Source of the DNA: Escherichia coli
GTDB taxonomy: Bacteria > Pseudomonadota > Gammaproteobacteria > Enterobacterales > Enterobacteriaceae
Direction: 5' to 3' (one strand)
Assembly (NCBI RefSeq): GCF_009931435.1
Contig: NZ_CP043414.1
Length of the DNA stretch: 64,000 nt
Shown: positions 1-64,000 of the stretch, piece after piece
How the letters are laid out: each line of letters starts with the position of its first letter
Numbering within the stretch: the stretch's first letter is position 1
The notes under the pieces: model-generated
Database searches by the model: none
What the model was told of the DNA's origin: nothing
What the model saw: the letters and a program-made list of their open reading frames with translations, nothing else
Program-made: the position numbers and the translations under genes

Positions 1-225
1 GCAGTTCTGGCGCTGATTCGCCGCACTTCCCTTTCCACATTGTTGCCAGCAGCGATTGCCACAAAACATGACGGGCTTAAAGCTATATCCCTTGCCCCAC
101 CGTTACTGGAGAGAACGGCGGTTTTGTTGCGGCGGAAAAATAGCTGGCAGACAGCCGCCGCAAAGGCATTTTTGCAAATGGCGTTGGATGAATGCGCGGT
201 TGTTGGCGGGAATGAATCACGGTAG
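1..225 (+). CDS. cynR: LysR-family regulator CynR, C-terminal part (gene begins before window start)
   Basis: Open frame 1 runs from base 1 with no stop to TAG at 223-225; its position convergent with codA matches K-12 order (codA-cynR). Identity rests on synteny and recalled C-terminal sequence. Confidence 0.55.
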
Positions 226-345
226 CCGCTGACACAGGTCAGCGGCTGGAATTGCCTGATGCGCGACGCTTATCAGGCCTACGAGTTCAGTGCAAGGCGT
301 TCAAGCCGCATCCGGCATAAACTACGCTCGCTGCAACCCAGCCGA
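226..345. repeat. Intergenic hairpin plus REP-like palindromic element between cynR and codA 3' ends
   Basis: Inverted repeat GCCGCTGACACAGGTCAGCGGCTGG followed by the REP-type motif GCCTGATGCGCGACGCTTATCAGGCCTAC and ...GCCGCATCCGGCATAA. Confidence 0.5.
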
Positions 346-1629
346 TTACCGTTTGTAATCGATGGCTTCCGGCTGCTCCAGATACACGGTGGTTTGTGCC
401 GGTTGCGTGGTGGCAATCACCTTACCACCACGTACCGAATAGCGTACCGGAACCTGACGGCGCAGCGCATCAAACCCATTTTCAGCCGGCAGGATAATCA
501 GGTTAGCGCTGTTTCCGGCGACTATGCCGTAATCCTGCAAATTCAACGTCCTGGCGCTATGGTGGGTGATTAAATTCAGGCCGTCGTTAATCTGCCCGTA
601 GCCCATCAGCTGGCAAACATGCAGACCCATATGCAGCACTTGCAGCATATTCGCCGTTCCCAGTGGATACCACGGATCGAAGACATCATCGTGACCAAAA
701 CAGACGTTAATGCCGGACTCCAGCATCTCTTTAACACGCGTAATACCGCGACGTTTTGGATACGTATCGAAACGCCCTTGTAGATGAATATTGACCAGCG
801 GGTTGGCGACAAAGTTAATACCGGACATTTTCAGCAAACGGAACAGGCGCGAGGTATACGCCCCGTTATAGGAGTGCATTGCCGTGGTGTGGCTGGCGGT
901 GACTCGCGCGCCCATGCCTTCACGGTGCGCCAGGGCGGCAACGGTTTCGACAAAGCGCGACTGTTCGTCATCGATCTCATCACAGTGAACATCAATGAGA
1001 CGGTCGTATTTTTGCGCCAGGGCGAAGGTTTTATGCAGCGACTCCACGCCGTATTCGCGGGTAAATTCAAAATGCGGAATCGCCCCCACTACATCTGCCC
1101 CTAAGCGTAGCGCCTCTTCCAGCAACGCTTCACCGTTGGGATACGACAAAATCCCTTCCTGCGGGAAGGCGACGATTTGCAGATCAATCCACGGCGCGAC
1201 TTCCTGCTTCACTTCCAGCATCGCTTTTAGCGCAGTCAGGGTTGCATCCGAAACATCGACATGGGTACGCACATGCTGAATACCGTTGGCAATCTGCCAT
1301 TTCAGCGTTTGCCAGGCGCGTTGTTTCACATCGCCATGGGTTAATAATGCTTTGCGCTCGGCCCAGCGTTCAATGCCTTCAAACAGCGTGCCGGACTGAT
1401 TCCAGTTCGGTTGCCCGGCGGTTTGCGTGGTATCCAGGTGAATATGCGGCTCCACAAACGGCGGTAAAACTAAACCTTGCTCGGCATCCAGGCTGTTTTC
1501 TGTTACGGGCATCACGCCGGATTGCGCATCAATGGCGCTGATTTTTCCGTCCTGCAGATGAATCTGCCATAGCCCCTCTTTGCCGGGTAACCGGGCGTTA
1601 ATAATTGTCTGTAAAGCGTTATTCGACAC
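346..1629 (-). CDS. codA: Cytosine deaminase (metal-dependent amidohydrolase)
   Basis: Translation ...[16 protein letters not shown]...[11 protein letters not shown]... matches CodA as recalled; start placed at the GTG (V, 6th codon of the 432-aa ORF) to give 427 aa; overlaps codB stop by 11 nt. Confidence 0.93.
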
Positions 1630-2878
1630 TGTTAGCCTCCACATGCGTCATTGCAGCTGTCGTTTTGCGATTCAAAATCGGGTTAAGGATCAGATAACTC
1701 AGCGCGCCACCTAATACCGCGTTGACCGGAACAATGCCCGGTAACCAGTGGCCTGCGGCAATCCCCAGCGTGACCGCCAGAATCGCCACCCAATTGACAC
1801 TCATCATACGCGTGGTCGCAAAGTGCTCATAGCGGCGACGGTTCATCAGAAAGTCGGCGATGATCACGCCACCCACCGGAGGAATAGCAGCCGAAAGGAA
1901 AGTCAGCCAGCCGACAAAATTGTTATACAGCCATAGTGCGCAGACTGTGCCGATAATACCGTTGATTACCGAAAGGGTTTTGCTCGACATACCGGTAATG
2001 TTGGCGAAACCTAAACCTGACGCATACAGTGCGTTATCATTGGTGGTCCAGATATTCAGCCCCAGCACCACAATCGCGGGCAGCAGCAAGCCCTGAGCAA
2101 TCATCACATCAGAGATATCCGCCATCCCCAGTGCCGCAGCGCCTGCCGCACCGAAAATAAACATCAACGAGTTGCCGAGGAAAAAGGCCACCATCGCCAC
2201 CAGCACCGCCAGTTTGGCATTGCGACCAAAGCGGACAAAGTCAGCGGTGAGCGTACCCGCACTGATAAATGACCCCACAACCAGCGCCAGCGCGACATTG
2301 AAATCTAACGGTTGTGCGGGAACGACCGCTTTTAATGCGTTCAGGCCGCCCATGTCGTTAACGGCCAGCCATACGGAATAACCGCCAAGGCAGGCAATCG
2401 CCGGAACCGCAATCACCGAAAGTACCGTCAGCGCCGAAATGCCAAAGAAGACGGTGACGGTCATCAGTAAACCGGAAACGGCAATCAGCAAATTAATATC
2501 CAGCCCGGTTGCCTTGCCCACCGGAATAGCAAACATCGCCACGCCAACACCGAACCAGCCGACCTGAGTGCCGCCCAGCAGCAGTGAAGGCAGCCATGAG
2601 CCTTTAACACCAAACGAGAAGCGAGCAAGAAGATGGGTGGTCAGGCCGGTTTTTGCGCCAATGTAACCAAGAAATGAAGTGTAAATACCGAGGAGAAGAT
2701 TACCGATGAGGACTGCGAGGAAGAAATCATGATAGCTAAGACCGGTTCCGAGAGTGCCGCCGGTCCACATACTGGCGGAAAAGAAGGTTAATCCCAGCAT
2801 GACGAACGTCAATGCCAATACCCCTTTCCGCGCCGACTGCGGGACTGGCCCCTGGCTAAAGTTGTTATCTTGCGACAC
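1619..2878 (-). CDS. codB: Cytosine permease (NCS1 family transporter)
   Basis: 419-aa polytopic membrane protein [19 protein letters not shown]...; upstream of and overlapping codA in a codBA operon. Confidence 0.93.
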
Positions 2879-3027
2879 GAAATTCCCCCTTTTTGCTGTT
2901 TGAAACCCAAAAAATCCGCCGCATTCTATTCATCTGAAGATAAAAAGCAATCGTTTTCGTGGGGGGGGTATATTTTTTATATGGATGAATGCGGAAAAGT
3001 GGATAAAAACTTATTTGAGAAAAAATG

Positions 3028-3375
3028 GGTACGCATGATAAGACACGCCTGCGTCGCATCAGGCATTGGTGCATGGTGTCGGATGCGGCGCGTGCGCCTT
3101 ATCCGACCTACGGTTCAGGCCTGTAGGCATGATAAGACGCGTCAGCGTCGCATCAGGCATCTGCGCACGGTGTCGGATGCGCCGCGTGCGCCTTATCCGA
3201 CCTACGGTTCAGGCCTGTAGGCATGATAAGACGCGTCAGCGTCGCATCAGGCATTGGTGCACGGTGTCGGATGCGGCGCGTGCGCCTTATCCGACCTGCG
3301 GTTCAGGCCTGTAGGCATAATAAGACGCGGTAAGCGTCGCATCAGGCATCTGCGCACGGTGTCGGACGCGCCACA
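3028..3375. repeat. REP/BIME array, about 3.5 tandem units of roughly 95 bp
   Basis: Near-identical units GATAAGACGCGTCAGCGTCGCATCAGGCAT...GGTGTCGGATGCGCCGCGTGCGCCTTATCCGACCTACGGTTCAGGCCTGTAGGCAT repeated; six-frame ORFs here show the same peptide repeated, as expected for a repeat array. Confidence 0.8.
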
Positions 3376-3394
3376 CAACACATCCGACAACACC

Positions 3395-5281
3395 TTACTC
3401 TTCCATCGCCTGGCGGATCTGATCCAACGACGCAGGATCATCAATAGTCGTCAGATCCCCCGGATCGCGTCCTTCACAAATCGCCTGGATCGTACGGCGC
3501 AGCATTTTTCCGGATCGCGTTTTCGGTAATTGCGAGACAAACCAGACGTGCGCCGGGCGACCAAAGTTGCCAATCTGGCTGTCCACCAGCGCCATAATCG
3601 CCTTCTCTTGCGAGTGCGCCACCTCGCGATCTTCCAGACTGTCGCTCTCTTTCGGAATGACAAACGCCACCGCCACCTGCCCTTTCAGCGCATCTTTCAC
3701 CCCAACCACCGCCACTTCAGCAACGCCCGGATGACTGGAGATACTCTCTTCAATCTCGCGTGTGCCAAGCCGATGCCCGGCAACATTAATCACATCGTCA
3801 GTGCGCCCGAGAATAAAGTGATAACCGTCAGCATCGCGGATGCCCCAGTCAAAGGTGGCGTACACCGGACGGGAAAACAGCGACCAGTACGTCTTCACAA
3901 AGCGGTCGTCGTCGCCCCAGATGGTCTGAATACACCCCGGGGGCAGCGGCCCTTCTACCACCAGCATCCCTTTCTCGTTGACGCCGCACGGTTCGCCGGT
4001 GACTTCATTGAGCAACTGCACGTTGTATCCATACATCGGCACGCCGGGGCTTCCCAGACGTGTCGGCCTGTCGTCCAGACCGCGAGCAATCGCCATAATC
4101 GGCCAGCCGGATTCGGTCTGCCAGTAGTTGTCGATGACCGGCACATCCAGCGTATTGCTCACCCAACTGGCAGTCGGCTCATCCAGCGGTTCTCCCGCCA
4201 GATAGAGCACTTCCAGCGACGAGAGATCGTGTTTGCGAATTTCAGCGGTAGGGAATTTTTTCAGCACGCGGATGGCGGTCGGCGCTGAGAACATCCGGCT
4301 AACCTGATATTTCTCGACGATTTTCCACCACACGCCGCAGTCAGGCCAGGTCGGTAATCCTTCGTAAACGATAGTCGCCATCCCCGCCAGCAGCGGCGCG
4401 TAGACGATATACGAATGCCCCACTACCCAGCCGATATCCGACGCACAGAAGAACACACCGCCCGCTTTGCCACCAAAAATGGTGTCCATTGAGGTCGCCA
4501 GCGCCACCGCATAACCGCCGACGTCACGCTGTACACCTTTTGGTTTGCCGGTCGTGCCGGAGGTGTAGAGAATGCAGGAGGTTTCGTTGGATTCCAGCCA
4601 CGCCACCGGCACCCGCGCGCCGATGTGCTGATGGCGCAATGACGCGAAATCGACATCCCGTCCGGTAACGCGCGCCATTTTCGCCAGCCCGCGATCCACC
4701 AGCAAAACGTGGCGCGGCTGATGCTGCGCCTGACTTATCGCATCGTCGAGCAATTTTTTATAAGGAATGATTTTGCCACCGCGCGCTCCGGCATCTGCCG
4801 AGACAATCAGCACCGGTTTAGCGTCATCAATCCGCGCAGCCACGCTGTGCGAGGCAAATCCACCAAACACTACCGAGTGAATAGCGCCAATGCGCGCGCA
4901 GGCCAGCAGGGTAATATGCGCTTCGGCAATCATCGGCATATACACCAGCACCCGATCGCCACGCTGCACGCCCAGTGAGCGCAGCATTGACGCCACCGCG
5001 TTCACTTCGTCATGCAACTGGCGAAAGGTAAAGGTGCGCTCTTCTTCTGTTTCCGAAGAGACGGCAATCAGCGCCAGCGCCTCTGGCTGTTTCTCCAGCC
5101 AGCGGTCGATGGCGTTGTGGCACAAATTGGTTCGGCCTTCACAAAACCAACGGGCAAACGGCGGATTGCTGTGATCGAGCGTTTGCGTAAAGGGCGTCTG
5201 CCAGTCAATACGCCGGGCCTGCTCGGCCCAGAATTGCTCCGGTTCGTTAATCGAACGCTGATAAAATTCGCTAAAAGACAT
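3395..5281 (-). CDS. prpE: Propionyl-CoA synthetase (acyl-CoA synthetase family, AMP-forming)
   Basis: 628-aa ORF with the AMP-binding motif YTSGTTGKPKGV; last gene of the prpBCDE order. Confidence 0.93.
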   Translation of the reverse strand: MSFSEFYQRSINEPEQFWAEQARRIDWQTPFTQTLDHSNPPFARWFCEGRTNLCHNAIDRWLEKQPEALALIAVSSETEEERTFTFRQLHDEVNAVASMLRSLGVQRGDRVLVYMPMIAEAHITLLACARIGAIHSVVFGGFASHSVAARIDDAKPVLIVSADAGARGGKIIPYKKLLDDAISQAQHQPRHVLLVDRGLAKMARVTGRDVDFASLRHQHIGARVPVAWLESNETSCILYTSGTTGKPKGVQRDVGGYAVALATSMDTIFGGKAGGVFFCASDIGWVVGHSYIVYAPLLAGMATIVYEGLPTWPDCGVWWKIVEKYQVSRMFSAPTAIRVLKKFPTAEIRKHDLSSLEVLYLAGEPLDEPTASWVSNTLDVPVIDNYWQTESGWPIMAIARGLDDRPTRLGSPGVPMYGYNVQLLNEVTGEPCGVNEKGMLVVEGPLPPGCIQTIWGDDDRFVKTYWSLFSRPVYATFDWGIRDADGYHFILGRTDDVINVAGHRLGTREIEESISSHPGVAEVAVVGVKDALKGQVAVAFVIPKESDSLEDREVAHSQEKAIMALVDSQIGNFGRPAHVWFVSQLPKTRSGKMLRRTIQAICEGRDPGDLTTIDDPASLDQIRQAMEE

Positions 5282-5320
5282 AATGCTCTCCTGTTGAACT
5301 TACGCCTTACCGCCGTTTAC

Positions 5321-6772
5321 TTAAATGACGTACAGGTCGAGATACTCATTGACCGGCATCTGTTCCAGGCGAGTTCTGTCGAGAGAAACCTCCAGAATGC
5401 GCTGCTGTTGGCGAGTCGGGAACTGGCGCGCGAGATTGATTTTGAATTTATCCACCAGCTTCGGAATGCCATCCTGACGGCGGCGAGCATGACCAATTGG
5501 GTACTCCACCACCACTTCTTCAAATCGCGTACCGTCGGTAAACTCAAGGGTTATGGCATTGGCGATGGCGCGTTTTTCAGGATCGTGGTAGTCAGCGGTA
5601 AATGCCGGATCTTCAAAGCAATTGATCTTCTCGCGCAGGGCGTCGATGCGTTTATCTTGCGCGACGTTGTCTTCGTAATCTGCTGCCGTTAAGCGCCCGA
5701 ACAGCAGTGGGATCGCCACCATATACTGAATGCAGTGGTCGCGGTCAGCCGGGTTATTGAGCGGCCCTTTTTTGTCGATGATGCGAATACAGGCTTCGTG
5801 GGTGCGAATGGTCACTTTTTCGATATCTGCCGCCGTTTTGCCTGCTGCCTGCATCTGTTCATAGAGCGTCATCGCCGCTTCAACTGCCGTCTGGGAGTGG
5901 AACTCAGCCGGGAAGGAGATTTTGAACAGCACATTTTCCATGACGTAAGAACCGTACGGGCGCTGGAAGCGGAACGATTCACCTTTAAAGGAGACGTCGT
6001 AGAAGCCCCATACCGGCGCGGTCAGGGCTGACGGGTAACCCATTTCGCCCGTTTTCGCCATCAGTGCCAGACGTACCGCGCGGGAAGTGGCATCGCCCGC
6101 CGCCCAGGATTTACGCGTGCCGGTGTTCGGCGCATGGCGATAGGTGCGCAGCGACTGACCGTCCACCCACGCCAGCGAAACGGCGTTGAGAATTTCCTCG
6201 CGGGTCAGGCCGAGCATTTCGGCGACCACGGCGGTGGAAGCCACTTTCACTAACAGAACGTGGTCGAGGCCAACGCGGTTAAAGGAGTTTTCCAGCGCGA
6301 TGCAGCCCTGAATTTCATGGGCTTTAATCATTCCGGTCAGCACCTGTTTCATGGTCAACGGCGCTTTGCCGCTGGCGACCGCGTTGCGCGAAAGCCAGTC
6401 CGCCGTTGCCAGAATGCCGCCGAGGTTGTCGGAAGGATGGCCCCACTCCGCCGCCAGCCAGGTATCGTTGAAATCAAGCCAGCGGATCATCGCGCCGATG
6501 TTAAATGCCGCCTGGACGGGGTCGAGCTGGAACTGAGTTCCGGGGACGCGCACGCCGTTAGGTACGACGGTGCCAGGAACAATTGGCCCCAGCAGTTTTT
6601 TACAGGCCGGGTATTCGAGAGCTTCCAGACCGCAGCCAAGGGTGTCGAGCAGGCAGTAATGGGCGGTGTCGTAGGCCACTCTGGAGCTGATTTCGTAGTT
6701 CATGACGTAATCGACGATATCAACGATTTCACGATCAAATTCCGGACGGATGTTGTTGATTTGAGCTGACAT
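5321..6772 (-). CDS. prpD: 2-methylcitrate dehydratase
   Basis: 483-aa ORF of the MmgE/PrpD type; position between prpC and prpE. Confidence 0.93.
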
Positions 6773-6805
6773 TGGGTACGTTTCCTTCTTGTTATTCGTA
6801 GAGGT

Positions 6806-7975
6806 TTACTGGCGCTTATCCAGCGCGACAAACGGGCGGTCTTCAGGGCCAACATAATTGGCGGAAGGACGGATAATTTTGTTGTCCTGACGTTGTTCGA
6901 TAATGTGCGCCGCCCAGCCGGTGACGCGGGCGATAACAAACAGTGGCGTGAACATCTCGGTGGGAACGCCCATCATGTTGTAGGAAACAGCGGAGAACCA
7001 GTCGAGATTGGGGAACATCTTTTTGCTCTCCCACATCACCGTTTCCAGACGATCGGCGATGTTGTACATCTTCAGCGAGCCGCCTTCCTGCGAGAGCTGC
7101 TTCGCCACGCGTTTGATCACCTGATGACGCGGGTCAGCGATGGTATAAACCGGATGTCCAAAACCAATCACCACTTCTTTGTTTTCCACGCGCTTGCGGA
7201 TATCGGCTTCGGCTTCGTCCGGCGTTTCGTAACGTTGCTGGATCTCCAGCGACACTTCATTCGCCCCGCCGTGTTTCGGCCCGCGCAGTGCGCCAATCGC
7301 GCCGATAATGGCTGAATACATGTCAGAGCCGGTGCCCGCAATCACCCGGCTGGTAAAGGTGGAGGCGTTAAACTCGTGTTCGGCGTACAGCACCAGCGAA
7401 ATATGCATCGCCTTTTCCCAGCTTTGCGACGGCTTTTCGCCGTGCAGCAAATGCAGGAAGTGACCGCCGATGGAATCGTCATCGGTTTCCGGCTGGATGC
7501 GTTCGCCGTTGTGGCTGTAGTGATACCAGTAGAGAAGAATCGAGCTCAGCGACGCTAATAATTTGTCGGCAATATCCCGCGCGCCAGAGACGGTATGCCC
7601 CTCTTTTTCTGGCAGCGTGCAGCCGAGCGCGGAAACGCCGGTGCGCATGACATCCATCGGATGCGACGCCGCTGGTAAGGCTTCCAGCACGGTACGCACG
7701 TTAGCCGGTAAACCGCGCAGGGCTTTCAGTTTCGTTTTGTAGGCGGCGAGTTCGTCACGGGTCGGCAGTTTGCCGTGGATCAGCAGATGCGCCACTTCTT
7801 CAAATTCGCAATGTTCCGCCAGATCAAGAATATCGTAGCCGCGGTAATGCAGGTCATTGCCACTTTTACCCACGGTGCAGAGCGCCGTATTGCCCGCCGG
7901 AACGCCAGAAAGTGCCACAGATTTTTTCGGTTTAATGACATGGGTGCTGTTTTGCAGGATCGTTGTATCGCTCAT
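6806..7975 (-). CDS. prpC: 2-methylcitrate synthase (citrate synthase family)
   Basis: 389-aa ORF of the citrate-synthase type; synteny. Confidence 0.93.
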
Positions 7976-7999
7976 GTTGTCCTCGTCATTGTTATCATT

Positions 8000-8115
8000 T
8001 GTAGGGTCGAGATTGTTGTCGGATGCGACGCTATGCGTCTTATCCGACCTACAGTTCAGTTCATCCCGTAGGCCTGATAAGCCGCGTCAGCGACGCATCA
8101 GGCATCGGTTGTCGG
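8000..8115. repeat. REP element between prpC and prpB
   Basis: GGATGCGACGCTATGCGTCTTATCCGACCTACAG ... GTAGGCCTGATAAGCCGCGTCAGCGACGCATCAGGCATCGG palindromic REP motifs. Confidence 0.7.
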
Positions 8116-8135
8116 ATACAACCAAAGGGCGTTTT

Positions 8136-9026
8136 TTATTTCGCCTGGTTACGGGCAAACAGGTCGTCGAGCTTCTCTTCGTACTGGTAGTAGTTGATGC
8201 TTTCATACAGCTCGTTGCGGGTCTGCATGGTGTCGATGACGCTTTTCTGCGTACCTTCCTGGCGCAGGACGTTGTAGACATGTTCAGCGGCGCGGTTCAT
8301 GGCGCGGAAAGCAGAAAGGGGATACAGCGCCATTGCGACATGGGCGCTGCGTAATTCGTCGGTGGTAAACAGCGGTGTTGCGCCAAACTCGGTAATGTTG
8401 GCAAGGATTGGCACCTGCACTGCATCGGCAAACTGGCGGTACATAGCGAGTTCGGTAATTGCTTCCGGGAACAACATCTCGGCACCCGCTTCAACATAGG
8501 CCTGCGCACGCTCGATCGCCGCATCCAGCCCTTCAACCGCCAGCGCATCGGTGCGCGCCATGATCACAAAATCAGGATCGGTTTTCGCATCCACCGCCGC
8601 GCGGATCCGATCCACCATCTCTTCTTTCGAGACGATCGCTTTGTTCGGGCGATGACCGCAGCGTTTTGCTCCAACCTGATCTTCAATATGTAAGCCCGCC
8701 GCACCGGCTTTAATCATCGATTTCACGGTGCGGGCAACGTTAAAGGCCGAAGAGCCAAAACCGATATCCGCATCCACCAGCAGCGGCAGCGAGCAGACGT
8801 CAGTGATACGACGAATATCAGTCAGCACATCATCAAGAGTAGAAATACCGAGATCCGGCAACCCCAGCGAACCTGCCGCCACGCCACCACCGGAGAGATA
8901 AATCGCCTGATATCCGGCACGCTGCGCCAGCAGCGCATGGTTGGCGTTAATGGTGCCGACAATCTGCAATGGATTTTCTTTAGACAGTGCAGCGCGAAAT
9001 GCTTTACCTGGAGAGTGTAGAGACAT
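8136..9026 (-). CDS. prpB: 2-methylisocitrate lyase (PEP mutase/isocitrate lyase superfamily)
   Basis: 296-aa [37 protein letters not shown]...; first gene of prpBCDE. Confidence 0.93.
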
Positions 9027-9061
9027 AGCCCATCCTTTGTTATCAACTTGTTATTTGCGTT

Positions 9062-9079
9062 GATAAAGACAAAGCAAGG
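9062..9079 (-). promoter_or_regulatory. Candidate sigma-54 (-24/-12) promoter for prpBCDE
   Basis: The minus strand reads TGGCAT-ACCCC-TTGCT, ending about 35 nt upstream of the prpB ATG; consistent with the sigma-54-dependent activator PrpR encoded divergently. Confidence 0.55.
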
Positions 9080-9264
9080 GGTATGCCACAATTGCTTGAA
9101 TAAAATTAAATGTTTAATTTCAATTTGTTAGAGATAAAATCATGAAGTAATCCGCAAATATGCGTTTCAGTTAACGTTTCAGGCAATGTTTCTCTGCGTT
9201 TCATTGCAACAATTATGAAACAAGACTAAACCCAATATTCGGTTTCTTAACTTTGCGGTGCGCT

Positions 9265-10851
9265 ATGGCACATCCACCACGGCTGAATGACGACAAACCG
9301 GTTATCTGGACGGTATCTGTAACGCGGCTGTTCGAGCTATTTCGCGATATCAGTCTCGAGTTTGATCACCTGGCAAACATTACCCCTATCCAGCTTGGCT
9401 TTGAAAAAGCGGTGGCCTACATCCGCAAAAAACTGGCCAGCGAACGCTGCGACGCCATCATTGCCGCTGGCTCTAACGGCGCGTACCTGAAAAGCCGCCT
9501 GTCGGTACCGGTGATTCTGATAAAACCGAGTGGCTATGATGTGTTACAGGCACTAGCAAAAGCCGGAAAACTCACCTCTTCTATCGGCGTTGTCACCTAT
9601 CAGGAAACCATTCCGGCACTGGTAGCGTTTCAAAAAACCTTTAATTTGCGCCTCGACCAACGTAGCTACATTACCGAAGAAGACGCACGTGGGCAGATTA
9701 ACGAGCTAAAAGCCAACGGCACCGAAGCGGTGGTCGGCGCGGGGCTGATTACCGATCTGGCGGAAGAAGCCGGAATGACCGGAATTTTTATCTATTCTGC
9801 CGCCACCGTGCGCCAGGCATTTAGCGATGCGCTGGATATGACGCGCATGTCGTTACGCCATAATACTCACGATGCCACCCGCAACGCCCTGCGTACTCGT
9901 TACGTGCTGGGCGATATGCTCGGTCAATCACCACAGATGGAACAGGTACGGCAGACTATTTTGCTGTATGCCCGCTCCAGTGCGGCGGTGTTGATTGAAG
10001 GGGAAACGGGGACGGGCAAAGAGCTGGCGGCCCAGGCGATTCATCGGGAATATTTTGCCCGCCACGATGCGCGACAGGGCAAAAAGTCGCATCCTTTTGT
10101 TGCCGTCAACTGCGGGGCGATTGCTGAATCTCTGCTGGAAGCGGAGCTGTTTGGCTATGAGGAAGGAGCGTTTACCGGCTCGCGACGCGGAGGCCGCGCC
10201 GGGCTGTTTGAAATCGCCCACGGTGGCACGCTGTTTCTTGACGAGATAGGCGAAATGCCGCTGCCGTTGCAGACCCGGCTGCTGCGGGTGCTGGAAGAAA
10301 AAGAGGTCACCCGCGTCGGCGGGCATCAGCCTGTTCCGGTGGATGTGCGGGTTATTAGCGCCACTCACTGCAATCTCGAAGAGGATATGCAGCAAGGGCG
10401 TTTTCGCCGTGATCTGTTTTATCGACTGAGTATTTTGCGTCTGCAATTGCCGCCGCTACGCGAGCGGGCGGCGGATATTCTGCAGCTGGCGGAAAGCTTT
10501 TTGAAAGTGTCACTGGCGGCACTTACTGCGCCGTTTTCTTCCGCGTTACGTCAGGGATTACAGGCAAGTGAAACTGTGCTGTTGCGCTACAACTGGCCGG
10601 GAAATATTCGTGAACTGCGCAATATGATGGAACGACTGGCGCTATTTTTAAGTGTGGAACCGACGCCGGATTTAACGCCGCAATTTTTGCAGTTGCTACT
10701 GCCGGAACTGGCGCGCGAGTCGGCGGAAACTCCCGGTCCATGCTTACTGACGCCACAACAGGCACTGGAGAAATTTAATGGCGATAAAACAGCCGCGGCG
10801 AATTATTTAGGTATCAGCCGAACGACATTCTGGCGGCGGCTGAAAAACTGA
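9265..10851 (+). CDS. prpR: Sigma-54-dependent transcriptional activator of the prp operon
   Basis: AAA+ sigma-54 activator motifs ([14 protein letters not shown]) and a C-terminal HTH; start placed at MAHPP (5th codon of the 532-aa ORF) to give 528 aa. Confidence 0.9.
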
Positions 10852-10861
10852 AATGCCGAAT

Positions 10862-10935
10862 CCAGCGCGAACGCCTTATCCGGCATAAATTTCAATAGAT
10901 GATCACCGATAAACTTACGCATCGGGCATGTTTAC
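10862..10935. repeat. REP-like element downstream of prpR
   Basis: GCGAACGCCTTATCCGGCATAAA ... CGCATCGGGCA partial REP palindrome. Confidence 0.4.
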
Positions 10936-10948
10936 ATGGGGTGCAGAA

Positions 10949-11224
10949 TTATTTCTTCTTATAAATATTTGCCGTGCCGTGGATCTTATTGTCAGTTTGA
11001 CCAGAGGTCAGCACCAACACATCTGCCCCTTTTTCATCCGCTTTTTTGATCAGATCTTCTTTCGCATCTGCAGTCGACATTTCATTACTGGTTGAAATAT
11101 CACCTATTTTTTCATATTGCGATGCAACTTTTTCAAATTCTGCTTTGGTCATTAATTCTGCGGCATAAACGTTGGTAACGGCAAACGCTAACGCACCGAT
11201 TAACATTTTAGAGATTATTTTCAT
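10949..11224 (-). CDS. yahO: Small periplasmic protein (YahO-like, DUF1471 type)
   Basis: 91-aa ORF with signal peptide [21 protein letters not shown]; synteny next to prpR. Confidence 0.75.
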
Positions 11225-11408
11225 ATTACGGCTCCAGAGTTGTTATCAAACTATCACCCACCCATATTATTGGGTTGATTAATAATTAGTTCAGTCAGGG
11301 CATAAACGCCAGTAACCGGAAATAAGACACTTTGTGATCTCTCTCGCATCCGATTACTTTTTGTAGAAATATGATGAAGTTACTTCACTTATTTATGGAT
11401 GAAATCAC

Positions 11409-12041
11409 ATGGATCCCTTGCACGCCGTTTACCTGACCGTAGGACTGTTCGTGATGACTTTTTTTAATCCGGGAGCCAATCTTTTTGTGGTGGTACAAAC
11501 CAGCCTGGCTTCCGGTCGACGCGCAGGAGTGCTGACCGGGTTGGGCGTGGCACTGGGCGATGCGTTTTATTCCGGGTTGGGTTTGTATGGTCTTGCGACA
11601 CTCATTACGCAGTGTGAGGAGATTTTTTCGCTTATTAGAATCGTCGGCGGCGCTTATCTCTTATGGTTTGCGTGGTGCAGCATGCGCCGCCAGTCAACAC
11701 CGCAAATAAGCACACTACAACAACCGATTAGCGCCCCCTGGTATGTCTTTTTTCGCCGTGGATTAATTACCGATCTCTCTAATCCACAGACCGTTTTATT
11801 TTTTATCAGTATTTTCTCAGTAACGTTAAATGCTGAAACACCAACTTGGGCACGTTTAATGGCCTGGGCGGGAATTGTGTTCGCATCAATTATCTGGCGA
11901 GTCTTTCTTAGTCAGGCGTTTTCTTTGCCCGCTGTGCGTCGTGCTTATGGGCGTATGCAACGCGTTGCCAGTCGGGTTATTGGTGCAATTATTGGTGTAT
12001 TCGCGCTACGCCTGATTTACGAAGGAGTAACGCAGCGGTGA
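11409..12041 (+). CDS. yahN: LysE/RhtB-family amino-acid exporter-like membrane protein
   Basis: 210-aa hydrophobic ORF; synteny. Start uncertain: an in-frame TGA lies immediately upstream of the ATG, and a short ORF in another frame precedes it. Confidence 0.65.
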   Translation: MDPLHAVYLTVGLFVMTFFNPGANLFVVVQTSLASGRRAGVLTGLGVALGDAFYSGLGLYGLATLITQCEEIFSLIRIVGGAYLLWFAWCSMRRQSTPQISTLQQPISAPWYVFFRRGLITDLSNPQTVLFFISIFSVTLNAETPTWARLMAWAGIVFASIIWRVFLSQAFSLPAVRRAYGRMQRVASRVIGAIIGVFALRLIYEGVTQR

Positions 12042-12670
12042 GCAGATAATTTACTCTCTACGTAATCAACCTGATTTGCCGAATCCCGCTCATCGGCGAT
12101 GATACCCCCCGTAATGCGTGGTCCTTATTTCCGATAAGTTTACTTGAGTCTTTAGCTTCCCATTTCAGCCCACTCTCCCCTGTGTGGGCTTTTTTCATTT
12201 GTCTGCTTCAGTGAGTAGCTGGCAATGCTCCATCCACTCTGCAAGGATGATAATAAGAGGATCTGATTCAGAAGAGTTTTGAAAAATTGGACCGCCATCG
12301 AGGCCTCGAACCCCGTACCATACAACAATCCTGGTTGTCGTCTGCTCTTCCTGATGAGCTAATGGCGGTTTGTGATATGAGCCTTACAGCATATTGTCTG
12401 TCAGGCTTGAGTGCGATGCGTAAGATACAGAAAAGACCCCACACAAACATGATGGAATTATGATTTTTTTCATATGAATGTCAACCAACACATTCATAAA
12501 ACACTCGCACAAGTTCACTTTTTAAGCAACATGACGCCGATCACAACAAAATATCGGCGAAAAAGGAGGGTAAATGCCATTTGACGTAGAGATAAGCAGA
12601 TGAAATGATTACCCGCTTTGCGATTCACTCTCTGATGGAATAAGAAATTGGAGATGGAAAAGTTTCTAAA

Positions 12671-13486
12671 CTAAAGAGTGTAGCGTATTTTAACGTGCTT
12701 ATTTACAGGATAATATTTGTCACCTAATTCCTGCACTCTATTAGATACCCATTGATTTAATCGTGCATCATCTCTGTATGTTTTTACGTTCAGAACGGAG
12801 AGCAATAACATCACTAGCGATTCAGGAAAAACAGGGTAAATATTTTTTAAGTGCAATAATAATTCATACGCAAGCGCCTGCTTAATAGGTGCGTCTGCGT
12901 CCGGAATGCGCGACATTTCGCGAAGCCATTTTTCTACATGCTCACATTCTTTCCCTTCACGGAAAAGTCTCAACAAAGGCATATGGTGCTCAAGAAGAAT
13001 GCATTTGCAATCTGTTCGTACTGAATCGATAAACTGCACTAATTTCTTAAGTCCGGTGAAGCGTCCGGCATGGATATTCTCTTTAATATCAAGAAACACG
13101 TCATCCTGATCATATACCCAAACGGTCCCTTTTTGATTTTCAAGTATCCGAAAAACAAACTTAATCGGGTAATCAGGGTAATCCACCCAGTCATAAACTC
13201 CAGGGAAATCATTAAACTGCACATTTATGGTAAGCGCATTGTCGGCTGCCCACTCGCAATCTCGTACGGCAGCCATGAGATAAATGAGTTTATCATCATC
13301 GACTAAATCATCACGACAATCATAAGGATAATCATAGTATTGTTTAATCAAAACCTTGAATATATCGACACAAGAAACCAGTGTACTTCTGATATCTTCA
13401 GGTAACTGATTGTTTTTAAACGTATTGTGTACGCTTTGTTTCGTATATAGCAACAAATTATTGTGCGGCGCTTTTAATGGTATCAT
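12671..13486 (-). CDS. yahL: Hypothetical protein, AT-rich orphan (YahL-like)
   Basis: 271-aa ORF in a markedly AT-rich block; no recognisable catalytic motifs; synteny with K-12 yahL. Confidence 0.6.
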   Translation of the reverse strand: MIPLKAPHNNLLLYTKQSVHNTFKNNQLPEDIRSTLVSCVDIFKVLIKQYYDYPYDCRDDLVDDDKLIYLMAAVRDCEWAADNALTINVQFNDFPGVYDWVDYPDYPIKFVFRILENQKGTVWVYDQDDVFLDIKENIHAGRFTGLKKLVQFIDSVRTDCKCILLEHHMPLLRLFREGKECEHVEKWLREMSRIPDADAPIKQALAYELLLHLKNIYPVFPESLVMLLLSVLNVKTYRDDARLNQWVSNRVQELGDKYYPVNKHVKIRYTL

Positions 13487-13728
13487 TGCGATCTCTCTTA
13501 AATAAAAATAAACGTCGCAGATAATAAAGCCCTGATTAAACCAGGCACTATCAGAAATCGCTCATAACTAATATATGCAGCATTGTGTACTGGAGGGAAT
13601 TAATTTAACAATTTGAATTTACATTATAGATTTTACTGCTACTTTGATAGTATTTCGCCCTTCTTAACTAAAAAGTTAAGTGGAGGGCGAAATTAATATG
13701 TTAAATCATAGAGCATTTATTAATTTTT

Positions 13729-14778
13729 TCAGTCTGTTAGTGTGCGATTATCGATAACAAAACGATATTTCACATCACCACGTAGCATTCGCTCATAGGC
13801 TTCATTAATTTGATCGGCCCGAATCATCTCTATATCAGCCACGATGCCATGTTCGGCGCAAAAATCGAGCATCTCCTGAGTTTCTGGAATGCCGCCAATC
13901 ATAGAACCGGCTATCGCACGGCGTTTCATGATCAGGTTGAAAACTTCCGGCGATTTATGCGGTGTCGCAGGCGCACCAACCAGGGTCATGGTGCCATCGC
14001 GCTTCAGCAAGGTGGTAAAATCATCGAGATTATGTGGCGCAGCTACGGTATTCAAAATGAAATCGAAACTCTTCACATGAGCCGCCATCTCATCGGCATT
14101 GCGCGAGTTAACAACTTCATCGGCCCCAAGGGCTTTTGCCGCTTCGCGTTTTGACTCAGACGTGGTAAATGCCACTACATGCGCCCCCATCGCGTGGGCC
14201 AGCTTTATCCCCATATGCCCCAGACCGCCAATGCCAACCACGCCCACTTTTTTACCCGGCCCGGCCTGCCAGTGACGCAGCGGCGAGTACGTGGTGATCC
14301 CTGCACACAATAAAGGCGCCACCGCCGCCAGTTGCGCTTGCGGGTGACGAATACGCAGAACATATCGCTCGTGAACGACAATCTGTTGTGAGTAGCCGCC
14401 CAGCGTATGGCCCGGTTCGTCCGGCGTCGGCGAGTTATAGGTGCCGGTCATGTGATCACAGTAGTTTTCCAGCCCGTCTTCACACTCTTCGCAATGTTTA
14501 CAACTGTCGACAATGCAGCCGACACCGACCAGATCGCCCGGCGCATATTTTTCTACCTGATCACCAACGGCTACCACGCGCCCTACAATTTCATGGCCCG
14601 GCACGCAGGGATAAACCGTCCCCGCCCACTCGGAACGGACCTGGTGGATATCGGAATGGCAGACGCCACAGTAAGCGATTTCAATTTTGACATCATGCGG
14701 TCCCGGTTCACGCCGGGTGATATCCATCGGTTCCAGCGGTTGTTTAGCGGAATATGCACCAACAGCTTTGATCTTCAT
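13729..14778 (-). CDS. yahK: Zn-dependent NADPH aldehyde reductase / alcohol dehydrogenase
   Basis: 349-aa ORF with Zn-ADH signature GHEIVG and catalytic-Zn cysteines (CGVCHSD). Confidence 0.85.
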   Translation of the reverse strand: MKIKAVGAYSAKQPLEPMDITRREPGPHDVKIEIAYCGVCHSDIHQVRSEWAGTVYPCVPGHEIVGRVVAVGDQVEKYAPGDLVGVGCIVDSCKHCEECEDGLENYCDHMTGTYNSPTPDEPGHTLGGYSQQIVVHERYVLRIRHPQAQLAAVAPLLCAGITTYSPLRHWQAGPGKKVGVVGIGGLGHMGIKLAHAMGAHVVAFTTSESKREAAKALGADEVVNSRNADEMAAHVKSFDFILNTVAAPHNLDDFTTLLKRDGTMTLVGAPATPHKSPEVFNLIMKRRAIAGSMIGGIPETQEMLDFCAEHGIVADIEMIRADQINEAYERMLRGDVKYRFVIDNRTLTD

Positions 14779-14864
14779 TGTGTTTACTCCTGATTAGCTA
14801 TGTGTATTTGGCGATGCCTGAAATGCCATCGCAGCAAAACGCGTCCATTGAATATAGCCAATAT

Positions 14865-15851
14865 TTAAACCACCCGATCCAGCCCCAACATGCCGCGAGC
14901 CTGAATGAAACAGAGCAGCAACGTTCCCCATAAGGCCATCGTCAGGTAGGGGCTTATCCCGAGAATATTGAAGCCGCTTTCAATAATTTGCAGAAGAAAC
15001 AGCGCCAGCACCATACCAATTATCCGCCCGCTGCCGCCGTCCGGATTAACCCCGCCGAGTACTGCCGCGAGGATTGACACCAGCAAGTACGATTCGCCAT
15101 AAGAGGCCTTAGCCGAGTTGAGTTTCGACATCATCAAAAATGCCGCTACCGCACAAAGCAAGGCGGAAATGACATACACCCATATCAGCACCCGACGCGT
15201 GTTAATACCGGAGTAAAGTGTTGCTCGTTCGTTAGAACCAATCAGATAAATGGATTTACCGAGCGGCGTTTTCTCCAGCAATATCCACAGCCCCAGCGCC
15301 ACTGCGGTAAACAACCACATCGGTAGCGGAATACCGAACCACTGTGCATGATTCAACCACAGCACCCATGAGGGATAATTGGCAATGGCGCTACCGCCTG
15401 TCACCAGAATATTTACCCCTTTGAGCAACGTCATCATCCCAAGCGTTGCAAGAATTGGCGACACTCGAATACCGGCAATCAATACGCCATTACATAAACC
15501 AATTATCACCGCCGCACCAGCGCCCGCCAGCAGCGTAGCGACAACCGTAGTAATACCCGGCGGATACTGAGTCGCCACCCACGCCATCACCAGTGAACAG
15601 GCGTTAGCGGTAGCAATAATTGACAAGTTAATGCCGCCACAAAGCATGGTCACCGCCATAGCCAACGCCAGAATGCCCAGCACGGGCATTTGCGAAGCGA
15701 CAGACTGGAAGTTACTTATCGACCAGAAAATCTCCGGCATAGTAATGCTGAACGCGGCAACAGTTAGCACCAGCAGGCCGATCAAATAAAACTCAACGTT
15801 ATTACGCCACGATTTTTTCATAGCAGACTCCGGTTCTGATGCTGACTCCAC
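14865..15851 (-). CDS. ABC transporter permease (RbsC/LsrD-like)
   Basis: 328-aa polytopic membrane protein; overlaps the upstream permease gene; part of a 4-gene ABC operon. Confidence 0.8.
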   Translation of the reverse strand: MESASEPESAMKKSWRNNVEFYLIGLLVLTVAAFSITMPEIFWSISNFQSVASQMPVLGILALAMAVTMLCGGINLSIIATANACSLVMAWVATQYPPGITTVVATLLAGAGAAVIIGLCNGVLIAGIRVSPILATLGMMTLLKGVNILVTGGSAIANYPSWVLWLNHAQWFGIPLPMWLFTAVALGLWILLEKTPLGKSIYLIGSNERATLYSGINTRRVLIWVYVISALLCAVAAFLMMSKLNSAKASYGESYLLVSILAAVLGGVNPDGGSGRIIGMVLALFLLQIIESGFNILGISPYLTMALWGTLLLCFIQARGMLGLDRVV

Positions 15852-16789
15852 GCCGTGGCACTAATGCTGGCAACGATGATGATGCCTGTGATCAATGTTT
15901 GCCAGTAAGACGAGACTCCCAATAAATTTAGCCCGTTTTGCATCACTGCCAACAACACCACGCCGAGCAAAGTACCGGTTAACGTGCCGCGCCCGCCGAG
16001 CAAACTAGTGCCGCCAAGCACCACCGCAGCCAGTACTGTCAGCTCATAACCCAGAAGAGAATCGGGGGCGACAGTCATCACCGTCCACGACTGCACTACA
16101 CCCGCAGCACCAGACATCAATCCCATATAGCCGTAAACGAAAAGTTGCAGTTTCAGCACGCTAAAGCCGATGCGACTGGCTGATTCACGGTTCCCGCCAA
16201 GGGCATAAATTTTGCGCCCTACACTGGTGAAATTCATGATAAACGCTGTCAGCAGCACCACCGTAATCATGGCGATCAGCGGCAGACCAAGGCCATAGTC
16301 ATAGCCGTCAACATCGGTGTACTTGAACAACATTACCCCCTGCTCAAACCACGGCGGAAAGTCGTACAGCCACACACCTTTACTCAACCATAACAGCAGG
16401 CCATAGAAAATATTCAGCGTCGAAATGGTGATGATGATAGAAGGCACCCGTAGGCGATTAACCAGTAAGGCGTTTATTAAGCCAAGTAAAATGCCGATGC
16501 CGCCCGCCAGGGCAAACGCGACAGCAAAGTTGCCACCCATTTTTTGTAGCAACAGCACCATGCCGTATTGCGCAATGATGGTCATTGCTGGAAACGAAAT
16601 ATCAATTCCACCGGAAATTAACACCACAAACAAACCACAGGCGAGAATAGTCAACATGGCATAGTTATTGGCGAGATCGTACAAATTACCGAATGTCAGA
16701 AACTCGTCGCTGCGCCAGGCAAGGCCAACAAACAGCACTATAATCAGTAATGCCAGCCAGAATTCATGACGTTTTTTCAGTTCAGCCAT
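15818..16789 (-). CDS. ABC transporter permease (RbsC/LsrC-like)
   Basis: 323-aa polytopic membrane protein; overlaps the ATPase gene by 8 nt. Confidence 0.8.
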   Translation of the reverse strand: MAELKKRHEFWLALLIIVLFVGLAWRSDEFLTFGNLYDLANNYAMLTILACGLFVVLISGGIDISFPAMTIIAQYGMVLLLQKMGGNFAVAFALAGGIGILLGLINALLVNRLRVPSIIITISTLNIFYGLLLWLSKGVWLYDFPPWFEQGVMLFKYTDVDGYDYGLGLPLIAMITVVLLTAFIMNFTSVGRKIYALGGNRESASRIGFSVLKLQLFVYGYMGLMSGAAGVVQSWTVMTVAPDSLLGYELTVLAAVVLGGTSLLGGRGTLTGTLLGVVLLAVMQNGLNLLGVSSYWQTLITGIIIVASISATAWSQHQNRSLL

Positions 16790-18281
16790 TTACCACCTCC
16801 GCAATCCTGGCCTGAGAACTGCTGTCAGGCAGGAAGCTATGGGTGATCTGACCTTTTTGCATTACCAAAATCCGGTGGCTTTGATACCACGCTTCTTCAA
16901 TTTCATCGCAGATCATCAATACCGCAATGCCATGAGCCGCCAGATCGCTGATAATGCCGTATATTCCTGCTTTGTTGGCGATATCAACACCGACAGTCGG
17001 GCTATCGAGAATCAACAGTCGTGGCCCAATCGCCAGCCATTTGGCGATCGATACTCGCTGCGCGTTACCCCCGGAAAGCGTATTCACCGGGAGATGTGGG
17101 TCAGAGACTTTGATGGTCAATGCCTTAATTAGCCTGTCCACCAGGTCACGCACTTTAGCTTCACTCAGAAAGCCGAAGCGATCTTTTACCTTGTGAAAAA
17201 CAGTGCTAATGATGTTGTCTTCAATAGATTGCGCCATCACCAAACCGCGCGACATGCGATCTTCCGAAACATAACCAATACCGTGGCGGATGGCGTCCTG
17301 GTTACTATGCAGTGTAACCGGCTGACCGTTGATGAGGATCTCACCAGCATCCGGTCGGGTCATACCAAACAGACTCAGACATAATTCCGTGCGCCCCGCA
17401 CCAAGCAGGCCAACAATCGACACCACTTCGCCCGCTTCCACCCGCAAGTTAATATTTTGATATTCCCCATGACGACTTAAATTACGCACCTCCAGCACTG
17501 GGGTGCTGGATTTTCCCTGCCACAACTCTCGCACCTGATATTCAAACTCCTGGCCGGTCATCAGGAAACCGAGTTGTTTTGTGGTCATCTCTGCAGCCGG
17601 AAAGGTCCCGACCAGCTCACCATCTTTCAACACTGAAATACGGTCGGAAACTTCCATCACCTCTTCCAGACGATGACTGACGAAGACCACGCAGATCCCG
17701 CGTTCCCGCAATTGATGCACCACCTGTAATAACCCTTGCACTTCCTGATGGGTCAGCGAAGCGGTTGGTTCATCCATCACGATCAACCGTGCGTCCTGCG
17801 CCAGTGCACGGCAAATTGCCACCAGCTGACAGCGGGCAATTGAAAGCTCAGAAACGAGCGTATCCAGTGGCAATGTGACGTTAATACTGGTCATTGCCGC
17901 CTGCGCCACCTCACGCAGACGACGTCGGTTAACAAACAGTCCGTGGTGATAGTGATTCACGGCGATATTCTCCCAGACACTCAGGTTAGGAAATAAAGAG
18001 AGGTCCTGATAAATCACCTGAATCCCCTGCGCCACCGAAGCGGCGGGTGTCAGCTTTGACCAGTTTTTCCCACCAAGCGTAATTTCCGCCCCCTCATCCG
18101 GGCGATAAACACCGGACATAATTTTAATCAACGTCGATTTACCACAGCCGTTTTGCCCGGCAAGGCAGTGCACCTCACCCGACATAAAGTCGAGAGAAAC
18201 ATCGCGCAGCGCTCGCGTGGCATGAAACGTTTTGTTGATATGACGAAGGGAAAGGAAGGTTTCCATAGCATCCCCTGGCAA
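16782..18281 (-). CDS. ABC transporter ATP-binding protein, fused double cassette (RbsA/LsrA-like)
   Basis: 499 aa with two Walker A motifs (GQNGCGKST and GLLGAGRTE) and Walker B LIVMDEPTASL. Confidence 0.88.
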   Translation of the reverse strand: MPGDAMETFLSLRHINKTFHATRALRDVSLDFMSGEVHCLAGQNGCGKSTLIKIMSGVYRPDEGAEITLGGKNWSKLTPAASVAQGIQVIYQDLSLFPNLSVWENIAVNHYHHGLFVNRRRLREVAQAAMTSINVTLPLDTLVSELSIARCQLVAICRALAQDARLIVMDEPTASLTHQEVQGLLQVVHQLRERGICVVFVSHRLEEVMEVSDRISVLKDGELVGTFPAAEMTTKQLGFLMTGQEFEYQVRELWQGKSSTPVLEVRNLSRHGEYQNINLRVEAGEVVSIVGLLGAGRTELCLSLFGMTRPDAGEILINGQPVTLHSNQDAIRHGIGYVSEDRMSRGLVMAQSIEDNIISTVFHKVKDRFGFLSEAKVRDLVDRLIKALTIKVSDPHLPVNTLSGGNAQRVSIAKWLAIGPRLLILDSPTVGVDIANKAGIYGIISDLAAHGIAVLMICDEIEEAWYQSHRILVMQKGQITHSFLPDSSSQARIAEVVNG

Positions 18282-18314
18282 TAAGAATCGGGGCTTTCGC
18301 CCCGAAGAAATGGA

Positions 18315-19301
18315 TTAATAAAGTGAGTCAATATTGTCTTTGTTGACCAGTAATACCTTATGGAAACGGATAATTCGCTTATCCATATCTACGTCGGCCT
18401 TACCGAGATTCTCCATTTCTAATCCAGGTTTGATCTCTTCACCCTTCAGCAACGTGCTGGCGACGGCCGCGAGTGCGTAACCTGCAGAGGCCGGATCGTA
18501 AGTAATCCCTTCGGTGATATCACCACTTTTAATCAGTGATGCCGCCTGTGAAGGGATCATCATGCCATAGACTGCGACTTTATTTTTCGCCCGTTTCTCT
18601 TTCACTGCACGTCCCGCGCCAATCGGACCGTTTGAACCAAAGGAGACAACCGCTTTCAAGTCAGGATAGGTTTTCATGAGGTCCAGTGTGGTACGACGTG
18701 AGTCATCCACACTCTCGGCAACCGGCATGCGGCGGGTAACTTCATGCATATCCGGGTAATGCTCTTTCTGGTATTTCACCAGCAAGTCAGCCCATAAGTT
18801 ATGCTGCGGCACGGTCAAACTACCCACGTAAATCACATAGCCGCCCTTGCCACCCATGCGTTTCGCCATATGTTCAACATATTCAGCGGCAAATTTTTCG
18901 TTATCAATGATTTCGATATCCCAGTTAGCACTTGGCTGACCGGGGGATTCGTTGGTCAGAACCACAATTCCGGCATCTCGCGCTTTTTTGAATACCGGTT
19001 CCAGCACGTTGGCATCGTTTGGCACGATAGTAATTGCGTTAACCTTACGAGCGATTAAATCCTCAATAATTTTAACCTGTTGAGGAGCATCAGTACTTGA
19101 AGGTCCCACCTGTGACGCATTAACACCAAAGGCTTTACCTGCCTCGACCACACCTTCGCCCATGCGATTAAACCACGGCATACCATCGACTTTAGAGATA
19201 TTCACCACGACTTTTTCCGCTGCCTGGAGCGGCGAGGAAATTAGCGCAGCGCCTAATAACAGCGAAGACACCATATTGATAACAAAACGTTTATTCATCA
19301 T
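18315..19301 (-). CDS. Periplasmic substrate-binding protein of the ribose/AI-2 (LsrB-like) class
   Basis: 328 aa with signal peptide MMNKRFVINMVSSLLLGAALISSPLQA; the C-terminal ...VLLVNKDNIDSLY resembles the LsrB C-terminus as recalled. Confidence 0.8.
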   Translation of the reverse strand: MMNKRFVINMVSSLLLGAALISSPLQAAEKVVVNISKVDGMPWFNRMGEGVVEAGKAFGVNASQVGPSSTDAPQQVKIIEDLIARKVNAITIVPNDANVLEPVFKKARDAGIVVLTNESPGQPSANWDIEIIDNEKFAAEYVEHMAKRMGGKGGYVIYVGSLTVPQHNLWADLLVKYQKEHYPDMHEVTRRMPVAESVDDSRRTTLDLMKTYPDLKAVVSFGSNGPIGAGRAVKEKRAKNKVAVYGMMIPSQAASLIKSGDITEGITYDPASAGYALAAVASTLLKGEEIKPGLEMENLGKADVDMDKRIIRFHKVLLVNKDNIDSLY

Positions 19302-19551
19302 TTCAGCCTCATTGCAGGGTAGTCAGGAAGTGTTCGCCCAAATTAGCGCGCTGGAGAGAATAAGAATTTTCGAATATTTTTATGCAGAATAAACAGCCCT
19401 ATTTCAGGCAGCTATTAAAAATTTGGTTATAAATATGGACAAAATGGGCAGCAACAATAAGTGTGACATTCATCACGTAAAAAATAGTAAAACAAACACA
19501 ATTAACGATATTTTATGTTTGTGAGTTTATTTCATGCGGATAGAGAGTTAT

Positions 19552-19962
19552 CTACACAACTTCAATGAGGGCATATTCTTCAAAAATAACGTCCATTTCG
19601 GGTGAATAGCTTCCCTCTGCCTGGAAAAAACGACGGTGTTCATTGCGCCAATATTCAAGACTAAGATCACCTTCACCTTCCTTGCGGGCAATCTCTTCGG
19701 TGACATCAGAAAAGCGCAGTAAATGCAGGCCAATCACTCTGATAACACATACAGGCTCACCACGGCTATTTTCTACAATCTTATACTCGCCAATCATCGG
19801 AAATGCGTTGTCTTCAATACATCCTGCCAGCGAACCACAGGAAGCAGTTTTAACACCAGTTGCAATCAACGTTGCGAGGTAATCGGCCAACGCTGCTGAA
19901 TCGCCAAAACTACAAAAGGAAGCATGGGGATATTTTTGTGAGATTTTTTCTTTTATGGTCAT
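19552..19962 (-). CDS. Small cytoplasmic protein, possibly ASCH-domain
   Basis: 136 aa when started at MTIKEK (11th codon of the 146-aa ORF); family assignment is from pattern recall only. Confidence 0.5.
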   Translation of the reverse strand: MTIKEKISQKYPHASFCSFGDSAALADYLATLIATGVKTASCGSLAGCIEDNAFPMIGEYKIVENSRGEPVCVIRVIGLHLLRFSDVTEEIARKEGEGDLSLEYWRNEHRRFFQAEGSYSPEMDVIFEEYALIEVV

Positions 19963-20260
19963 GGCAATATTTTCGCGATAACAGAACAACAAATTACATC
20001 TTAATTACTGTCGATAACTATCAGCAAGAGGATCATTGGTTTTTCTATGTTTAATCTTTTTTATCCGAAGCAGGTCACATTTATGGCTTGATAAATACCT
20101 TTGTTAAAACTCACTTTTGTGTATTTCTCTCAAATAATCCCCTGGAAATTATGCCGGGAGATTATAAAGTTCAGGATCATTCATTAACAAACCATTCCCG
20201 CCCCACTCCCTGGGGCTTAAATCTCTTACTATTCACCGTTGCAGGCGTTTCAAATTCGTA

Positions 20261-21643
20261 TCAACCTGCCACACTCCCCCACACCAGTTGCCCTTTATGG
20301 AACGTCGCCGTTCTCGGCGAGATACGCGCCACCGCCTCGGCAGAACAGGAGGCGTCCACCAGCACAAAGCTGGCGTCATCCTGCGCTTTTGGCCACACAC
20401 GCTCGCCTTTTTCATTTAGCGGCAACACATCGCCAGTGGCTAAAAACAGCGAGCGGGATAAATTCTGTTCGTTAGGACGAATATAGAGCTGCGCATACAG
20501 ATTGGCTTTTTCCAGCATGTCGCCCAGGCCGTAAGGCGACCAGTGGTCGATAACGCTGTCGGTGCCGGTCATCACTTTTACACCTTTGTCATGTAGCTGT
20601 TTGAGCGGCATATGCAACGTGCCAATCGGCACCGTCGAGGCGATAGAAATTTGCTGCGCCGCCATCCGGTGCGCCAACTCATCGACCTGTTGCTCGTTGA
20701 GCGTTGCCAGCGCAAAGGCGTGACTGATGGTCAGCTTGCCCTTCAGCTGCGGCGTTTTCTCTACCGTTTCAACCATATAATTGATGGCTGCCACGCCCGC
20801 CGGAGTGGTTTCGTGCAGATGAATATCGACGCCTTTGTCGTAGTCCAGCGCAATCTGGAACATGGTGTCGAGGGATTTTTCCATCGCGCCATCAACACTG
20901 GTCGGGTCCAGCCCGCCGACGTAATGCGCGCCTGCCTGCATTGCTTCACGCATCAAGGGTTCCGATTTCGACAGCAGCAAACCGTGCTGCGGGAAGGCGA
21001 CGATTTCACACTCGAAGCCCGCCTGACGTCGCGCCAGCACCGCCTGCAAATTTTGCAGATTTTTCAGGCCGGAAACCGGTTCGATATTGCAGTGGCTGCG
21101 GGCAATGGTGGTGCCTTTCGACTGCAATAAATCGATCAGTTTTTCTGCCCGCTCCTGAGTGTACGGTTGTAACTCCGGCAGCATTTTCTGCTCGAGTTTG
21201 ATCATGTCCTGGATGGTGGTGCCTGCCGGGCGATTGAGCGAGCGCCACGGTCCGCCGTAAAAGGTTTTGTCGAGATGAATATGCATGTCGCGAGTAGTGG
21301 GCAGCATCAGCTTACCGCCAGCGTCATATTGCGGCAGCGTGGCGTCCGGATGCTGCTTGTTCTCATGTAGCACAACAATTTTACCGTCCTGAATCTCCAC
21401 GGTCTGGCGCGCCGTGCGGGTCTGCACCGCCACACCGTTTTCGTAGTCAAAACCGGTTTCCAGCAGCACGTTATCAAGATAGTAATGCGGGTCAGTGATT
21501 TTCATGGTGTTATTCGCGTCGCAGTGGGTTGTGCCAGAGACCTCCGCATGGGCGAATGGCACAGAGGTACCAAACAGCGCGGCGGCGGTGACCATCTTAC
21601 CGCTCTGGCTCAGAAATTCACGGCGGCTATTGTTTTTTTTCAT
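20261..21643 (-). CDS. yahJ: Metal-dependent amidohydrolase/deaminase with twin-arginine (Tat) signal peptide (YahJ-like)
   Basis: 460 aa; N-terminus MKKNNSRREFLSQSGKMVTAAALFGTSVPFAHA carries the S-R-R-x-F-L Tat motif; HIHLD and DIHLHET metal-binding motifs as in the CodA/AtzC family. Confidence 0.82.
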   Translation of the reverse strand: MKKNNSRREFLSQSGKMVTAAALFGTSVPFAHAEVSGTTHCDANNTMKITDPHYYLDNVLLETGFDYENGVAVQTRTARQTVEIQDGKIVVLHENKQHPDATLPQYDAGGKLMLPTTRDMHIHLDKTFYGGPWRSLNRPAGTTIQDMIKLEQKMLPELQPYTQERAEKLIDLLQSKGTTIARSHCNIEPVSGLKNLQNLQAVLARRQAGFECEIVAFPQHGLLLSKSEPLMREAMQAGAHYVGGLDPTSVDGAMEKSLDTMFQIALDYDKGVDIHLHETTPAGVAAINYMVETVEKTPQLKGKLTISHAFALATLNEQQVDELAHRMAAQQISIASTVPIGTLHMPLKQLHDKGVKVMTGTDSVIDHWSPYGLGDMLEKANLYAQLYIRPNEQNLSRSLFLATGDVLPLNEKGERVWPKAQDDASFVLVDASCSAEAVARISPRTATFHKGQLVWGSVAG

Positions 21644-21652
21644 CTTACGTCC

Positions 21653-22603
21653 TTACGTTTTAATAATATGGGTGCCCGTTTCGCCACGCAGCGCCGCGGG
21701 CAGGCATTCCGGCGTGGTGATAATCACTTCTTTACCGCCCTGTTCCAGGAACGTCAGGCTGGCGATGATTTTTGGCAACATGCTGCCTGGCGGGAAATGC
21801 CCTTCCTGCATATAGCGGGTCATGGTGGCAATATCCACCCGATCCAGCGCCTGCTGCTGCGGTTTGCCAAAATGAATACACACTTTTTCGACGCCAGTGG
21901 TGATCACCAGAATGTCGGCGTGAATTTCACGGGCCAATAGCGCGGTAGAGAGATCTTTGTCGATAACCGCGTCCACGCTTTGGTAATCCCCCGCTTCACT
22001 GCACACCACCGGAATTCCACCGCCGCCCGCGCCAATTACCACAAAGCCTTGTTGGATCAGCGCCTTAATGGCAGGTGCTTCGACAATACGTTTCGGTTCC
22101 GGCGAGGCGACCACGCGGCGATAGCCGCGTCCGGCATCTTCAACAAAACGCCAGTCAGGGTTTGCCTTTTGTAATTCGTTACGCTGGCTTTCACTGAAGA
22201 ATGCGCCAATGGGCTTGGTGGGGTGAGCAAATCCCGGATCGTTTTTATCCACTTCCACCTGAGTCACCACGGTGACGGCTTTTTTCTCGCCGTGGCGCGC
22301 CAGCCGATTGTTCAGCGCCTGTTGGATCAAGTAGCCAATGCCGCCTTGCGTATCCGCCACACAGTTCGCCAGCGGCGTTAAGGGCAGCCCTTCGCGCTCG
22401 TGGGCAATCTCCGCACGGCGTAGATCCAGCCCAACCTGCGGCCCGTTGCCGTGGGTCAGCACAATGTCGTAATCGGAAGCCAGCATTTCCAGCACCGTAT
22501 CGGCGACGGCCTTCACCGCCTCCGCCTGATGCTCAATCGACTGGCTGGCGTTATCTTTGATAATGCTGTTGCCACCAATGGCAACGACCACAAGTTCTTT
22601 CAT
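21653..22603 (-). CDS. yahI: Carbamate kinase family protein (YahI-like)
   Basis: 316 aa; N-terminus MKELVVVAIGGNSI typical of the amino-acid-kinase/carbamate-kinase fold. Confidence 0.82.
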   Translation of the reverse strand: MKELVVVAIGGNSIIKDNASQSIEHQAEAVKAVADTVLEMLASDYDIVLTHGNGPQVGLDLRRAEIAHEREGLPLTPLANCVADTQGGIGYLIQQALNNRLARHGEKKAVTVVTQVEVDKNDPGFAHPTKPIGAFFSESQRNELQKANPDWRFVEDAGRGYRRVVASPEPKRIVEAPAIKALIQQGFVVIGAGGGGIPVVCSEAGDYQSVDAVIDKDLSTALLAREIHADILVITTGVEKVCIHFGKPQQQALDRVDIATMTRYMQEGHFPPGSMLPKIIASLTFLEQGGKEVIITTPECLPAALRGETGTHIIKT

Positions 22604-22609
22604 GTTGTT

Positions 22610-23105
22610 ATGTCCGCTACAGAGGGTGATGGGGTTATGACCAACGCCAGACAGCCTGATGCGCTACGCTTATCAGGCCTACAGATTCTTGTGCCATTCG
22701 TAGGCCGGATAAGGCGTCCACGCCGCATCCGGCAATGGTGACAAATGCCTGATGCGCTACGCTTATCAGGCCTACAGATTCTCGCGCCACTCGTAGGCCG
22801 GATAAGGCGTTCACGCCACAACCGGCAATGGTGACAAATGCCTGATGCGCTACGCTTATCAGGCCTACAGATTCTTGTGCCATTCGTAGGCCGGATAAGG
22901 CGTCCACGCCGCATCCGGCAATCGTGACAAATGCCTGATGCGCTACGCTTATCAGGCCTACAGATTCTTGCGCCACTCGTAGGCCGGATAAGGCGTTCAC
23001 GCCGCATCCGGCAATGGTGACAAATGCCTGATGCGCTACGCTTATCAGGCCTACAGATTCTCGCGCCACTCGTAGGCCGGATAAGGCGTTCACGCCACAT
23101 CCGGC
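22610..23105. repeat. BIME/REP array, five tandem units with a period of about 92-95 bp
   Basis: GCCTGATGCGCTACGCTTATCAGGCCTACAGATTCT...GTAGGCCGGATAAGGCG...GCATCCGGCAATGGTGACAAAT repeats starting near 22652, 22747, 22840, 22933 and 23025. Confidence 0.85.
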
Positions 23106-23118
23106 ATGAACATGTCAG

Positions 23119-24537
23119 TCAGACGCCGTAACGTTCGCACCAGCCAAGAATGGCTTTCTCGAAGCAGGCGAATGGTGGATGCACAATGCCCGCGCCAATC
23201 ATGCCGACGCCTGCATCTTTATGGGCAATGGCGGTGTTGATCACCGGCAGAATGCCACTGCTACCCACGCGGGTGATGTCGATTGCCGTCGGCACACCCA
23301 TAAAACCGAGCAGCGGAATGGTCACGTTGGGGTTTTCGCCGAGAGTGATTTCGCACATCTGACGGGAGAAATCGATAGCCTCTTCCACCGTACCGCCCAC
23401 CAGCGCGACGATTGCAGGCGCGGTCGCCATAGCAAATCCACCAATGCCGTAGGTTTCGGTGATGGCGCTGTCGCCAATATCCAGCCCCGAATCTTCCGGC
23501 TTATAACCGGCAAACATCGGGCCGATGACCTGTTGCGCCGGGCCGGTAAACCACTGCCCCGGCAGGCCGCTGACTCGCAGGCCGAACTCGACACCATTAC
23601 GCGCCATCGTGGTCACCACGGTGCTGTATTCGATGCCGTGCGCCGCATCCATCGCCGCTTTACACATCGCCATCCACGTCGGGCCGGAGAAGTAGTCGCT
23701 GCTGGCGACAAACTCAAACACTTCGCGCTGTTGCTCGACGGAATAACCCGCCTGAATAATCCCCGGCGTCAGCGCCTGAATCAGCAGCGTCGTCCCGGCG
23801 TTATTGCGGTTATGGCATTCATCGCCCATATGCAGCGCCTGCGCCAGCATCAAGCGCAGATCAATCTCACCGAGAATTTTCATCGCGTCACGCAGCATTG
23901 GCCCCTGCACATCGCGCATCCAGTTGAGGCGGTCAATCACGCTCTGATCGTTGGCACCCATACGCAAAATCTTCGCCATCTGCTCGCTCATATTGGTGTA
24001 AGCGATGTTGCCGAAGGTTTTGTTTTTCACGATGTGCATAAACATCGAGGCAGAGGTAACACCCGCCATCGAACCCACGCAGTCATGCTCGTGGCACGGC
24101 GAGAAAGTGATCTCCCCGGAAGCCGCCAGTTCAGCCGCCTCGTCAAGATCTTTCGCCAGCCCTTCGAACACCAGCGCCCCGGTGACCGCGCCTTTCATCG
24201 CGCCGCACATTTTTTCCCAGGTCACTGGCGGCCCGGCGTGAAGAATGGTTTTCACCGTCATGCCTGGCACCACGTTAATCGCCTGATCAAAACCAATCAG
24301 CACCGGATGCGACTGGATAATGCGTTCCAGCGCCTGCTGGTTAGCGGCGGCGATTTTGTCTGCCAGCGGCGAATCGGCAATGTTGTCCAGTGCCTGCACC
24401 ACCTGCATATTGCCCTGCCCCGGCGGCGTCCAGTCGAGTTGGGTTACTTCTACATGCTGCTTTTTCAGATCATCGCTAAACATAGCGATGCCGACATTAA
24501 TAACGTTCAACGGTTGGCTAAACAGTGACTGGCTCAT
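23119..24537 (-). CDS. yahG: DUF1116-family protein (YahG-like; paralogue of YlbE)
   Basis: Start placed at MSQSLF (8th codon of the 479-aa ORF), giving a TGATG stop/start overlap with yahF. Confidence 0.75.
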   Translation of the reverse strand: MSQSLFSQPLNVINVGIAMFSDDLKKQHVEVTQLDWTPPGQGNMQVVQALDNIADSPLADKIAAANQQALERIIQSHPVLIGFDQAINVVPGMTVKTILHAGPPVTWEKMCGAMKGAVTGALVFEGLAKDLDEAAELAASGEITFSPCHEHDCVGSMAGVTSASMFMHIVKNKTFGNIAYTNMSEQMAKILRMGANDQSVIDRLNWMRDVQGPMLRDAMKILGEIDLRLMLAQALHMGDECHNRNNAGTTLLIQALTPGIIQAGYSVEQQREVFEFVASSDYFSGPTWMAMCKAAMDAAHGIEYSTVVTTMARNGVEFGLRVSGLPGQWFTGPAQQVIGPMFAGYKPEDSGLDIGDSAITETYGIGGFAMATAPAIVALVGGTVEEAIDFSRQMCEITLGENPNVTIPLLGFMGVPTAIDITRVGSSGILPVINTAIAHKDAGVGMIGAGIVHPPFACFEKAILGWCERYGV

Positions 24538-26084
24538 CAGGCTTCCTCCCCTTTGCAAATAAATTCACGCGCCAGCAATCCGGTATTGGTGCTGCTGCTG
24601 GCCAGAATCACCCCGGCATCAAGCAGCATCTGGCTTTGTTGTGCTAACGATGGCGTATCGAGATCGGTACCCAGCACATAGGCGAGAATGATCAACTCGC
24701 GGCCTTCGGCGGCAGCGATCGCTTTCGCTTCTTTGATCGCCTCGATGGTGGAACCGACCGGATCTTCATGCGATCCAAATCCGAGCACAAAATCCATCAC
24801 GATCACCGCCACTTCTGGATCGCGCGCTTCTTCGATCAACCGGCTGATGCGGTTGGTGGGGTCAATCATTGGATGCGGCTTGCCGTTGGTGAAGTCGTCA
24901 TCGCCAAAGTCGAGGAAGGTGTGTTTGATGCTGCGGTTGATATCTTGCAGGCGGAATTCCGGATCGGGCTGAATGTTGCTGTAGACATCGCCATGTTTTT
25001 CCATCACCGCGAACATGGTTTCGTCACACAGCGTACCGCCGCAGAACAGTCCTCGAATGTATTTCTGCTGCGGTTGCAGGCGAGCGCGCACGTCAGCAAT
25101 CAACGGCTGGTTCAGCGTATGCAGCTCGAGATGTTCCTGTTTCACGCCGGAGAGCATCACCGCTTTCAATGCCGCCTCTTTACTGCCGCGGGCAAACTGT
25201 AGCCCCTGCTCATCCACTGGTGTTTCGCCACGGCCGAGGAAGCAGACCACCACCGGCTTGCGGCAGGCGCGTGCGCGTTCCAGCACTTTGCGGGCCACCG
25301 CAGGCGCAGGCGGTTTGGAGATAAGTACAATGATTTCAGTTTGCGGATCGTTTTCCAGCATCCCGATGGCGTCGAGCATCATCAGGCCGCCGATTTTCTC
25401 GCTCAGGTCGCGCCCGCCGGTGCCAATCAGTTGCGAAATGCCGCCACCAAATTCATGAATGCGGACGCTCAGCTCCTGGCTACCGGTGCCGGATGCGCCA
25501 ACAATACCGATGTTGCCGCGACGCACAGCGTTACCAAAGCAGAGCGCCGCGCCGTTGATAATCGCCGTGCCGCAGTCTGGCCCCATCATCAGCAGCCCTT
25601 TTTCGTGGGCCAGTTGCTTGAGCGCCAGTTCATCTTCAACTGAGACATTATCGGAAAACAGCATCACGTTAAGATCGTTTTGCAGCGCCTGACGTGCTTC
25701 GCGAGCGGCAAACAGACCGTTGACCGAAATCACTGCCAGGTTATTTTCCGGGATATGCTTTTTGGCGCTGGCAATCGTGGCATAACGCGCCTCGTGCGAG
25801 CCGCTTTGCGCTTTGCTGTTGAACAGTTCTTCAATCTCCACCAGCAACTGCTCGTTGTCTGCGCCCGCTTTGCCGTTGATGACAATCATCAGGTCGCCGT
25901 TTTTCGCCTGCTCCAGCTCCGGCGTCAGCAGCCCTAAATTCTTCAGCACGCCTTTGTTCATTTCTGTCGCCATCGCCACAAATGCCTGCTCGACGCCGTC
26001 GAGTTTATTTGCACGCGTGGAGATAGACATCAGCGAGACAGAATCAAAATAGGTATTCGGTTTAATGACTATTTTAACTGACAT
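24537..26084 (-). CDS. yahF: FdrA-like protein, CoA-binding/succinyl-CoA-synthetase-like fold (YahF-like)
   Basis: 515 aa with glycine-rich nucleotide/CoA-binding segments (GIVGASGTG, LFCGGTL); overlaps yahE and yahG. Confidence 0.8.
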   Translation of the reverse strand: MSVKIVIKPNTYFDSVSLMSISTRANKLDGVEQAFVAMATEMNKGVLKNLGLLTPELEQAKNGDLMIVINGKAGADNEQLLVEIEELFNSKAQSGSHEARYATIASAKKHIPENNLAVISVNGLFAAREARQALQNDLNVMLFSDNVSVEDELALKQLAHEKGLLMMGPDCGTAIINGAALCFGNAVRRGNIGIVGASGTGSQELSVRIHEFGGGISQLIGTGGRDLSEKIGGLMMLDAIGMLENDPQTEIIVLISKPPAPAVARKVLERARACRKPVVVCFLGRGETPVDEQGLQFARGSKEAALKAVMLSGVKQEHLELHTLNQPLIADVRARLQPQQKYIRGLFCGGTLCDETMFAVMEKHGDVYSNIQPDPEFRLQDINRSIKHTFLDFGDDDFTNGKPHPMIDPTNRISRLIEEARDPEVAVIVMDFVLGFGSHEDPVGSTIEAIKEAKAIAAAEGRELIILAYVLGTDLDTPSLAQQSQMLLDAGVILASSSTNTGLLAREFICKGEEA

Positions 26085-26937
26085 AATTCCCTCCGTAGGT
26101 TTGGCTCAGCGCACAACCATCGGCCATGCCATACAGCATGTCGCAGCCGGAACTGGAGCCAATATGTTTAATTTTTTCTATTGCCTGAGTTGCGTTCCCA
26201 GGTATGTCATAAATAATGTTATGAATAAAACGATGAATATTTTCCCGGCAGCGTTGTTGTAATGCGGCTTCCAGCGTTATGGCACTTAATAACGTGGTAT
26301 TATTTCTGCCGTGTTGCAGACCGAGATAAAATTCCTCTTTGTATTTTTCCGCCGGATGCCCAGGAACAAATAAAATAAGCGCCAGACCTGTTAAATAATC
26401 GTCGGCTGATGGCGTAAGGCCAATCCCTAACCCCATCATACTGACGACCGCTGAGGCGATATTTTGTTTATCGTTTACGGCCTGAATAACTGCCCGTCGT
26501 TTAATATGTAATTCTTTATTTAACGCCTGATAAAACGGATTATCGCCGCGATAATTAAACAGGGTTTCATTTTCCCCCAGGTGCTGATGAATAATGTCGT
26601 GCCACTGTTGCCAGGCGATAAGGTGAAAATTTTCAGCGGTCATTTGCAAAGCTGGGGACAGCCAACGCTGGCAATGACTCATCTCTATATGAAGATGTTG
26701 ACCAACCGTAATACCTTGATCATCAAACTGAACCTTATCACCATGACGGAACAGACCATCAAAGTGAGTGAGTGCCAACCGACAACTGTTTGGCGCATTG
26801 TCGTACTCTTCACAAAGCAGCGTTAGCAACTGCTGGCGAACCGGGAGTGCGATATTTACCGCTCTGGCAAAGACCTGTTCAACCTGTCCTTGCCCCCGCT
26901 GTACCAGAAAATCTGCATCCGCAGTTAGCGCCCACAC
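26074..26937 (-). CDS. yahE: DUF2877-family protein (YahE-like; paralogue of YlbF)
   Basis: 287-aa ORF overlapping the yahF start by 11 nt; synteny. Confidence 0.7.
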   Translation of the reverse strand: MWALTADADFLVQRGQGQVEQVFARAVNIALPVRQQLLTLLCEEYDNAPNSCRLALTHFDGLFRHGDKVQFDDQGITVGQHLHIEMSHCQRWLSPALQMTAENFHLIAWQQWHDIIHQHLGENETLFNYRGDNPFYQALNKELHIKRRAVIQAVNDKQNIASAVVSMMGLGIGLTPSADDYLTGLALILFVPGHPAEKYKEEFYLGLQHGRNNTTLLSAITLEAALQQRCRENIHRFIHNIIYDIPGNATQAIEKIKHIGSSSGCDMLYGMADGCALSQTYGGNYVS

Positions 26938-26976
26938 ACACCGTCTTTCTGGTGTGTTGATAGCAAACCTCCCGGT

Positions 26977-27582
26977 TTATGCGCCTGCGGCAATCAGCAA
27001 CTGAGCAATCTCTTCAAAGCCCCGTTCCCGTGCCAGTTCCAGCGGCGTTTTACCATATTTATCCGTCATGTGCGGGCTGGCACCGTGTTCCAGCAATAAC
27101 TGGACAATCGCCTGCTGTTTTATCCCGCCATCATTAAGCACAATTGCTTCCAGTAGCGGCGTCCAGCCAACATGGTTGGTCTGGTTAACGTTAATCTCCG
27201 TATGCGCCAAAAGCTCTTTTACAATACTTAAATGGCCTTTTTCACAGGCAGGCGTCAGGCCGACACCGCCGAAACGGGTTACACAATTAAGGTCTGGTTT
27301 AGCCGGTAAAATAATCCGTAACAGGGTTAAATCGCCGGTCAGGCAGCTCATTAAAAAAGGATTTAAACAGGTCTGGTCTTGTTTATTAATATCCGCACCG
27401 GCATCAATTAACGCCTGAACGCAAGCATATTGCTGATATAAACTTGCCAGCGTAATTGCCGTTTTCCCCTGGCGATCGCAGGTATTAATATCGACACCCA
27501 GAGCAAGGCAGGCTTTTACTTTATCGATATCACCCTGTTGCGCAGCCAATAAATAGTCGGCAGGTAGATTTTTTATACTCAT
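26977..27582 (-). CDS. yahD: Ankyrin-repeat protein (YahD-like)
   Basis: Repeated ankyrin motifs (G-TPL--A...LL--GAD-N); start placed at MSIKNL. Confidence 0.8.
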   Translation of the reverse strand: MSIKNLPADYLLAAQQGDIDKVKACLALGVDINTCDRQGKTAITLASLYQQYACVQALIDAGADINKQDQTCLNPFLMSCLTGDLTLLRIILPAKPDLNCVTRFGGVGLTPACEKGHLSIVKELLAHTEINVNQTNHVGWTPLLEAIVLNDGGIKQQAIVQLLLEHGASPHMTDKYGKTPLELARERGFEEIAQLLIAAGA

Positions 27583-27839
27583 TAACATTCCCCTGGTTTT
27601 TGTGGCTGTTTTCGATGAATTGAGAATAGCAACGATAATCTGATAAAAGAACCCGCTTAAATTTAATTCGCCGTATTTCGCCTTTTTGTTGAATGATGTT
27701 CAACAATCTTTTCGCAGTGTGCGGTAGTGCAATATTTGTTTCTTTGACCCGATACCCTTCCACTCAATCAGGTTTTATTTCTCTATAGTCTGCACATGTA
27801 AGAGTAGCTTTCGTCCATGTCTAACCAGAGGGGAACAAG

Positions 27840-28337
27840 ATGAACGGACTCACGGCAACGGGTGTCACCGTCGGTATTTGTGCAGGGCTTTGGCAGTTAG
27901 TGTCTTCACATGTTGGGCTTTCTCAGGGATGGGAATTATTAGGAACCATTGGCTTTGTCGCCTTTTGCAGTTTTTATGCCGCAGGCGGCGGTAAATCGGG
28001 GTTTATCAGAAGCCTGGCGGTTAATTATTCCGGGATGGTGTGGGCGTTTTTCGCCGCGCTGGCTGCCGGTTGGCTGGCCTCGGTGAGTGGGATTTCCGGC
28101 TTCTGGGCGAGCGTGATTATGACTGTACCCTTCTCGGCGGTGGTGGTCTGGCAAGGACGTTTCGGTTTACTGTCTTTTATTCCCGGAGGCTTTCTCGGCA
28201 TGACGCTATTTTTTGCCAGCGGGATGAACTGGACGGTGACATTACTGGGTTTTCTGGCGGGTAACTGCGTGGGGATAATTTCAGAATATGGCGGACAAAA
28301 ATTAAGCGAAGCGACGACTAAACGCGACGGGTATTAA
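27840..28337 (+). CDS. yahC: Small inner-membrane protein (YahC-like)
   Basis: 165 aa with about 4 hydrophobic segments; divergent from yahD. Confidence 0.7.
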   Translation: MNGLTATGVTVGICAGLWQLVSSHVGLSQGWELLGTIGFVAFCSFYAAGGGKSGFIRSLAVNYSGMVWAFFAALAAGWLASVSGISGFWASVIMTVPFSAVVVWQGRFGLLSFIPGGFLGMTLFFASGMNWTVTLLGFLAGNCVGIISEYGGQKLSEATTKRDGY

Positions 28338-28428
28338 AAGTTATTCAAAAATGATTATCTATCTTTAACCGATACCTCTACAGTCATAGCTGGAGAAATT
28401 CATAGTAGATAATGGCGGGAATGGTTTA

Positions 28429-29361
28429 ATGAACTCAATTTTTACCGAAGAGAATCTGTTGGCATTTACTACCGCTGCGCGTTTTGGCAGCTTCAGTAAA
28501 GCCGCAGAAGAGTTGGGTTTAACCACTTCCGCCATTAGCTACACCATCAAGCGAATGGAAACAGGGCTGGATGTGGTGCTGTTCACTCGCAGTACCCGCA
28601 GCATTGAGTTAACGGAGTCCGGGCGTTATTTTTTCCGCAAAGCTACCGACCTGCTGAATGATTTTCACGCCATCAAACGCAGCATCGATACTATTTCGCA
28701 GGGCATAGAAGCGCGTGTGCGTATTTGTATTAATCAGCTGCTTTATACGCCCAAACACACCGCACGCTTATTACAGGTACTGAAAAAGCAGTTTCCAACC
28801 TGCCAGATTACCGTCACCACCGAAGTGTATAATGGCGTCTGGGATGCGATTATTAATAATCAGGCGAATATCGCTATCGGCGCACCCGACACGCTGCTGG
28901 ACGGCGGCGGCATTGATTACACGGAGATTGGCGCGATTCGCTGGGCTTTTGCTATCGCCCCGGATCACCCGTTAGCCTTTGTGCCGGAACCCATCGCCGA
29001 AAGCCAACTGCGTCTCTATCCTAATATCATGGTGGAAGACACCGCGCATACGATTAATAAAAAAGTGGGCTGGTTGCTGCATGGGCAGGAGTCGATTCTG
29101 GTGCCAGATTTCAACACCAAATGTCAGTGCCAGATTTTAGGCGAAGGAATTGGTTTTTTGCCGGATTACATGGTCCGCGAGGCGATGGCGCAAGCGCTAC
29201 TGGTTACCCGACAAATTCATAACCCGCGCCAGGATTCGCGCATGTTACTGGCAACTCAACACTCTGCCACCGGTCAAGTGACGCAGTGGATTAAAAAGCA
29301 GTTTGCGCCAAAGGGTATATTAACAGGGATCTATCAGGATTTACTGCATCGGGAGAATTGA
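28429..29361 (+). CDS. yahB: LysR-family transcriptional regulator (YahB-like)
   Basis: 310 aa with N-terminal HTH ...FGSFSKAAEELGLTTSAISYTIKRME... Confidence 0.85.
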   Translation: MNSIFTEENLLAFTTAARFGSFSKAAEELGLTTSAISYTIKRMETGLDVVLFTRSTRSIELTESGRYFFRKATDLLNDFHAIKRSIDTISQGIEARVRICINQLLYTPKHTARLLQVLKKQFPTCQITVTTEVYNGVWDAIINNQANIAIGAPDTLLDGGGIDYTEIGAIRWAFAIAPDHPLAFVPEPIAESQLRLYPNIMVEDTAHTINKKVGWLLHGQESILVPDFNTKCQCQILGEGIGFLPDYMVREAMAQALLVTRQIHNPRQDSRMLLATQHSATGQVTQWIKKQFAPKGILTGIYQDLLHREN

Positions 29362-29402
29362 TATCTACCAACCTCCCGATGCGCTGTGAATAGCGGTTTA
29401 CA

Positions 29403-30491
29403 TCAACCACCTGCTTTCATTACCCATTCAGAGATAAATTTATTACCCGGTACTGGCGGAGAGTACAAATAGCCCTGCAAAAAGTGAACGCCTTTGCCGA
29501 TCATTAAATCCGCCTGCTCCTGGGTTTCTACCCCTTCCGCCACGATACTCAGACCAGGCTTACGCGCCAGTTCGACAATATTGTCCACAATATGACCGGA
29601 AATTTCGTCGACACTCGCCATTTGCACAAACGACTTGTCAATTTTAATAAAATCGACCGGAAACGCCTGCAGATAACGATAGGTCGCATAACCCGTACCA
29701 AAGTCATCCAGCGCAAAGGTAATGTTGTGCTGATGAAGGCTGTCAAATATCGCTCTGGCTTCTGGCGTTACCGGAATGGGGTTGCGTTCCGTTAGCTCAA
29801 GAACCAGCTTGATTTTATCGTTACCTAATTTCTTGACCAGGTTCAGACACTCTTTTTCAAATCCTGCGGCCAAAAAACATCCTGCCGAGACGTTGATTCC
29901 AATATGGAAATTATCCGGCAGCAAATGTTTTACTGGCATCAGAATATCCGCAGTCTGTTTCATCAGCTGGCGAGTCATTATGACAATAAGACCGGATGAC
30001 TCCGCCAGAGGAATAAACTGATCCGGTGGGATAATTCCCGTTTGCGGATGTTCCCAGCGAACAAGCACTTCACAGCCCGTCAGTACCCCTGTCTGCGCGC
30101 AGAAAACGGGCTGGATCCACGGTTTGAATTCGTGATTTTCCAACGCCAGACTGATGGCTTCAGGCGTGACGATATGGTGACAACGGTTATCAGGAATATA
30201 AAAATTATTTTTATTTCCCTTGCCACTGATGACTTGCGGATGATATTGAAAAAAGATATCCCGCCAGAAAGTAATATCACTCTGGATGCCTAATTTTTCA
30301 TACAACTGCTTCTTCTGATGTGAAATTGTCTTTGCGCTACGATTTCTGTATTGTGATATTTCTGTAACCGACATTCCCTCCATTAGCAGCTTGAGTAAAA
30401 GCCGTTCTTTTTCGGACACGATACCAGGCAAGGTCAAATTAACCGTTGCCCCGAACTCTTCCAAAAAAACACTCAAATCATGCGAAGCCAT
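29403..30491 (-). CDS. pdeL: c-di-GMP phosphodiesterase with LuxR-type HTH and EAL domain (PdeL/YahA)
   Basis: N-terminal LuxR HTH (LLMEGMSVTEISQYRNRSAKTISHQKKQ) and EAL-domain motifs (ELTE, DDFGTGYA); start placed at MASHDL. Confidence 0.85.
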   Translation of the reverse strand: MASHDLSVFLEEFGATVNLTLPGIVSEKERLLLKLLMEGMSVTEISQYRNRSAKTISHQKKQLYEKLGIQSDITFWRDIFFQYHPQVISGKGNKNNFYIPDNRCHHIVTPEAISLALENHEFKPWIQPVFCAQTGVLTGCEVLVRWEHPQTGIIPPDQFIPLAESSGLIVIMTRQLMKQTADILMPVKHLLPDNFHIGINVSAGCFLAAGFEKECLNLVKKLGNDKIKLVLELTERNPIPVTPEARAIFDSLHQHNITFALDDFGTGYATYRYLQAFPVDFIKIDKSFVQMASVDEISGHIVDNIVELARKPGLSIVAEGVETQEQADLMIGKGVHFLQGYLYSPPVPGNKFISEWVMKAGG

Positions 30492-30632
30492 TGAACACAC
30501 CTTGATGAAATCTTGTGCGCCAGCTAAATCTGCTTGTCTTCACTCTAACTGATAAAGCTGACTGCAAGAAAATGACACAGAGAGCCGAATTATCTCCCGT
30601 TCGGCTCTCTCTCCTTTTACTCATTATTCAGA

Positions 30633-33600
30633 TCAGAATTGCCACTTAATGCCCACCATTGCAGAGGTGTCATTATATCCTCTATCGGCAACCTGAACGC
30701 CCACATTCCCCCAGACATTCAGGTTGGCATTTAGCTGTCCTTCCACCCCGGTTTTTATCTCAGCAATATTTCGGGCGCCATCCTGAGTGACGGAGACGCC
30801 ATCCATGCTGGTGCTGAAATCCTTACTGTTATGCAGCCAGTTCACTTCTACAAACGGCTGGAACTCGCGGGATTTACCCTCATCCATTTTATGGTGGCTC
30901 TTCAGCCAGGTTTTTACGCCAAGTCGGGTTTGAACATTGCCATCACCGTTGCTATGAACGAGGGTTCCGTTGCTTTCGCGGTGATTATCGGCTTTGACTC
31001 CCATCCAGGTAACCTGTGCTTGCGGCTGAACATACCATTCATTACGCGTTCCCTGGCTGCCATTAAATTCAGCTAATTTGTGTTTGTATCCAGCTTCCAG
31101 TGAAGCGGTAAATCCTTTTGATTTATAGGATTCACTTTGTAAGTCATCCCCTTTCACTGTGTTATCAAACCAACTGTACTGCGCCCAACTGTCGAGATAC
31201 GCGCCATTACGCGACTCGTCATCGGCATACCAGGTGGCATAGAGGCCTGTGCTATATCCGTTCACACTCGCTTTTGCACGATAACCAGTTCGCGAGGAAA
31301 TGGTTTTGCTGTCGCTGTTGCCATATCCCGCCATGACCCCAACATGCCAGCGATCGCTGCCGTTTTGGCTCCACTGCGCGATATCGCCTCCCAGTTGCAG
31401 AACATAGCGATTGCTTTGGGTTTTCAGCTGGCCGCTGCCATCACGCCATTTATTATGACCACCTTCATGGCGCATCCACATAGTGGTTTGTTTCTGCTCA
31501 CCCGTCACCATGTCGGTATAGTACGTATTACCCAGACGCTCATGCAGACGCGTGTTGAACATGGTATTCGCTGCTGCAAGGTTCGCAATGTAGCTACCCG
31601 CCTCCGGTCGCAGGTCATTATCCACATTCAGATCCGGACCCGGCGTAGGTGTCGGGTTAGGGTTCGGCTCTGGATTCGGGTTTGGCTCCGGATTCGGCAT
31701 CGGGTCGGGCTCCGGCTGCAGTTCAGGAGAATCACTGCCGCTGGTCAGATACCAGTTACCGCTATTTGCCCCCTGTCCACGCGCGAGAGTGTAGTCATAT
31801 GCCCCCGCAACGATACGCCCAGCCTGAACAAATTCGCCCTCAGACTTACCGTCTACATGGATAAGTTCGATACCGTTAAGGGTTTTCGCACCTGTACCGC
31901 CAGCGTTATTCACCGTAACGGCAGTCGTGCCGCTAGTATCGCCCTCGACAACCAATTTATCGGTTACTGAGTCATCGCCATTCAGTACCGTATTCATTAC
32001 TAGTTGACCGTTATTACCGTGGTAGTTCCCCTTCACCACCAACACGTTGCCAGCTTGCTGTCCTGACATTCCGGTCATCAGCGTACCGTTGTTGGTCAGA
32101 TTGCCACCCAGGGTGTAATTCACTGGTGCAGCCGCTCTTTTTTCAGCGCTATTATTCAGCGCCAGGGTGCCGTTGTTCTCAATGTTTGCGTTACCCATTC
32201 CCTGCGCATGACTAACCAGGACATTAGCCGAGCTAGCAATGTTCACATTCGCCGTCAGGTTGCTATTATCGCCCGCTATGTCCAGCGTGCCGCCCTGGAT
32301 ATTCAGTTCCCCGTCGCCGCTTAACGAACCGCTTGAAGTCCCCCCGTTGGCAACCGTCAGAGTGCCGCCGTTTAAGTTCAGCAACGAATCGGCGCTAGCC
32401 TTGAGCGTACCCACGGTCTGGCTGTGACCATTCATATCCAGTTCAGTCTCTGCCGCCAGACGCAGTTCATGGGTATTACCCAACACGTTATCGTTATTCA
32501 ACAAAAGCGTCCCGCTACGCAGATCGGTAACACCGGTATAGTCATTGTCTTTGTTTGAAAGCGATACGGTCTGACCTTTCTGGCTGCTGAAGGCCAGGTC
32601 ACCACTGCCGGTAACCTTTGCACTGAGATCGGCGGCATTCTCGCTCTTACCGTTGGCACTCAGCACCAGGGCGTCACTGTCGGTAGCCTGCAAATCAAGC
32701 TGGGTCAGGCCGTAACCGATATACAGACCGTCATTGTTTACCCCACTCGTCAGGCGATAATCATAAGTGCCGACGGCCGCTTTTTGCCCATTCTGCTGAA
32801 TATCACGCTGTGATCTGCTGGAGAGGATTTGCCCATTTTTATTCTGTAGTTGAAGATTACCCGCATCCCCCAGAACTTCCGCACCCTGTGCATCAACCAG
32901 CTTAATGGTGCTGTTACCATCATCGACTTCAGTGAGCGATAACGCAGAGTCAATATCACGAGAAACAGAGCGTACAACGTCACTGTCAGTAACCTGAATC
33001 ACACCCTCGCCGCGCAAATCCAGCGTTTTACTAACGTTGACCGTCCCTTCTGTCATCTGCGCGCCAGCGGCCAGGGCACCAAAATCAACGGTTCCGCCCG
33101 AGAATCCCAGAGTGCTAATGGAGTGAGCGCCCTTACCCACTGTTATCTGGCTTCCCTGACCCGCAGTGATCCCGCCTTTCTGCAGAAACTCAGCATTTTT
33201 TTCCAGGTTAAATGTCGTGTTCTGGAACGCCAGTGAACCCTGGAACCAGTCTGTATAAGCAAACTCATCGAAGGAGAATTCGTGATTCCCCATGTTTATT
33301 TCAACAATGCCTTTACCTTCAAGATCGTTATCAAATACCCAATCTTTGTTGGCATTAATTTGCAGTTTGCCATCAACATCCAGTTCTGCACGGCCGATGT
33401 TCTTATCTTCAGAAATAACAGCGACAGCATCGGAAGCGACATCAATATATCCGCTGAATGCATAGTTATTGCCGGTCAACTCCACCGTCCCACTGTCGAT
33501 ACTTATTGTACCGTTGCCGGAAATCTTATTGGCAAAGGTCATGCTATCGTCAGCCTTCAGGTGTAATTTCCCGCGGTTGGTGATTTCTGCTGTACCTATA

Positions 33601-34616
33601 TTTTGGGTGATCCCTAAAGCCCCGTTTTTCTCAATTTTGACTTTACCGCTAAAGGCGGAGTTATCCCCGGTTAAGTAAGTTGTACCATTGAGCGCATTGA
33701 TATAGCCCAGGCCCTCGCTGCCACTGACAATATCCGCGGAAATAGTCGCGTTTTTATCCGTGTGGTTTAAAGTGATTTTCTTATCTGATGTCGAAGCCCA
33801 CACAAACTCAATTTTTTCGGCATCAATAATCCCTGCCGCTTTCGCATCACTCCCTTCCTGGGCACCTAACGCCAACTCAGAGTTGGTGCTTAAACTAATA
33901 GTCGGCGCAGAAACTTTACCGCCTTCTGAAACGGCAAGTGTTGTATCGGAGTTTTGGTTATAATAGCCCAGGCTAATTTGCTTACTGGCATTAACTTCAC
34001 CGCCGTTATTAACTGACAGGTACTGATTACCACCGTAACTGCTGTAAACGCCCATAAAGAAGGTTTCAGAATTTACCTGGCTGCCTTCACCACTGACATT
34101 TCCCTGCAAATAGGTCAGACGACTGGTGCCCTTAACATGGATTTTGCCGCCATTGGAGACGTTAAAATAGCCGCGATCATGCCAGGAGCCGGAGTTTGAG
34201 TCATATAAATCATCTGCATACAACTCACTACCAGCATTGGAGACGTTCAGGAAACCTGTACCTTTCAGCAGGACGTCAAGCTGACCATTGATATACACTT
34301 TCCCTCCGGTGATATCCAATCCACCACCAGAATTGAGCGTAAAGCGTGGACGCGAGGTGTCTGTTACGTTAATAACCAGATTAGCATTATCAGTCACCGT
34401 AATACGGTAATCGATGTTCTGATCGGTTTTGCCGTAATCAACAGTCTTATCCTGGTTCACGATGAAATCACCAGAGAACGCCAGAGATGAATATAAACTT
34501 ATCGCGCTAATTAAAACAGCCCGGGACTTTTTTCCTTTTACTCTGCTCCCCAGCTCCGAGCAGACGCTCCAACAGTTACGGGACCTGTTCCACTTTAGCC
34601 GATATATTTTATTCAT
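30633..34616 (-). CDS. ehaA: AIDA-I-type (type Va) autotransporter adhesin, 1327 aa (EhaA-like)
   Basis: Extended signal peptide MNKIYRLKWNRSRNCWSVCSELGSRVKGKK...; long Gly/Asn/Thr-rich beta-helix passenger; Pro-rich linker PEPDPMPNPEPNPNPEPNPNPTPTPGP; C-terminal beta-barrel ending in aromatic ...GIKWQF. Symbol is from recall of EHEC EhaA size and locus. Confidence 0.8.
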   Translation of the reverse strand: MNKIYRLKWNRSRNCWSVCSELGSRVKGKKSRAVLISAISLYSSLAFSGDFIVNQDKTVDYGKTDQNIDYRITVTDNANLVINVTDTSRPRFTLNSGGGLDITGGKVYINGQLDVLLKGTGFLNVSNAGSELYADDLYDSNSGSWHDRGYFNVSNGGKIHVKGTSRLTYLQGNVSGEGSQVNSETFFMGVYSSYGGNQYLSVNNGGEVNASKQISLGYYNQNSDTTLAVSEGGKVSAPTISLSTNSELALGAQEGSDAKAAGIIDAEKIEFVWASTSDKKITLNHTDKNATISADIVSGSEGLGYINALNGTTYLTGDNSAFSGKVKIEKNGALGITQNIGTAEITNRGKLHLKADDSMTFANKISGNGTISIDSGTVELTGNNYAFSGYIDVASDAVAVISEDKNIGRAELDVDGKLQINANKDWVFDNDLEGKGIVEINMGNHEFSFDEFAYTDWFQGSLAFQNTTFNLEKNAEFLQKGGITAGQGSQITVGKGAHSISTLGFSGGTVDFGALAAGAQMTEGTVNVSKTLDLRGEGVIQVTDSDVVRSVSRDIDSALSLTEVDDGNSTIKLVDAQGAEVLGDAGNLQLQNKNGQILSSRSQRDIQQNGQKAAVGTYDYRLTSGVNNDGLYIGYGLTQLDLQATDSDALVLSANGKSENAADLSAKVTGSGDLAFSSQKGQTVSLSNKDNDYTGVTDLRSGTLLLNNDNVLGNTHELRLAAETELDMNGHSQTVGTLKASADSLLNLNGGTLTVANGGTSSGSLSGDGELNIQGGTLDIAGDNSNLTANVNIASSANVLVSHAQGMGNANIENNGTLALNNSAEKRAAAPVNYTLGGNLTNNGTLMTGMSGQQAGNVLVVKGNYHGNNGQLVMNTVLNGDDSVTDKLVVEGDTSGTTAVTVNNAGGTGAKTLNGIELIHVDGKSEGEFVQAGRIVAGAYDYTLARGQGANSGNWYLTSGSDSPELQPEPDPMPNPEPNPNPEPNPNPTPTPGPDLNVDNDLRPEAGSYIANLAAANTMFNTRLHERLGNTYYTDMVTGEQKQTTMWMRHEGGHNKWRDGSGQLKTQSNRYVLQLGGDIAQWSQNGSDRWHVGVMAGYGNSDSKTISSRTGYRAKASVNGYSTGLYATWYADDESRNGAYLDSWAQYSWFDNTVKGDDLQSESYKSKGFTASLEAGYKHKLAEFNGSQGTRNEWYVQPQAQVTWMGVKADNHRESNGTLVHSNGDGNVQTRLGVKTWLKSHHKMDEGKSREFQPFVEVNWLHNSKDFSTSMDGVSVTQDGARNIAEIKTGVEGQLNANLNVWGNVGVQVADRGYNDTSAMVGIKWQF

Positions 34617-35188
34617 CACAATCTCCAGCAATACATCCAAATAAAACTAAGATTGCATAAACAGCAACGCATTAAATGCCATTCCGGTTACTGTTCATCG
34701 CATATAAAAATTCAAAAATTTTGCATAGCATTGACAACCACATATCTGAGTATGTAGTTCAGAGGGTAATAAAATAGCAAGTTACTACTGAAAACTTATT
34801 TTAAGTTAACACTATTAACTTTATCATTACATTCCACCCAGTCTCGAATACATGCGCATTATATGTATCCAGGAACTCAAATCAACTCAAAATATAAACA
34901 AAAGCAGGAGGAATACATTTAATATACAGCCGGTAAAAGTGGTAACTCTTATTAGGTATCAAAATATAAGAATCGTCTTATTAATAAATATATAACTCTA
35001 TAGGACTGAATCCATTCAGCTAATGCAAAATAAAATCGTTAATTAATAAAATATAAAATCATGAAGTGATACAAGAGGAATTGCAGGATATGACATGACA
35101 ATCATATATAATATATGCATAATTTTTTACAGCGAGTCAATGATTTCCGCGCCATATGCAGACATGGCGCGGTTTTATGCAAAAATAA

Positions 35189-37222
35189 TCACACGTCCGG
35201 GAACATTACGCTATTACCCGGCGCTTCACGATGGAGATGGATAAAGTTTAGGTGCCGCTCGTACTGATCGAGAATATCGGTGATCACCTGCTCTTTGCTG
35301 TAGTCCATCAGGTCGTTGCCCTGGCTGCCTTCTAACAGGAAGGTTTCCAGCCGGTAGTAGGTCGATTTACCGCTACGTGCGCGGTAGGTAAAGCCCGGCA
35401 CCGAATATTGCTGCGGCCAAATCTGATAGACAAAGTTTTGCTCTTCGCCCATATGCACCAACAAATCCAGATGCCCCAACTGTTGTCCCTCTTCCGGCGG
35501 CAGGCTTTTTAGCTCCACGTACGCGCCGCGCAACCGCAGCTCCTGCGCCACTTCTTCCATTGCCGGGTAACAGACCGTCTCCATCATCTGTTTAGTGTAA
35601 CGCGTGCCCGGATAATTCATCAGGCGCGAGAGACGTTTTTTCCAGCTCAGGCGATCCTGAAGCCCCAGCGGTCGCGGCGCGGTATCACGGTTGGCACTTT
35701 CACGGCGGTAATCTTCTACCTTCAGAGATTTATACAATCCCGCCATCACGAAGAAAATCACAAAGCTGAACGGCAGCCCCATGATTACCGTGGTGTTTTG
35801 CAGCGCGGATATCCCGTTGGTCATCAGCATGCCAAGCGTCAGCAGACCAATGGCAACCGACCAGAAGACACGCAGCCAGCCCGGCGCGTCGCTGTTGATA
35901 TCTTTAAGCTGCGAGGTGAAATTCCCCAGCACCAGCGCCCCGGAATCCGCCGAAGTTACGTAGAACAGCAAGCCAGTGATGGTGGCAACCGAGGCGCTAA
36001 AGGTAAATGCCGGATATTGCGCCAGCAGGCTGTAGAAGCCGCGCTCCGGATGGACCATCGCTTCCTCGGCAAATGCCGCGCCGCCGTGGATGATTTCATA
36101 CAGCGCGCTATTGCCGAATACCGAGAGCCATAACAGCGTGAAGGTAAACGGAATAATCAACGTGCCCAGCACGAACTGGCGAATGGTACGCCCGCGCGAG
36201 ATACGCGCCAGGAACAGGCCGACAAACGGCGACCATGCCACCCACCATGCCCAGAAGAAGAGCGTCCAGTTATTCATCCACTCAACCGGACGGTCGAAGG
36301 CAAAACTGTTGAGCGTCATTCCCATAAAGCGATTCACATAGTCGCCAACGTTCAGCACCAGCGCATTAAGCAGGAACGAGGTGTCGCCCATAAACAGCAC
36401 GAACAGGATCAACCCCAGCGCCAGCGCAACGTTGAGTTCCGATAACACGCGAATGCCCTTATCGACACCGGAGGTGACAGAGATCGTTGCGATGATCACC
36501 GACAAGGCGATCAGTGCCGCTTTCGCCGCCATCGAATCGGGAATATCAAACAGTACGCTCAAGCCATAGTTAAGCTGCACCACGCCAATACCGAGCGTGG
36601 TCGCAATACCGAAAATGGTGCCGATTACCGCCGCGATATCTACCGTGTGACCAATCGGCCCGTTGATCCGTTTGCCGAAAATAGGATACAGCGCCGAGCG
36701 GATCGTGAGCGGTAAATCATAACGATAGCTAAAGTATCCAAGCGCCATGCCCATCAGCGCATACATCGACCAGCCGGTTAAGCCGTAGTGAAACAGCGTC
36801 CAGACCATCGCCTGACGCGCGGCCTCAATTGTCTGTCCCGCGCCTTCCGGCGGCTGCATATACTGCGTGACCGGCTCAGCAACGGAGAAGAACATCAGAT
36901 CAATACCAATCCCGGCAGCGAACAGCATCGCCGCCCAGCTCAGTAGACTGAATTCCGGTTTGGATTGTTCAGGCCCGAGCTTCACCGAACCAAAACGCGA
37001 ACAAGCGATGCAGACCACAAAGACAATATAGAGCGTTGCCGCCAGCAGATAGTACCAACCGAAGGTTTTAGAAACCCAGTCCAGCGTGCGGCCAATCCAC
37101 AGGGCCGAGAAGTCGCGAAACAGGATCGTTGTCAGGGAAAACAACAAAATCAGTCCGGCGGAGGTGTAAAACACCACCGGATTGATTTTGTCCTTTTCCC
37201 TGCTGTGCGAAAGGTCTGTCAT
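35189..37222 (-). CDS. betT: Choline transporter (BCCT family)
   Basis: 677-aa polytopic ORF with the BCCT-type Trp-rich segment (WTLFFWAWWVAWSPFVG); synteny with betIBA. Confidence 0.93.
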   Translation of the reverse strand: MTDLSHSREKDKINPVVFYTSAGLILLFSLTTILFRDFSALWIGRTLDWVSKTFGWYYLLAATLYIVFVVCIACSRFGSVKLGPEQSKPEFSLLSWAAMLFAAGIGIDLMFFSVAEPVTQYMQPPEGAGQTIEAARQAMVWTLFHYGLTGWSMYALMGMALGYFSYRYDLPLTIRSALYPIFGKRINGPIGHTVDIAAVIGTIFGIATTLGIGVVQLNYGLSVLFDIPDSMAAKAALIALSVIIATISVTSGVDKGIRVLSELNVALALGLILFVLFMGDTSFLLNALVLNVGDYVNRFMGMTLNSFAFDRPVEWMNNWTLFFWAWWVAWSPFVGLFLARISRGRTIRQFVLGTLIIPFTFTLLWLSVFGNSALYEIIHGGAAFAEEAMVHPERGFYSLLAQYPAFTFSASVATITGLLFYVTSADSGALVLGNFTSQLKDINSDAPGWLRVFWSVAIGLLTLGMLMTNGISALQNTTVIMGLPFSFVIFFVMAGLYKSLKVEDYRRESANRDTAPRPLGLQDRLSWKKRLSRLMNYPGTRYTKQMMETVCYPAMEEVAQELRLRGAYVELKSLPPEEGQQLGHLDLLVHMGEEQNFVYQIWPQQYSVPGFTYRARSGKSTYYRLETFLLEGSQGNDLMDYSKEQVITDILDQYERHLNFIHLHREAPGNSVMFPDV

Positions 37223-37286
37223 CCAGTATCCCCACTGTTATTGTTACCATTTAAAATCAAATTAGTAACAATTAAGACACATTTTA

Positions 37287-37306
37287 TATTGAACGTCCAA
37301 TCAATA
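37287..37306. promoter_or_regulatory. Candidate BetI operator palindrome in the betT-betI divergent promoter region
   Basis: Perfect inverted repeat TATTGA-ACGTCCAA-TCAATA in the 128-bp intergenic region. Confidence 0.45.
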
Positions 37307-37350
37307 ACGGCTTTAATAGATTAACAACGCTGATGAATGGAGTGGCAAAA

Positions 37351-37938
37351 ATGCCCAAATTGGGGATGCAGTCGATCCGGCGCAGACAACTGATCGACGC
37401 CACGCTGGAAGCAATAAATGAAGTAGGTATGCACGATGCGACGATCGCGCAGATTGCCCGCCGGGCGGGCGTTTCCACCGGGATCATTAGCCACTATTTC
37501 AAAGATAAAAATGGTCTGCTGGAAGCAACCATGCGTGATATCACCAGCCAGCTGCGTGACGCGGTCTTGAACCGCTTACACGCGCTACCGGATGGCAGCC
37601 CTGAGCAGCGATTACAGGCGATTGTTGACGGAAATTTCGATGAGACTCAGGTCAGTAATGCTGCGATGAAAGCCTGGCTGGCGTTTTGGGCCAGCAGTAT
37701 GCATCAGCCGATGCTTTACCGTTTGCAGCAGGTGAGCAGCCGCCGCTTGTTGTCGAATCTGGTGAGCGAATTTCACCGCGAGTTACCGCGCAAAGAGGCA
37801 CAGGAGGCAGGTTATGGCCTGGCCGCGCTGATTGACGGTTTATGGCTGCGCGCGGCATTGAGCGGTAAACCGCTGGATAAACCTCTCGCACACTCGCTCA
37901 CCCGCCACTTTATCACTCAGCATTTACCCACCGATTAA
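37351..37938 (+). CDS. betI: TetR-family repressor of the bet regulon
   Basis: TetR HTH ([21 protein letters not shown]); start placed at MPKLGM. Confidence 0.9.
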
Positions 37939-37951
37939 CCGAGGAGACGTG

Positions 37952-39424
37952 ATGTCCCGAATGGCAGAACAGCAGCTTTATATACATGGTGGTTATACCT
38001 CCGCCACCAGCGGTCGCACCTTCGAGACCATTAACCCGGCCAACGGTAACGTGCTGGCGACCGTGCAGGCCGCCGGGCGTGAGGATGTCGATCGCGCCGT
38101 GAAGAGCGCCCAGCAGGGGCAAAAAATCTGGGCGGCGATGACCGCCATGGAACGCTCGCGCATTCTGCGTCGGGCCGTTGATATTCTGCGCGAACGCAAT
38201 GACGAACTCGCTAAACTGGAAACCCTCGACACCGGGAAGGCGTATTCAGAAACCTCAACCGTCGATATCGTTACCGGCGCGGACGTACTGGAGTACTACG
38301 CCGGGCTGATCCCGGCGCTGGAAGGCAGCCAGATCCCGCTACGCGAGACGTCGTTTGTTTATACCCGCAGTGAACCGCTGGGCGTGGTCGCCGGAATTGG
38401 CGCATGGAACTACCCGATTCAGATTGCTTTGTGGAAATCCGCTCCGGCACTGGCCGCAGGCAACGCGATGATATTCAAACCGAGCGAAGTTACCCCGCTT
38501 ACCGCGTTAAAGCTGGCTGAAATCTACAGCGAAGCGGGCCTGCCGGACGGCGTATTTAACGTGTTGCCGGGCGTAGGTGCGGAAACCGGGCAGTATCTGA
38601 CCGAGCATCCGGGCATCGCCAAAGTGTCGTTTACCGGCGGCGTCGCCAGCGGCAAAAAGGTGATGGCTAACGCGGCGGCCTCTTCCCTGAAAGAGGTGAC
38701 CATGGAGCTGGGCGGTAAATCGCCGCTGATCGTTTTCGACGATGCAGACCTCGATCTCGCCGCCGATATCGCCATGATGGCGAACTTCTTTAGCTCCGGT
38801 CAGGTGTGTACCAATGGCACCCGCGTCTTCGTTCCGGCGAAATGCAAAGCCGCGTTTGAGCAGAAAATACTGGCGCGCGTTGAACGCATTCGCGCGGGCG
38901 ACGTTTTCGATCCGCAAACCAACTTTGGCCCGCTGGTCAGCTTCCCGCATCGCGATAACGTGCTGCGCTATATCGCCAAAGGTAAAGAGGAAGGCGCACG
39001 CGTGCTCTGCGGCGGCGATGTGCTGAAGGGTGATGGCTTCGATAACGGCGCATGGGTTGCACCGACCGTGTTCACCGATTGCCGCGACGAAATGACTATC
39101 GTGCGCGAAGAGATCTTCGGCCCGGTGATGTCGCTCCTCACGTATGAGTCTGAAGACGAAGTGATTCGCCGCGCCAATGATACCGACTACGGTCTGGCGG
39201 CGGGTATCGTCACGGCGGATCTGAACCGCGCGCATCGCGTCATTCATCAGCTGGAAGCCGGCATTTGCTGGATCAACACCTGGGGAGAATCCCCGGCGGA
39301 GATGCCCGTTGGCGGTTACAAACACTCCGGCATTGGCCGCGAGAACGGCGTGATGACGCTCCAGAGTTATACCCAGGTGAAGTCCATCCAGGTTGAGATG
39401 GCTAAATTCCAGTCCATATTCTAA
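37952..39424 (+). CDS. betB: Betaine aldehyde dehydrogenase (NAD-dependent ALDH family)
   Basis: ALDH motifs (ELGGKSP, catalytic Cys in [13 protein letters not shown]). Confidence 0.93.
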
Positions 39425-39437
39425 CCAGGAGGTTTAT

Positions 39438-41126
39438 TTGCAATTTGACTACATCATTATTGGCGCCGGCTCTGCCGGCAACGTCCTCGCGACACGTCTG
39501 ACTGAAGATCCGAACACTACCGTGCTGCTGCTTGAAGCGGGCGGCCCGGACTATCGCTTTGACTTCCGTACCCAAATGCCCGCTGCGCTGGCGTTCCCGC
39601 TACAGGGTAAACGCTATAACTGGGCGTATGAGACCGAGCCGGAACCGTTTATGAACAACCGTCGCATGGAGTGCGGACGCGGTAAGGGGCTTGGTGGATC
39701 ATCACTGATCAACGGCATGTGTTACATCCGTGGTAACGCGCTGGATCTCGATAACTGGGCGAAAGAACCCGGTCTGGAGAACTGGAGCTACCTCGACTGT
39801 CTGCCCTACTATCGCAAGGCCGAGACTCGCGATGTGGGCGAGAACGACTACCACGGCGGTGATGGCCCGGTGAGCGTCACCACCTCCAAACCCGGCGTCA
39901 ATCCGCTGTTTGAAGCGATGATTGAAGCGGGCGTGCAGGCGGGCTACCCGCGCACGGACGATCTCAACGGCTATCAGCAGGAAGGTTTTGGCCCGATGGA
40001 TCGCACCGTCACGCCGCAGGGCCGTCGCGCCAGTACCGCGCGCGGTTATCTCGATCAGGCCAAATCGCGCCCTAACCTGACGATTCGTACTCACGCTATG
40101 ACCGATCACATCATTTTTGACGGCAAACGCGCGGTGGGCGTCGAGTGGCTGGAAGGCGACAGCACCATTCCGACCCGCTCGGCGGCGAATAAAGAAGTGC
40201 TGTTATGTGCAGGCGCGATTGCTTCACCGCAGATCCTGCAACGCTCCGGCGTCGGCAACGCTGGACTGCTGGCGGAGTTTGATATTCCGCTGGTGCATGA
40301 ATTACCTGGCGTCGGCGAAAATCTTCAGGATCACCTGGAGATGTATCTGCAATATGAGTGCAAAGAACCGGTTTCCCTCTACCCTGCCCTGCAGTGGTGG
40401 AATCAGCCGAAAATCGGTGCGGAGTGGCTGTTTGGCGGCACCGGCGTGGGTGCCAGCAACCACTTTGAAGCAGGTGGATTTATCCGCAGCCGTGAGGAAT
40501 TTGCGTGGCCGAACATTCAATACCACTTCCTGCCGGTAGCGATTAACTACAACGGCTCGAATGCGGTGAAAGAGCACGGTTTCCAGTGCCACGTTGGCTC
40601 AATGCGCTCGCCAAGCCGTGGGCATGTGCGGATTAAATCCCGCGACCCGCACCAGCATCCGGCGATTTTGTTTAACTACATGTCGCACGAACAGGACTGG
40701 CAGGAGTTCCGCGACGCGATTCGCATCACCCGCGAGATCATGCATCAACCGGCGCTGGATCAATACCGTGGCCGCGAAATCAGCCCCGGCGCGGAATGCC
40801 AGACAGATGAGCAGCTCGATGAGTTTGTGCGTAATCACGCCGAAACCGCCTTCCACCCATGCGGTACGTGCAAAATGGGGTACGACGAGATGTCCGTTGT
40901 GGATGGCGAAGGCCGCGTGCACGGGCTGGAAGGATTACGCGTAGTCGATGCGTCAATTATGCCGCAGATCATCACCGGCAATCTGAACGCCACGACCATT
41001 ATGATTGGCGAGAAAATGGCGGATATGATTCGCGGACGAGAAGCGTTGCCCAGAAGTCTGGCGGCGTATTTTGTGGCGAATGGGATGCCAGTAAGAGCGA
41101 AAAAACTGAATCGCGATTTGAACTAA
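39438..41126 (+). CDS. betA: Choline dehydrogenase (GMC oxidoreductase, FAD-dependent)
   Basis: FAD-binding GxGxxG ([15 protein letters not shown]); start placed at the TTG at 39438, which has an AGGAGG 7 nt upstream; the longer ATG-initiated ORF from 39393 overlaps betB. Confidence 0.88.
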
Positions 41127-41330
41127 CGCAGGAACTTACAAGATTGAGAGTTACCGTTCTACGATAAGGACCGAATCCTTATATAAAAAACATAGGTAAC
41201 TCTCATGCTTCATATCCAGTATTCATGATGCTGGTTTTTTGCTGATGTTTTTACCAGAATATTCCTGATACAGACTATTAATTCAAGCTTATCTGCGACA
41301 GATTTCATTTTCTGGATATATTATGAGTGA

Positions 41331-41833
41331 CAAATCAAACAGGATATCGATCTGATTGAAATTTTATTTTATCTGAAGAAAAAGATTCGTGTTATTCTGT
41401 TTATTATAGCTGTTTGTATGACAATGGTGCTATTATTTCTGTACATCAATAAAGACAATATAAAGCTGAGTTACAGCCTAAAAATAAACCACACAACATC
41501 AGGCATACTTGTAAGCTGTGATAGCAATAATAACTTTGCCTGTCAGACCACAATGACTGAAGATGTTATTCAGCGAATTACGAGTTTTTTAGACCAGTAC
41601 TAATGCTAAAAATTGCCTTGTCAAAAAAATGGTAGATGAATACAAACAAAACTCTGGGCAGTAATAAACAGCATTCTGATAGAGAGTGCCTGTATAAAGC
41701 TGAAGTGACAATGACCGGGAAGGGAGCCCGTCTTCAGGAATGGATTCCTGTCTTTTTCACTGTAAATATCCTGGCATTATTAATGTCAGGATATTTACAG
41801 AAGAGCAGCATAACCATGACGGAACGGGGTTAA
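41331..41833 (+). pseudogene. Possible degraded gene for a small membrane protein (frameshifted fragments)
   Basis: ATG at 41333 opens a short frame (MSDKSNRISI*) that continues after a +1 shift into ...LIEILFYLKKKIRVILFIIAVCMTMVLLFLYINKD... (ORF ending 41603), followed by another fragment at 41636..41833; AT-rich. Confidence 0.25.
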
Positions 41834-41906
41834 GTCAGGTTGTCCTTAACGCTATTCACAACCTCGTATACCGCCTTCAGGTTTATGTCCAGACTTCATA
41901 TCTCTC

Positions 41907-42602
41907 TCAGCAATCCTCAATAATCAGATACACCGCTTTCACCGGACCATGAACCCCGACGACTTTGATAAGCTCAATGTCCGCCGTTGAACTAGGACCA
42001 CTGATGATGTTAATACATGACGGCATTCGTTCACCGGCCTGCGCTTTCTGATGCAATTTTTCTGCGAGTTGCGCTACACGCGGCAGGATTGTGCTTTTAC
42101 GCAGGATAAAAAGAGAAGATTCCGGGAGCAGGCTCAATGAACGCCCGCGCCCGGCGGCGGAAAAAAGAACCACGCCACCCGATTCGGTTAAACCATATTC
42201 AGCATATACGACGCCCACTTTAGCCTGCTCTGCTTGTGATATGTTCTCAATACCTTTCGCCGGATCCCAAACAACGGCATTGCATTCCTGCTGCAAACGT
42301 TCGCTAATCCCCAATTCCTCCAGCCTCGTGTCACCGCTAATCACGACCGACTGCTCTCCCAGCTCTTTACACAGACATATTGCAGCTTCTGCGGCCTGCG
42401 CCTCGCTGGTCAGTTCACAGCGCGTCAACATAACATCGCTGGCAAACTGGATAAACGCGTCACAGCGCTGCTGTTGGTTAAGTTCGGTAAGCCGCTCGTT
42501 AGCATAGTTGTTAAGCGGCGCATCTTCTGCTTGCGGTTCAAGTCGCTGCGGGCGACCCAGTGCCTGAGCAACGTTATTCAAAAATTCGCTCCGATTATCC
42601 AT
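41907..42602 (-). CDS. ykgG: LutC-like lactate utilisation protein (YkgG)
   Basis: Start placed at MDNRSEFL (52nd codon of the 282-aa ORF), giving 231 aa and an 8-nt overlap with ykgF. Confidence 0.75.
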   Translation of the reverse strand: MDNRSEFLNNVAQALGRPQRLEPQAEDAPLNNYANERLTELNQQQRCDAFIQFASDVMLTRCELTSEAQAAEAAICLCKELGEQSVVISGDTRLEELGISERLQQECNAVVWDPAKGIENISQAEQAKVGVVYAEYGLTESGGVVLFSAAGRGRSLSLLPESSLFILRKSTILPRVAQLAEKLHQKAQAGERMPSCINIISGPSSTADIELIKVVGVHGPVKAVYLIIEDC

Positions 42603-44022
42603 TCTTTTTCTCCTGCGCCTGATGTTTCTTAAACCAACTACGGAAACTCTCTCCGTCAGCTTCAGGAAGATCGCGTGCTTCCATCCAGTCGCTAATCGCG
42701 CCAAATTTGAGTGGTGTTTTGCCGCCATTGATAAACCAGCTTGCCGCATGAGCACCAGCCATCATCCCGACTTTCCACAATCCTGGATGACTATTGGCAT
42801 AAGCGAACATTTTTATCGCCCGTTGCTCTGCTTTTGCGGTGATCCCTTTTTCAGCCATCACCCGACGATGACGCAAAATCAGTTTTGACAGCGGAATACG
42901 CACCGGACACACGCTGTCACAAGCTGTGCATAAAGAGCAGGCGTAGGGTAAATCTTTAAAATCTTTATAGCCGCCAAGTAACGGGGAAATCACCGCACCA
43001 ATTGGCCCTGGATAAATAGAGCCATATCCATGACCGCCAATATGGCGATATGCCGGACAAGTATTCATACAAGCCCCGCAGCGAATACAGCGCAGCACAT
43101 CCCGAAATTCAGAAGCCAGCACCTCAGAACGCCCGTTATCGACAATAACCAGATGAAACTCTTCAGGACCATCAACGTGCCCCGCTTCGCGCGGTCCTGT
43201 CAGCCAGGTGTTGTATCCCGTCAAACGTGCACCAACGGCACTGCGCGCCAGCATGGTGATCAATACATCTACCTCGGCAAACGTGGGGGCAATACGCTCC
43301 ATTCCCATCACTGCAATATGCGTTTTAGGCAGCGTGGTACACATTCGCGCATTACCTTCATTGGTCACCAGGCATACCGAACCGGTCTCTGCCACCGCGA
43401 AATTACAGCCGGTAATACCTATTTCAGCACTGAGGAAATCTTCGCGGATTTTTTGCCGAATGAATAAGGTCATCGCTTCAGGCGTTTCCGGCCCCTCATA
43501 ACCCAGACGTTCGTGTAGCACTCGACGGATCTGATGGCGATCTTTATGAATTGCCGGGACCACAACATGAGAGGGCGGATCTTGATCCAGCTGGAGAATG
43601 TATTCACCCAGATCGGTTTCAATCACCTGAATACCAGCATCCTGCAACACATGATTGACACCAATCTCTTCGGTCACCATCGATTTAGATTTCACCACCT
43701 TCCGGGCATTTTTGCGTTGGGCGACCTGTAAAATGTAGCGGGTGGCGTCTTCTTTGGTTTTTGCAAAATAGACGTGACCGCCGTTTTGCGTCACTTTTTC
43801 AGAGAGCTGGTACAGATAAGCGTCGAGATTACTCAGAACATGATCACGTATCTGGGCGGCCCGGTCGCGCCACTCCTCCCAGTGCCCTAATTCATCGACC
43901 ATTTTTTGCCGATTTGCCCCAATACGCTGCTGCGCGTTTGCCACCGCTTTGCGCATGATCGGATCTTCAATTTGCTGACGGATGCGTGTCTTAAAATCTG
44001 TATTACTGGTTTTGATCGACAT
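42595..44022 (-). CDS. ykgF: LutB-like iron-sulfur protein, 4Fe-4S ferredoxin-type (YkgF)
   Basis: 475 aa with two Cys clusters CIRCGACMNTCPAY and CSLCTACDSVCP. Confidence 0.85.
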   Translation of the reverse strand: MSIKTSNTDFKTRIRQQIEDPIMRKAVANAQQRIGANRQKMVDELGHWEEWRDRAAQIRDHVLSNLDAYLYQLSEKVTQNGGHVYFAKTKEDATRYILQVAQRKNARKVVKSKSMVTEEIGVNHVLQDAGIQVIETDLGEYILQLDQDPPSHVVVPAIHKDRHQIRRVLHERLGYEGPETPEAMTLFIRQKIREDFLSAEIGITGCNFAVAETGSVCLVTNEGNARMCTTLPKTHIAVMGMERIAPTFAEVDVLITMLARSAVGARLTGYNTWLTGPREAGHVDGPEEFHLVIVDNGRSEVLASEFRDVLRCIRCGACMNTCPAYRHIGGHGYGSIYPGPIGAVISPLLGGYKDFKDLPYACSLCTACDSVCPVRIPLSKLILRHRRVMAEKGITAKAEQRAIKMFAYANSHPGLWKVGMMAGAHAASWFINGGKTPLKFGAISDWMEARDLPEADGESFRSWFKKHQAQEKKNG

Positions 44023-44032
44023 CTTTATATCC

Positions 44033-44752
44033 TCAGCGGCTCATCAGCACTTCAGCAATATGCATCACTTTGACTTTCTGCCCTTCCCGTTGTAATCGTC
44101 CACTGATGTTCAGCAGGCAACTCACGTCAGCACCAATTAAATACTCAGGGCGGACTTCCATCAGGTGCGCAACCTTTTCTTTCACCATCTCGCCGGATAT
44201 TTCGGCCATTTTGACCGAGAACGTGCCGCCAAATCCGCAGCAGGTATCCTGTTCAGCAAAGGTCAACAGCTCCAGTCCACGCACATTTTTCAGCAGCGTA
44301 AGTGGCTCGTCCTTCACCCCCAGCTTACGGGCCAGGCTACAAGATGGGTGATACACCGCTCTCCCTTGCAAACTGGCACCTACATCGACTACCCCTAATG
44401 TATTAACAATAAAAGAGGTGAGATCCTGCATACGCGCGGCAACCTTTTCGGCACGTGATGCCCATTCAGGCTCATCCGCCAGATACGTTGGGTAACTTTT
44501 TACGGCATAGGTACAGGAGCCAGCCGGTGAAATAATGGGATCGTCGTTATCCTCCAGTGCGGCGATCAGATTTTTCATCCCTGGAATCGCTTCTTTGATA
44601 TAACCACTATTGATCGCAGGCTGACCGCAGCATCCCTGTTTCTCCGGGAAATTTACGCGACAGCCGAGTTTTTCCAGTAGCAGCACGGAGTCTCGTGCCA
44701 TTCTTGATTTCAGGGCGTCACCAATACAGGTGACAAAGAAATTGACATTCAC
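44033..44752 (-). CDS. ykgE: LutA-like Cys-rich (CCG domain) oxidoreductase subunit (YkgE)
   Basis: 239 aa with CCG-type cysteine motifs (GCCGQP, TCCGFGG). Confidence 0.85.
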   Translation of the reverse strand: MNVNFFVTCIGDALKSRMARDSVLLLEKLGCRVNFPEKQGCCGQPAINSGYIKEAIPGMKNLIAALEDNDDPIISPAGSCTYAVKSYPTYLADEPEWASRAEKVAARMQDLTSFIVNTLGVVDVGASLQGRAVYHPSCSLARKLGVKDEPLTLLKNVRGLELLTFAEQDTCCGFGGTFSVKMAEISGEMVKEKVAHLMEVRPEYLIGADVSCLLNISGRLQREGQKVKVMHIAEVLMSR

Positions 44753-45269
44753 AACTAATACTCCATTACTTCATGCCCATTTATGCCCGATGCTTCCCCC
44801 CACCTGGGGATCAATCATCAATAAATATGGCGTTCTTTTTTAATTGGCTAGCAACATACCACCCCTCATTTGTATGACAAATGATAATCTTTCATCCAAA
44901 CTTCAAATGCAATAACTAATTTTATTTCTTTCGGCATCGCTCACATTTTATAGGGAAATCGACGATCATTTTTGGCATAAGAAATTCATTTAAAAAGGCC
45001 ACATCCCTTATACCTATTCAGAGCTACTTATTCAGGGGTTGTTGAGATATACAATGATGGTGTACTAACAAAATCACCGGCAATAATCAGGTATCAAGTA
45101 ATAGTCGGCATTTTATTTAATTAAAGCAATTTAGTTTGCGTTTTTATTTACATACTGGGCCTGCATTCTTCAAAAAAACATATAAAACACAGTTGGAAAT
45201 AGAAATAGTTGAAAGGCTCACAACACCCGGAATGCTGATTATCTTTGCTCCGATTCCTGGCGGTTTTAT

Positions 45270-46124
45270 TCAGGGTGCAAGCTGTCTGACTCTTTCCCGA
45301 TATTCTCCCGGGGTACAACCAAACTCGCGGACAAACGCCTTGTGAAAAGATGATTCACTGGCATAGCCTACTGACTCAGCGATCACCACAACAGGGAACG
45401 TTTCCCGGGAAAACATCTGGGCCGCTATTTGTAGACGCAACTTTGTTAATACAGCCAGCGGCGTGGTTCCGGAAACATCACGGAAAAGCTGGGCAAAACT
45501 TGCCCGGGACATGTGGGCGATGCTGGCCAGCGATTCGACGGTCCAGGCGTGTCCTGGCATTTCCAGCATTTGCTGTATTACCGCACCAAGACGTGGATGC
45601 AGAAGCAAACTGAGAATGTTTTTCTCAGTATTAACCTGTGCAATCCACTCACGCACCGCGAGGGTAAAGAATGTAGCGCAGATCTGGCTACACAGTGCAT
45701 CCACTCCCGGCATTGCCGATCTGGACTCCTGTTGTAAAAACGGGATCGCCTCCCTCAGCCAGTTATATTCCACGCTGTGGTTAACCGGTGCTAAAAACAG
45801 CGTTTCCGGCAAAGACGTTAAAAAATAACGCGCCGAATGTTGTAGCCGAAGAGTGCCACAGACAATACAGGTCGATTCATTATCGACATGACTCAGGCGA
45901 TGAGCTGAATTTTGTGGTAGCAGGACCACATTTCCCGGGCGTAATGTAAAAATCTCCCCCGTCGGCATTTCCAGCTTCGCCGCTCCTTGCGTTAACGCAT
46001 GCCAACGAATAACCGATAATTCCCCGGCACCATGTGGAAGCTGCCAGTCACTTCCTAACACGCAATTCTTATCGATCGTTCCTTGTGGAGCGTTAAGCAT
46101 CAACAAACGGCTAAGGGCATCCAT
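45270..46124 (-). CDS. rclR: AraC-family redox-sensing activator of the rcl operon (RclR/YkgD)
   Basis: 284 aa with C-terminal AraC HTH; divergent from rclA. Confidence 0.8.
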   Translation of the reverse strand: MDALSRLLMLNAPQGTIDKNCVLGSDWQLPHGAGELSVIRWHALTQGAAKLEMPTGEIFTLRPGNVVLLPQNSAHRLSHVDNESTCIVCGTLRLQHSARYFLTSLPETLFLAPVNHSVEYNWLREAIPFLQQESRSAMPGVDALCSQICATFFTLAVREWIAQVNTEKNILSLLLHPRLGAVIQQMLEMPGHAWTVESLASIAHMSRASFAQLFRDVSGTTPLAVLTKLRLQIAAQMFSRETFPVVVIAESVGYASESSFHKAFVREFGCTPGEYRERVRQLAP

Positions 46125-46349
46125 ATCAGACTCCTGAGTGGTTTTTGATTACAAACACCAACAATCTTAGACAATAATTAATCTAATACCATCAAATGGT
46201 TAATCATGATTTTTGTTTTGTGATTCTGATTAATAAAAAGAAAATACCAGACGATAAGACAAAATATCAAGCGTTGTGAAGAAATGTTATTTGCTCTTTT
46301 GCGTCTATAGTCATGATGTCAAATGAACGCGTTTCGACAGGAAATCATC

Positions 46350-47675
46350 ATGAATAAATATCAGGCAGTTATTATTGGTTTTGGCAAGGCTGGAAAAACA
46401 TTAGCCGTCACGCTGGCAAAAGCAGGTTGGCGTGTGGCTCTCATCGAACAATCAAATGCAATGTATGGCGGGACCTGTATTAATATCGGCTGTATCCCAA
46501 CCAAAACATTGGTTCATGACGCACAGCAGCACACAGATTTTGTCCGTGCCATACAGCGTAAAAATGAAGTGGTTAATTTTTTACGTAATAAGAATTTTCA
46601 TAATCTTGCGGATATGCCCAATATCGACGTGATCGACGGCCAGGCGGAGTTTATCAATAATCATAGCCTGCGTGTTCATCGGCCTGGGGGAAATCTGGAG
46701 ATTCATGGCGAGAAAATTTTTATTAATACCGGTGCACAAGCCGTGGTTCCGCCAATTCCTGGAATTACCACCACGCCTGGTGTATATGACAGCACCGGAT
46801 TACTTAATCTAAAAGAATTGCCTGGGCATTTAGGTATTTTGGGCGGCGGATATATTGGCGTTGAGTTCGCCTCTATGTTCGCTAATTTTGGCAGCAAAGT
46901 AACCATTTTAGAGGCATCTTCGCTGTTTTTGCCTCGGGAAGATCGGGATATTGCTGATAATATCGCGACGATTTTACGCGATCAGGGCGTCGATATAATC
47001 CTCAATGCCCATGTGGAGCGAATCAGTCACCATGAAAATCAAGTGCAAGTGCATAGCGAGCACGCCCAACTGGCGGTGGATGCACTGTTAATAGCTTCCG
47101 GTCGTCAACCGGCTACCGCTTCGTTACATCCAGAAAATGCAGGTATCGCAGTAAACGAGCGCGGGGCAATTGTCGTTGACAAGCAATTACATACCACCGC
47201 AGACAATATTTGGGCGATGGGAGATGTTACCGGCGGGCTGCAATTTACTTACATTTCACTGGATGATTACCGCATTGTACGTGATGAGTTACTGGGTGAA
47301 GGCAAACGTAGTACTGATGATCGGAAAAATGTGCCTTATTCCGTATTTATGACACCGCCCCTGTCCAGGGTTGGTATGACAGAAGAACAAGCCAGAGAGA
47401 GTGGTGCTGATATTCAGGTGGTGACATTGCCTGTAGCTGCAATTCCGCGCGCCAGAGTGATGAACGATACCCGTGGGGTATTAAAAGCGATTGTTGATAA
47501 TAAAACCCAACGTATATTAGGGGCATCACTGCTGTGTGTTGACTCCCACGAGATGATTAATATAGTGAAAATGGTGATGGATGCCGGGCTGCCTTATAGC
47601 ATATTACGCGATCAGATATTTACTCATCCGTCGATGAGCGAATCACTCAATGATCTATTTTCATTAGTCAAATAA
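46350..47675 (+). CDS. rclA: Pyridine nucleotide-disulfide oxidoreductase (RclA/YkgC)
   Basis: FAD motif IIGFGKAG and active-site CINIGC; start placed at MNKYQ. Confidence 0.85.
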   Translation: MNKYQAVIIGFGKAGKTLAVTLAKAGWRVALIEQSNAMYGGTCINIGCIPTKTLVHDAQQHTDFVRAIQRKNEVVNFLRNKNFHNLADMPNIDVIDGQAEFINNHSLRVHRPGGNLEIHGEKIFINTGAQAVVPPIPGITTTPGVYDSTGLLNLKELPGHLGILGGGYIGVEFASMFANFGSKVTILEASSLFLPREDRDIADNIATILRDQGVDIILNAHVERISHHENQVQVHSEHAQLAVDALLIASGRQPATASLHPENAGIAVNERGAIVVDKQLHTTADNIWAMGDVTGGLQFTYISLDDYRIVRDELLGEGKRSTDDRKNVPYSVFMTPPLSRVGMTEEQARESGADIQVVTLPVAAIPRARVMNDTRGVLKAIVDNKTQRILGASLLCVDSHEMINIVKMVMDAGLPYSILRDQIFTHPSMSESLNDLFSLVK

Positions 47676-47783
47676 ACTCAAAATCAGACGCCAGGACAAA
47701 TATTCTGGCGTCTCAGAGAAAAGAATCTTATTAATTCCTTGTTATTATATAACTTCTTAATCACTTCATTGATGGTATTTTAT

Positions 47784-48020
47784 ATGTTTAAAAAACCTGT
47801 TTTATTTGCAACACTATTATCTGGCGTTATGGCATTTTCCACCAATGCAGATGATAAAATAATTCTGAAACATATCAGCGTCTCGTCAGTATCAGCATCA
47901 CCGACAGTTCTGGAGGATGCCATTGCTGATATAGCCAGAAAATATAATGCTTCATCCTGGAAAGTCACATCGATGCGAATTGATAATAATTCAACCGCAA
48001 CAGCAGTATTGTATAAATAA
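47784..48020 (+). CDS. rclB: Small periplasmic protein RclB (YkgI)
   Basis: Signal peptide MFKKPVLFATLLSGVMAFSTNA; start chosen at MFKKPV within the longer ORF. Confidence 0.7.
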   Translation: MFKKPVLFATLLSGVMAFSTNADDKIILKHISVSSVSASPTVLEDAIADIARKYNASSWKVTSMRIDNNSTATAVLYK

Positions 48021-48031
48021 GGATGTTCACA

Positions 48032-48625
48032 ATGGAAAAATACCTGCACCTGTTAAGTCGGGGAGATAAAATTGGCCTGACATTGATTCGTCTGAGTATT
48101 GCGATTGTTTTTATGTGGATTGGGTTATTAAAGTTTGTCCCTTACGAGGCAGACAGCATTACACCATTCGTCGCAAACAGTCCACTAATGTCGTTCTTTT
48201 ATGAACACCCGGAAGACTATAAACAGTATCTGACTCACGAAGGCGAATACAAACCAGAAGCAAGGGCATGGCAATCGGCCAATAATACCTATGGTTTTTC
48301 CAACGGTCTTGGCGTCGTGGAGGTGATTATTGCTCTGCTGGTTTTGGCTAATCCTGTCAATCGCTGGTTAGGTTTATTGGGAGGGCTGATGGCATTTACC
48401 ACACCGTTGGTAACACTCTCATTTTTAATCACCACCCCGGAGGCATGGGTACCCGCATTGGGTGACGCTCATCATGGTTTCCCTTATTTATCTGGTGCTG
48501 GTCGCCTGGTATTGAAAGATACTCTGATGCTGGCAGGTGCTGTCATGATAATGGCAGATTCGGCGCGGGATATTCTTAAACAACGCAGTAATGAATCCAG
48601 TTCAACGTTAAAAACTGAATATTGA
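48032..48625 (+). CDS. rclC: Inner-membrane protein RclC (YkgB, DoxX-like)
   Basis: Hydrophobic protein of about 197 aa, immediately downstream of rclB. Confidence 0.75.
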   Translation: MEKYLHLLSRGDKIGLTLIRLSIAIVFMWIGLLKFVPYEADSITPFVANSPLMSFFYEHPEDYKQYLTHEGEYKPEARAWQSANNTYGFSNGLGVVEVIIALLVLANPVNRWLGLLGGLMAFTTPLVTLSFLITTPEAWVPALGDAHHGFPYLSGAGRLVLKDTLMLAGAVMIMADSARDILKQRSNESSSTLKTEY

Positions 48626-48784
48626 TAATCCGAACACTGTCTGTTGTTCACTTTTTCAGGCGTCAGGCTCCCTTTCTGATGATGAAGCCTGACGCCATAT
48701 TACCGGAGATATGACAGAGTGAAGATCAATATCACTCCCCTGTTAAAAGATTCTTGTCGTCTCAGGTAAAATAAGTGATTAATA

Positions 48785-49669
48785 TCAATCATGTATTTTT
48801 ACAGCAAGACAACCACGAACAAACTCAGGATTAAAATGTTTTACCGATTCCCCAACATAACCCAAATCAAGCGAACTAATTTGCGCCATTTCTTTCTCTG
48901 TCAGTGAGAAATCCCAGATAGCAAAATTTTCTTCGATACGCTGTTGATGTGTCGATTTCGGAATAACGACCACTCCCCGTTGAATATTCCAACGCAGAAT
49001 GACCTGAGAAATCGATTTTTGATGGGCATCTGCAATATTCTGAAGCAGACTATTTTCAAAGGTTTTATGTCTTCCACCGCCTAACGGAGCCCATGCTTCA
49101 GGCTGCACGTTATAATACTTCATGGTTGCCAGCGCCTCTGGTTGGGCAAAATAGGGATGCAACTCGACCTGGTTGACCATCGGTTTAACTCTTACCGTCT
49201 CACAAAAGTTCGCCAGAACATGAGGGTAGAAATTGGAAACCCCAATCGCTTTTAATTTTCCCTCTTCATAGGCATCTTCGAGTGCACGCCACGCACTAAA
49301 ATAATCGCGCATGGCCTGGTGTAATAAATAGAGATCGAAGTATTCCAGTCCCGATTTTTTTAATGATGCTTCAATACCTGCTGCTGCAATATCCTGATTC
49401 AACATATCCTGCACCCACAATTTAGACGTTATAAATAACTCTTCTCGGGTACATAAACCTTCAGATATGGCTTCACGAACGGCTTCACCGACGGCATCTT
49501 CATTACCGTATACCGCTGCAGTGTCGATGAGTCGATAACCCGTGCGGATAGCATTCAACACTGACTGTTTGCACACGTCTTTATCGGTAACCTGAAAAAC
49601 ACCAAATCCCATCATCGGCATTTTCAGATTGTTACTTAATACGGAAAATTCCACTGTCAGTCCCTCCAT
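48785..49669 (-). CDS. Aldo-keto reductase (AKR family)
   Basis: 294 aa with AKR motifs ([28 protein letters not shown]...ISQVILRW). Confidence 0.8.
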   Translation of the reverse strand: MEGLTVEFSVLSNNLKMPMMGFGVFQVTDKDVCKQSVLNAIRTGYRLIDTAAVYGNEDAVGEAVREAISEGLCTREELFITSKLWVQDMLNQDIAAAGIEASLKKSGLEYFDLYLLHQAMRDYFSAWRALEDAYEEGKLKAIGVSNFYPHVLANFCETVRVKPMVNQVELHPYFAQPEALATMKYYNVQPEAWAPLGGGRHKTFENSLLQNIADAHQKSISQVILRWNIQRGVVVIPKSTHQQRIEENFAIWDFSLTEKEMAQISSLDLGYVGESVKHFNPEFVRGCLAVKIHD

Positions 49670-49869
49670 TAGGTATGAACAATGAGTCTACGTTAAAACG
49701 TAACCTCAAATTAGTATGTGGATTTTGATATCACTTATGCAAAAAATTCATTAATAATGTAGGACTGAAACCTCTCTATTTTCGGGGACAACGAAGCAGA
49801 CGCTACCAGTGCTTTTGCCTTCGCCCTTGCTGTTTTTGATACACTTAGGGCCCAGGGCATAACGAAAAT

Positions 49870-50760
49870 GTGCGATATGACAAAGAATTAACGGAGAATG
49901 TGATGATCAGGCAGAAGATTCTACAGCAGCTCCTGGAGTGGATTGAGTGCAATCTTGAGCACCCTATTTCAATCGAAGATATCGCACAGAAATCTGGCTA
50001 CAGCAGACGCAACATCCAGCTTCTGTTCCGAAATTTCATGCATGTGCCTTTGGGAGAATACATTCGCAAACGAAGGCTTTGTCGCGCCGCCATTCTTGTC
50101 CGGCTCACCGCGAAATCTATGCTTGATATTGCACTCTCTTTGCATTTTGATTCACAGCAGTCATTCAGCCGCGAATTTAAAAAGTTATTCGGCTGCTCTC
50201 CCCGTGAATACCGCCACCGTGATTATTGGGATCTCGCAAATATCTTCCCTTCTTTTTTAATACGTCAACAGCAAAAGACGGAGTGTAGATTAGTCAACTT
50301 TCCTGAGACGCCTATTTTTGGCAATTCATTTAAATATGATATTGAAGTGTCGAATAAATCACCGGATGAAGAAGTCAAACTGCGACGTCATCATTTAGCC
50401 AGATGTATGAAGAATTTTAAGACGGATATCTATTTCGTCTCCACGTTCGAACCGTCAACAAAATCGGTCGATTTGCTCACAGTTGAAACTTTTGCCGGTA
50501 CGGTATGCAAACAAACCGATTCAGAGATGTCGAAAGAGTGGACAATTAACCGAGGACTGTATGCCTCTTTCCGCTATGAAGGTGAGTGGGAGCACTACCC
50601 TGAATGGGCGCGAAACCTCTATCTGATGGAATTACCTGCCAGGGGGTTAGCCAGAGTGAACGGCAGTGATATTGAGCGATTTTATTACAATGAAGATTTC
50701 GTAGAAAAGGATAGCAATGATGTTGTTTGCGAAATATTTATCCCTGTTCGTCCGGTTTAG
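49870..50760 (+). CDS. AraC/XylS-family regulator with N-terminal HTH and C-terminal GyrI-like domain (Rob-like; YkgA-like)
   Basis: 296 aa; N-terminal dual HTH (ISIEDIAQKSGYSRRNIQLLF, DSQQSFSREFKKLFG). Confidence 0.72.
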   Translation: MRYDKELTENVMIRQKILQQLLEWIECNLEHPISIEDIAQKSGYSRRNIQLLFRNFMHVPLGEYIRKRRLCRAAILVRLTAKSMLDIALSLHFDSQQSFSREFKKLFGCSPREYRHRDYWDLANIFPSFLIRQQQKTECRLVNFPETPIFGNSFKYDIEVSNKSPDEEVKLRRHHLARCMKNFKTDIYFVSTFEPSTKSVDLLTVETFAGTVCKQTDSEMSKEWTINRGLYASFRYEGEWEHYPEWARNLYLMELPARGLARVNGSDIERFYYNEDFVEKDSNDVVCEIFIPVRPV

Positions 50761-50880
50761 TTATCGCTATGTCTAAATGAATTTATAACAAGACTACTGT
50801 CAGGCAATTCAATAAATAATGGCGTTGAAGATGTCAACGCCATTATTGTTTATTAGAATGTTACTTTCATACTCTTAATA

Positions 50881-53800
50881 TTATTTCATCGCCTCCTCGC
50901 CCGTTGCCGTATTGGCATCCACCGCGGTAATGGTCACCGTCACTGGCTTCATTTCGTACCCGCCATAGGTCAGGGCGTTAAATGTGAACGTATAGACACC
51001 AGGCTTGCTGGTACTAAATGTACGCGTGATTTTTCCGCTCACGAAATGGTCATTTTTCGACGGCAGGAACTGATAATCCTTCTCCGTCACCCCTTCCGGC
51101 GTCTGAATGTCGACCCACATATTCCCGCCAACGGGGTTATTTGCCGACATCAGGGTCACCTCCAGCTTCGCAGTCGATTTCCCATCCGCCACCAGCGAAG
51201 GCACATTAGATGATGCGGTGAGCTGCGCGTTTTTATCATCCGCGACGAATTTAGCTTCGGCGGTTTTCGTTGATACCTGACCGTTGTTCTGACTCACTTG
51301 CGCCGTGAGTGTATATGTCGCCGCAACAGTCGTGGTGGCGGTGAAAATAGCCTGCCCTTGCTCATTCGTTGTCGCAGTGCCATTCGGTTCCAGGTTTAAC
51401 GAAGCCGGGCTGGCGGTCAGCGTCACTTCGCTATCTTTCACCAAATTCTTATTGGCATCAGTCACCGTAACTTTATACGTTTGTTTGGCTTTGCCGTCCG
51501 CCAGTGCATAGTTGCCAATCACCTCAATACTGGAGACGGTTGCGGTAGCCTTATCGGCTACAAACGTTATAGTCTGCGTATTCGAAGGCTGGCTATTCCC
51601 TGCCGATGCCGTGATCTCATACGTTCCGGCAGTCACTGAAACCACCTGCAACTCTGCTTTCCCCTCATCGTTGGCTTTCACCCAGACATTATCGCCAGTA
51701 AGCGGCTTGACACCCCGGGGCAGATTAAATGTCACCAGAGTTCCTGGAACAGGGTTACCGTTTTTATCCTCAACGGTCGCCGTCAGCGTAAAGGCATCTT
51801 TGCCGTTTGCCACTTTTTGAACGGCGGTGTCTACCTGCAGGTTTGCCTGACCGGTGCTGGCATCCGCGTTGAATTTCACCGTGACCGTCTTCTGAGAGTT
51901 TTTCACCGCGGCCGCGATTTCAAGTTCCCCTGCAACGGTTGATATCAACTCAATATCCGCTTTACCTGCCGCATTGGTTGTTACTGTATTCCCCGTCTTG
52001 CTAGTCACACCCTGCGGTAAAGTCAGCGTAACTTCTTGCCCCTGCAACGGGTTACCATAGCTGTCCACGACGGTCAGGGTTACCTGGTTAGCAGACTGTC
52101 CATTTGCCAGTTGGTTATTCACCTTCACCGCCATATCACTGATCACTGCCCGGGAAGCGTCGCCTGCAACATTCAGCACCAATGGCTGAGCAACGGCATT
52201 TTGGCCGTTCACGCGTGGCATGACAGACAACTGACCTGCAGCCGATCCCAGCGTTAAGGTCGCCACGTAGACCCCATTACCTTTCTCTGTCCAGTTACCT
52301 GCTGAAGGACGCTCACTCCCCGTGCTGGCGGCACCGCTAAACACGGGTGCATCGAGTTTCAGGTTACTAACAGGGTTGCCATACGCATCCTTCACGGTGA
52401 AGGTAAGTTCCGTCGTCGTTTTAACCGTTGGAGTCTTATTGTCCGCAACAAGCGTAGAGTTCGCTGATGACATCTCCCCGGCGATGACCGTCAACTGCGC
52501 GGCTTCGGTGGCTGCTGGCTGGCCGTTGAAGAGCGGCATGACACGAAGTTCGCCCGTCTTTCCGCCTGTGGTCAACGTAGCAACATAGGAACCGTCACCT
52601 TTTTCGGTCCAACTGGAAATAGTCGCCCCTTCAGAGGCGGTCCCCGTCAAACTTGCCGACAACGAAAGACCACTGATAGCGTTGCCATGCGCATCTTTCG
52701 CCACCAGCGTCACGGTTGTGCTTTCGCCTGCTTTTACGCGATCTGCGGCTACAGACACTGTCGACTGGCCTGAAGATAACGCATCAGCCACCACGGTTAC
52801 TTTTGCCGCGTTTGCTGCCGCATCCTGTCCATTTAGCTTCGGCATAACTTCTAATTCACCCGCCGTAGAGCCGAGAGTAATCTGCGCAGTCCACGTCCCA
52901 TCACCATTATTTGTCCAGCCAGATGCCGTAGAACCAGCAGCTGCTGCGCCCGATAATGACGGTGCATCCGGATTGAGGCCTGTTACAGGGTTGTCATTGG
53001 CATCTTTTGCCGTCCAGATTGCCGTAAGCGTACCGCCGACCACCGGTTTATCAGGATTCAGGGTGATGGACGAGTGTGCTGCATCAAGCGGCCCGGCAAC
53101 GAACTTCAGCGTTTGTTGTAATGTGCCCAGCTGATACTGCTCGCTGAAGGCACGCACAACAACGTTTCCGGCACGGGTCGAAGAAACCGTGGCGCTGTAA
53201 ACCCCTGGTTTTATTTCCGAAATGGCACCAACGGTTACACCATTAGTGTCTTGCGGAACAAGTCGCAGGCGGCTGGCTTCTCCCGTCACCGGATTACCCT
53301 CGGAGTCCACCGCTGTCAGTGTCAGCGTGTAGGCTTGCTGACCATCAGCAACCACGTCACCTGACGGCTCGTTAGCGCTCAGGGTGGAGTTTGCCACATC
53401 CATCATCGTGGCCCGCAGTTCTGCAGTGACGGTTTTGCTCATGCCATCAACGCTAACAGTAATCGTTGCCTCACCTGACTGCGTTCCGGTCGTAAAGACA
53501 GACTGGTACACCCCTGCTTCAGTTTCGGTGAACTCACCCAGTGTGGGTTTTGCCTGTGATTTAGTGGCCTTCAGGGTACGAGTCACAATATTTCCAGCCG
53601 GTTTGAAGGATAGTTCAGTCTTGATCTGATCTTTCATGCCCTTGACTGGCTGGCCCTCTGCGTCGCGCAGAGACAGCACCAGCGGCTTTTGCTCATTACC
53701 GTTAGCAAGCATTTGAATACGGCTCTGACCGTCAAGCGTTAACGCCGTACGATCGGCGCTCATACCAGCTCCGCTAATAACCACTTCTGTCTGCACACGT

Positions 53801-55134
53801 TTCGAGGCATTGCCTTTGTTATCGTAGGCAACTGCTGAAATCGCATAATAATTGTCTTTGCCTGGACGGTAAGCCGGGAGCGTTACTTGCCACTGACTAC
53901 CCTGACCGGTAATTTTGCCACCTTCAGCCAGTAATGACGGCGCTTCCCACTGCACATTTTTCAGTCCGTGAGTTGCTTTGCTGACCACAAGCCCCAGGGA
54001 AACCGTCTGACCGCCCTTGCCTTCAATACGCTCAGGCAGAGCAATACGGATCACTTCAGATTTGCGGTACTCAAGAACGATGTTGTTATTACGCTCAACC
54101 AGGTCATAGCGGCTGCCTGCCAGCATTCGACGCTCGCGAATGCTGTCTGTATCGAGTTGTTTTTGCAGAGGTTCGCCAATTCGGTAGTTAACTTCCAGGC
54201 CAAAGCGAGTGTCATTCTCACCACTCTTGCCCTGCTTATGCCCGGCGCTCAGTGTCAGAAGAGGCACTGGTGTATAGGTTACCTCGGCAGAAATAGCATG
54301 CGGGTCTTTCTGGCGTTTATCTTTACCAAACAGCCCGACTTCATCGCCATAATACTGCTCATACATCAGGCTTGCGCCAAGCTGCGGCCAGGCAGGTAAA
54401 TAGCCCTCAGCACGAATATCCCAGCCATTCGCCGGGCGTTCCTGATAATCCTCAACATCCGGCGATTTTTTCCAGCCAGAAGCCCGGATATAACCATTGG
54501 CGCTCAGTTTCAAATAATCACGCCAGTATTCCGCACCAACACCAATGCGGGTATGACTACGGGATAAATCATGATCGATAAAAGTATTCACCCCCGCCAT
54601 CCAGTCATTTCCTGAAAAATGACGCCAGCCAAAACCAATATTTGACTGAGTACGATCGTCGGTACGATGTATTGCCCCCTGAGTGAACAACATATTTGTC
54701 GGCGTGTCATAAATCGGATAAAGCATTTCCAGCGAAGAATCCTTCAGCGAGAAATCTTTATCGACATTCAGTTTGACGCGCGCTGTACCATATTTCCCGA
54801 GCCACTCCTGTATTTCCTGGTTAGCTTTAGCGGTGGCCATTCCGGTAATAAAATTACGTGTCGCATCGCTATCTGGCTGACTGCTTAAAAATGTCCCGGC
54901 ATTCGCGGCAAGCGACGCGACATTTTTCTCCACGTTATTATCAGCAGTTACCGTAGTATTTTCCATGCTCAATCGTGGCTGAACCGCATGCTGCGCATGT
55001 GCCGCCATTACTGGGGTAAAAGTGACTGCGAGTGGGAAAAGAACCTGAACAGAGATATTTGCCCACGCCACGCAGCGGGCCAGAACTGAATAACGAAATC
55101 GTGGTTGTTTATGACCTGTTTTATAACGTGACAT
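50881..55134 (-). CDS. fdeC: Intimin/invasin-like adhesin with tandem bacterial Ig-like (Big) domains (FdeC/EaeH), intact
   Basis: 1417 aa; N-terminal signal/anchor, then an invasin-type beta-barrel region, then a long array of Thr/Val/Ala-rich Ig-like repeats (...VTLTAVD..., ...TVTLVAKDAHGN...). Size matches FdeC as recalled. Confidence 0.82.
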   Translation of the reverse strand: MSRYKTGHKQPRFRYSVLARCVAWANISVQVLFPLAVTFTPVMAAHAQHAVQPRLSMENTTVTADNNVEKNVASLAANAGTFLSSQPDSDATRNFITGMATAKANQEIQEWLGKYGTARVKLNVDKDFSLKDSSLEMLYPIYDTPTNMLFTQGAIHRTDDRTQSNIGFGWRHFSGNDWMAGVNTFIDHDLSRSHTRIGVGAEYWRDYLKLSANGYIRASGWKKSPDVEDYQERPANGWDIRAEGYLPAWPQLGASLMYEQYYGDEVGLFGKDKRQKDPHAISAEVTYTPVPLLTLSAGHKQGKSGENDTRFGLEVNYRIGEPLQKQLDTDSIRERRMLAGSRYDLVERNNNIVLEYRKSEVIRIALPERIEGKGGQTVSLGLVVSKATHGLKNVQWEAPSLLAEGGKITGQGSQWQVTLPAYRPGKDNYYAISAVAYDNKGNASKRVQTEVVISGAGMSADRTALTLDGQSRIQMLANGNEQKPLVLSLRDAEGQPVKGMKDQIKTELSFKPAGNIVTRTLKATKSQAKPTLGEFTETEAGVYQSVFTTGTQSGEATITVSVDGMSKTVTAELRATMMDVANSTLSANEPSGDVVADGQQAYTLTLTAVDSEGNPVTGEASRLRLVPQDTNGVTVGAISEIKPGVYSATVSSTRAGNVVVRAFSEQYQLGTLQQTLKFVAGPLDAAHSSITLNPDKPVVGGTLTAIWTAKDANDNPVTGLNPDAPSLSGAAAAGSTASGWTNNGDGTWTAQITLGSTAGELEVMPKLNGQDAAANAAKVTVVADALSSGQSTVSVAADRVKAGESTTVTLVAKDAHGNAISGLSLSASLTGTASEGATISSWTEKGDGSYVATLTTGGKTGELRVMPLFNGQPAATEAAQLTVIAGEMSSANSTLVADNKTPTVKTTTELTFTVKDAYGNPVSNLKLDAPVFSGAASTGSERPSAGNWTEKGNGVYVATLTLGSAAGQLSVMPRVNGQNAVAQPLVLNVAGDASRAVISDMAVKVNNQLANGQSANQVTLTVVDSYGNPLQGQEVTLTLPQGVTSKTGNTVTTNAAGKADIELISTVAGELEIAAAVKNSQKTVTVKFNADASTGQANLQVDTAVQKVANGKDAFTLTATVEDKNGNPVPGTLVTFNLPRGVKPLTGDNVWVKANDEGKAELQVVSVTAGTYEITASAGNSQPSNTQTITFVADKATATVSSIEVIGNYALADGKAKQTYKVTVTDANKNLVKDSEVTLTASPASLNLEPNGTATTNEQGQAIFTATTTVAATYTLTAQVSQNNGQVSTKTAEAKFVADDKNAQLTASSNVPSLVADGKSTAKLEVTLMSANNPVGGNMWVDIQTPEGVTEKDYQFLPSKNDHFVSGKITRTFSTSKPGVYTFTFNALTYGGYEMKPVTVTITAVDANTATGEEAMK

Positions 55135-55684
55135 TGAGATAATTTCCTGATGAACGAATTAACGAACATAGGCAGACACAAATAATGGTGTCTGCTTGTC
55201 AGAAAAACCGGGGATTTCCCGGTTTCCTTTTCCGCAGAAAAGGAAATACCTTTATGTAAGAAAGTACACCGCCACCTAATATATCCAGTGCCTGTAGCCA
55301 CTCATCAGGTGGTTGGGCGCGGGATTATATTTTTATTTATGGGTGAGAATTTAGCTTTTTGTGCAAACCATTAAATAGATACCTAAGTTATATTTCTTAC
55401 TCTGCGGACAGTGAATAATTCATTATTCAGAGTGAATAATAATGACCTACCTTTAATTAGCAACTATCGGAAATACGTCGAAGTAGGTATATACGCCAGG
55501 ATAAACCGATATATTTTTTATGGATATTCATTTTCCTTCATCAGACTGTGAATTGCAGGGATATCGAACTTGCACGACTCATCGCAACACTCAAACAGAT
55601 TTATGAATTTCGTTCATAACCCCTGACAAATCCTGCCGTCTAATCGCGTGACTCCCTTTACGTTATGCTTCTCATGAACGATAA

Positions 55685-56275
<591 letters not shown>

Positions 56276-56467
56276 GCGATTATGCATCTACCTATTTACG
56301 TCGGTCACTCAGTCAGAGTCTTGCCCATATTCAATGAGGTTCAACACCGCAGCCAATGAAAAGTAGGCCATGCGGGGATTAATAGCATTACTCATTAATC
56401 AATCGCTCTTTTCATTTACGTGCTCTTTATGTAACATATTGCTTTTATTGATCTTCCTGGAGTTTGC

Positions 56468-56824
56468 ATGAATAAGAATCTCATCCTCGCATTTGCATTA
56501 TTTTCCTTACCTGTATTTGCAGAAGAAGATCTGGGGCCAGGCAAATATGTTTGTGACATTAGGATTTCCAGCCTGGATACCGCTACTCAAATTCTGTCAA
56601 AATCCGCAACAGTTCTCGATAATGGAAACAATTTCATCGTTCAAATGCCAAATGGAGATCAATTGTACTCTCCAGATCTGGAAAATGTTGATGATGGTAT
56701 AAAACAAAAAGCAACAATAGGTGGAGTGACATTTATTCGTCGTCCAACTTTTAACGATCGCTTCATCGTGGAAGATGGAAATACAGGATTCTTCTATAAG
56801 ATGCGAAACTGCGAGAAGAAATAA
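56468..56824 (+). CDS. Small secreted protein of unknown function
   Basis: 118 aa with signal peptide MNKNLILAFALFSLPVFA and two Cys residues; AT-rich. Confidence 0.5.
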   Translation: MNKNLILAFALFSLPVFAEEDLGPGKYVCDIRISSLDTATQILSKSATVLDNGNNFIVQMPNGDQLYSPDLENVDDGIKQKATIGGVTFIRRPTFNDRFIVEDGNTGFFYKMRNCEKK

Positions 56825-57112
56825 AGGAAGTTTGATAGCGATATCCTCCTGATTTTCAGGCTTTGTACCTGTTCAAGACTTACAACTACAAGCCGCTACG
56901 TGTTAACGCCTCCCAAAATAACCACCGTTAACCGTAGCGGTCATAGATACTATTATTTTAGCCACATTACTGGTGATAATGATAATTGATATTATGGCCG
57001 TATAGAAAATAAGCATTAATTATCAGAAAGTTTATTATGTAAACGCGTCCTAATGATTACGTTATTCCTCTTACCGATATTCGCCCAGAGCAACCATCAA
57101 TTACACATATCA

Positions 57113-58039
57113 TCAATTTTCGAGTTTTACTCTTTTCTCCACCATAAAATCAATAAAAGCACGAACTTTAGAGGGCATTCTCACCCGTGATGAAACATAA
57201 ATATAAAATCCAGGAAATGAAACAGCCCAATCCTCAAGAATCGGCTGTAACTTGCCCGCATTGATATGTTCAGCGATTGCAAAATCCAGATGTTGAATGA
57301 TACCCGTTCCATTCAGCGCCATTCGTATCATGCTTTCGTCATCATTAGAAATATACTTACCTGAAACCTCTATTTCGAACTCTTCATTACCCCCCACAAC
57401 ATTAGAAAACTCCCATGCAGAGAGTGCACCGCTACTTTTATGCCGCAACCGAAGGCAATTATGGTTACTCAGTTCCTGAGGCGTTTCAGGAATACCGTGT
57501 TCTTTTAAATAATCTGGCGATGCCACAGTAACCAGTTTAATAAGCGGAGAAACAGGAACGGCAGTCATATGCTCATCCAGTCCTTGCTCAAGACGTATGC
57601 CCACATCACAGCCGTCCGCAATAATGTTAGATAAACCGTCATCCATAATGAGTTCTATCTTTGTTTTGGGGTAACGAGTAAGAAACTCGCCAATATGAGG
57701 CTCAACAAGCATCCGTGCTGCAACACGGGAGGAATTTATTCTCAACAGGCCTGTAGGTTCAAGTTGGGTATCACCAACATCTTTCAAAGCATCATCAATT
57801 TGCCCCAAAGCCGACACCAGCACTTCATACAGACGCTGTCCTTCCTCAGTAAGCGACATATTGCGGGTCGTACGGTATATCAGCTTGGTGTTAAGACGTT
57901 CCTCAAGAGATTTTAAATTCTGGGACAATGCGGCCCGCGTAATACCCATTTCAGAAGCGGCTCTGGAAAAACTGCCGGCACGAACAATCAGCGCAAACCA
58001 GGCAAGAGAAGGCAAAATTGAAGGCTCTATTTTCATCAT
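57113..58039 (-). CDS. LysR-family transcriptional regulator
   Basis: HTH ...FSRAASEMGITRAALSQNLKSLEERL...; start placed at MMKIEPS (the ORF extends 31 codons further upstream with non-LysR-like sequence). Confidence 0.8.
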   Translation of the reverse strand: MMKIEPSILPSLAWFALIVRAGSFSRAASEMGITRAALSQNLKSLEERLNTKLIYRTTRNMSLTEEGQRLYEVLVSALGQIDDALKDVGDTQLEPTGLLRINSSRVAARMLVEPHIGEFLTRYPKTKIELIMDDGLSNIIADGCDVGIRLEQGLDEHMTAVPVSPLIKLVTVASPDYLKEHGIPETPQELSNHNCLRLRHKSSGALSAWEFSNVVGGNEEFEIEVSGKYISNDDESMIRMALNGTGIIQHLDFAIAEHINAGKLQPILEDWAVSFPGFYIYVSSRVRMPSKVRAFIDFMVEKRVKLEN

Positions 58040-58195
58040 TGTAAACCTTAACTTAACACTGTGATAGATATTAGACCATTGATGATAACCAATACAAGTC
58101 ATACTATTACGCCGTTCTCGATATGAACACAAATGCCAGTTGCGGATAATAGAAATGATATTTAAATCTGTTTAGGCAAATCCCTGGAGCTTGAA

Positions 58196-59116
58196 ATGAA
58201 AACGGTTTCGATAAAACACACTTACTGGGATATAGCTGCTGATATCTATTTCCCTGACGATTTTAATAGTGAAAAAAAGTATCCTGCCATTATCAGTGCC
58301 CATCCAATTGGAAGCTGCAAAGAACAGACATCGGGTAGTGTGTATGGTGCCGCCCTGGCAAAAGCTGGCTTTATCGTCATTGCTTTTGATGCCAGTTTTC
58401 AGGGAAGCAGCGGTGGAGAACCGCGTTATCTGGAAGATCCAACAATGCGAGTAAAAGACTTCAGCATTGTCGTTGATTACCTTACCACCTTACCTTACGT
58501 TGATGCCGGGCGTATTGGTGTACTGGGTATTTGTGGTGGAGGTGGATATGCCATTAATGCCGCAATGACAGAACGTCGGATTAAAGCCATTGGTACTGTC
58601 ACGGGTGCTAACTACGGGCGTCTTATGCGTGAGGGATTTACAGCGTTTAATCCTATCGGAGCACTCGAAGCAATGGCGCAACAAAGAACAGACGAAGCTA
58701 ACGGCGCAAAACTTCGCGTAGATGATTTGCTCCCTTCTTCTCCGGAAGCAGCTCTTGAAGCGGGATTAACAGAAATAGACCTTTTTGAAGCAACAGAATA
58801 TTATCGTTCGCCACGAGGCTGTGCGCCTAATGGGGTAAATCGTTCGCTATTTTCACATCAGACTGTTGCCGTGGGCTGGGATGCTTTTCATCTTGCAGAA
58901 GTCCTGTTAACTCAACCACTAATGGTTGTAGTGGGCGATAGAGTGGGCGCTTTTGGTGCCTATCGTGACGGCTGCGAAATTATTGGTCGTGCAGCCTCAA
59001 AACATAAAGAGTTGGTCGTGGTTGAAGGTTATTCACATTACGACCTGTATGATAAGCCAGAACCTGTGAAACAGGCGCTCGATAAATTAATTCCTTTTTA
59101 CAAAACACATTTGTAA
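58196..59116 (+). CDS. Alpha/beta hydrolase (dienelactone hydrolase-like)
   Basis: 306 aa with nucleophile-elbow-like GICGGGGYA; divergent from the LysR gene. Confidence 0.7.
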   Translation: MKTVSIKHTYWDIAADIYFPDDFNSEKKYPAIISAHPIGSCKEQTSGSVYGAALAKAGFIVIAFDASFQGSSGGEPRYLEDPTMRVKDFSIVVDYLTTLPYVDAGRIGVLGICGGGGYAINAAMTERRIKAIGTVTGANYGRLMREGFTAFNPIGALEAMAQQRTDEANGAKLRVDDLLPSSPEAALEAGLTEIDLFEATEYYRSPRGCAPNGVNRSLFSHQTVAVGWDAFHLAEVLLTQPLMVVVGDRVGAFGAYRDGCEIIGRAASKHKELVVVEGYSHYDLYDKPEPVKQALDKLIPFYKTHL

Positions 59117-59288
59117 TAACCTTGCAGGGAGATTCATTATCTCCCTGAGATTTATCCTTTATTGACTACACGACAATAATAAAATTACTCAAAAAGAATT
59201 CTATTAAAGGAAAAAAGCATCAAAAAGTAGCAACTCAACTTATTAAGATTATACGCATTAAAATCAGATAAACATTTGAGGTATTGTT

Positions 59289-60431
59289 ATGATAAATAAA
59301 CACCCATCATTGTTTTCTCCTTTTATGCTGACAGAAAAAATAAAGCTACGTAATCGTATCGTTATGGCCCCTATGACGACCTGGTCAGCTAATCCTGATG
59401 GAACCATCTCTGAGCAAGAACTCGAATTTTATAAACGTCGCTCACAAAATGTTGGTTTAGTAATAACAGGATGCACCTATGTCACGCCAAGCGGCATTGG
59501 GTTTACTCATGAATTTGCCGCATATGACGACCGTTTCATTAACAGCCTTGAAAAGTTAGCTGCTGCAGCCAAAAGTGGCGGTGCTCCGGCTATTTTGCAG
59601 ATTTTCCACGCCGGTAATAAAGCCATCCCGGAGCTTGTGCCAAATTACGATGTTATTAGTGCCAGCGCATCAAGCGTAAAATCTGGTGACTTTATGAAGA
59701 GAGTGGTACAAAGCAGGGAAATGACTGAAAACGAAATTCAGGAAACCATTAGAGCATTCGGAGATGTCACAAAAAGGGCGATTAAAGCAGGTTTTGATGG
59801 CGTTGAACTTCATGGTGCGCACGGATTCCTTCTGCAGAATTTCTTCTCCCCTCTATTTAACCAGCGTAATGACCGATGGGGAGGAGATCTTGAAGGACGT
59901 ATGCGCTTCCCGCTGGCCGTATTACAGGAAGTAAAAAATGTAGTCTATGAATATGCGAAAAAGCCCTTTGCCATCGGTTACAGAATATCTCCTGAAGAAT
60001 CTGTAACAGGGGGGCTGCGGATAGAGGATACTTATAAACTCCTTGATCGGCTCATTTCATCCGGTATTTCGTATATACATACCTCGCTGGTCAGTATTAA
60101 CGATAGCTACCCTGTTGAGTCGCCAAATGGCCCCCGAACTATTGAATTGATTTTAAATCATATTGCAGGCAGAGTGCCGGTAATCGCCGCAGGTAAAATA
60201 CGCACACCTTCTCAGGCTCAAGAAGCAATTTCCGCTGGCCTGCCACTTGTTGCGATCGGTAAAGGGCTGGTGATAAATCCAGAATGGGTGACTTTAGCTG
60301 AATCAGGTAGAAGTCATGAAATTCAAACAGCCCTTAATCCACAACGCGTTCCTGAATTAACCATTCCGGATAAACTATGGGATCAAATTCAGGCATCGAA
60401 AGGAACTGGCTGGTTTCCGTTAATGGATTAA
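59289..60431 (+). CDS. NADH:flavin oxidoreductase (Old Yellow Enzyme family)
   Basis: 380 aa with OYE-type motifs (RIVMAPMTT, GFDGVELHGAHGFLLQNFFSP). Confidence 0.8.
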   Translation: MINKHPSLFSPFMLTEKIKLRNRIVMAPMTTWSANPDGTISEQELEFYKRRSQNVGLVITGCTYVTPSGIGFTHEFAAYDDRFINSLEKLAAAAKSGGAPAILQIFHAGNKAIPELVPNYDVISASASSVKSGDFMKRVVQSREMTENEIQETIRAFGDVTKRAIKAGFDGVELHGAHGFLLQNFFSPLFNQRNDRWGGDLEGRMRFPLAVLQEVKNVVYEYAKKPFAIGYRISPEESVTGGLRIEDTYKLLDRLISSGISYIHTSLVSINDSYPVESPNGPRTIELILNHIAGRVPVIAAGKIRTPSQAQEAISAGLPLVAIGKGLVINPEWVTLAESGRSHEIQTALNPQRVPELTIPDKLWDQIQASKGTGWFPLMD

Positions 60432-60903
60432 ATATCTATTACTCTCCCGAGAGTAAAACTATCAAACCAATGAGTAACCGATACAGCCTCGCAAATTCTT
60501 TCAGATAATTAACCCGTCACTGCGGCACGTTCTCTCATAAGGCGTGCCTGCTGTGTAATCCAGTATGTATCCGGCATACTTGACGGTTTAATAGAACTCA
60601 ATTCCTTTCCCAGGTAACCAACAACGATATCTTGTATAACACCCCAGGAGATACGACATTATGATGAGATGAGGTATGCTCCTCAGCGCCAATCAACGCC
60701 AGGGCTGGGCCAGTTTTGAGATCAGACTCATTCCCGGACTGACTTCAGGCGACATATATCAATGACGTTGGGGCAATAAAAGATAGCCGATGTAATACAT
60801 CTATTCAAATTTGTGATACATGTCAAAAAATTGGTTGACCAAACTCGTTATTTATATAAGGGCACTTACGAAGTGCACTCTTTTTTAAAGCGAGGAAGTA
60901 CCA

Positions 60904-61005
60904 ATGAAAGAGAATAAAGTACAGCAAATCAGTCATAAACTGATTAATATCGTTGTTTTTGTCGCAATTGTAGAATACGCCTATTTATTTCTCCATTTCT
61001 ATTAA
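60904..61005 (+). CDS. ykgR: Small hydrophobic protein, 33 aa (YkgR-like)
   Basis: ATG preceded by GAGGAAG; MKENKVQQISHKLINIVVFVAIVEYAYLFLHFY has one predicted TM segment. Symbol is from recall of the K-12 small-protein set. Confidence 0.4.
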   Translation: MKENKVQQISHKLINIVVFVAIVEYAYLFLHFY

Positions 61006-61337
61006 TAACGGCAATAAACTGTTCACTTCAGTGATATTTAAAATATGCATCCTCTCCCTTTTTTTTAAGTGATTATTATATCCGTGGGAGAGGAATACAC
61101 GCTATCAGGTAATCAATCAAACTGCGATAAATCATCGGCCAGTAAAGTGGAGATAGCCTCCATTCTCGAAAAATTCATACTCTCAGCGAAACCATCATCA
61201 ATCACTCATCCAGGCGTTTATGGGAGCGTCGCCAATGGCTGCTAACAATGCCAGACTTCCCCGTTGCCGAAATTCCACATACCACAAATGGTCACAGGGA
61301 TTGGGTGTTGAAATGATCCGGATGAGCATGTATCTTT

Positions 61338-61360
61338 ACGGTTATGTTATAACATAACAG
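61338..61360 (+). promoter_or_regulatory. Zur box upstream of rpmE2
   Basis: Palindrome GTTATGTTATAACATAAC immediately upstream of the rpmE2 ribosome-binding site. Confidence 0.6.
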
Positions 61361-61369
61361 GTAAAAATG

Positions 61370-61633
61370 ATGAAACCCAATATCCATCCTGAGTATCGTA
61401 CTGTGGTGTTCCACGACACCAGCGTTGATGAGTACTTTAAAATCGGCTCGACTATCAAAACAGACCGTGAGATTGAGCTGGATGGCGTAACGTATCCGTA
61501 CGTAACAATTGATGTCTCTTCGAAATCGCACCCGTTCTATACAGGGAAGCTGAGAACAGTGGCATCAGAAGGAAATGTTGCACGGTTCACCCAACGTTTT
61601 GGTCGTTTTGTTAGCACGAAAAAGGGGGCGTGA
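61370..61633 (+). CDS. rpmE2: Ribosomal protein L31 paralogue, type B (zinc-independent; YkgM)
   Basis: 87 aa [18 protein letters not shown]... lacking the CxxC zinc ribbon. Confidence 0.9.
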
Positions 61634-61773
61634 TGAAAGTCCTTAACTCTCTGCGTACCGCAAAAGAACGCCATCCAGACTGTCAGATTGTGAAGCGAAA
61701 AGGACGGCTGTATGTGATTTGTAAATCTAATCCACGTTTTAAGGCCGTTCAGGGGCGTAAGAAAAAGCGTTGA
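61633..61773 (+). CDS. rpmJ2: Ribosomal protein L36 paralogue (YkgO)
   Basis: 46-aa [49 protein letters not shown]; its ATG overlaps the rpmE2 stop (TGATG). Absent from the supplied ORF track because it is under 60 aa. Confidence 0.85.
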
Positions 61774-62791
61774 TTCATAATTCGCCGGATTAACGATATT
61801 TGTCTGATTAATAATCAGACCGGATTAATGTTGGTGTATTGATTACACCAACATTAATTTTCCTGGAAATATATTCTTTAAGTTCATTTAAAGCCAACTG
61901 CCTGACGTTTCTCTCCGAATATTCCATTATATTAATGTTGATTTGTTGACCAACTTCGCCCCTGTATGCTGGTATCAACTCTCTTTTAGACTGAACAAGC
62001 CACTCCGCCCCCTCCCTTTGCGGAGCAGCCTGCATTTACACTCAAACTGTTAAGATGATAAATGTGGTAAATCTGTTGGTACTAACATAAAAACGTTTAC
62101 GCCACAGGAACAGCCTGATCCACCGGTAACCCCATCGCCGACGTTCGAGTGCCAGTTAGAGTAACGCGCACAGATGACTGCACGCAGTGCCCTGTCAAAG
62201 AGGCCATCGTTCCTGTGACAGCTGGCAGCCTTCGTTTAACTTCACTTAATTTGGCTCTTGGGGGGGCTTACCGAACAGATGACGTAGTCACACCTATTCA
62301 ATTTTTCACCACTTATTGGAGTAAACACCCATAACCATTTTGTGCGGCATGTTAATCCATTAAAACACCTTATTTATTGTCAAATCTTCTTTAATGATGG
62401 TCAATAATAGTTTTATGTTCTATTTATTATCATTAAAACTTGTTTTTTTACTAGTCGAGCACAAAACGCATTAAGACTATTCCTAACACCTCAGGGCAAA
62501 GTTCCTGGCTAATATAAAATGCAAGTAAGAATTGAACGTTATATTGCCAATAACCTTATGAAACTGAATGTCTTTTTCTTCTTATCAAAAAAGCAATATT
62601 TTCATTTTTAGTAAATATTGACTTAACCATGGAATTCCTTTTCTGTTCACATATTGACACTCATCAGGAAAAAAACATAAATTTAAGCCCAATCGAAAAT
62701 AATTAAAACTTAATCTCGTTTAACCTATATTGATATGTGCTACGTATCTTATTTACTTCCGATTTACTAACAACACTGAATGTACTTGTAA

Positions 62792-63403
<612 letters not shown>

Positions 63404-63477
63404 ACTCCAGGCAAGTTAGTTTTAAAAAATGACTCACAGGGACATCATGTCCTCAATTTAACTCGGGAAGAAAAGCA

Positions 63478-64000
63478 ATGAAAAAAAAGGTTCTGGCAAT
63501 AGCTCTGGTAACGGTGTTTACCGGCATGGGTGTGGCGCAGGCTGCTGACGTAACAGCTCAGGCTGTAGCGACATGGTCGGCAACAGCCAAAAAAGACACC
63601 ACCAGTAAACTGGTGGTGACGCCACTCGGTAGCCTGGCGTTCCAGTATGCCGAAGGCATTAAAGGCTTTAACTCACAGAAAGGTCTATTTGACGTGGCTA
63701 TTGAGGGTGACTCAACGGCTACCGCCTTTAAACTGACCTCACGTCTTATCACCAACACCTTAACCCAGTTGGATACCTCAGGTTCCACACTGAATGTGGG
63801 CGTGGATTATAACGGCGCGGCAGTCGAAAAAACTGGCGATACCGTGATGATCGATACCGCCAACGGCGTACTGGGCGGCAACCTTAGCCCGCTGGCTAAC
63901 GGTTACAATGCCAGCAATCGTACCACCGCACAGGATGGTTTCACCTTCTCCATCATCAGCGGTACCACCAATGGTACCACCGCAGTAACCGATTACAGCA
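63478..64000 (+). CDS. ecpA: Major pilin of the E. coli common pilus (EcpA/MatB), 5' portion (continues past window end)
   Basis: ATG at 63478; [22 protein letters not shown] signal peptide followed by Thr/Gly-rich pilin sequence. The ORF track lists only an antisense ORF here. Confidence 0.85.

Follow-up and report, generated by a model that had tools for sequence, protein, structure and literature searches.

The window, by which we mean the whole 64,000-nt stretch of Escherichia coli DNA that was analysed, contains prpR and the prpBCDE genes in divergent orientation on either side of a short, AT-rich gap (Table 1). The gap extends exactly from the prpB ATG at 9026 (minus strand) to the prpR ATG at 9265 (plus strand). 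The latter is an annotated-type start, and the same gap is found in the RefSeq annotation of close strains. Divergent prpR and prpBCDE with the enzyme families expected of an enterobacterial prp locus are present, as judged from the open reading frames and Pfam, and all of the prp genes in the window are full length. Identity to the K-12 locus is 97-98% over the prp region and about 97% over the intergenic region, where there are 7 differences in 238 nt. The intergenic region contains 34.5% GC, compared to 49.4% for the whole window.

Table 1. Positions of genes and sequence features at the prp locus, numbered from the first nucleotide of the 64,000-nt window.
Feature	Position	Strand	Basis or remark
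prpBCDE operon	3395..9026	-	ORFs; Pfam; K-12 lengths and order matched
prpE	5281..3395	-	628-codon ORF; Pfam AMP-binding
prpD	6772..5321	-	483-codon ORF; Pfam MmgE_PrpD
prpC	7975..6806	-	389-codon ORF; Pfam Citrate_synt
prpB	9026..8136	-	296-codon ORF; Pfam PEP_mutase/ICL
prpB-prpR divergent intergenic control region	9027..9264	.	238 nt, 34.5% GC; ORF map, sequence, composition
prpB leader, with Shine-Dalgarno AAGGA at 9037..9033	9027..9061	-	sequence; K-12-identical from -12 element to ATG
Inverted repeat TTATCAAC-N11-GTTGATAA	9040-9047 / 9059-9066	.	leader IHF consensus forms one arm
Perfect IHF consensus TATCAACTTGTTA in prpB leader	9041..9053	+	centre about +15; consensus scan
Predicted prpBCDE transcription start (+/-2 nt)	9062	-	inferred from the rule of PMC4591121
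Sigma-54 promoter element TGGCATACCCCTTGCT	9073..9088	-	sole window match, top matrix score, conservation, ortholog binding
Polymorphic base, -21 in the -24 element	9083	-	T here, C in K-12
AT-rich spacer, enhancer to promoter	9089..9160	.	22% GC
Most likely IHF site TTTCAATTTGTTA, one mismatch to WATCAANNNNTTR	9118..9130	+	centre -62; consensus scan, recurrence
Predicted PrpR enhancer, GTTTCA/TGAAAC half-site array	9164..9221	.	motif enrichment, conservation, phasing
Exact GTTTCA half-sites	9164-9169, 9176-9181, 9198-9203	+	motif match
Degenerate half-site GTTTCT	9188-9193	+	motif match
Degenerate half-site GTTGCA	9205-9210	-	motif match
Exact GTTTCA half-site	9216-9221	-	motif match
Inverted repeat GTTTCAT-N10-ATGAAAC	9198-9204 / 9215-9221	.	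within the half-site array
Palindrome AAACCCAATATTCGGTTT, between enhancer and prpR start	9228..9245	.	partly conserved in Escherichia, Citrobacter, Kluyvera
prpR	9265..10851	+	528 aa; sigma-54 enhancer-binding protein; Pfam domains and motifs

The domains of PrpR are PrpR_N, Sigma54_activat (PF00158, E 1e-65), AAA_lid_14 and HTH_8, the last being a helix-turn-helix of the Fis type. The Walker A (GETGTGKE) and Walker B (DEIGE) motifs are present, as is the sigma-54 contact loop at residues 301-306, and overall the protein is 97.5% identical to PrpR of K-12. The locus thus encodes an enhancer-binding protein to match the promoter, with an AAA+ domain for interaction with sigma-54 and a loop of the GAFTGA type. 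The loop itself reads GAFTGS, not the canonical GAFTGA, and does likewise in K-12 and in 60 of 63 orthologues; by that sequence comparison, a loop that ends in S and not in A is normal for the PrpR family.

The prpB-prpC spacer (7976-8135) measures 160 nt here, compared to 440 nt for K-12 and 348 nt for strain 2020CK-00188. It carries REP-like palindromes, so that repeat content differs among strains. An Rfam scan returned no RNA family in the control region. Its only matches, to naRNA4, a REP-derived family, lie elsewhere in the window, as tandem arrays of three and four at 3032-3296 (minus) and 22703-23051 (plus); one array follows prpE, and its counterpart is close to the yahI/yahJ region. 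Among 5426 complete E. coli genomes the intergenic region is unmatched in 208. One strain, SCPM-O-B-9504 (L090), has prpR cut to an N-terminal fragment flanked by IS1, and hence apart from prpB.

On the minus strand, TGGCAT-N5-TTGCT (TGGCATACCCCTTGCT) runs from 9088 to 9073, 46 nt 5' of the prpB ATG. Its GG and GC doublets are 10 bp apart on the coding strand 5' of prpB, which is the arrangement of a sigma-54 promoter. According to the rule given in PMC4591121, transcription starts 19 nt downstream of the motif centre, ie 12 nt past the C of the GC doublet, and the K-12 start predicted in this way is 36 nt from prpB. The same rule predicts that prpBCDE transcription in the window starts at about 9062, again 36 nt before the prpB ATG. 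With +1 at this position, the GG doublet falls at -25/-24 (9087, 9086) and the GC doublet at -13/-12 (9075, 9074). A first-pass annotation of this DNA had reported the motif on the minus strand at the expected distance from prpB, and had taken PrpR for a sigma-54 activator. Both the motif and its distance stand, the motif being the sole match in the window and the predicted start having the same offset as that predicted for K-12, and the Sigma54_activat domain and GAFTGS loop bear out the assignment of PrpR.

For the leader alone the prediction is an RNA without structure (-6.1 kcal/mol, z +0.9), which folds no better than shuffled sequences. The inverted repeat of the leader was considered as an RNA hairpin and rejected, as changes in the arms in other genera break pairs without compensation. 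The predicted start also lies within the 5' arm of the repeat, so that at most 4 bp could pair.

Upstream of the promoter, GTTTCA/TGAAAC half-sites form an array that spans -107 to -159 relative to the predicted start. Four exact copies occur in 58 nt, compared to 0.036 expected (P ~7e-8). Their spacing of 10-12 bp would place the copies roughly on one face of the helix. The blocks of the array are invariant in the seven genera aligned (15 sequences), among them TGAAACGTTA.CTG and, as the distal inverted repeat, TGTTTCAT-N10-ATGAAAC. When the comparison was extended to 80 prpB loci, one genome per species, the half-site extended to YGTTTCAT, and the commonest spacings were 11-12 and 21-22 bp for direct repeats and 17-18 or 6 bp for inverted ones. 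The Salmonella enhancer consensus, as quoted in PMC4987338 from Palacios 2004, is CGTTTCATGAAACG. This exact 14-mer is absent from the window, from K-12 and from all four Escherichia sequences checked, and it is present as a zero-spaced palindrome in Citrobacter, Salmonella and Pluralibacter. In its place (9168-9187 in the window) Escherichia has ATTGCCTGAAACG, together with a TGAAAC acquired 12 bp downstream of it, giving tandem copies. Judged by its sequence, the enhancer is therefore present in a layout, common to K-12 and the window, that is unlike the textbook Salmonella form. The half-sites also resemble the Cra consensus, and a site with one mismatch at 9158-9171 was considered; it was rejected as a chance match because there are 23 matches of equal quality in the 64 kb. 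PrpR is not mentioned in a compendium of 139 transcription-factor ChIP-seq profiles.

The earlier annotation had also anticipated that the remainder of the intergenic region is AT-rich and would hold the PrpR enhancer and an IHF site. The base composition agrees with this, particularly that of the spacer between enhancer and promoter (9089-9160, 22% GC), the half-site array is where the enhancer was predicted to be, and for IHF there is a plausible candidate. Four sites with no more than one mismatch to the IHF consensus, each in fact having one, occur in the 72-nt spacer, compared to 0.34 expected. An IHF-like site at -62, in the same orientation, is found in all Escherichia examined. In Citrobacter, Kluyvera, Pluralibacter, Providencia and some Oxalobacteraceae there is one in the same orientation at -72 to -74, and Photorhabdus, Pseudocitrobacter and Shimwellia have one at -83 to -85 whose orientation varies. 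In the 15-sequence alignment the conserved columns of the spacer (9130, 9128 and 9122) are IHF consensus positions. We consider, with moderate confidence, that 9118-9130 is most likely the IHF site between enhancer and promoter.

The sole perfect IHF consensus of the region is not in the spacer. It lies in the prpB leader, is one of three perfect matches in 64 kb, and has a local P of about 0.004. It is perfect in all sampled Escherichia, Citrobacter and Kluyvera loci apart from that of Citrobacter sp. R56, which has one mismatch, whereas the sequence immediately upstream of the consensus varies. This could be the site that matters, instead of or besides the one in the spacer, acting through a downstream bend or by damping basal transcription. 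We regard this as rather unlikely. The leader consensus is absent or degenerate in Pseudocitrobacter, in Shimwellia, in most distant taxa and in Salmonella, where the requirement for ihf was demonstrated, and its conservation is equally explicable by constraint on translation initiation. Sigma-54 promoters that are assisted by IHF have the IHF site between enhancer and promoter, and it is in this position that a site recurs across genera. The spacer site at 9118-9130 is accordingly retained as the preferred candidate.

The promoter (9069-9085) and the Shine-Dalgarno and AUG of prpB (9024-9040) form 17-nt arms that are 82% complementary. When the transcript is extended upstream it is predicted to fold at -25.6 kcal/mol (z -2.3), compared to the -6.1 kcal/mol of the leader alone, and the folding energy added by the upstream arm has a z of -4.0 in the window. 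Over 77 loci, the pairing was found in 17 of the 18 from Escherichia and Citrobacter (5.2 expected). On this basis the promoter might double as an anti-Shine-Dalgarno: transcripts entering from upstream would pair GGCAUACCCCUUGCUUUGU with the ribosome-binding site and AUG of prpB, and only those started by sigma-54 would be translated. Outside these two genera, however, the pairing shows no enrichment (12 of 59 loci, 10.6 expected), and it is lacking in Kluyvera, Pluralibacter and Salmonella. Moreover, the differences between Escherichia and Citrobacter are uncompensated, and each arm is in any case under some other constraint. Since the enrichment is confined to Escherichia and Citrobacter, the idea is kept at a low probability; we think it improbable.

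Taken together, the perfect IHF consensus in the leader and the complementarity of promoter and ribosome-binding site could constitute, in the Escherichia-Citrobacter group, a second layer of control that silences prpBCDE upon read-in or IHF occupancy. We consider this doubtful. If true, it would add tightness after initiation to a sigma-54 promoter that is already tight. These two weakly supported features are the sole points for which no description was found in the literature examined.

The positions of the CRP site and of the prpR promoter are less readily assigned. PMC9452892, citing Lee et al. 2005, describes a CRP site overlapping the PrpR operator. A scan of the region with the CRP consensus gave nothing above 6 of 10 core positions, for example TGCGTTTCAGTTAACG at 9161-9176. 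With regard to prpR, a simple scan of 8900-9400 found no sigma-70-type promoter and no terminator. Candidate -10 hexamers near 9234-9239 were dismissed because they are not conserved. The lack of a sigma-70-type match in this interval fits an activator-dependent prpR promoter, and the palindrome at 9228-9245 may be part of that promoter or of the prpR leader. These positions, like the exact start of prpBCDE and the IHF-like sequence that is used, are ones that we infer from sequence.

A matrix for sigma-54 promoters was made from 41 other intergenic E. coli sites verified by ChIP-seq (Bonocora et al., PMC4591121), with prpB excluded, and was used both to assess the strain-specific differences and to scan the window. 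The -24 element is TGGCAT here and TGGCAC in K-12, and 8 of 9 sampled E. coli strains carry the C. The 49-nt promoter segment is identical to that of the window in 3 of the 3789 complete E. coli genomes in which it was matched; TGGCAT is rare in E. coli, most strains having TGGCAC. T at -21 also occurs in E. albertii, Citrobacter, Kluyvera and Salmonella, and is therefore the ancestral base. The second difference is a T-to-A change in the half-site at 9188-9193 (-131), which converts TGAAAC to AGAAAC (GTGAAAC to GAGAAAC). The intact half-site is present in K-12 and in most sampled E. coli.

It follows that the region could be intact in outline and yet regulate more weakly in this strain. T at -21 costs about 0.7 bit, and of 12 Escherichia sequences that were compared, the window alone has lost the -131 TGAAAC. 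Weakened regulation is nevertheless distinctly improbable. TGGCAT is bound and active in Salmonella and is found in 14 of the 41 verified E. coli sites, no non-Escherichia relative in the alignment has the -131 half-site, and none of the prp genes has decayed from full length. As Salmonella and Citrobacter share both states, neither variant looks disabling. It may be noted that the closest complete E. coli genome shows an identity of only about 97.8% over 25 kb (window 1-25000), and that the 238-nt intergenic region is identical in none of the 5426 complete genomes, the best being 98.7%. A divergent Escherichia lineage is the apparent source of the window.

In the window scan the prpB element scored 14.61 bits, the best among about 128,000 positions and above 10 of the 41 training sites, although this score was reached in 12 of 30 shuffled windows. 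Two further positions gave fairly high scores, 8408-8424 (+) with 12.8 bits and 16807-16823 (+) with 14.2 bits. Both are in the chance range and antisense within genes, the former within prpB and the latter within an ABC-transporter permease gene. The pattern TGGCAY-N5-TTGCW gave a similar result. It has a single match in the 64 kb, the prpB element, compared to an expectation of 0.34 per window, and at least one match occurred in 29 of 100 shuffles. The motif by itself is therefore within the chance range for 64 kb. When it is required to be on the right strand and no more than about 100 nt upstream of prpB, simple arithmetic from the pattern expectation gives a chance expectation of about 3e-4. 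The case for the promoter rests on its context, ie strand, distance from prpB, the sigma-54 domain of PrpR, conservation and the binding of orthologous sites.

A -24/-12 element of the form GG-N10-GC was found in about 79 of the 80 prpB upstream regions, and all but two of these lie 38-88 nt before the ATG. In two Providencia loci the element is about 190 nt before the ATG, and among the 80 loci it was not found in that of Pseudomonas. The taxa with the element include Escherichia, Citrobacter, Salmonella, Photorhabdus, Xenorhabdus, Providencia, Morganella and the betaproteobacterium Janthinobacterium, ie Enterobacterales and Oxalobacteraceae. In the 15-sequence alignment 12 of the 16 motif columns are invariant, these being the consensus positions and including GG and GC, while the mean identity is 63%.

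The comparison with the K-12 and Salmonella prpB promoters, which the first-pass annotation had proposed as a check together with the matrix scan, revealed orthologous elements that are bound by sigma-54. [quoted passage not shown] 2015, PMC4591121). According to the same paper, EcoCyc in 2015 had the K-12 prpB promoter entered as 'predicted' and unconfirmed. The prpB-prpR intergenic region was also selected in vitro by the RpoN holoenzyme (PMC8743547). In Salmonella LT2 the orthologue TGGCATAGCCTTTGCTTT had a ChIP-chip ratio of 11 for sigma-54, and prpBCDE expression was 45-fold higher in the wild type than in a delta-rpoN strain (PMC3844500). Four other papers (PMC5566544, PMC4987338, PMC9452892 and PMC3105977) state in summary that PrpR with 2-methylcitrate, sigma-54 and IHF are all needed, and that CRP affects both divergent promoters. 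What is known of sigma-54 binding, of the need for rpoN, prpR and ihf, of 2-methylcitrate as the signal and of the influence of CRP thus comes from the work of others on orthologues. That TGGCAT-N5-TTGCT is a chance match, and that a common sigma-70 promoter within this AT-rich DNA drives prpBCDE instead, is extremely improbable despite the unremarkable whole-window statistics, given an element kept with invariant GG and GC in nearly all of the loci, sigma-54 binding to orthologous sites in two species with RpoN-dependent expression in Salmonella, an adjoining gene for a sigma-54 activator and the lack of any sigma-70-like promoter in 8900-9400.

The region from 9027 to 9264 very probably represents the control region that is native to the propionate (2-methylcitrate cycle) locus of an Escherichia strain and serves its divergent genes, consisting of a sigma-54 promoter, an array of PrpR sites and an IHF bend. 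The sequence elements, their positions and conservation and the domains of PrpR are demonstrated here directly. They suggest the following scheme. Sigma-54 RNA polymerase would bind TGGCAT-N5-TTGCT as a closed complex that is unable to open by itself. PrpR, encoded divergently, would occupy the GTTTCA/TGAAAC array about 107-159 bp upstream of the start, and its N-terminal domain would sense 2-methylcitrate, formed from propionate via PrpE and PrpC, leading to assembly of the AAA+ domains. A DNA loop, aided by IHF bending the 22%-GC spacer, with 9118-9130 as its most likely site, would bring the GAFTGS loop of PrpR into contact with sigma-54, and ATP would be spent on opening the promoter. Transcription of prpBCDE from about 9062 would then yield a leader of 36 nt that lacks structure and carries a good Shine-Dalgarno. 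The cAMP-CRP complex, at a site reported to overlap the PrpR sites, would act on both divergent promoters, and the promoter of prpR itself would be weak, depart from consensus and lie at some point between 9200 and 9260.

The control region is already known and is not novel, in agreement with the first-pass annotation, which had recorded it as an established architecture. The present analysis mainly confirms that annotation and fixes coordinates for the promoter, the predicted start, the enhancer and the likely IHF site in this strain, and it opens no long-standing question. It has some small practical value, because propionate-inducible pPro vectors and propionate biosensors are built on the prp region (PMC5566544, PMC9452892). 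Natural variants could guide the tuning of such systems, namely TGGCAT versus TGGCAC, the Escherichia versus the Salmonella layout of half-sites, and the element in the leader.

Compared to K-12, the window has the same genes in the same order and orientation, the same 238-nt gap, half-site array and spacer and the same predicted 36-nt leader, and from the -12 element onward to the ATG no base differs. It differs by the seven intergenic substitutions, which include TGGCAT for TGGCAC and leave the window with one half-site fewer, and by its much shorter prpB-prpC spacer (160 nt, against 440 nt in K-12). The Salmonella prpBCDE promoter is reportedly known from the work of Horswill, Palacios and Escalante-Semerena and of Samuels et al. 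2013. Salmonella enterica LT2 shares with the window the sigma-54 promoter with TGGCAT at -24, the divergent prpR, the GTTTCA half-sites and TGTTTCAT-N10-ATGAAAC, and the Salmonella system requires 2-methylcitrate, IHF and RpoN. It differs in having, as does Citrobacter, the zero-spaced CGTTTCATGAAACG where Escherichia has ATTGCCTGAAACG and the extra downstream TGAAAC, in a spacer that is about 25 bp longer, and in a degenerate leader IHF consensus. More widely, glnHp2, Pseudomonas Pu and Klebsiella nifH are sigma-54 promoters that are served by enhancer-binding proteins and assisted by IHF. The prp region resembles promoters of this type in its activator sites 100-160 bp upstream, its AT-rich spacer with an IHF-like site and its GG-N10-GC core. 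The architecture is the same, with the difference that PrpR senses a small metabolite through PrpR_N instead of responding to phosphorylation (PMC4987338).

Follow-up and report, generated by a model that had tools for sequence, protein, structure and literature searches.

The yah cluster of Escherichia coli: a candidate ATP-yielding route for a nitrogen-rich, nucleobase-like compound

The yah cluster reported at positions 20261-29361 of the window (the whole 64,000-nucleotide stretch of Escherichia coli DNA that was analysed) is confirmed as real. With a probability of roughly 0.55, it may encode a catabolic route that gains ATP from a nitrogen-rich compound resembling a nucleobase, following the logic of AllFGH and AllK on a different ureide. 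Most likely, carbamoyl phosphate would be released from the ureide by phosphorolysis and then used to form ATP. This reading is suggested by the paralogy of four Yah proteins with the AllFGH-AllK set and by related pairs of AllF- and AllG-like proteins (F-G pairs), which adjoin enzymes acting on urea-type or cyclic amide compounds. Gene content, homologies, catalytic residues, the Tat signal of YahJ and gene neighbourhoods kept across phyla were all observed directly. The literature searched assigns no function to any yah gene, as the earlier note had claimed, and the 2024 y-ome survey lists these genes as uncharacterised. The sole known phenotype is a mild competitive defect of the yahJ mutant (competitive index 0.70).

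Gene layout

All eight yah genes lie at the reported places and on the reported strands (Table 1). The RefSeq annotation of K-12 and of 97.4%-identical E. coli chromosomes has the identical gene set and boundaries. Both gene overlaps claimed earlier were read directly from the sequence: yahE and yahF share 11 nt, ATGTCAGTTAA, and the yahF/yahG junction, gccTGATGagc, is a 1-nt stop/start overlap. The gaps between yahD and yahE and between yahI and yahJ are 39 nt and 9 nt, respectively. The spacer between yahG and yahI is 515 bp long and contains a REP/BIME array. Thus the proposed single operon from yahD to yahJ holds as a string of minus-strand genes but not as an unbroken unit, and two tight blocks, yahDEFG and yahIJ, are seen instead. 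A sequence scan found no minus-strand consensus terminator at the cluster, which is weak evidence, and the yahD/yahC intergenic region contains no consensus sigma-70 site. A yahC promoter was reported in the Reg-Seq preprint.

Table 1. Features of the yah cluster in the window
Feature	Position	Strand	Description
yahJ	20261..21643	-	460 aa; metal-dependent amidohydrolase, cytosine-deaminase/AtzC subgroup, predicted Tat-exported (periplasmic)
yahI	21653..22603	-	316 aa; carbamate kinase homologue
REP/BIME tandem array ('yahH' of K-12)	22654..23106	.	repeat content
yahG	23119..24537	-	472 aa from ATG; AllG-like (DUF1116) subunit
yahF	24537..26084	-	515 aa; AllF/FdrA-like subunit
yahE	26074..26937	-	287 aa, GTG start; AllH-like (DUF2877) subunit
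yahD	26977..27588	-	203 aa; ankyrin-repeat protein, encoded first in its block
yahD/yahC intergenic region	27589..27839	.	divergent; presumed control region, by position
yahC	27840..28337	+	DUF1097 inner-membrane protein, divergent from yahD
yahB	28429..29361	+	LysR-type regulator, AllS/PunR paralogue

Transferase-type subunits and the carbamate kinase homologue

The paralogy of the trio and the kinase with the allantoin cluster stands, with four significant pairwise matches at 25-45% identity, and all three subunits also match their family profiles. YahE matches AllH (25% identity, 6e-10) and the Pfam family PF11392 (AllH/DUF2877, 3e-28). YahF matches AllF (39%, 2e-102), the NCBIfam FdrA model (490.6 bits, cut-off 433) and the FdrA structure PDB 3dmy (1.6e-82). 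YahG matches AllG (45%, 1e-119) and PF06545 (AllG/DUF1116), and is about 70% identical to the uncharacterised PDB entry 3clq. YahI is indeed a carbamate kinase homologue: it scores 644.9 bits with the PRK12352 carbamate kinase subfamily (cut-off 266) and 346.8 bits with TIGR00746 (arcC), slightly below the cut-off of 358.25. It is 38% identical to AllK over the full length (2e-57), its motifs GGN, HGNGPQVG and IDKD align with AllK, and its best solved-structure matches are carbamate kinases (4e-83). The link of such a trio to an oxamate carbamoyltransferase step, stated in the earlier note, is now experimental: a 2024 study demonstrated that AllFGH is the oxamic transcarbamylase (PMC11326118). 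AllK is its carbamate kinase partner (PMC9843812).

The F/G gene boundary is shifted in yahF/yahG relative to AllF/AllG, the C-terminal tail of AllF being homologous to the first ~55 residues of YahG. The 1-nt overlap, this shift and many F-G fusion proteins of ~1000 aa among the relatives suggest that F and G act as one unit. Within the module, conservation is strongest in YahG. YahE evolves fast and is dispensable in some lineages; yahE is absent from 22 otherwise intact yah-type loci. Full AllFGH activity requires allH (PMC11326118), and thus the subunit roles may differ from those in the model.

YahF contains an HMA-like N-domain, a CoA-binding-like domain and a ligase-CoA-like domain. The latter two match succinyl-CoA synthetase alpha (NCBIfam 1e-19, PDB 3e-17), and the RefSeq name is that of an acyl-CoA synthetase. 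However, it is highly improbable that YahF makes the CoA ester of an organic acid, with an unrelated or anabolic role for the kinase homologue. YahF, AllF and the proteins related to them have Tyr, Phe or Arg where SucD has its catalytic phosphohistidine, the cluster has no beta (ATP-grasp) subunit, and the closest characterised relative, AllF, is a part of a transcarbamylase, not of a ligase.

About 90 yah-type loci were compared; the counts for the permease, YahC and YahJ are over 81 loci, and the Firmicute set consists of six. The yah-type module is a separate, highly conserved clade, near-unchanged in distant bacteria. YahG is 76-88% identical to the proteins of Aeromonas, Janthinobacterium and Brevibacillus. 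In the comparison with Brevibacillus, identity is 77% for YahG, 68% for YahF, 57% for YahI, 53% for YahD and 26% for YahE. The yah type forms a single cluster at 50% identity, its nearest relatives being 44-50% identical, and yah signature peptides occur in 470 species genomes. Three components almost always go with the module: a protein with ankyrin repeats, a permease of the nucleobase type and a hydrolase of the deaminase type. The discrete clade, the lack of adjoining allantoin or oxalurate genes, these near-constant companions, the Enterobacterales permease and the absence of yahE from some loci are what the comparison adds.

Four shared protein families, the identical gene logic and the AllS-like YahB would also fit a second oxamic transcarbamylase with a carbamate kinase (YahDEFG-YahI), acting on oxalurate under other conditions or on external oxalurate, e.g. 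from oxidised urate. The Bacillales loci have the look of purine catabolism (PucR-type regulators, an NCS1 allantoin-permease-like carrier, a guanine-deaminase-like enzyme), a 3clq-type protein is found in an Enterococcus-like locus, and the first measurements of oxamic transcarbamylase were made on a streptococcus (PMC11326118). Nevertheless, oxalurate is an unlikely substrate. None of the about 90 loci has homologues of ureidoglycolate dehydrogenase, allantoinase or ureidoglycine hydrolase nearby (no AllB, AllD or AllE homologues within 10 kb); a single distant M20 peptidase, 33% identical to AllC, was found in these regions. Deletion of allF, allG or allFGH abolished oxamate formation in E. 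coli strains carrying no yah deletion (PMC11326118), and thus Yah did not stand in for the oxalurate enzyme there; it may be, simply, that yah was not expressed. The identity of 25-45% to AllFGH, as against 68-88% among yah-type proteins across phyla, points to a specificity that is distinct and under strong constraint. Finally, the deaminase-type hydrolase, the ankyrin protein and the dedicated permeases have no role in oxalurate breakdown.

Hydrolase, permeases and the proposed pathway

YahJ matches the NCBIfam amidohydrolase PRK06846 (714.7 bits), and its nearest solved relatives are the AtzC-like 6nbo (4e-44), AtzC (2qt3) and CodA. The CodA catalytic set is kept (H121, H123, Q219, H275, E278, H308, D362). 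Ring opening by YahJ, as a step of the route proposed earlier, does not agree with this, as in AtzC and cytosine deaminase the full set displaces an exocyclic amine. YahJ might nevertheless open a ring, since the distantly related SsnA does so (bioRxiv 10.1101/2025.04.24.650524). If YahJ merely deaminates a stable ring, the cluster has no known enzyme to open that ring. The N-terminus, S-R-R-E-F-L ... A-H-A, is a Tat-type twin-arginine signal, as had been noticed before; it is kept in the orthologues, and YahJ is among the predicted Tat substrates (PMC7549933).

The yahJ gene follows yahI in 75 of the 81 loci. Its place is taken in four of the six Firmicute loci examined (Brevibacillus, Paenibacillus, Psychrobacillus, Sporosarcina) by a CDA-fold enzyme closest to the guanine deaminase of B. 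subtilis (1.5e-31), and no ring-opening enzyme was found in these four loci. Two YahJ-like enzymes, both cytoplasmic, are encoded in Trichococcus (36% identity, 1e-88 and 5e-78). Only LysR-YahD-YahJ is retained in Erwinia and only YahJ in Shewanella; therefore YahJ can function without the transferase. These remnants, the 22 loci lacking yahE and two Firmicute yah-type loci without an adjacent carbamate kinase count against the ureide route.

YahD matches ankyrin repeats, and its orthologues (53-72% identical) are encoded first in the modules of Aeromonas, Janthinobacterium and Brevibacillus. Ank-TPR fusions occur in Psychrobacillus and Trichococcus, and probably in Sporosarcina, where a 389-aa gene without Pfam matches is a candidate only. 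The best NCBIfam matches of YahB are AllS (6.4e-80) and PunR (8.7e-71), both under the cut-off; nearly every proteobacterial locus has a YahB orthologue (69-98% identical) beside the module.

A gene for a 517-aa permease is situated between yahG and yahI in 60 of 81 related loci (most Enterobacterales). Its family is unclassified, with Foldseek matches to BicA/SLC26, AZG, UraA and UapA, and the NCS1 carrier of Bacillales has allantoin permease as its best family match; these matches indicate a nucleobase-like or ureide substrate. The REP/BIME array in this window consists of a 93-bp unit repeated 4.9 times in tandem (94% matches), with four matches to Rfam naRNA4 (REP-derived) above the gathering score, and no relic of the permease gene was found at its position. 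YahC, annotated as DUF1097 in RefSeq, occurs without the permease in 18 loci, the permease without YahC in 60, and both together in none. Escherichia has lost the ancestral permease, with the array at its site and YahC present instead; the earlier note mentions neither the permease nor the array. The permease-less layout, always with YahC, is also seen in Kluyvera, Pseudocitrobacter, Klebsiella, Raoultella and Citrobacter amalonaticus, which suggests replacement rather than decay.

Still, the loss of the ancestral permease could have crippled the Escherichia cluster. The missing permease, the REP array in the gap, the failure to find a strong promoter-like site upstream of yahD, and a phenotype limited to yahJ among uncharacterised genes are consistent with a cryptic remnant, rarely or never expressed whatever its ancestral function. 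We consider this quite unlikely: all reading frames are intact in the window, the translational-coupling overlaps are kept, at least 80% of the region is present in 4924 of the 5426 complete E. coli genomes, and several genera share the permease-less layout.

The carbamoyl-transfer and carbamate-kinase route with YahB as regulator that was proposed earlier is supported in part: the four-protein paralogy and the AllS-like YahB fit it, and the ring-opening step does not fit the relatives of YahJ. We infer its reactions, substrate and subunit roles, and co-transcription of the genes, from these comparisons. Firstly, periplasmic YahJ would hydrolyse a C-N bond of an external compound; most likely, a ring of the cytosine, ammelide or guanine type would lose an exocyclic amino or alkylamino group, yielding a ureide or N-acylurea function. 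Secondly, the product would be taken up by the 517-aa UraA/AzgA/SLC26-fold transporter in most Enterobacterales and by the allantoin-permease-like NCS1 carrier in Bacillales; YahC may serve this purpose in Escherichia. Thirdly, a catalytic core of YahF and YahG, with YahE and the ankyrin-repeat protein YahD as helpers, would transfer the carbamoyl group to phosphate, producing carbamoyl phosphate and an amide or amine. YahI would then convert carbamoyl phosphate and ADP to ATP, CO2 and NH3. Finally, YahB would turn the yah genes on.

Comparison with known systems

AllFGH-AllK shares with the yah cluster the FdrA-like, DUF1116 and DUF2877 families, an adjoining carbamate kinase and a LysR-type relative (AllS/YahB). 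However, the gene order is H-F-G in yah and F-G-H in all, the equivalent of the AllF C-terminal tail is joined to the start of YahG, and yah has in addition an ankyrin subunit and is accompanied by dedicated permeases and a hydrolase of the deaminase type. At 25-45% identity, yah is a separate clade that never adjoins allantoin or oxalurate genes, may lack the H subunit (22 loci), and does not take over from AllFGH in vivo.

YgeW-YqeA of the 2,8-dioxopurine (urate) pathway, the third such cluster in E. coli if the candidate yah route is counted, similarly couples a carbamate kinase to carbamoyl transfer in catabolism and gains ATP from a purine-derived ureide; SsnA is its amidohydrolase of the deaminase-like group (bioRxiv 10.1101/2025.04.24.650524). 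In contrast to YahEFG, YgeW is an unrelated single-gene enzyme of the classical ATCase/OTCase fold, and its pathway includes reductive and ring-opening enzymes, both absent from the yah cluster.

AtzC (N-isopropylammelide isopropylaminohydrolase), CodA (cytosine deaminase) and YahJ belong to one amidohydrolase subgroup, with every catalytic residue (HxH, Gln, HxxE, His, Asp) kept. YahJ is 26% identical to CodA, has the Tat signal and an N-terminal extension of ~50 residues, and contains Ser at the position of the CodA specificity residue Asp (presumably Asp314).

Other, uncharacterised F-G pairs often have an NCS1 permease and a carbamate kinase nearby, and adjoin an enzyme of the cyanuric-acid-hydrolase/barbiturase family or the biuret-hydrolase type that produces or processes an N-acylurea: an AtzD/TrzD ring-opening amidohydrolase, which makes an N-acylurea, in locus L090 (3e-103), an isochorismatase-type hydrolase in the ExPEC region GR29 (PMC12928451), and biuH in nitrifier contigs (PMC12625717). 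They belong to other clades, 44-50% identical to YahG, and have neither the ankyrin protein nor a YahJ-type enzyme.

Structure of the yah cluster

The yah genes form a known, annotated and functionally orphan cluster of the AllFGH-carbamate kinase type (AllF, AllG, AllH and AllK are the allantoin-cluster paralogues of YahF, YahG, YahE and YahI, respectively; FdrA is the family name of AllF). The earlier note described the gene string correctly as a whole, and both overlaps reported there, 11 nt between yahE and yahF and TGATG (1 nt) at the yahF/yahG junction, are exact in the sequence. It omitted the 515 bp that separate yahG from yahI, the carbamate kinase gene adjoining the AllFGH-type trio downstream. 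In this spacer, labelled yahH in K-12, a REP/BIME unit of 93 bp is repeated in tandem 4.9 times, and four of the copies exceed the Rfam gathering threshold for naRNA4 (nucleoid-associated RNA derived from REP). The Rfam scan of the window region produced REP-derived naRNA4 matches only. A scan for promoters and terminators carried little information: promoter-like sites are fewer than in shuffled sequences, and no minus-strand terminator was found inside the yah string. The Rfam search upstream of the module in six loci (four from Firmicutes, two from proteobacteria) found no riboswitches.

Features of the window: the yah genes and other genes mentioned in the text
Feature	Position	Strand	Remarks	Source
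codB and codA	346-2878		CodA at 346-1644, a paralogue of YahJ (26% identity), active-site reference	
Two permease genes, sugar-type ABC transporter	14865-16789		between yahJ and yahK	
ATPase, same transporter	16782-18281			
Binding protein, same transporter	18315-19301		rhamnose-/AI-2-binding-like	
ASCH-domain ORF	19552-19992		between yahJ and yahK	
yahJ	20261-21643	minus		ORF list and translation
yahI	21653-22603	minus		ORF list and translation
REP/BIME array	22654-23106		in yahG-yahI spacer	
yahG	23119-24537	minus	from ATG	ORF list and translation
yahF	24537-26084	minus		ORF list and translation
yahE	26074-26937	minus	GTG start	ORF list and translation
yahD	26977-27588	minus		ORF list and translation
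yahC	27840-28337	plus	divergent from yahD-yahJ	ORF list and translation
yahB	28429-29361	plus	divergent from yahD-yahJ	ORF list and translation
Autotransporter ORF, AIDA-I/MisL type	30633-34640		1335 aa, between pdeL and betT	
Inverse autotransporter ORF	50881-55134		1417 aa, intimin/invasin-like	

Chromosomes of E. coli align to 100% of the window length at 97.4% identity, and the window region is covered by at least 80% in 4924 of the 5426 complete E. coli genomes (about 90%). The same yah genes are present in RefSeq for the aligned E. coli chromosomes and for K-12. In a collection of species-level genomes, the protein nearest to YahG belongs to Escherichia whittamii (99%).

Some E. coli (H1) carry the ASCH-domain ORF and the sugar-type ABC transporter (together 14865-19992), but K-12 and all other genera lack both, and on this ground they were rejected as a part of the yah system. 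The 1335-aa autotransporter ORF is an insertion relative to K-12, as well as to the best-matching E. coli record; a further ORF, at 50881-55134, encodes an inverse autotransporter.

Paralogy with AllFGH and AllK

All family assignments of the earlier note were borne out by HMM and pairwise comparisons. With the K-12 allantoin cluster, the identity is 39% for YahF and AllF (E = 2e-102), 45% for YahG and AllG (1e-119), 25% for YahE and AllH (6e-10), and 38% for YahI and AllK (2e-57). YahF scores 490.6 bits against the NCBIfam FdrA model NF004760 (cut-off 433), and its orthologues contain the HMA-like, CoA-binding-like and ligase-CoA-like domains PF27530, PF02629 and PF00549. All close homologues of YahG contain PF06545 (AllG, DUF1116), and YahE matches PF11392 (AllH, DUF2877; E = 3e-28). 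The best NCBIfam hits of YahB are AllS and then PunR.

By a full-length model match and conserved nucleotide and carbamoyl-phosphate motifs, YahI is a predicted carbamate kinase. It scores 644.9 bits against PRK12352 (cut-off 266) and 346.8 bits against TIGR00746, marginally under the cut-off of 358.25; its GGN, HGNGPQVG and IDKD motifs align with AllK, and carbamate kinases from PDB are matched with E-values from 4e-83 to 8e-60. The observations that, according to the earlier note, would overturn its proposal, namely a trio without HMM similarity to the AllFGH families, YahI without catalytic residues, or transcript data against co-expression, were not encountered. Three proteins from ENA assemblies (P0121, P0122 and P0124) are predicted YahI-YahJ fusions of 780 aa. 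They are probably read-through or assembly artefacts, as the gap between yahI and yahJ is only 9 nt.

A tail of about 45 residues at the C-terminus of AllF/FdrA is missing from YahF and is homologous to residues 1 to about 55 of YahG. A search of 1.8 billion representative proteins yielded many F-G fusions of about 1000 residues; proteins of this length with a C-terminal AllG-like domain, including P0252, P0254, P0256 and P0257, are apparently AllF-AllG fusions. Together with the 1-nt overlap of yahF and yahG, the fusions point to F and G working jointly as a single unit.

In RefSeq, YahF is named acyl-CoA synthetase. The catalytic phosphohistidine of the succinyl-CoA synthetase alpha subunit is the His of the GHAGA loop. 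In an alignment to SucD of E. coli, YahF, AllF and related proteins have Tyr, Phe or Arg opposite the His of MGHAGA. This histidine is conserved in neither YahF nor AllF; a role of YahF as an acyl-CoA synthetase is very unlikely, and the RefSeq name is probably wrong.

The yah type is widespread, and its conservation is unusually high. YahG shares 88% identity with proteins from Aeromonas, Atlantibacter and Buttiauxella, 79% with one from Janthinobacterium, 76-77% with the Brevibacillus, Paenibacillus and Psychrobacillus proteins, and about 70% with 3clq, a PDB entry lacking a characterised function. Its signature peptides occur in 470 species genomes that range from Proteobacteria to Bacillales. 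Among representatives at 50% identity all of the yah type falls into one cluster, and its next relatives, including AllG, are 44-50% identical. The similarity falls short of orthology or interchangeability with AllFGH: the yah proteins make up a separate 50%-identity cluster and are 25-45% identical to AllFGH.

AllFGH was shown in 2024 to be an oxamic transcarbamylase converting oxalurate and phosphate into carbamoyl phosphate and oxamate (PMC11326118), with AllK as the cognate carbamate kinase (PMC11326118, PMC9843812); the yah genes are mentioned in neither paper. The main alternative for the yah complex is a second enzyme acting on oxalurate. However, no linkage to genes of oxalurate formation is seen: tblastn with AllB, AllD and AllE of K-12 (allantoinase, ureidoglycolate dehydrogenase and ureidoglycine hydrolase) gave no match, either in the window or within 10 kb at some 90 loci of the yah type, and AllC gave one distant M20 match. 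The sharp separation of the yah clade from AllFGH also argues against this alternative. Finally, strains with deletions of allF, allG or allFGH produce no oxamate, although the yah genes were not deleted in them (PMC11326118); expression of yah was uncontrolled there, which makes this the weak point of the argument.

Locus layouts, transporters and YahJ

Layouts were compared by tblastn in 81 loci containing yahD, yahF, yahG and yahI. The common enterobacterial layout is yahB <> yahD-yahE-yahF-yahG-permease-yahI-yahJ, where the permease is a polytopic protein of 517 aa missed in the earlier note. It is present without YahC in 60 loci, YahC is present without it in 18 (Escherichia, Kluyvera, Pseudocitrobacter, Klebsiella/Raoultella and Citrobacter amalonaticus), and no locus has both; the remaining three loci, all from Firmicutes, have neither. 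This strict mutual exclusion suggests either that YahC stands in for the transporter that was lost, or that recombination disseminated one ancestral exchange. The REP spacer of the window was searched for remnants of the permease gene, and none were found. One could consider the Escherichia copy cryptic after the permease loss, which would be compatible with the ancestral function of the cluster. However, its reading frames are intact, it is retained in about 90% of E. coli genomes, and the distribution of YahC is strictly complementary to that of the permease. In any case the loss makes Escherichia a poor model for the yah system; Citrobacter, Enterobacter or Brevibacillus would be better ones.

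The permease is encoded in about 60 enterobacterial loci and, for example, at L005:11540-13093 (Aeromonas), L004:11656-13209 and L091:16436-17968 in other comparison loci, and it is 65-85% identical from Proteobacteria to Psychrobacillus. It has no match in Pfam (E <= 10), in NCBIfam, or in a PDB profile search (E <= 10). Foldseek matches of its AF2 model are 7+7-helix UraA/AzgA/SLC26 transporters, and are indicative only, as the confidence of the model is low (pLDDT 54.5). The protein appears to represent an unclassified transporter family.

In 22 of the 81 loci yahE is absent from an otherwise complete module, mainly in Enterobacter, Leclercia, Lelliottia and relatives, including Silvania and Huaxiibacter, but also in Aeromonas cavernicola; L053:7400-8460 is an example of clean absence. 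The yahD-yahF gap is 109-147 bp in 20 of these loci, 286 bp in A. cavernicola (L081) and 513 bp in Serratia (L069).

YahJ follows yahI in 75 loci. HMM matches place it in an amidohydrolase subfamily; its closest solved relatives are AtzC-type (6nbo, E = 4e-44), followed by cytosine deaminase. Residues H121, H123, Q219, H275, E278, H308 and D362 align with those of CodA (HxH, substrate-binding Gln, HxxE, His and Asp), which assigns YahJ to the cytosine deaminase/AtzC subgroup of the amidohydrolase superfamily, with its mononuclear metal site and catalytic residues. The earlier note proposed ring opening by YahJ. However, the deaminase-type site is kept, and the closest characterised relatives, AtzC and CodA, remove an exocyclic amine rather than open rings. 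The recurrence of an unrelated guanine deaminase-like enzyme in the Bacillales loci also points to amine removal. Ring opening by YahJ may still occur by analogy with SsnA, which is only remotely related within this broad group and opens a pyrimidine ring (bioRxiv 10.1101/2025.04.24.650524).

The N-terminus of YahJ, MKKNNSRREFLSQSGKMVTAAALFGTSVPFAHA, contains a twin-arginine motif, a hydrophobic stretch and an AxA cleavage site, and YahJ is among the predicted Tat substrates (PMC7549933). The twin-arginine signal is present in all proteobacterial orthologues, and thus the YahJ step is predicted to be periplasmic there. In mice, loss of yahJ put an ExPEC strain at a mild competitive disadvantage (competitive index 0.70 for the mutant; PMC7549933). 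In Erwinia rhapontici (L007:8279-11389) only yahD and yahJ, overlapping by 8 nt, are found next to a divergent LysR gene, without yahE, yahF, yahG and yahI, and a Shewanella locus (L008) contains YahJ alone. Hence YahJ can function without the transferase. The Erwinia pair raised the idea of YahD as a Tat chaperone for YahJ, which was rejected as YahD orthologues are also present in modules without YahJ.

Outside Enterobacterales, Aeromonas allosaccharophila and Janthinobacterium have the LysR, ankyrin, AllH-, AllF- and AllG-like, 517-aa permease and carbamate kinase genes without YahJ. In Brevibacillus and Paenibacillus the trio and the carbamate kinase are accompanied by an NCS1 carrier similar to allantoin permeases and a CDA-fold deaminase closest to guanine deaminase of B. 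subtilis; the Brevibacillus locus additionally encodes a PucR regulator and an ankyrin protein. Psychrobacillus combines this set with an Ank-TPR fusion, PucR and a homologue of the 517-aa permease. The set in Sporosarcina is similar and includes PucR, with a 389-aa gene lacking Pfam matches in the Ank-TPR position and no adjacent carbamate kinase. In Trichococcus, the locus contains Ank-TPR, the trio, another membrane protein and two cytoplasmic YahJ-like amidohydrolases (36% identity, E = 1e-88 and 5e-78). In T. collinsii the module is followed by a 422-aa protein with three tandem RidA/YjgF-type domains (L093:12971-14239), which hints at an imine or enamine intermediate.

F-G pairs of the sister clades are linked to other enzymes acting on urea-type or cyclic amide compounds. 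In a metagenome contig (L090:7614-11428; 48% identity to YahG), the AllF- and AllG-like genes adjoin an amide/urea-type ABC transporter and are immediately preceded by a ring-opening amidohydrolase of the AtzD/TrzD family (PF09663, cyanuric acid hydrolase/barbiturase, E = 3e-103). This locus may represent a variant of the system for cyanurate or barbiturate. Sister-clade pairs also occur with an isochorismatase-type hydrolase in the ExPEC region GR29 (PMC12928451) and with biuret hydrolase in nitrifier contigs (PMC12625717).

Candidate pathway and comparison with known systems

The sequences establish which genes are present, their homologies and conserved neighbourhoods, the catalytic residues and the signal peptide; the substrate, the reactions, the subunit roles and co-transcription are inferred. 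In the most likely mechanism, YahJ, or the CDA-fold enzyme in Bacillales, would turn a nucleobase-like compound bearing an amino substituent into either a ureide or an N-acylurea, which would be imported by a dedicated permease. YahF-YahG, with YahE and YahD as accessory proteins, would move the carbamoyl group to phosphate, and YahI would then yield ATP, CO2 and NH3. In outline this retains the AllFGHK-like carbamate-yielding route for another nitrogen compound suggested in the earlier note; its ring opening by YahJ and single operon are wrong or unproven.

A wider reading, to which we assign about one chance in four, is that yah is a pathway with a wide distribution and horizontal mobility, serving a natural compound so far not known as a bacterial nutrient, such as a cyclic or acyclic acylguanidine. 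The deaminase would produce an N-acylurea, to be cleaved with phosphate by the four-component YahDEFG. Candidate substrates would be of the creatinine or glycocyamidine, ammelide or 5-azacytosine, and guanylurea types, or oxidised-guanine products. On this reading the whole AllF/AllG family would consist of "ureide phosphorylases", a general class that supplies carbamate kinase. In a bolder form, YahFG would open a cyclic acylurea by phosphorolysis, and YahI would harvest an N-substituted carbamoyl phosphate.

Full-text literature searches yielded no function that had been assigned to any of the yah genes. A survey of 2024 lists yahC, yahE, yahG, yahH, yahI and yahJ as an uncharacterised cluster, and YahB enters the ChIP-exo and LysR surveys as a candidate regulator only. 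A gemcitabine-resistance hit in yahF is a junction artefact. Identification of the substrate would reveal a further source of nitrogen and ATP for bacteria of gut and soil, and would show how wide the specificity is in a new three-subunit transcarbamylase family probably misnamed acyl-CoA synthetases. It would also provide a function for an ankyrin protein, an amidohydrolase predicted to be Tat-exported, DUF1097 and the 517-aa transporter family.

In the AllFGH system allH is reported as needed, whereas yahE is cleanly missing from the 22 otherwise intact loci. E. coli has three carbamate kinase clusters. The allFGHK cluster, acting on oxalurate, was solved in 2022-2024 (PMC9843812, PMC11326118). 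The ygeW-yqeA cluster, acting on urate-derived 2,3-diureidopropanoate, was solved in 2025; there YqeA, the third carbamate kinase, partners YgeW in the 2,8-dioxopurine pathway (bioRxiv 10.1101/2025.04.24.650524). The yah cluster, with eight or nine genes of the "y-ome", is the last orphan of the three, and its importance follows from this position, its conservation across phyla and the fact that it is directly testable.

Follow-up and report, generated by a model that had tools for sequence, protein, structure and literature searches.

We investigated the N-terminus of YahJ, an amidohydrolase encoded in a 64,000-nucleotide stretch of an Escherichia coli genome (contig NZ_CP043414.1 of assembly GCF_009931435.1; hereafter, the window), and found that it very probably carries a genuine, cleavable twin-arginine (Tat) signal at its true N-terminus; we hold the model of export and pathway described below, taken as a whole, to be equally probable, with the pathway as its weak part. 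The Tat signal is correct but already known. YahJ has stood on Tat lists for roughly two decades and its signal is a working tag, so the signal itself adds nothing new: b0324 yahJ is in a table of predicted E. coli Tat substrates based on Dilks et al. 2003 (PMC3027627), a TatP prediction of YahJ has been printed together with the K-12-type signal MKESNSRREFLSQSGKMVTAAALFGTSVPLAHA (PMC7549933), and the signal peptide (ssYahJ) is reported to serve as a validated periplasmic export tag (PMC6788121). Deletion of yahJ gave a competitive index of 0.70 in mice (p = 0.022; PMC7549933). A 2024 survey of the y-ome still counted YahJ as uncharacterised, and no localisation of native YahJ was found in the literature searched, which covered the reporter work of Tullman-Ercek 2007 and Fisher 2008 as cited in PMC6788121.

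Here, we discuss what the comparative picture adds, namely a narrower search for the substrate of YahJ: the enzyme would be extracytoplasmic, in most Enterobacterales it goes together with a permease of no assigned family, an AllFGH-like carbamoyltransferase and a carbamate kinase, and nucleobase-type transporters and regulators lie near yahJ homologues in distant relatives. The Escherichia operon is without this permease.

The signal peptide and the start codon

The features at the 5' end of yahJ, with the basis for each, are as follows.

20261..21643, minus strand: yahJ open reading frame, 460 aa, beginning MKKNNSRREFLSQSGKMVTAAALFGTSVPFAHA and then EVSG
21545..21643, minus strand: YahJ signal peptide, codons 1–33, MKKNNSRREFLSQSGKMVTAAALFGTSVPFAHA (sequence, conservation and literature: PMC3027627, PMC7549933, PMC6788121)
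21611..21628, minus strand: twin-arginine motif S6-R7-R8-E9-F10-L11 at the boundary of the n- and h-regions (conservation of the residues)
21554..21595, minus strand: h-region M17–F30, MVTAAALFGTSVPF, only moderately hydrophobic (Kyte-Doolittle)
21545..21553, minus strand: c-region A31-H32-A33, predicted signal peptidase I site with the cut before E34 (sequence)
21500..21544, minus strand: variable linker, residues 34–48, running from the cleavage site to the conserved HYYLDNV at the start of the fold (alignments)
21650..21655, minus strand: Shine-Dalgarno-like TAAGGA, 6 nt 5' of the yahJ ATG (sequence)

The first-pass annotation had described a Tat motif, a hydrophobic region and an AxA site at the YahJ N-terminus. 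The sequence matches that description exactly, and all three elements are conserved in orthologues. The range assigned to them, 21540..21643, does contain the signal as quoted, but it spills 5 nt into the mature part and was given with no strand. Six of the seven positions of the Tat consensus S/T-R-R-x-F-L-K are matched (S6-R7-R8-E9-F10-L11-S12, with S in place of the final K).

In an alignment of 26 homologues reaching down to 70% identity, R7, R8, F10 and A20 are invariant, and L11 and A33 are each at least 90% conserved. The RR motif, the hydrophobic stretch and the AxA-type site are likewise retained in 120 close homologues, among which residues 34–48 vary freely, with zero conserved columns. 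An orthologue scan limited to one genome per species yielded 80 loci of 53–98% identity, spanning Enterobacterales, Alphaproteobacteria, Halomonas, Shewanella and others. An in-frame RR motif was present in all 80 loci, 62 of which read S-R-R-x-F-[LI]; F at RR+2 was nearly always there, and 77 had the small-x-small site and with it the full three-part signal.

Most of the wider family is signal-less, and the NCBIfam model NF005312 begins at residue 49 of YahJ. Both facts would suit a start codon past the RR motif, which would leave YahJ in the cytoplasm like CodA and its relatives of about 400 aa. We give this reading practically no credence. The downstream candidates are not conserved, Met17 being GTA (Val) in Serratia and Met47 missing in Aeromonas, whereas a Shine-Dalgarno-like sequence precedes the same Met1 in four genera, including Serratia, Erwinia and Aeromonas. 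Codons 1–16 of the window and of Serratia differ at codon positions 1, 2 and 3 in 2, 0 and 9 cases, respectively, a pattern that indicates purifying selection in the yahJ frame; codon changes in the n-region and the RR motif are mostly silent. Together with the RR motif standing in frame at every orthologous locus, these observations place the start at Met1, and the downstream start that the first-pass annotation had named as grounds for abandoning its claim is not found. Additionally, the TAA of TAAGGA is the stop codon of yahI, which makes translational coupling of yahI and yahJ likely. Two antisense open reading frames, 21485..21940 and 21495..21815, had no family matches, and Rfam gave no family match at the signal region.

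The signal of K-12 YahJ (b0324), the product of the same gene in the same operon, is identical to that of the window at 30 of 33 positions, including the whole SRREFLSQSGKMVTAAALFGTSVP core. The window variant differs by E3K, S4N and L30F, plus E for A at +1, and all of these changes leave the RR motif untouched. With E3K and S4N, the net charge of the n-region is +3 (K2, K3, R7 and R8 against E9), compared with +1 in K-12, and the change in codon 3 produces an A8 run straight after the ATG.

Signal class and route of export

As judged from the sequence, the match of the YahJ N-terminus to a Tat signal is not a matter of chance. When all Met-started N-termini in the six frames of the window were compared, only one of 548, that of YahJ, combined the motif with an h-region and a small-x-small site. 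The available profile models missed it: a whole-protein scan of YahJ reported no Pfam Tat-signal model, and the curated Tat-signal model TIGR01409 aligned residues 6–27 at 14.0 bits, under its cutoff of 16.7, a narrow miss for a short model that surfaced only in a separate scan of the N-terminal 45 aa. We therefore took the 24 remaining E. coli Tat signals given in PMC7549933 and built from them a position-specific, RR-anchored matrix; because the anchoring is rough (with the HyaA segment aligned on the wrong RR), it was used for ranking only. At 15.8 bits, YahJ outscored all the other N-termini among the 548 (background mean −15.3, sd 6.5), and its score lies within the limits that known Tat signals reach when each is left out in turn (4.4–34.4). 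The N-terminus of CodA, which is encoded in the same window, scored −13.9 bits and has no signal, in agreement with the earlier description of CodA as cytoplasmic by contrast.

The physical character of the peptide is also that of a Tat signal, as it is long and weakly hydrophobic and ends in an AxA c-region; a Sec signal for signal peptidase I would be short (about 18–25 aa) with a strongly hydrophobic h-region, and the YahJ N-terminus is neither. Its peak Kyte-Doolittle value (best 10-residue window) is 1.63, compared with 1.86 ± 0.28 in 21 E. coli Tat signals and 2.63 ± 0.31 in 10 Sec controls, below whose range (1.92–3.08) it falls. Its length of 33 aa compares with 32.9 aa for Tat and 22 aa for Sec signals. 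An AF2 model of YahJ built with 26 close homologues was of low confidence (pLDDT 60.7, pTM 0.57) and was left out of fold searches; in this low-confidence model, residues 1–46 are unstructured save for a short helix at 7–12.

The first-pass annotation had also held that YahJ is exported through Tat. Published Tat-substrate lists and reporter export agree with this, but not with a strictly Tat-specific signal, since reporters show use of both Tat and Sec: a passage in PMC6788121, citing Tullman-Ercek 2007, groups ssYahJ with peptides that both pathways recognise. Native YahJ might then leave the cytoplasm unfolded through Sec on a working signal whose RR pair is tolerated rather than required. 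The c-region, which has no basic residue, and the acidic start of the mature protein (E34, D42) would accord with such a route, as would the sub-cutoff TIGR01409 score. We nevertheless regard it as improbable, because Sec targeting leaves unexplained why RR is kept at 80 of 80 loci with near-universal F at RR+2. The h-region is also far less hydrophobic, and the peptide far longer, than in Sec signals.

A homologue from Priestia likewise speaks for Tat rather than Sec as the native route. This protein (52% identity) has an SRRRFI signal, and immediately after its gene come tatA (99.4 bits, cutoff 62) and then tatC (193.7 bits, cutoff 132.7); a divergent uracil/xanthine permease gene precedes it, and the same neighbours occur on six other contigs. 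In Bacillus subtilis, phoD-tatAd-tatCd is a case of a Tat substrate gene beside its own dedicated translocase. The Priestia layout, substrate plus dedicated translocase, is the same, although the cargo there is an amidohydrolase and that of B. subtilis a phosphodiesterase. The tat genes of Escherichia, unlike the dedicated pair in Priestia, lie elsewhere in the genome and are common to all substrates. Furthermore, the gene of a Caulobacter homologue directly follows that of a TonB-dependent receptor. Read from sequence in this way, gene context supports an extracytoplasmic YahJ.

It is very improbable that the signal stays uncleaved and serves as an N-terminal anchor, tethering YahJ at the periplasmic face of the inner membrane, as is reported for the Tat-exported organophosphate hydrolase of Brevundimonas. 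Nothing specific favours an anchor, although the variable linker of about 15 residues after the signal would suit a tether. The small-x-small site in 77 of 80 orthologues and the conservation of A33 argue for cleavage, and an ssYahJ fusion gave a smaller band that is consistent with it (PMC6788121). A lipid anchor fits no better, as the cleavage region, F-A-H-A followed by E, lacks the lipobox cysteine at +1 that signal peptidase II would need; C41, the sole Cys nearby, is preceded by T-T-H and does not form a lipobox, L-[ASTVI]-[GAS]-C.

With a cleavable Tat signal, export would proceed as follows. The YahJ amidohydrolase of about 46 kDa would fold and take up its metal, probably one ion, in the cytoplasm; TatBC would recognise the S-R-R-E-F-L motif, and YahJ would pass the inner membrane via TatA. 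Signal peptidase I would then cleave after A31-H32-A33 and leave a soluble periplasmic enzyme.

The enzyme and its family

Beyond the linker, the remainder of the protein is a single catalytic domain.

20261..21499 including the stop codon, minus strand: catalytic domain of YahJ, amidohydrolase superfamily, cytosine deaminase/AtzC-like branch (NF005312, Pfam, PDB 6nbo and the alignment with CodA)

The amidohydrolase identity proposed at first pass is borne out. NF005312 (PRK06846) matched residues 49–459 at 714.7 bits, over its cutoff of 447, and Pfam returned Amidohydro_3 and Amidohydro_1. The closest solved relative is the AtzC-like PDB 6nbo (E = 4e-44), with cytosine deaminases farther off. 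BLASTP aligned YahJ with the CodA of the window at 26% identity (E = 5e-22), and H121-x-H123, H275, E278, H308 and D362 of YahJ fall on the metal and catalytic residues of CodA. H121, H123, H275 and D362 do not vary at identities as low as 30%, and E278 and H308 are likewise invariant or almost so. YahJ is hence predicted to possess the ligands (HxH on strand 1, His, His and Asp) and the catalytic Glu of this branch.

We also considered whether YahJ is a cytosine deaminase and rejected this, as every curated cutoff was missed: NF005759, NF006685 and NF005748 gave 69.9, 81.7 and 102.7 bits against cutoffs of 403, 483 and 438, respectively. YahJ should accordingly be called an amidohydrolase and not CodA-like. 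In the periplasm, it would hydrolyse or deaminate a small nitrogen compound, probably a nucleobase-like one.

CodA and AtzC have their fold in common with YahJ, but the CodA of the window and most of the relatives of about 400 aa have no signal peptide. An RR signal is borne by only about five of 81 full-length proteins, each representing a 50%-identity cluster; the Priestia and Caulobacter homologues are among the five, and one further representative has the variant S-R-K-G-F-L-K. The remaining representatives are about 400 aa long, lack a signal and begin at the catalytic domain, around residues 34–48 of YahJ. The prevalence of such signal-less members indicates that the N-terminal extension is a targeting add-on specific to the YahJ clade. 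Of the named full-length protein clusters, that of Escherichia albertii is the closest (97%).

The organophosphate hydrolase of Brevundimonas diminuta (OPH/PTE) is an enzyme of the amidohydrolase superfamily that is reported to be targeted by Tat, has a two-metal centre and stays membrane-associated. It resembles YahJ in joining a metal-dependent amidohydrolase fold to a twin-arginine signal. YahJ differs from this two-metal, membrane-associated enzyme in belonging to the cytosine deaminase/AtzC-like branch and in its conserved AxA cleavage site.

The yahDEFGIJ operon and proposed uptake of the product

yahJ closes the Escherichia yahDEFGIJ operon. E. coli chromosomes match 5.1 kb of the locus with identities reaching 97%, and yahG, yahI and yahJ are annotated there. 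The genes 5' of yahJ, and the divergent regulator beyond them, are as follows.

21653..22603, minus strand: yahI, carbamate kinase, directly 5' of yahJ (NF009007, 644.9 bits, cutoff 266; E. coli annotation)
23119..24558, minus strand: yahG, AllG-like (DUF1116) subunit (annotation; Pfam AllG on orthologues)
24537..26084, minus strand: yahF, FdrA/AllF-like subunit (NF004760, 490.6 bits, cutoff 433)
26074..26937, minus strand: yahE, AllH-like (DUF2877) subunit (annotation; Pfam AllH on orthologues)
26977..27588, minus strand: yahD, the gene that opens the operon, encoding an ankyrin-repeat protein that lacks a signal peptide (profile and neighbourhood data)
28429..29361, plus strand: yahB, divergent LysR-type regulator (best match AllS, NF007501, 268.6 bits, below the cutoff of 372)

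AllFGH is the oxamic transcarbamylase (PMC11326118), which acts with the carbamate kinase AllK in anaerobic allantoin degradation (PMC11326118, PMC9843812), and YahE, YahF, YahG and YahI form a paralogous set 5' of yahJ. The allantoin cluster is without a Tat-exported amidohydrolase, whereas the yah operon has YahJ. Neither of the two allantoin papers mentions the yah genes, and no ring-opening enzyme was evident in yahDEFGIJ.

Among the 69 loci with sufficient upstream flank, 32 have the full operon, five have only YahD and YahJ, and 32 have yahJ standing alone. The first catabolic step that the first-pass annotation assigned to YahJ is conjectural. The stand-alone loci, about half of all, have no linked cytoplasmic pathway; a LysR gene lies beside yahJ in 18 of the 32, mostly just upstream on the same strand. 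Farther afield, an RR-bearing homologue of 36% identity belongs to an operon of permease, ankyrin/TPR, AllH, AllF, AllG, carbamate kinase and YahJ, which adjoins a PucR-type regulator.

A YahD-like ankyrin protein thus accompanies yahJ at 37 of the 69 loci, and in several bacteria of distant relationship YahD homologues neighbour YahJ homologues that bear an RR signal. In Erwinia, yahD and yahJ form one module with an 8 nt overlap, and at L010, an alphaproteobacterial locus, the gene of a YahD homologue comes shortly after that of the YahJ homologue. A further locus (L008) has an ankyrin+TPR protein as the partner, and the divergent YahD homologue of another (L011) bears a Sec/lipoprotein-like leader of its own. 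We consider it unlikely, albeit worth stating, that YahD is a dedicated partner of YahJ outside the cytoplasm, hitchhiking across the membrane in proteobacteria while bound to the folded enzyme; if true, this would supply a reason why a simple metal hydrolase needs Tat. YahD could just as well be a cytoplasmic chaperone or have a function that does not concern export. The 32 stand-alone loci, where YahD is absent nearby, weaken the case for an obligatory partnership and lead us to set it aside.

Regarding uptake, the first-pass annotation had proposed that the product of YahJ might enter through the adjacent ABC importer, and this proposal did not survive. The ABC system (14865..19301) consists of rhamnose/AI-2/ribose-like components of the monosaccharide type (CUT2-like). 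An ASCH gene and two gaps, each of about 250 bp, lie between this system and yahJ. A search for transcription signals from yahJ to the neighbouring gene revealed no terminator and a single promoter-like site, below chance expectation. At a coverage of at least 80%, the system occurs in 2211 of 5426 E. coli genomes (41%), and its binding protein was found within 8 kb of yahJ in none of the 80 other species. We rejected the importer on this distribution and on its sugar-type family.

A more suitable candidate lies within the operon. In 26 of the 32 full operons, the gene of a polytopic membrane protein (about 515 aa) stands between yahG and yahI, and the identity of this protein is 70% even between Serratia and the distant locus L008. 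It had no match in Pfam, NCBIfam or the PDB, and BLASTP against a true NCS2 permease was not significant (E = 0.04). Judging by its conservation and position, this protein is the candidate importer of the operon. In the ancestral enterobacterial operon, it would import the product of YahJ, which would pass to the AllFGH-like carbamoyltransferase (YahEFG) and then to the carbamate kinase (YahI). Given operons with the permease on the one hand and stand-alone loci on the other, periplasmic conversion followed by uptake, the ABC importer excluded, is plausible for the enterobacterial operon and not as a general property of YahJ.

The Escherichia operon is without this permease. In its place, the window has a REP/BIME array in which a 93 bp unit is repeated 4.9 times, and the 166 aa open reading frame in this slot consists of translated repeats, in line with the description of yahH in the literature as "filled with REP23 sites".

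Signal peptide and gene neighbours of YahJ homologues

In the window, codon 3 of yahJ reads AAA (Lys), whereas the other Escherichia sequences examined have GAA (Glu). The AAA codon creates an A8 homopolymer immediately 3' of the ATG (21633..21640, ATGAAAAAAAAC), and the lysine raises the net charge of the n-region of the signal from +1 to +3. The twin-arginine signal was kept in the yahJ homologues of the 32 stand-alone loci (within L053-L091), from which all other yah genes were absent. Their hosts include Photorhabdus, Pantoea, Rahnella, Bosea, Paracoccus and Halomonas, among others, and a LysR gene adjoined yahJ in 18 of these loci, mostly on the same strand and immediately upstream.

Distant homologues had neighbours of several kinds:

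L005 (Priestia, Bacillaceae) 7374..11438, YahJ-homologue cassette
L009 (Caulobacter) 5672..10458, TonB-dependent outer-membrane receptor gene and twin-arginine-bearing YahJ homologue
L011 8135..8803, minus strand, YahD-like ankyrin gene
L010 10547..11116, YahD-like ankyrin gene
L003 9367..10008, YahD-like ankyrin gene

In Priestia, a divergent uracil/xanthine NCS2 permease gene borders the homologue, and tatA and tatC genes dedicated to it come next; the cassette thus holds a Tat substrate together with a private translocase. In Caulobacter, the receptor gene lies only 30 nt upstream of the homologue, which suggests that the substrate reaches the periplasm by receptor-mediated uptake. YahD-like ankyrin proteins adjoin YahJ homologues in distantly related bacteria (L011, L010 and L003): that of L011 carries an N-terminal Sec/lipoprotein-like leader (MKTLLLLSLMGLFPSC), and that of L010 is 40% identical to YahD, although it lacks a Pfam annotation. 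The YahD-like gene of Erwinia shares an 8-nt overlap with yahJ.

Operon divergence and a membrane protein of related operons

Between the Pseudocitrobacter loci (L013, L014) and the window, YahJ, YahF, YahG and YahI are 95-98% identical, whereas YahD (71%) and YahE (54-57%) are far more divergent. This uneven sequence divergence hints at a recombination boundary within the operon.

The slot between yahG and yahI holds a polytopic membrane protein of ~515 aa in 26 of the 32 complete operons, as in the following genes:

L002 7213..8763
L004 7300..8847
L008 (distant homologue locus) 1228..2763

It is absent from Escherichia, Pseudocitrobacter, Kluyvera and Raoultella/Klebsiella. The Serratia and L008 proteins are 70% identical to each other. 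No match was found in Pfam, NCBIfam or PDB, and the protein may belong to an undescribed permease family.

Variable and repetitive segments of the window

14865..19992, ~5.2 kb block between yahJ and yahK: sugar-type ABC importer and ASCH-domain gene
22654..23106, REP/BIME tandem array in the yahG-yahI gap, 4.9 copies of a 93 bp unit
22600..23100, minus strand, 166 aa ORF over the array ('yahH')

The importer/ASCH block is carried by 2211 of the 5426 E. coli genomes; where it is missing, the query matched at its ends only, and the block therefore behaves like a variable indel. We rejected 'yahH' as a real gene, the spurious ORF being merely the repeat array in translation. Four of the array's repeat copies matched Rfam naRNA4 (RF02564) on the plus strand, at 70-78 bits.

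Follow-up and report, generated by a model that had tools for sequence, protein, structure and literature searches.

BIMEs are divided into BIME-1, which has one Y-L-Z1 doublet whose long L linker contains an IHF site, and BIME-2, tandem Y and Z2 repeats with short linkers; other combinations of Y, Z1, Z2 and linkers, mostly multi-copy, are referred to as 'atypical' (PMC3333891; PMC1187871). Variation in copy number at a fixed locus is a described behavior of the tandem forms (PMC3333891; PMC1187871). In one functionally studied case, REP325, an array of 12 hairpins in the yjdMN operon, the upstream mRNA exceeds the downstream one about 35-fold, a ratio that drops to about 1 when the array is deleted, and the array both stabilizes the upstream message and yields a ladder of truncated transcripts (bioRxiv 10.64898/2026.03.23.713779). 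Bicyclomycin approximately doubles REP325 read-through, i.e. the attenuation is partly bicyclomycin-sensitive, and the effects were found to be context-dependent, with no detectable Rho dependence for two to four hairpins (bioRxiv 10.64898/2026.03.23.713779). Genome-wide, tandem gene pairs separated by REPs have a raised upstream/downstream ratio. Closer to the locus treated here, the O157:H7 EDL933 sequence with ORF X002 (Neuhaus et al. 2016) has been described as REP23 of K-12, a BIME element with five repeat blocks, at which yahH was once annotated as a gene before that annotation was removed (PMC4765031).

Using repeat finders and motif scans on a 64,000-nucleotide stretch of Escherichia coli DNA (hereafter the window), we located a REP/BIME array of five 93-bp units at positions 22654..23106 (no strand assigned). 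Tandem Repeats Finder reported 22654-23106 as one tandem array (period 93, 4.9 copies, 94% matches, no indels, score 822), and an independent repeat search of the window returned four overlapping 186-nt copies, 93 nt apart and with 92-100% identity. The array is entirely extragenic. It takes up the greater part of an intergenic stretch of 515 bp (22604-23118), flanked by the start of yahI at 22603 and the stop of yahG at 23119, both genes being situated on the minus strand. The gap length and the shared orientation of the two genes had been given correctly in the original prediction, which, however, let the array start at 22610; the repeat really begins at 22654, about 44 nt later, and 22604-22653 is unique sequence. 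This 50-nt spacer (minus strand), which leads from the last REP to the yahI start codon, was kept in every aligned allele, including a REP-free one. At the other end, a spacer of 13 nt (23106..23118, minus strand), measured directly on the sequence, separates the yahG stop codon (TGA, 23121-23119) from the foot of the first Y hairpin. The same 13 nt are found in K-12, O157 and the fetched alleles L003, L004 and L007, while the distance is 23 nt in L005, L006 and L010.

The array is the already described REP/BIME repeat REP23 of K-12, formerly yahH, and thus an ordinary member of a well-known family. Consensus matches, cluster annotation and the published REP23/yahH locus all agree on this point, and bear out the claim that a REP/BIME array lies between yahI and yahG. 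In K-12, where the equivalent array lies at about 339.75-340.12 kb, the gap measures 421 bp and contains four units, over which the ORF yahH (b0322) is annotated, and the number REP23 fits with REP24-REP26 immediately downstream in that genome. The K-12 and O157:H7 loci share with the window the yahG-yahI site, units made of Y and short-Z repeats, and a distance of 13 nt to the yahG stop codon; as to the number of units, O157:H7 agrees with the window in having five, unlike K-12 with its four. The five-unit allele of O157 nevertheless differs from ours: its identity to the 1101-bp query is only 96%, and owing to 1-nt deletions its ORFs are frame-shifted. As the window's units are closest to those of the four-unit allele L003 (98.2%), the fifth unit was probably gained separately from that of O157:H7. 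In a Megablast search of 5,426 complete E. coli genomes, the segment was situated between yahI and yahG in thousands of genomes. The window was identical to none of these genomes (best match 98.0% over 20 kb). The repeat itself is dispersed: 5425 of the 5426 genomes contained matches to the query, at a median of 28 places each.

In each 93-bp unit, a 29-nt short-Z REP is followed by a linker of 17 nt, an oppositely oriented Y REP of 34 nt and a second linker of 13 nt. The expectation of five near-identical units of about 93 bp consequently stands, while that of single palindromic units does not, as each unit holds two opposite REP palindromes plus two linkers, giving ten hairpins in all. The short-Z (Z1-type) REP, GCCTGATGCGCTACGCTTATCAGGCCTAC, was found on the plus strand as an exact match in all five units, namely at 22654..22682 (copy 1, the last hairpin on the yah mRNA), 22747..22775 (copy 2), 22840..22868 (copy 3), 22933..22961 (copy 4) and 23026..23054 (copy 5). 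The five Y REPs, on the minus strand, carried 0-2 mismatches to the working consensus in a Hamming scan, and were located at 22700..22733 (copy 1, one mismatch), 22793..22826 (copy 2, two mismatches), 22886..22919 (copy 3, one mismatch), 22979..23012 (copy 4, exact consensus) and 23072..23105 (copy 5). The last of these, identified by consensus scan and folding, is the first hairpin reached by RNA polymerase and ribosomes after yahG. The working Y consensus has the center GTGAAC, one base different from the GTAAAC in the Y query printed in PMC11208160. A fuzzy-regex scan for REPs was discarded in favor of the Hamming scan, having mis-trimmed or dropped copies. In 100 dinucleotide-preserving shuffles of the window per consensus, no match to either the short-Z or the Y consensus was obtained (mean 0.00).

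All ten palindromes are 29 or 34 nt long, have GTAG/CTAC feet with the CTAC end on their own strand, and thereby correspond to the 30-40-nt class of imperfect, extragenic and dispersed palindromes that match the REP consensus. Z(+) and Y(-) REPs alternate five times with the conserved 17-nt and 13-nt linkers in between, as in a BIME. When folded as single hairpins in the operon sense, the Y repeats gave -16.9 (copy 2, the weakest) to -21.3 kcal/mol (copy 1), and the Z repeats -11.5 kcal/mol. Single-hairpin folds were used for this purpose since a fold of the whole 541-nt spacer produced long-range Y-Z pairings of negligible ensemble frequency and was uninformative for co-transcriptional folding.

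Variation among the units was densest in the linkers. In 23 units from eight strains, stem pairing was kept in 98.8% of cells, and two compensatory changes from G-C to A-U were found, both in one unit. Variable columns were distributed unevenly, 14 out of 30 in the linkers as compared to 12 out of 63 in the REPs (Fisher p=0.012). Judging from these patterns, selection, if any, would act on the hairpins rather than a protein. Within the window, unit 1 and unit 3 share 98.9% identity, as compared to about 93.5% for neighboring units, and this two-unit higher-order pattern points to a recent duplication of a two-unit block.

Placing the array in the published BIME scheme depends on the Z repeat. 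Labeling the short Z as Z2, and the array hence as a canonical BIME-2, was ruled out, as loci of that class carry a long Z and the short Z is paired in the manner of BIME-1. A long Z of 35-36 nt was present in each of four loci referred to as BIME-2 or Y-Z2 in the literature (REP325, tldD-yhdP, sucB-sucC and the rayT flanks), while in full-length single-piece matches the short Z was connected with Y by a long linker, the arrangement of BIME-1. The yah array thus resembles the gyrase-targeted BIME-2 elements in its tandem arrangement, short linkers, alternating REP orientation and strain-variable copy number at a fixed locus, but differs from their Y plus Z2 composition in having the 29-nt short Z. 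It shares the Y and short-Z REP types with BIME-1 (RIP/RIB) elements, but is tandem instead of single-copy, and has linkers of 17 and 13 nt in place of the long L linker with its IHF site. By its sequence, the array belongs with the 'atypical BIMEs' of the published scheme, with a BIME-2 architecture and a Z1-type unit, the label Z1 being assigned by elimination. The suggestion that the array might bind IHF loses its basis here, as the L linker of BIME-1 is missing and binding is therefore not expected.

The nearest structural counterpart examined was REP325 (yjdM-yjdN), likewise an intra-operon tandem array of inverted REP doublets with a Y REP and linkers of 17 and 13 nt, of which 11/17 and 10/13 bases are identical to those in the yah array. 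REP325 has six 100-bp units with the long (Z2) repeat, as opposed to the five 93-bp units of the yah array with a Z that is 7 nt shorter, and this shorter, Z1-type unit accounts for the period of 93 instead of 100 nt. Furthermore, the two arrays face in opposite directions with respect to transcription, and function has been shown for REP325 only. The unit is also an inverted REP doublet like those found on either side of E. coli RayT (YafM) and processed by it in the REPIN/RAYT system (PMC2817692, PMC3333891), with the difference that the REPs flanking RayT are Y and long Z. In K-12, the RayT gene is situated about 90 kb from the yah cluster.

The relationship to REP325 also bears on the idea that the array yields naRNA4-like small RNAs, which would bind the nucleoid protein HU and help to condense the chromosome. 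The naRNA4 model (RF02564) was built on REP325 RNA, for which the original work reported HU binding and nucleoid effects (PMC4550694), and it produced four plus-strand hits in the array with 70-78 bits, above the gathering score of 59.5. On the operon-sense minus strand, the scores were 47-56 bits and hence below that threshold, a strand bias that is explained by the inversion of the yah array relative to transcription in REP325. The hits above the threshold are accordingly antisense to the yah genes, and the sole promoter-like site on the plus strand is at chance level (one found versus 0.9 expected). The nucleoid-condensing role of naRNA4 was, moreover, withdrawn by later work. On sequence grounds, the Rfam match is thus to be regarded as reflecting REP homology, and not as evidence of function as an HU-binding RNA, and we hold a role of this kind to be extremely improbable.

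Somewhat more can be said for the array working at the DNA level, where the Y repeats would serve as strong, transcription-independent sites of gyrase binding and cleavage and form a local topological buffer. Tandem BIME arrays are enriched in gyrase cleavage sites, which occur mainly in Y-type REPs, with a signal that rises when transcription is blocked (PMC6379681); the yah array offers five near-consensus Y REPs. The published enrichment, however, concerns a subset of BIME-2 (Y and Z2), while the yah array has the short Z, and the locus is not named in the text of PMC6379681 or in those of its supplementary files that were available. The array is also dispensable, as seen from alleles that are REP-free or have a single doublet. 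Topological buffering as the main function therefore appears unlikely.

The genes on either side of the array belong to the yah cluster. Upstream lies yahG (23119..24537, minus strand), which encodes a DUF1116/YlbE-family protein of 472 aa according to the RefSeq annotation of matching loci, and downstream lies yahI (21653..22603, minus strand), encoding a 316-aa protein of the carbamate kinase family (RefSeq annotation; NCBIfam NF009007, 645 bits against a cut-off of 266). Based on the annotation of matching loci, the order is yahD-yahE-yahF (fdrA-like)-yahG-[array]-yahI-yahJ, matching the annotated yahD-yahJ cluster of E. coli, and the identities of yahI, yahJ and yahF were confirmed by NCBIfam. 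The yah genes are all co-oriented, and several of them overlap or abut their neighbors. A scan of the minus (operon) strand found neither a promoter-like nor an intrinsic-terminator-like site within the gap, overall counts being at chance level. Together with the gene arrangement, this makes it plausible that the yah cluster forms a single transcription unit. Beyond yahJ, the window contains a gene with an ASCH domain and an ABC importer of four genes, located between yahJ and yahK and missing from K-12. The importer lies behind gaps of approximately 270 and 250 bp, and none of the results ties it to the yah transcript, in whose downstream half the original prediction had placed it.

Two open reading frames run through the repeats on the minus strand, one of 152 aa (22635..23093), which starts at GTG and lies in the repeat frame that is annotated elsewhere as 'YahH' (VNALSGLR...), and one of 166 aa (22600..23100). 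The stop codon of the latter overlaps the yahI start (ATGA), a configuration seen in the window and in two other alleles. The original prediction dismissed both as repeat artefacts, and we came to the same conclusion: two frames are open at once and overlap, each being a plain read-through with a periodicity of 31 aa and without a coding signature, i.e. both are by-products of the repeat. Against this, the array carries the RefSeq annotation 'protein YahH' in many strains, ribosome footprints have been recorded on a 465-nt ORF in O157:H7 EDL933 (RPKM 56, coverage 0.61; PMC4765031), the period of 93 is a multiple of three, so that gain or loss of units keeps the frame, and the ATGA overlap of the 166-aa frame could also speak for a real repeat protein, made from the 152-aa frame or, in this strain, from the 166-aa frame. 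The length of the YahH ORF nevertheless follows the number of units, the ORF is missing at zero or one unit, and the annotated products vary between strains in start, end and length (90, 98, 106 and 121 aa). Among the 26 variable columns of the 23 units, the distribution over codon positions 1, 2 and 3 was 7, 8 and 11 (p=0.61), i.e. no third-position excess. The start codons are situated inside the first Y hairpin, and no Shine-Dalgarno sequence was seen upstream when reading the sequence. Footprint reads in EDL933 are also hard to assign, the repeat being both five-fold in tandem and dispersed genome-wide, and the available part of Table 1 of PMC4765031 gives no mass-spectrometry count for the 465-nt ORF. 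In sum, yahH displays no conserved ORF, coding substitution pattern or translation start of a protein-coding gene, and a genuine YahH protein is very unlikely.

Profile matches of the repeat ORFs were likewise put aside. The one family hit above its cut-off, an NCBIfam SidA match (56 bits against a cut-off of 35), contained no single stretch that passes, and a weak match to DNA polymerase III delta-prime no individually significant one, both being artefacts of summing over the repeats. The locus illustrates well how genome pipelines continue to list repeat read-through as a gene, under the name 'protein YahH' or as a 'hypothetical protein' of variable length.

A more elaborate version of the translated-array idea is that unit gain or loss (93 nt, or 31 codons) and 1-nt indels in the linkers determine, in strains like this one, if a frame stays open through the entire array up to the ATGA at the yahI start, so that the repeat acts as a heritable, frame-dependent switch for yahIJ and not as a fixed attenuator. 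If this were true, ribosomes leaving yahG would re-initiate 18 nt downstream, in the frame that ends at the ATGA of the yahI start; translation of the array would then melt the hairpins, suppress Rho-dependent attenuation and couple the translation of yahI to that of yahG. We regard such a switch as highly improbable.

Comparing copy number across strains, as proposed together with the original prediction, revealed 0 to 5 units at the yahG-yahI site. Among the fetched alleles, five units were found in O157:H7, four in K-12 and L003, three in L004, two in L005, one in L006, L007 and L010, and none in L008, all at one site and with intact flanks. For a tally, we drew a systematic sample down the ranking of all matching records, giving 54 rows with both flanking genes, and derived the number of units from record spans; counting REP-free alleles by query coverage had been rejected, as the flanks alone amount to 81% coverage. 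A single unit was the most common state, with 23 rows plus one odd allele (about 43%), followed by four units in 13 rows (24%), none in seven (13%), five in five (9%), two in three (6%) and three in two (4%). These shares are frequencies among sequenced genomes, RefSeq being biased towards clinical lineages. A separate sample of 40 rows was in agreement, and none of the alleles inspected exceeded five units. The genomes closest to the window were L003 (98.2% over the 1.1-kb locus query) and L010 (98.0% over 20 kb), with four units and one unit, respectively, and not five, from which it follows that copy number changes on short time scales. The locus would have originated from a REP doublet in the yahG-yahI spacer, later amplified or contracted in steps of 93 bp through unequal recombination or slippage between units, or through the REP-associated transposase RayT.

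Such variability is also what would be expected if the array were a neutral or selfish, REPIN-like doublet that has expanded in a tolerant spacer, with any effects on yah expression being incidental and unselected. The range of zero to five units with one as the most common number and zero in about 13%, the differing copy numbers in the closest genomes at 98% identity, and the two-unit pattern within the window, which is typical of a recent duplication, are all in line with this, as is the proposal that BIMEs are non-autonomous elements mobilised by RayT (PMC2817692; PMC3333891). The array is absent or minimal in over half of the sampled genomes, about 13% having no REP at the site and about 43% a single doublet, and this speaks against a required function. 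On the other hand, hairpin pairing is maintained, with the two compensatory changes in one unit, and the REP-free allele has a different hairpin of its own, 10 bp long, at the corresponding place after yahG, hinting that a stem-loop there may be mildly preferred. A neutral or selfish origin is, moreover, compatible with an effect at the RNA level, since ten stable hairpins affect RNA whether selected or not. We consider purely incidental effects possible, but rather doubtful as the full account of the array.

The reading that we find probable, without being certain of it, is that of REP23 as a non-coding REP/BIME array within yahDEFG-yahIJ, whose copy-amplified doublets would act on the RNA as a stabilizer and attenuator. 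When the spacer is transcribed, stable RNA hairpins would form, at most ten in number and each with a folding energy of -11 to -21 kcal/mol, and block 3'-to-5' exonucleases, thereby protecting the upstream yahDEFG message. As approximately 500 nt of the RNA would be structured and not translated, a share of the transcripts would terminate inside the array, in some cases through Rho, so that yahI-yahJ would be expressed at a lower level than yahDEFG, and additional units would bring stronger polarity. The Y repeats may additionally serve as gyrase sites on the DNA.

Translation of the upstream gene may also be affected. Between the yahG TGA and the first paired base of the Y REP are 13 nt, and REP hairpins not more than 15 nt from a stop codon have been reported to stall ribosomes (Liang et al. 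2015, as cited in PMC12306157). The first hairpin may in this way hinder the termination of YahG translation.

The roles as stabilizer and partial terminator, with differential expression of the two halves of the operon, were part of the original prediction; they are the roles generally accepted for the REP family, and appear reasonable by analogy in that they match the findings on the structurally equivalent REP325. REP23 is not among the Rho-binding REPs in the available part of the table of the REP325 study, a screen from which REP325 itself is also missing. With a C/G of 0.91, the sense RNA of the yah array lacks the C-richness of classical Rho loading sites. Given the opposite orientation of the two arrays, the REP325 results may not transfer quantitatively to this locus.

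Lastly, the yahG-yahI site constitutes a natural allelic series, with 0-5 doublets in otherwise similar operons. Such a series could show how the number of hairpins sets the balance between upstream stabilization and downstream attenuation, a question that the work on REP325 raised but addressed at one locus only.

The border of the main REP/BIME array (22654-23106) next to yahG takes two forms. The distance from the yahG stop codon to the first Y stem is 13 nt in the window (23106-23118), as it is in K-12, O157 and the alleles L003, L004 and L007 from other E. coli genomes, while in the alleles L005, L006 and L010 it is 23 nt and the spacer has a different sequence. Because two junction types adjoin the yahG stop codon, the array edge on this side suggests more than one history. 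A REP-free yahG-yahI allele, exemplified by L008 (positions 805-899, a gap of 95 bp), occurs in about 13% of the sampled genomes. At the place where other strains carry the REP array, the L008 gap has an unrelated 10-bp hairpin (CCUUCUCCCU/GGGGAGAAGG); the fold of this whole gap was not unusual when compared with shuffled sequences (z = -1.2).

For the insertion sequence IS621, the core of the natural target is ATCAGGCCTAC (PMC11208160). An exact copy of this core lies within every short-Z REP of the main array, i.e. at 22672-22682 and at the four equivalent positions, and the five copies found here belong to a total of seven in the window, with a chance expectation of 0.01.

Further REP sequences were identified elsewhere in the window. 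One is a second tandem BIME array at 3029-3370 (period 94, 3.6 copies, 91% matches), built from Y-like and long-Z REPs; it is situated between prpE (3395-5281) and codB (1619-2878), both on the minus strand. It occupies the position equivalent to REP26 of K-12, and the Rfam naRNA4 model gave three above-threshold matches to it on the minus strand, which is the sense strand for prpE and codB. The remaining elements are a lone short-Z REP accompanied by a degenerate Y remnant directly downstream of codA (254-325), a REP pair at 8018-8103 and a weak Y-like match at 10855-10888. As for gene content, the window differs from K-12 in two regions, at about 12000-20260 and 30000-32000. Compared with K-12, it carries, between yahJ and yahK, an ASCH-domain gene together with four genes for a sugar-type ABC importer, as well as the autotransporter adhesin gene ehaA adjoining pdeL, a layout also present in several non-K-12 lineages.

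Inside the 5' end of yahI, a promoter-like site on the plus strand (TCGACT-16-GATAAT, 22537-22564) faces the main array. Transcripts from this site would have the naRNA4-like orientation; matches of this kind occur at the chance rate, with one found and 0.9 expected.

The 166-aa repeat ORF over the main array ends in a TGA stop that overlaps the yahI start codon (ATGA, 22600-22603), also in L003 and L004. Such a stop/start overlap is a classic arrangement for translational coupling. When scored in O157:H7, where the units have 1-nt linker deletions, the 166-aa frame is interrupted; the K-12 array likewise has a 1-nt linker deletion. The other repeat ORF (22635-23093, minus strand) matched the 29-position NCBIfam model NF033228, the cell division inhibitor SidA, with 56 bits, the curated cut-off being 35 bits. 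An identity as SidA was rejected as a false positive of summed repeats, since no single stretch passes the cut-off. Such a summed-repeat match could mislead the automatic annotation of this ORF.

Follow-up and report, generated by a model that had tools for sequence, protein, structure and literature searches.

Organization of the ehaA locus

An autotransporter gene, ehaA, lies between pdeL and betT in the window (the whole 64,000-nt stretch of Escherichia coli DNA that was analysed). The gene order, yahD-yahC-yahB-pdeL-ehaA-betT, is also that of O157:H7 and of a Vietnamese isolate. The chromosome shares no more than 98% identity with any complete E. coli genome and represents a divergent Escherichia lineage; the full ehaA locus was present in 1385 of 5426 complete E. 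coli genomes. The genes and the signals between them are:

29403..30491, minus strand: pdeL, LuxR-type HTH plus EAL c-di-GMP phosphodiesterase, ehaA-linked allele (NCBIfam EAL matches)
30492..30632, minus strand: ehaA-pdeL spacer, 141 nt, 89% mean column identity over four Escherichia lineages
30579..30610, minus strand: hairpin after the ehaA stop, stem of 11-12 bp, then GUGUCAUUUUCUU (RNA fold)
30633..34616, minus strand: ehaA coding sequence, 1327 codons plus a TGA stop at 30635-30633 (ORF list)
34623..34626, minus strand: Shine-Dalgarno GGAG, 6 nt before the ehaA ATG (sequence)
35147..35172, no strand assigned: hairpin just after betT (terminator-like scan)
35189..37222, minus strand: betT

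In the ORF list, the open frame runs from a TTG over 30633..34640 on the minus strand (1335 aa). The ATG at 34616 is the likely start codon of ehaA, giving exactly 1327 aa, which is the length of ehaA in the RefSeq annotation, where the syntenic gene is named "autotransporter adhesin EhaA". When the product was aligned with O157:H7 EhaA (WP_001491890), 1267 of 1327 residues were identical (95%, zero gaps), and no internal stop or gap was found in the window gene. Judged by its sequence, it is the orthologue of ehaA, the adhesin of EHEC O157:H7 OI-15, and hence a gene already known. The original prediction had named EhaA, a known class, from size and location, and is upheld by the 95% identity and by the OI-15 position (PMC8565820).

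The position directly beside pdeL, which had been proposed to be a relevant link, is conserved in O157:H7, isolate 2017-02-2CC, E. whittamii and E. albertii; the link holds, and goes beyond the two genes simply being neighbours. The stem of the hairpin that follows ehaA is conserved in O157, E. whittamii and E. albertii. This hairpin is a possible weak terminator or attenuator, and may stop most transcripts. A scan of the minus strand of the 141-nt spacer found no sigma-70-like site, and a pdeL promoter overlooked by the scan may lie within this highly conserved sequence. On the other side, homology with K-12 ends at the hairpin after betT, where the segment in which ehaA-type and K-12-type chromosomes differ has its left edge.

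Architecture of the EhaA protein

The protein is divided as follows:

34473..34616, minus strand: extended signal peptide, residues 1-48 (Pfam ESPR PF13018 on residues 1-41, E 1.4e-9)
31737..34472, minus strand: passenger, residues 49-960, right-handed beta-helix (AlphaFold2 model and Foldseek)
31785..32102, minus strand: autochaperone, residues 839-944 (Pfam AC_1 PF18883, E 3.6e-28 / 1.2e-28)
31638..31736, minus strand: Pro-rich linker, residues 961-993, SDSPELQPEPDPMPNPEPNPNPEPNPNPTPTPGPD (translation)
30636..31616, minus strand: translocator, residues 1001-1327, alpha-helical plug and beta-barrel, ending WQF

In the translation, the ESPR is followed by a hydrophobic core and then by an A-F-S motif, and cleavage is predicted after A-F-S48 from the -3/-1 rule. 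The AlphaFold2 model of the passenger, built on a 15-sequence alignment, has a mean pLDDT of 89.5 and consists of short strands nearly throughout. Its best Foldseek matches in the PDB were the passengers of IcsA, Ag43, Hap, IgA1 protease, Hbp and pertactin. By sequence, no solved structure in the PDB matched residues 49-760. The autochaperone matched that of IcsA (3ML3) both by sequence (E 2e-29) and by fold (Foldseek TMt 0.78), and the domain search also matched a Pertactin-like region. Part of the linker is encoded by an 18-nt/12-nt tandem repeat at 31652-31697.

Residues 1001-1327 align end to end and ungapped with the AIDA-I transport unit 4MEE (E 1e-72). This part also matches Pfam Autotransporter PF03797 (residues 1046-1305, E 1.9e-47) and TIGR01414 (E 1.4e-125). 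The barrel model is of low confidence (pLDDT 53); its fold matches 4MEE (TMt 0.83), BrkA, EspP, Hbp and NalP. The barrel is predicted to have 12 strands by homology to 4MEE, rather than by a direct count in this model. The protein ends ...GIKWQF, and the aromatic last residue is a beta-signal for BAM.

The original prediction of an intact and complete type Va autotransporter of 1327 aa was thus borne out. The reading frame is uninterrupted, and each element that it named (extended signal peptide, beta-helical passenger, Pro-rich linker, barrel, aromatic end) was found by domain and model checks, the helix in the model, the barrel through PF03797 and 4MEE homology. The features that define type Va are all present, namely a signal peptide with ESPR, a beta-helix with autochaperone, a barrel and an aromatic end. 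EhaA would be exported by Sec through its ESPR-extended signal peptide, and the AIDA-I-like beta-barrel, with the aromatic beta-signal at its end, would be inserted in the outer membrane. The passenger, of about 910 residues, would then pass the outer membrane, fold as a right-handed beta-helix, with the autochaperone segment nucleating folding, and remain on the cell surface.

A Cra box and a promoter core upstream of ehaA

The region between ehaA and betT contains:

34617..35188, minus strand: betT-ehaA spacer, 572 bp, 30.9% GC (composition)
34617..34851, minus strand: predicted 5' untranslated leader of ehaA, roughly 235 nt (deduced from where the -10 hexamer lies)
34858..34885, minus strand: promoter core, TTGATT-16 nt-TATAAT(GCGC), matching that of the K-12 pdeL promoter
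35004..35020, minus strand: predicted Cra box, GCTGAATGGATTCAG(TC), the same site as GCTGAATGGATTCAGTC, 17/17 identical to K-12

The original prediction had seen here about 550 bp of AT-rich DNA following the gene. The AT-richness stands, compared with 49.4% GC across the whole window, and the spacer contains one of the window's two lowest-GC 500-nt stretches. The words "followed by" fit plus-strand coordinates only, the spacer being upstream of ehaA. The same prediction had taken it for a generic promoter of a foreign adhesin; this did not hold, as the spacer has the Cra box and promoter core of K-12 pdeL.

For the comparison, the K-12 Cra box, CDB, CIB and promoter were placed with the primer sequences tabulated in bioRxiv 10.1101/2021.10.01.462762, whereas the K-12 pdeL transcription start was deduced from the RNAP-recruitment and "P1" primer positions rather than taken from that paper. 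The promoter core of K-12 is found at these two primer positions. The Cra box, which occurs once in the window, has the sequence of the K-12 "CB/CDB" oligonucleotide, which binds Cra with a Kd of 49 nM (bioRxiv 10.1101/2021.10.01.462762). One mismatch separates it from the E. albertii box. The core is the best sigma-70-like site on the minus strand of 30300-35400 (10/12), and its block is invariant in K-12, N3, the window, O157, E. whittamii and E. albertii. The distance from Cra box to core is 155 nt in the window, 158 in K-12 and 157 in E. albertii, and 155-158 in all lineages. The Cra box 17-mer and the -35/-10 core were the only invariant islands between K-12-type and ehaA-type spacers; outside these two islands, similarity was not significant (z<1.1). 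No Rfam family matched the predicted ehaA leader.

We infer from these elements that ehaA is transcribed from the Cra-box promoter. Since the gene lies between pdeL and a module matching the K-12 pdeL promoter, it is probably activated by Cra. Counting against such activation, some 160 nt separate the Cra box from the core downstream of it, a long distance for a simple activator. The module, a Cra box ~160 nt upstream of a TTGATT-16-TATAAT core, would read ehaA, and some transcripts may run on through the conserved hairpin that follows this gene and into pdeL. That the predicted ehaA promoter matches the K-12 "pdeL promoter" is the novel point, and a modest regulatory addition.

Control of ehaA by PdeL is doubtful because the PdeL sites are not conserved: CIB (the Cra-independent PdeL box) falls within a ~206-nt K-12 stretch that alignment left unmatched in ehaA-type spacers, and CDB (the Cra-dependent PdeL box) reads CTTAATGAG in K-12 versus CCTATAGAG in the window. 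The related K-12 pdeL region is repressed by H-NS and activated by Cra and PdeL (bioRxiv 10.1101/2021.10.01.462762). The H-NS silencing put forward by the original prediction has indirect support from this published repression and from the AT content, and H-NS probably silences ehaA via the spacer. The H-NS motif TCGATAAATT, with up to two mismatches, had no match in 34617-35188.

Ancestry of the ehaA-pdeL arrangement

The original prediction also had ehaA inserted at this site and horizontally acquired. In its full form, this reading makes ehaA an acquired island (OI-15) between betT and pdeL, with its own H-NS-silenced promoter and only an incidental proximity to pdeL. Indeed, ehaA has been described as an O island (PMC8565820), the spacer upstream of it is AT-rich, and K-12, like some 3650 complete E. 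coli genomes, lacks the gene and carries an 820-bp block in its place. However, the GC content of its coding sequence is that of its surroundings (0.498, against 0.494 for the window), no tRNA or repeat was found flanking it (short AT-rich repeats only), and the only other ORFs of at least 80 aa in the segment are antisense ones inside ehaA. The ehaA-pdeL-yahBCD arrangement was found in E. whittamii and E. albertii, with a spacer of 141-143 nt and the hairpin retained, although a different gene stands on the far side of ehaA there, and ehaA is at the equivalent locus in three further Escherichia lineages. Of the first 104 residues of PdeL, 26 differ between the window and K-12, and the remainder of the protein is nearly identical; the PdeL N-termini of E. 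whittamii and E. albertii carry the ehaA-type residues, so that K-12-type PdeL is the outlier in its N-terminus. The Cra box and core shared with the K-12 pdeL promoter also argue against an island. Overall, ehaA lacks the marks of a genomic island (deviant composition, mobility genes, a flanking tRNA or repeat, a patchy phylogenetic distribution), and acquisition in this form is improbable. We infer instead that the ehaA-pdeL arrangement is ancestral in Escherichia and that the K-12-type chromosome is a derived haplotype without ehaA; the gene looks like an old resident of the locus lost by K-12, not a recent insertion.

The likeness of the Cra box and core to those of K-12 might also be due to chance or convergence, in which case the ehaA promoter would be unrelated and the pdeL promoter would lie inside the 141-nt spacer. 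Cra boxes are short palindromes, the remainder of the two spacer types is dissimilar, and both the unusual conservation of the ehaA-pdeL spacer, as expected if this spacer had its own regulatory role, and the hairpin downstream of ehaA speak for this view. It has little probability given that the 17-nt identity includes non-consensus flanks, that it is accompanied by a 12-nt identity in the same order and at nearly the same spacing, and that none of 300 shuffles gave a shared word of at least 17 nt. E. albertii, moreover, keeps both elements, and the 141-nt spacer yielded no promoter-like site.

The locus is therefore best explained, with high confidence, by a type Va EhaA orthologue in an ancestral ehaA-pdeL arrangement, with a putative Cra-box promoter, probable H-NS control and possible read-through into pdeL. 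More speculatively, ehaA and pdeL could form an ancestral unit expressed from one Cra-box promoter, and the K-12 "pdeL promoter", studied as a bistable, c-di-GMP-sensing one, could be the remnant left after ehaA loss. If this were true, adhesin display at the surface and c-di-GMP breakdown would be set together by metabolic state, acting through Cra, and possibly by the PdeL switch, and such coupling would exist in about one quarter of E. coli as well as in E. albertii and E. whittamii.

Comparison with known systems

The description of the protein as "AIDA-type" is right for the translocator and wrong for the passenger. The AIDA-I translocator (4MEE) is ~38% identical to EhaA residues 1001-1327, whereas the AIDA-I passenger is unlike that of EhaA: the NCBIfam AIDA-I model covers only these same residues, with a score of 341 against a cut-off of 1200 bits, and autotransporter phylogeny places EhaA in Group 8 with IcsA, MisL and ShdA, and AIDA-I in Group 4 (PMC9289746). 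These differences, together with the passenger's sequence matches to IcsA, bear on the proposal to class EhaA with the self-associating autotransporters of the AIDA-I/Ag43/TibA kind, with glycosylation-dependent cell-cell aggregation as its main role. Its translocator is nearest to AIDA-I, Ag43 passengers are among the fold matches, and O157 EhaA overexpressed in K-12 aggregates, according to a passage of PMC8565820 that cites Wells 2008. However, no ORF of at least 80 aa lies between ehaA and betT or pdeL, and thus no adjacent Aah/TibC-type glycosyltransferase (heptosyltransferase) gene, which leaves this proposal unlikely.

Among the Group 8 proteins, the IcsA/VirG structures 3ML3 and 5KE1 match the autochaperone and distal passenger of EhaA (E 2e-29 and 5e-28), and the adhesins MisL, ShdA and YfaL gave partial NCBIfam matches; for all of these, EhaA scores far below the family cut-off.

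In K-12, the module of Cra box and core precedes pdeL, whereas in the window it precedes ehaA, with pdeL 4.3 kb farther downstream; the K-12 pdeL leader is unrelated in sequence to the ehaA leader.

The closest known system is O157:H7 EhaA itself (Z0402/ECs0362, "AIDA15", O island 15), which has the same length and domain order and, as in the window, is flanked by pdeL and betT, the upstream spacer and the downstream hairpin. The 60 substitutions between the two proteins are clustered in residues 1-300 and in passenger residues 700-900. Surface display, aggregation and biofilm formation, as well as adhesion to cells of the bovine rectal epithelium, are known for the O157:H7 protein only (PMC8565820, PMC5854682).

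Identity and setting of the ehaA gene

The open frame spans 30633..34640 (-), 1335 codons from a TTG start; the ATG at 34616, with GGAG six bases 5' of it, yields 1327 residues, the length annotated for ehaA in RefSeq. The gene is flanked on the same strand by pdeL and betT, and the gene order continues with yahB, yahC and yahD past pdeL, and with betI and betB past betT:

29403..30491, minus strand: pdeL
30633..34616, minus strand: ehaA
34885-34858, minus strand: promoter core TTGATT-16-TATAAT
35006-35020, minus strand: Cra box
35189..37222, minus strand: betT

The original prediction of a gene at 30633-35188 with AT-rich DNA upstream was correct as an observation: besides the open frame, the spacer from betT to the ATG measures 572 bp with 30.9% GC, versus 49.4% for the window, and has one of the window's two lowest-GC stretches. 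Its recognition of EhaA, a known class, also held. The protein aligns without gaps to EhaA of O157:H7, with 1267/1327 identical residues (95%), in the pdeL/betT setting. The 60 differences cluster in two parts of the protein, the first 300 residues and residues 700-900; the last 427 residues contain just four. A 4.9-kb segment was matched full-length in 1385 of 5426 complete E. coli genomes, and among the matches listed it was always covered by annotations of pdeL, "autotransporter adhesin EhaA" and betT. The product is thus almost certainly an EhaA orthologue that is predicted to function as a type Va adhesin. As a known gene, ehaA offers nothing new in itself.

The characterised adhesin EhaA is commonly used as a scaffold for surface display. 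Its gene, the sole one of O island 15, encodes a surface adhesin (PMC8565820). Overexpression leads to aggregation and biofilm formation, and the protein binds bovine rectal epithelial cells and has a role in adherence in pig ileal loops (PMC8565820; PMC5854682).

The ehaA upstream spacer shares a Cra box and a putative promoter core with K-12 pdeL

Alignment of the K-12 betT-pdeL interval with the spacers upstream of ehaA revealed two invariant islands, the remainder being unalignable. Island 1 is GCTGAATGGATTCAGTC; island 2 is TATTTT.AGTTGAT.TG, followed by 13 non-conserved nt and CATATAATGC(GC). The K-12 sites were located via the primer table of the PdeL preprint from the Jenal laboratory (bioRxiv 10.1101/2021.10.01.462762). 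In the "CB CDB" oligonucleotide, made of the Cra box and the adjoining Cra-dependent PdeL box (CDB), island 1 is the core; the reported Kd for Cra is 49 nM (bioRxiv 10.1101/2021.10.01.462762). Island 2 is the site of the RNA-polymerase recruitment reverse primer and of the "P1" mutagenesis primer, and we take it as the pdeL promoter from these primer positions, not from a published start site.

Counted between the Cra box and the -10 block, the spacing is 158 nt in K-12, 155 nt in both the window and O157:H7, 156 nt in E. whittamii and 157 nt in E. albertii, whose Cra box has one substitution. A shared word of 17 nt, as found here, was reached in none of 300 dinucleotide-preserving shuffles (maximum 15). 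Outside the islands, alignment scores of the K-12 block equalled those of shuffles, and the segments between and around them did no better (z<1.1).

In the window the Cra box occurs once, and the promoter core is the top promoter-like site on its strand in the 5.1 kb scanned, predicting a start at ~34851 and a leader of ~235 nt. Rfam on 30300-35400 returned a chance miRNA match only, so no known leader RNA was found. Repeat searches in the upstream spacer gave only short AT-rich pairs, and nothing like a UpaE-type invertible switch. JAIJJM010000200.1, a contig of 5.1 kb with the label "MAG: Collinsella sp.", has this Cra box and promoter too; it encodes an EhaA 94% identical to ours and is probably wrongly binned Escherichia DNA.

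On balance, these similarities favour a model in which the Cra-box promoter drives ehaA, with Cra as its activator. The upstream spacer is also probably silenced by H-NS, judging from its AT content and from the repression of its K-12 counterpart by this protein (bioRxiv 10.1101/2021.10.01.462762). A scan for the H-NS motif lent no support: the spacer had no match, and the number of matches over the window was that expected by chance. [quoted passage not shown] PdeL binding at the CDB is, however, reported to require Cra (bioRxiv 10.1101/2021.10.01.462762). The only CIB-like palindrome in ehaA-type loci was a poor match within betT.

The hairpin 3' of betT (35147-35172) carries its T-run on the plus strand, not on the betT strand, in ehaA-type loci, whereas in K-12 it is followed by TGTTTCTCC; betT transcripts may therefore be terminated weakly before the ehaA promoter region. 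At the other end, a conserved 11-12-bp hairpin lies 3' of ehaA, followed by GUGUCAUUUUCUU, and a scan of the remaining ~80 nt ahead of pdeL found no promoter-like site. This leaves two options: some transcripts could run from ehaA into pdeL, or the spacer could hold a conserved, non-canonical pdeL promoter. Read-through is a tentative reading, which we would not put at even chances.

A two-state locus

In K-12, betT is followed directly by pdeL, 874 bp away. Homology between K-12 and the window ends where the hairpin ends, 40 nt past the stop codon of betT, and restarts 14 nt ahead of the pdeL start codon. Between these boundaries K-12 has a block of its own, 820 bp long. Among complete E. coli genomes, ~3656 share this block, which occurs in two subtypes. 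Rather than a simple insertion, the locus is thus a two-state polymorphism (ehaA type or K-12 type). No ehaA remnant was detected in K-12 when the 820-bp block was compared with ehaA and its flanks by BLAST and local alignment.

The polymorphism reaches into pdeL (window 29403-30491; K-12 locus 3672-4031), covering its first ~120 codons. From the restart of homology onwards, K-12 and O157:H7 share only 73-91% DNA identity for ~375 nt, and 96-100% beyond that. The two PdeL proteins differ by 26 substitutions within the first 104 residues; the helix-turn-helix core is nearly unchanged, with K60 retained. yahV, a small-protein gene of K-12 (K-12 locus 3103-3177), has its 3' end within the Cra box, and its sequence is unconserved in ehaA-type loci; at the equivalent place, the window has an unrelated 25-codon ORF (35043-35120, minus strand).

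Ancestry of the ehaA-pdeL arrangement

A contig scan with exact peptides from the window EhaA found E. whittamii and missed E. albertii, whose ehaA was recovered by a protein search; a published survey reports that ehaA homologues occur in most or all of the E. albertii strains it covered (PMC11420993). The order in E. whittamii is ykgEFG, betA and betT remnants, then ehaA-pdeL-yahBCD; in E. albertii it is ykgFG, a LysR gene, an aldo-keto reductase gene, then ehaA-pdeL-yahBCD. E. whittamii has lost betABIT, of which the 3' ends of betA and betT survive as remnants upstream of ehaA (4084-4239 and 4394 onward of its locus), and the LysR regulator and aldo-keto reductase genes of E. albertii lie at the place of these remnants (1183-3235 of its locus).

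Over these Escherichia lineages the ehaA-pdeL spacer (141-143 nt) is 89% conserved. The PdeL N-termini of both outgroups have ehaA-type residues, so the K-12 type is the outlier. The coding GC of ehaA equals that of the window, and no tRNA or significant repeat was found flanking it. With ordinary GC, no such flanks and the same arrangement in E. whittamii and E. albertii, the earlier description of ehaA as inserted or horizontally acquired is not supported. Acquisition of O island 15 by EHEC is likewise unlikely, given ehaA-pdeL in both outgroups and the outlying PdeL N-terminus of K-12. From these sequence comparisons we conclude that ehaA-pdeL is the ancestral arrangement and the K-12 haplotype derived; the ~20% local divergence suggests that the latter was imported or is very old. 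O island 15 would then be an ancestral gene lacking from K-12, not one gained by EHEC.

The literature searched contained no link of ehaA to pdeL/yahA and did not mention its promoter, expression or transcription; among the papers listed for ehaA together with H-NS, none treated its regulation in the title or abstract. A prior description may exist. The relationship to the K-12 pdeL promoter is a modest, testable addition that supplies a concrete hypothesis of ehaA regulation. If it is true, studies of the K-12 pdeL switch have dealt with a natural adhesin-phosphodiesterase unit in truncated form.

Other features of the window

The identity of the window (whole window; bet region 35189-45000) to the 5426 complete genomes of E. 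coli was 98.0% at best and 90-95% for most of them; to E. whittamii it was 91.9%. Its source seems to be a divergent lineage of Escherichia. Another large adhesin gene, the second in the window, lies at 50881-55134 (minus strand) and encodes an intact 1417-aa inverse autotransporter of EaeH/FdeC size with an intimin/IatC-like N-terminal domain. A tRNA-Ser(GGA) lies at 12288-12368 (minus strand), and the lowest-GC stretch, about 29% GC, at ~62200-62800.

Architecture of EhaA and its relation to AIDA-I and IcsA

Pfam, run on EhaA as two halves, placed ESPR at residues 1-41, AC_1 at 839-944 and the Autotransporter beta-domain at 1046-1305, with two weak PATR repeats and a Pertactin-like stretch. 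The last 327 residues match the crystallised AIDA-I transport unit 4MEE end to end (E 1e-72). A translocator model (residues 859-1327) from a shallow alignment of 6 sequences was of low confidence (pLDDT 53) and was used for fold search only; its best matches were the translocators 4MEE (TMt 0.83), BrkA, EspP, Hbp and NalP, of a kind described as 12-stranded barrels (PMC9289746). Since the barrel was matched and the frame holds no internal stop, the prediction of a complete autotransporter stands.

The passenger model (residues 49-960, 15 sequences, pLDDT 89.5) consists almost entirely of short strands and structurally matches the passengers of IcsA, Ag43, Hap, IgA1 protease, Hbp and pertactin. 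No sequence relative of residues 49-760 was found among solved structures. Public assemblies also hold autotransporters of 1425-1457 aa (P0017-P0029) with passengers 44-67% identical to EhaA. NCBI labels two of these proteins (P0025 and P0029) as E. coli. The group appears to be a related yet separate family.

The designation "AIDA-type" thus fits the translocator but not the passenger. The NCBIfam model for AIDA-I covers the EhaA translocator alone, with a score far under the cut-off, whereas the sequence matches of the passenger go to IcsA. In the published phylogeny, EhaA belongs with IcsA, MisL and ShdA to Group 8, and AIDA-I to Group 4 (PMC9289746).
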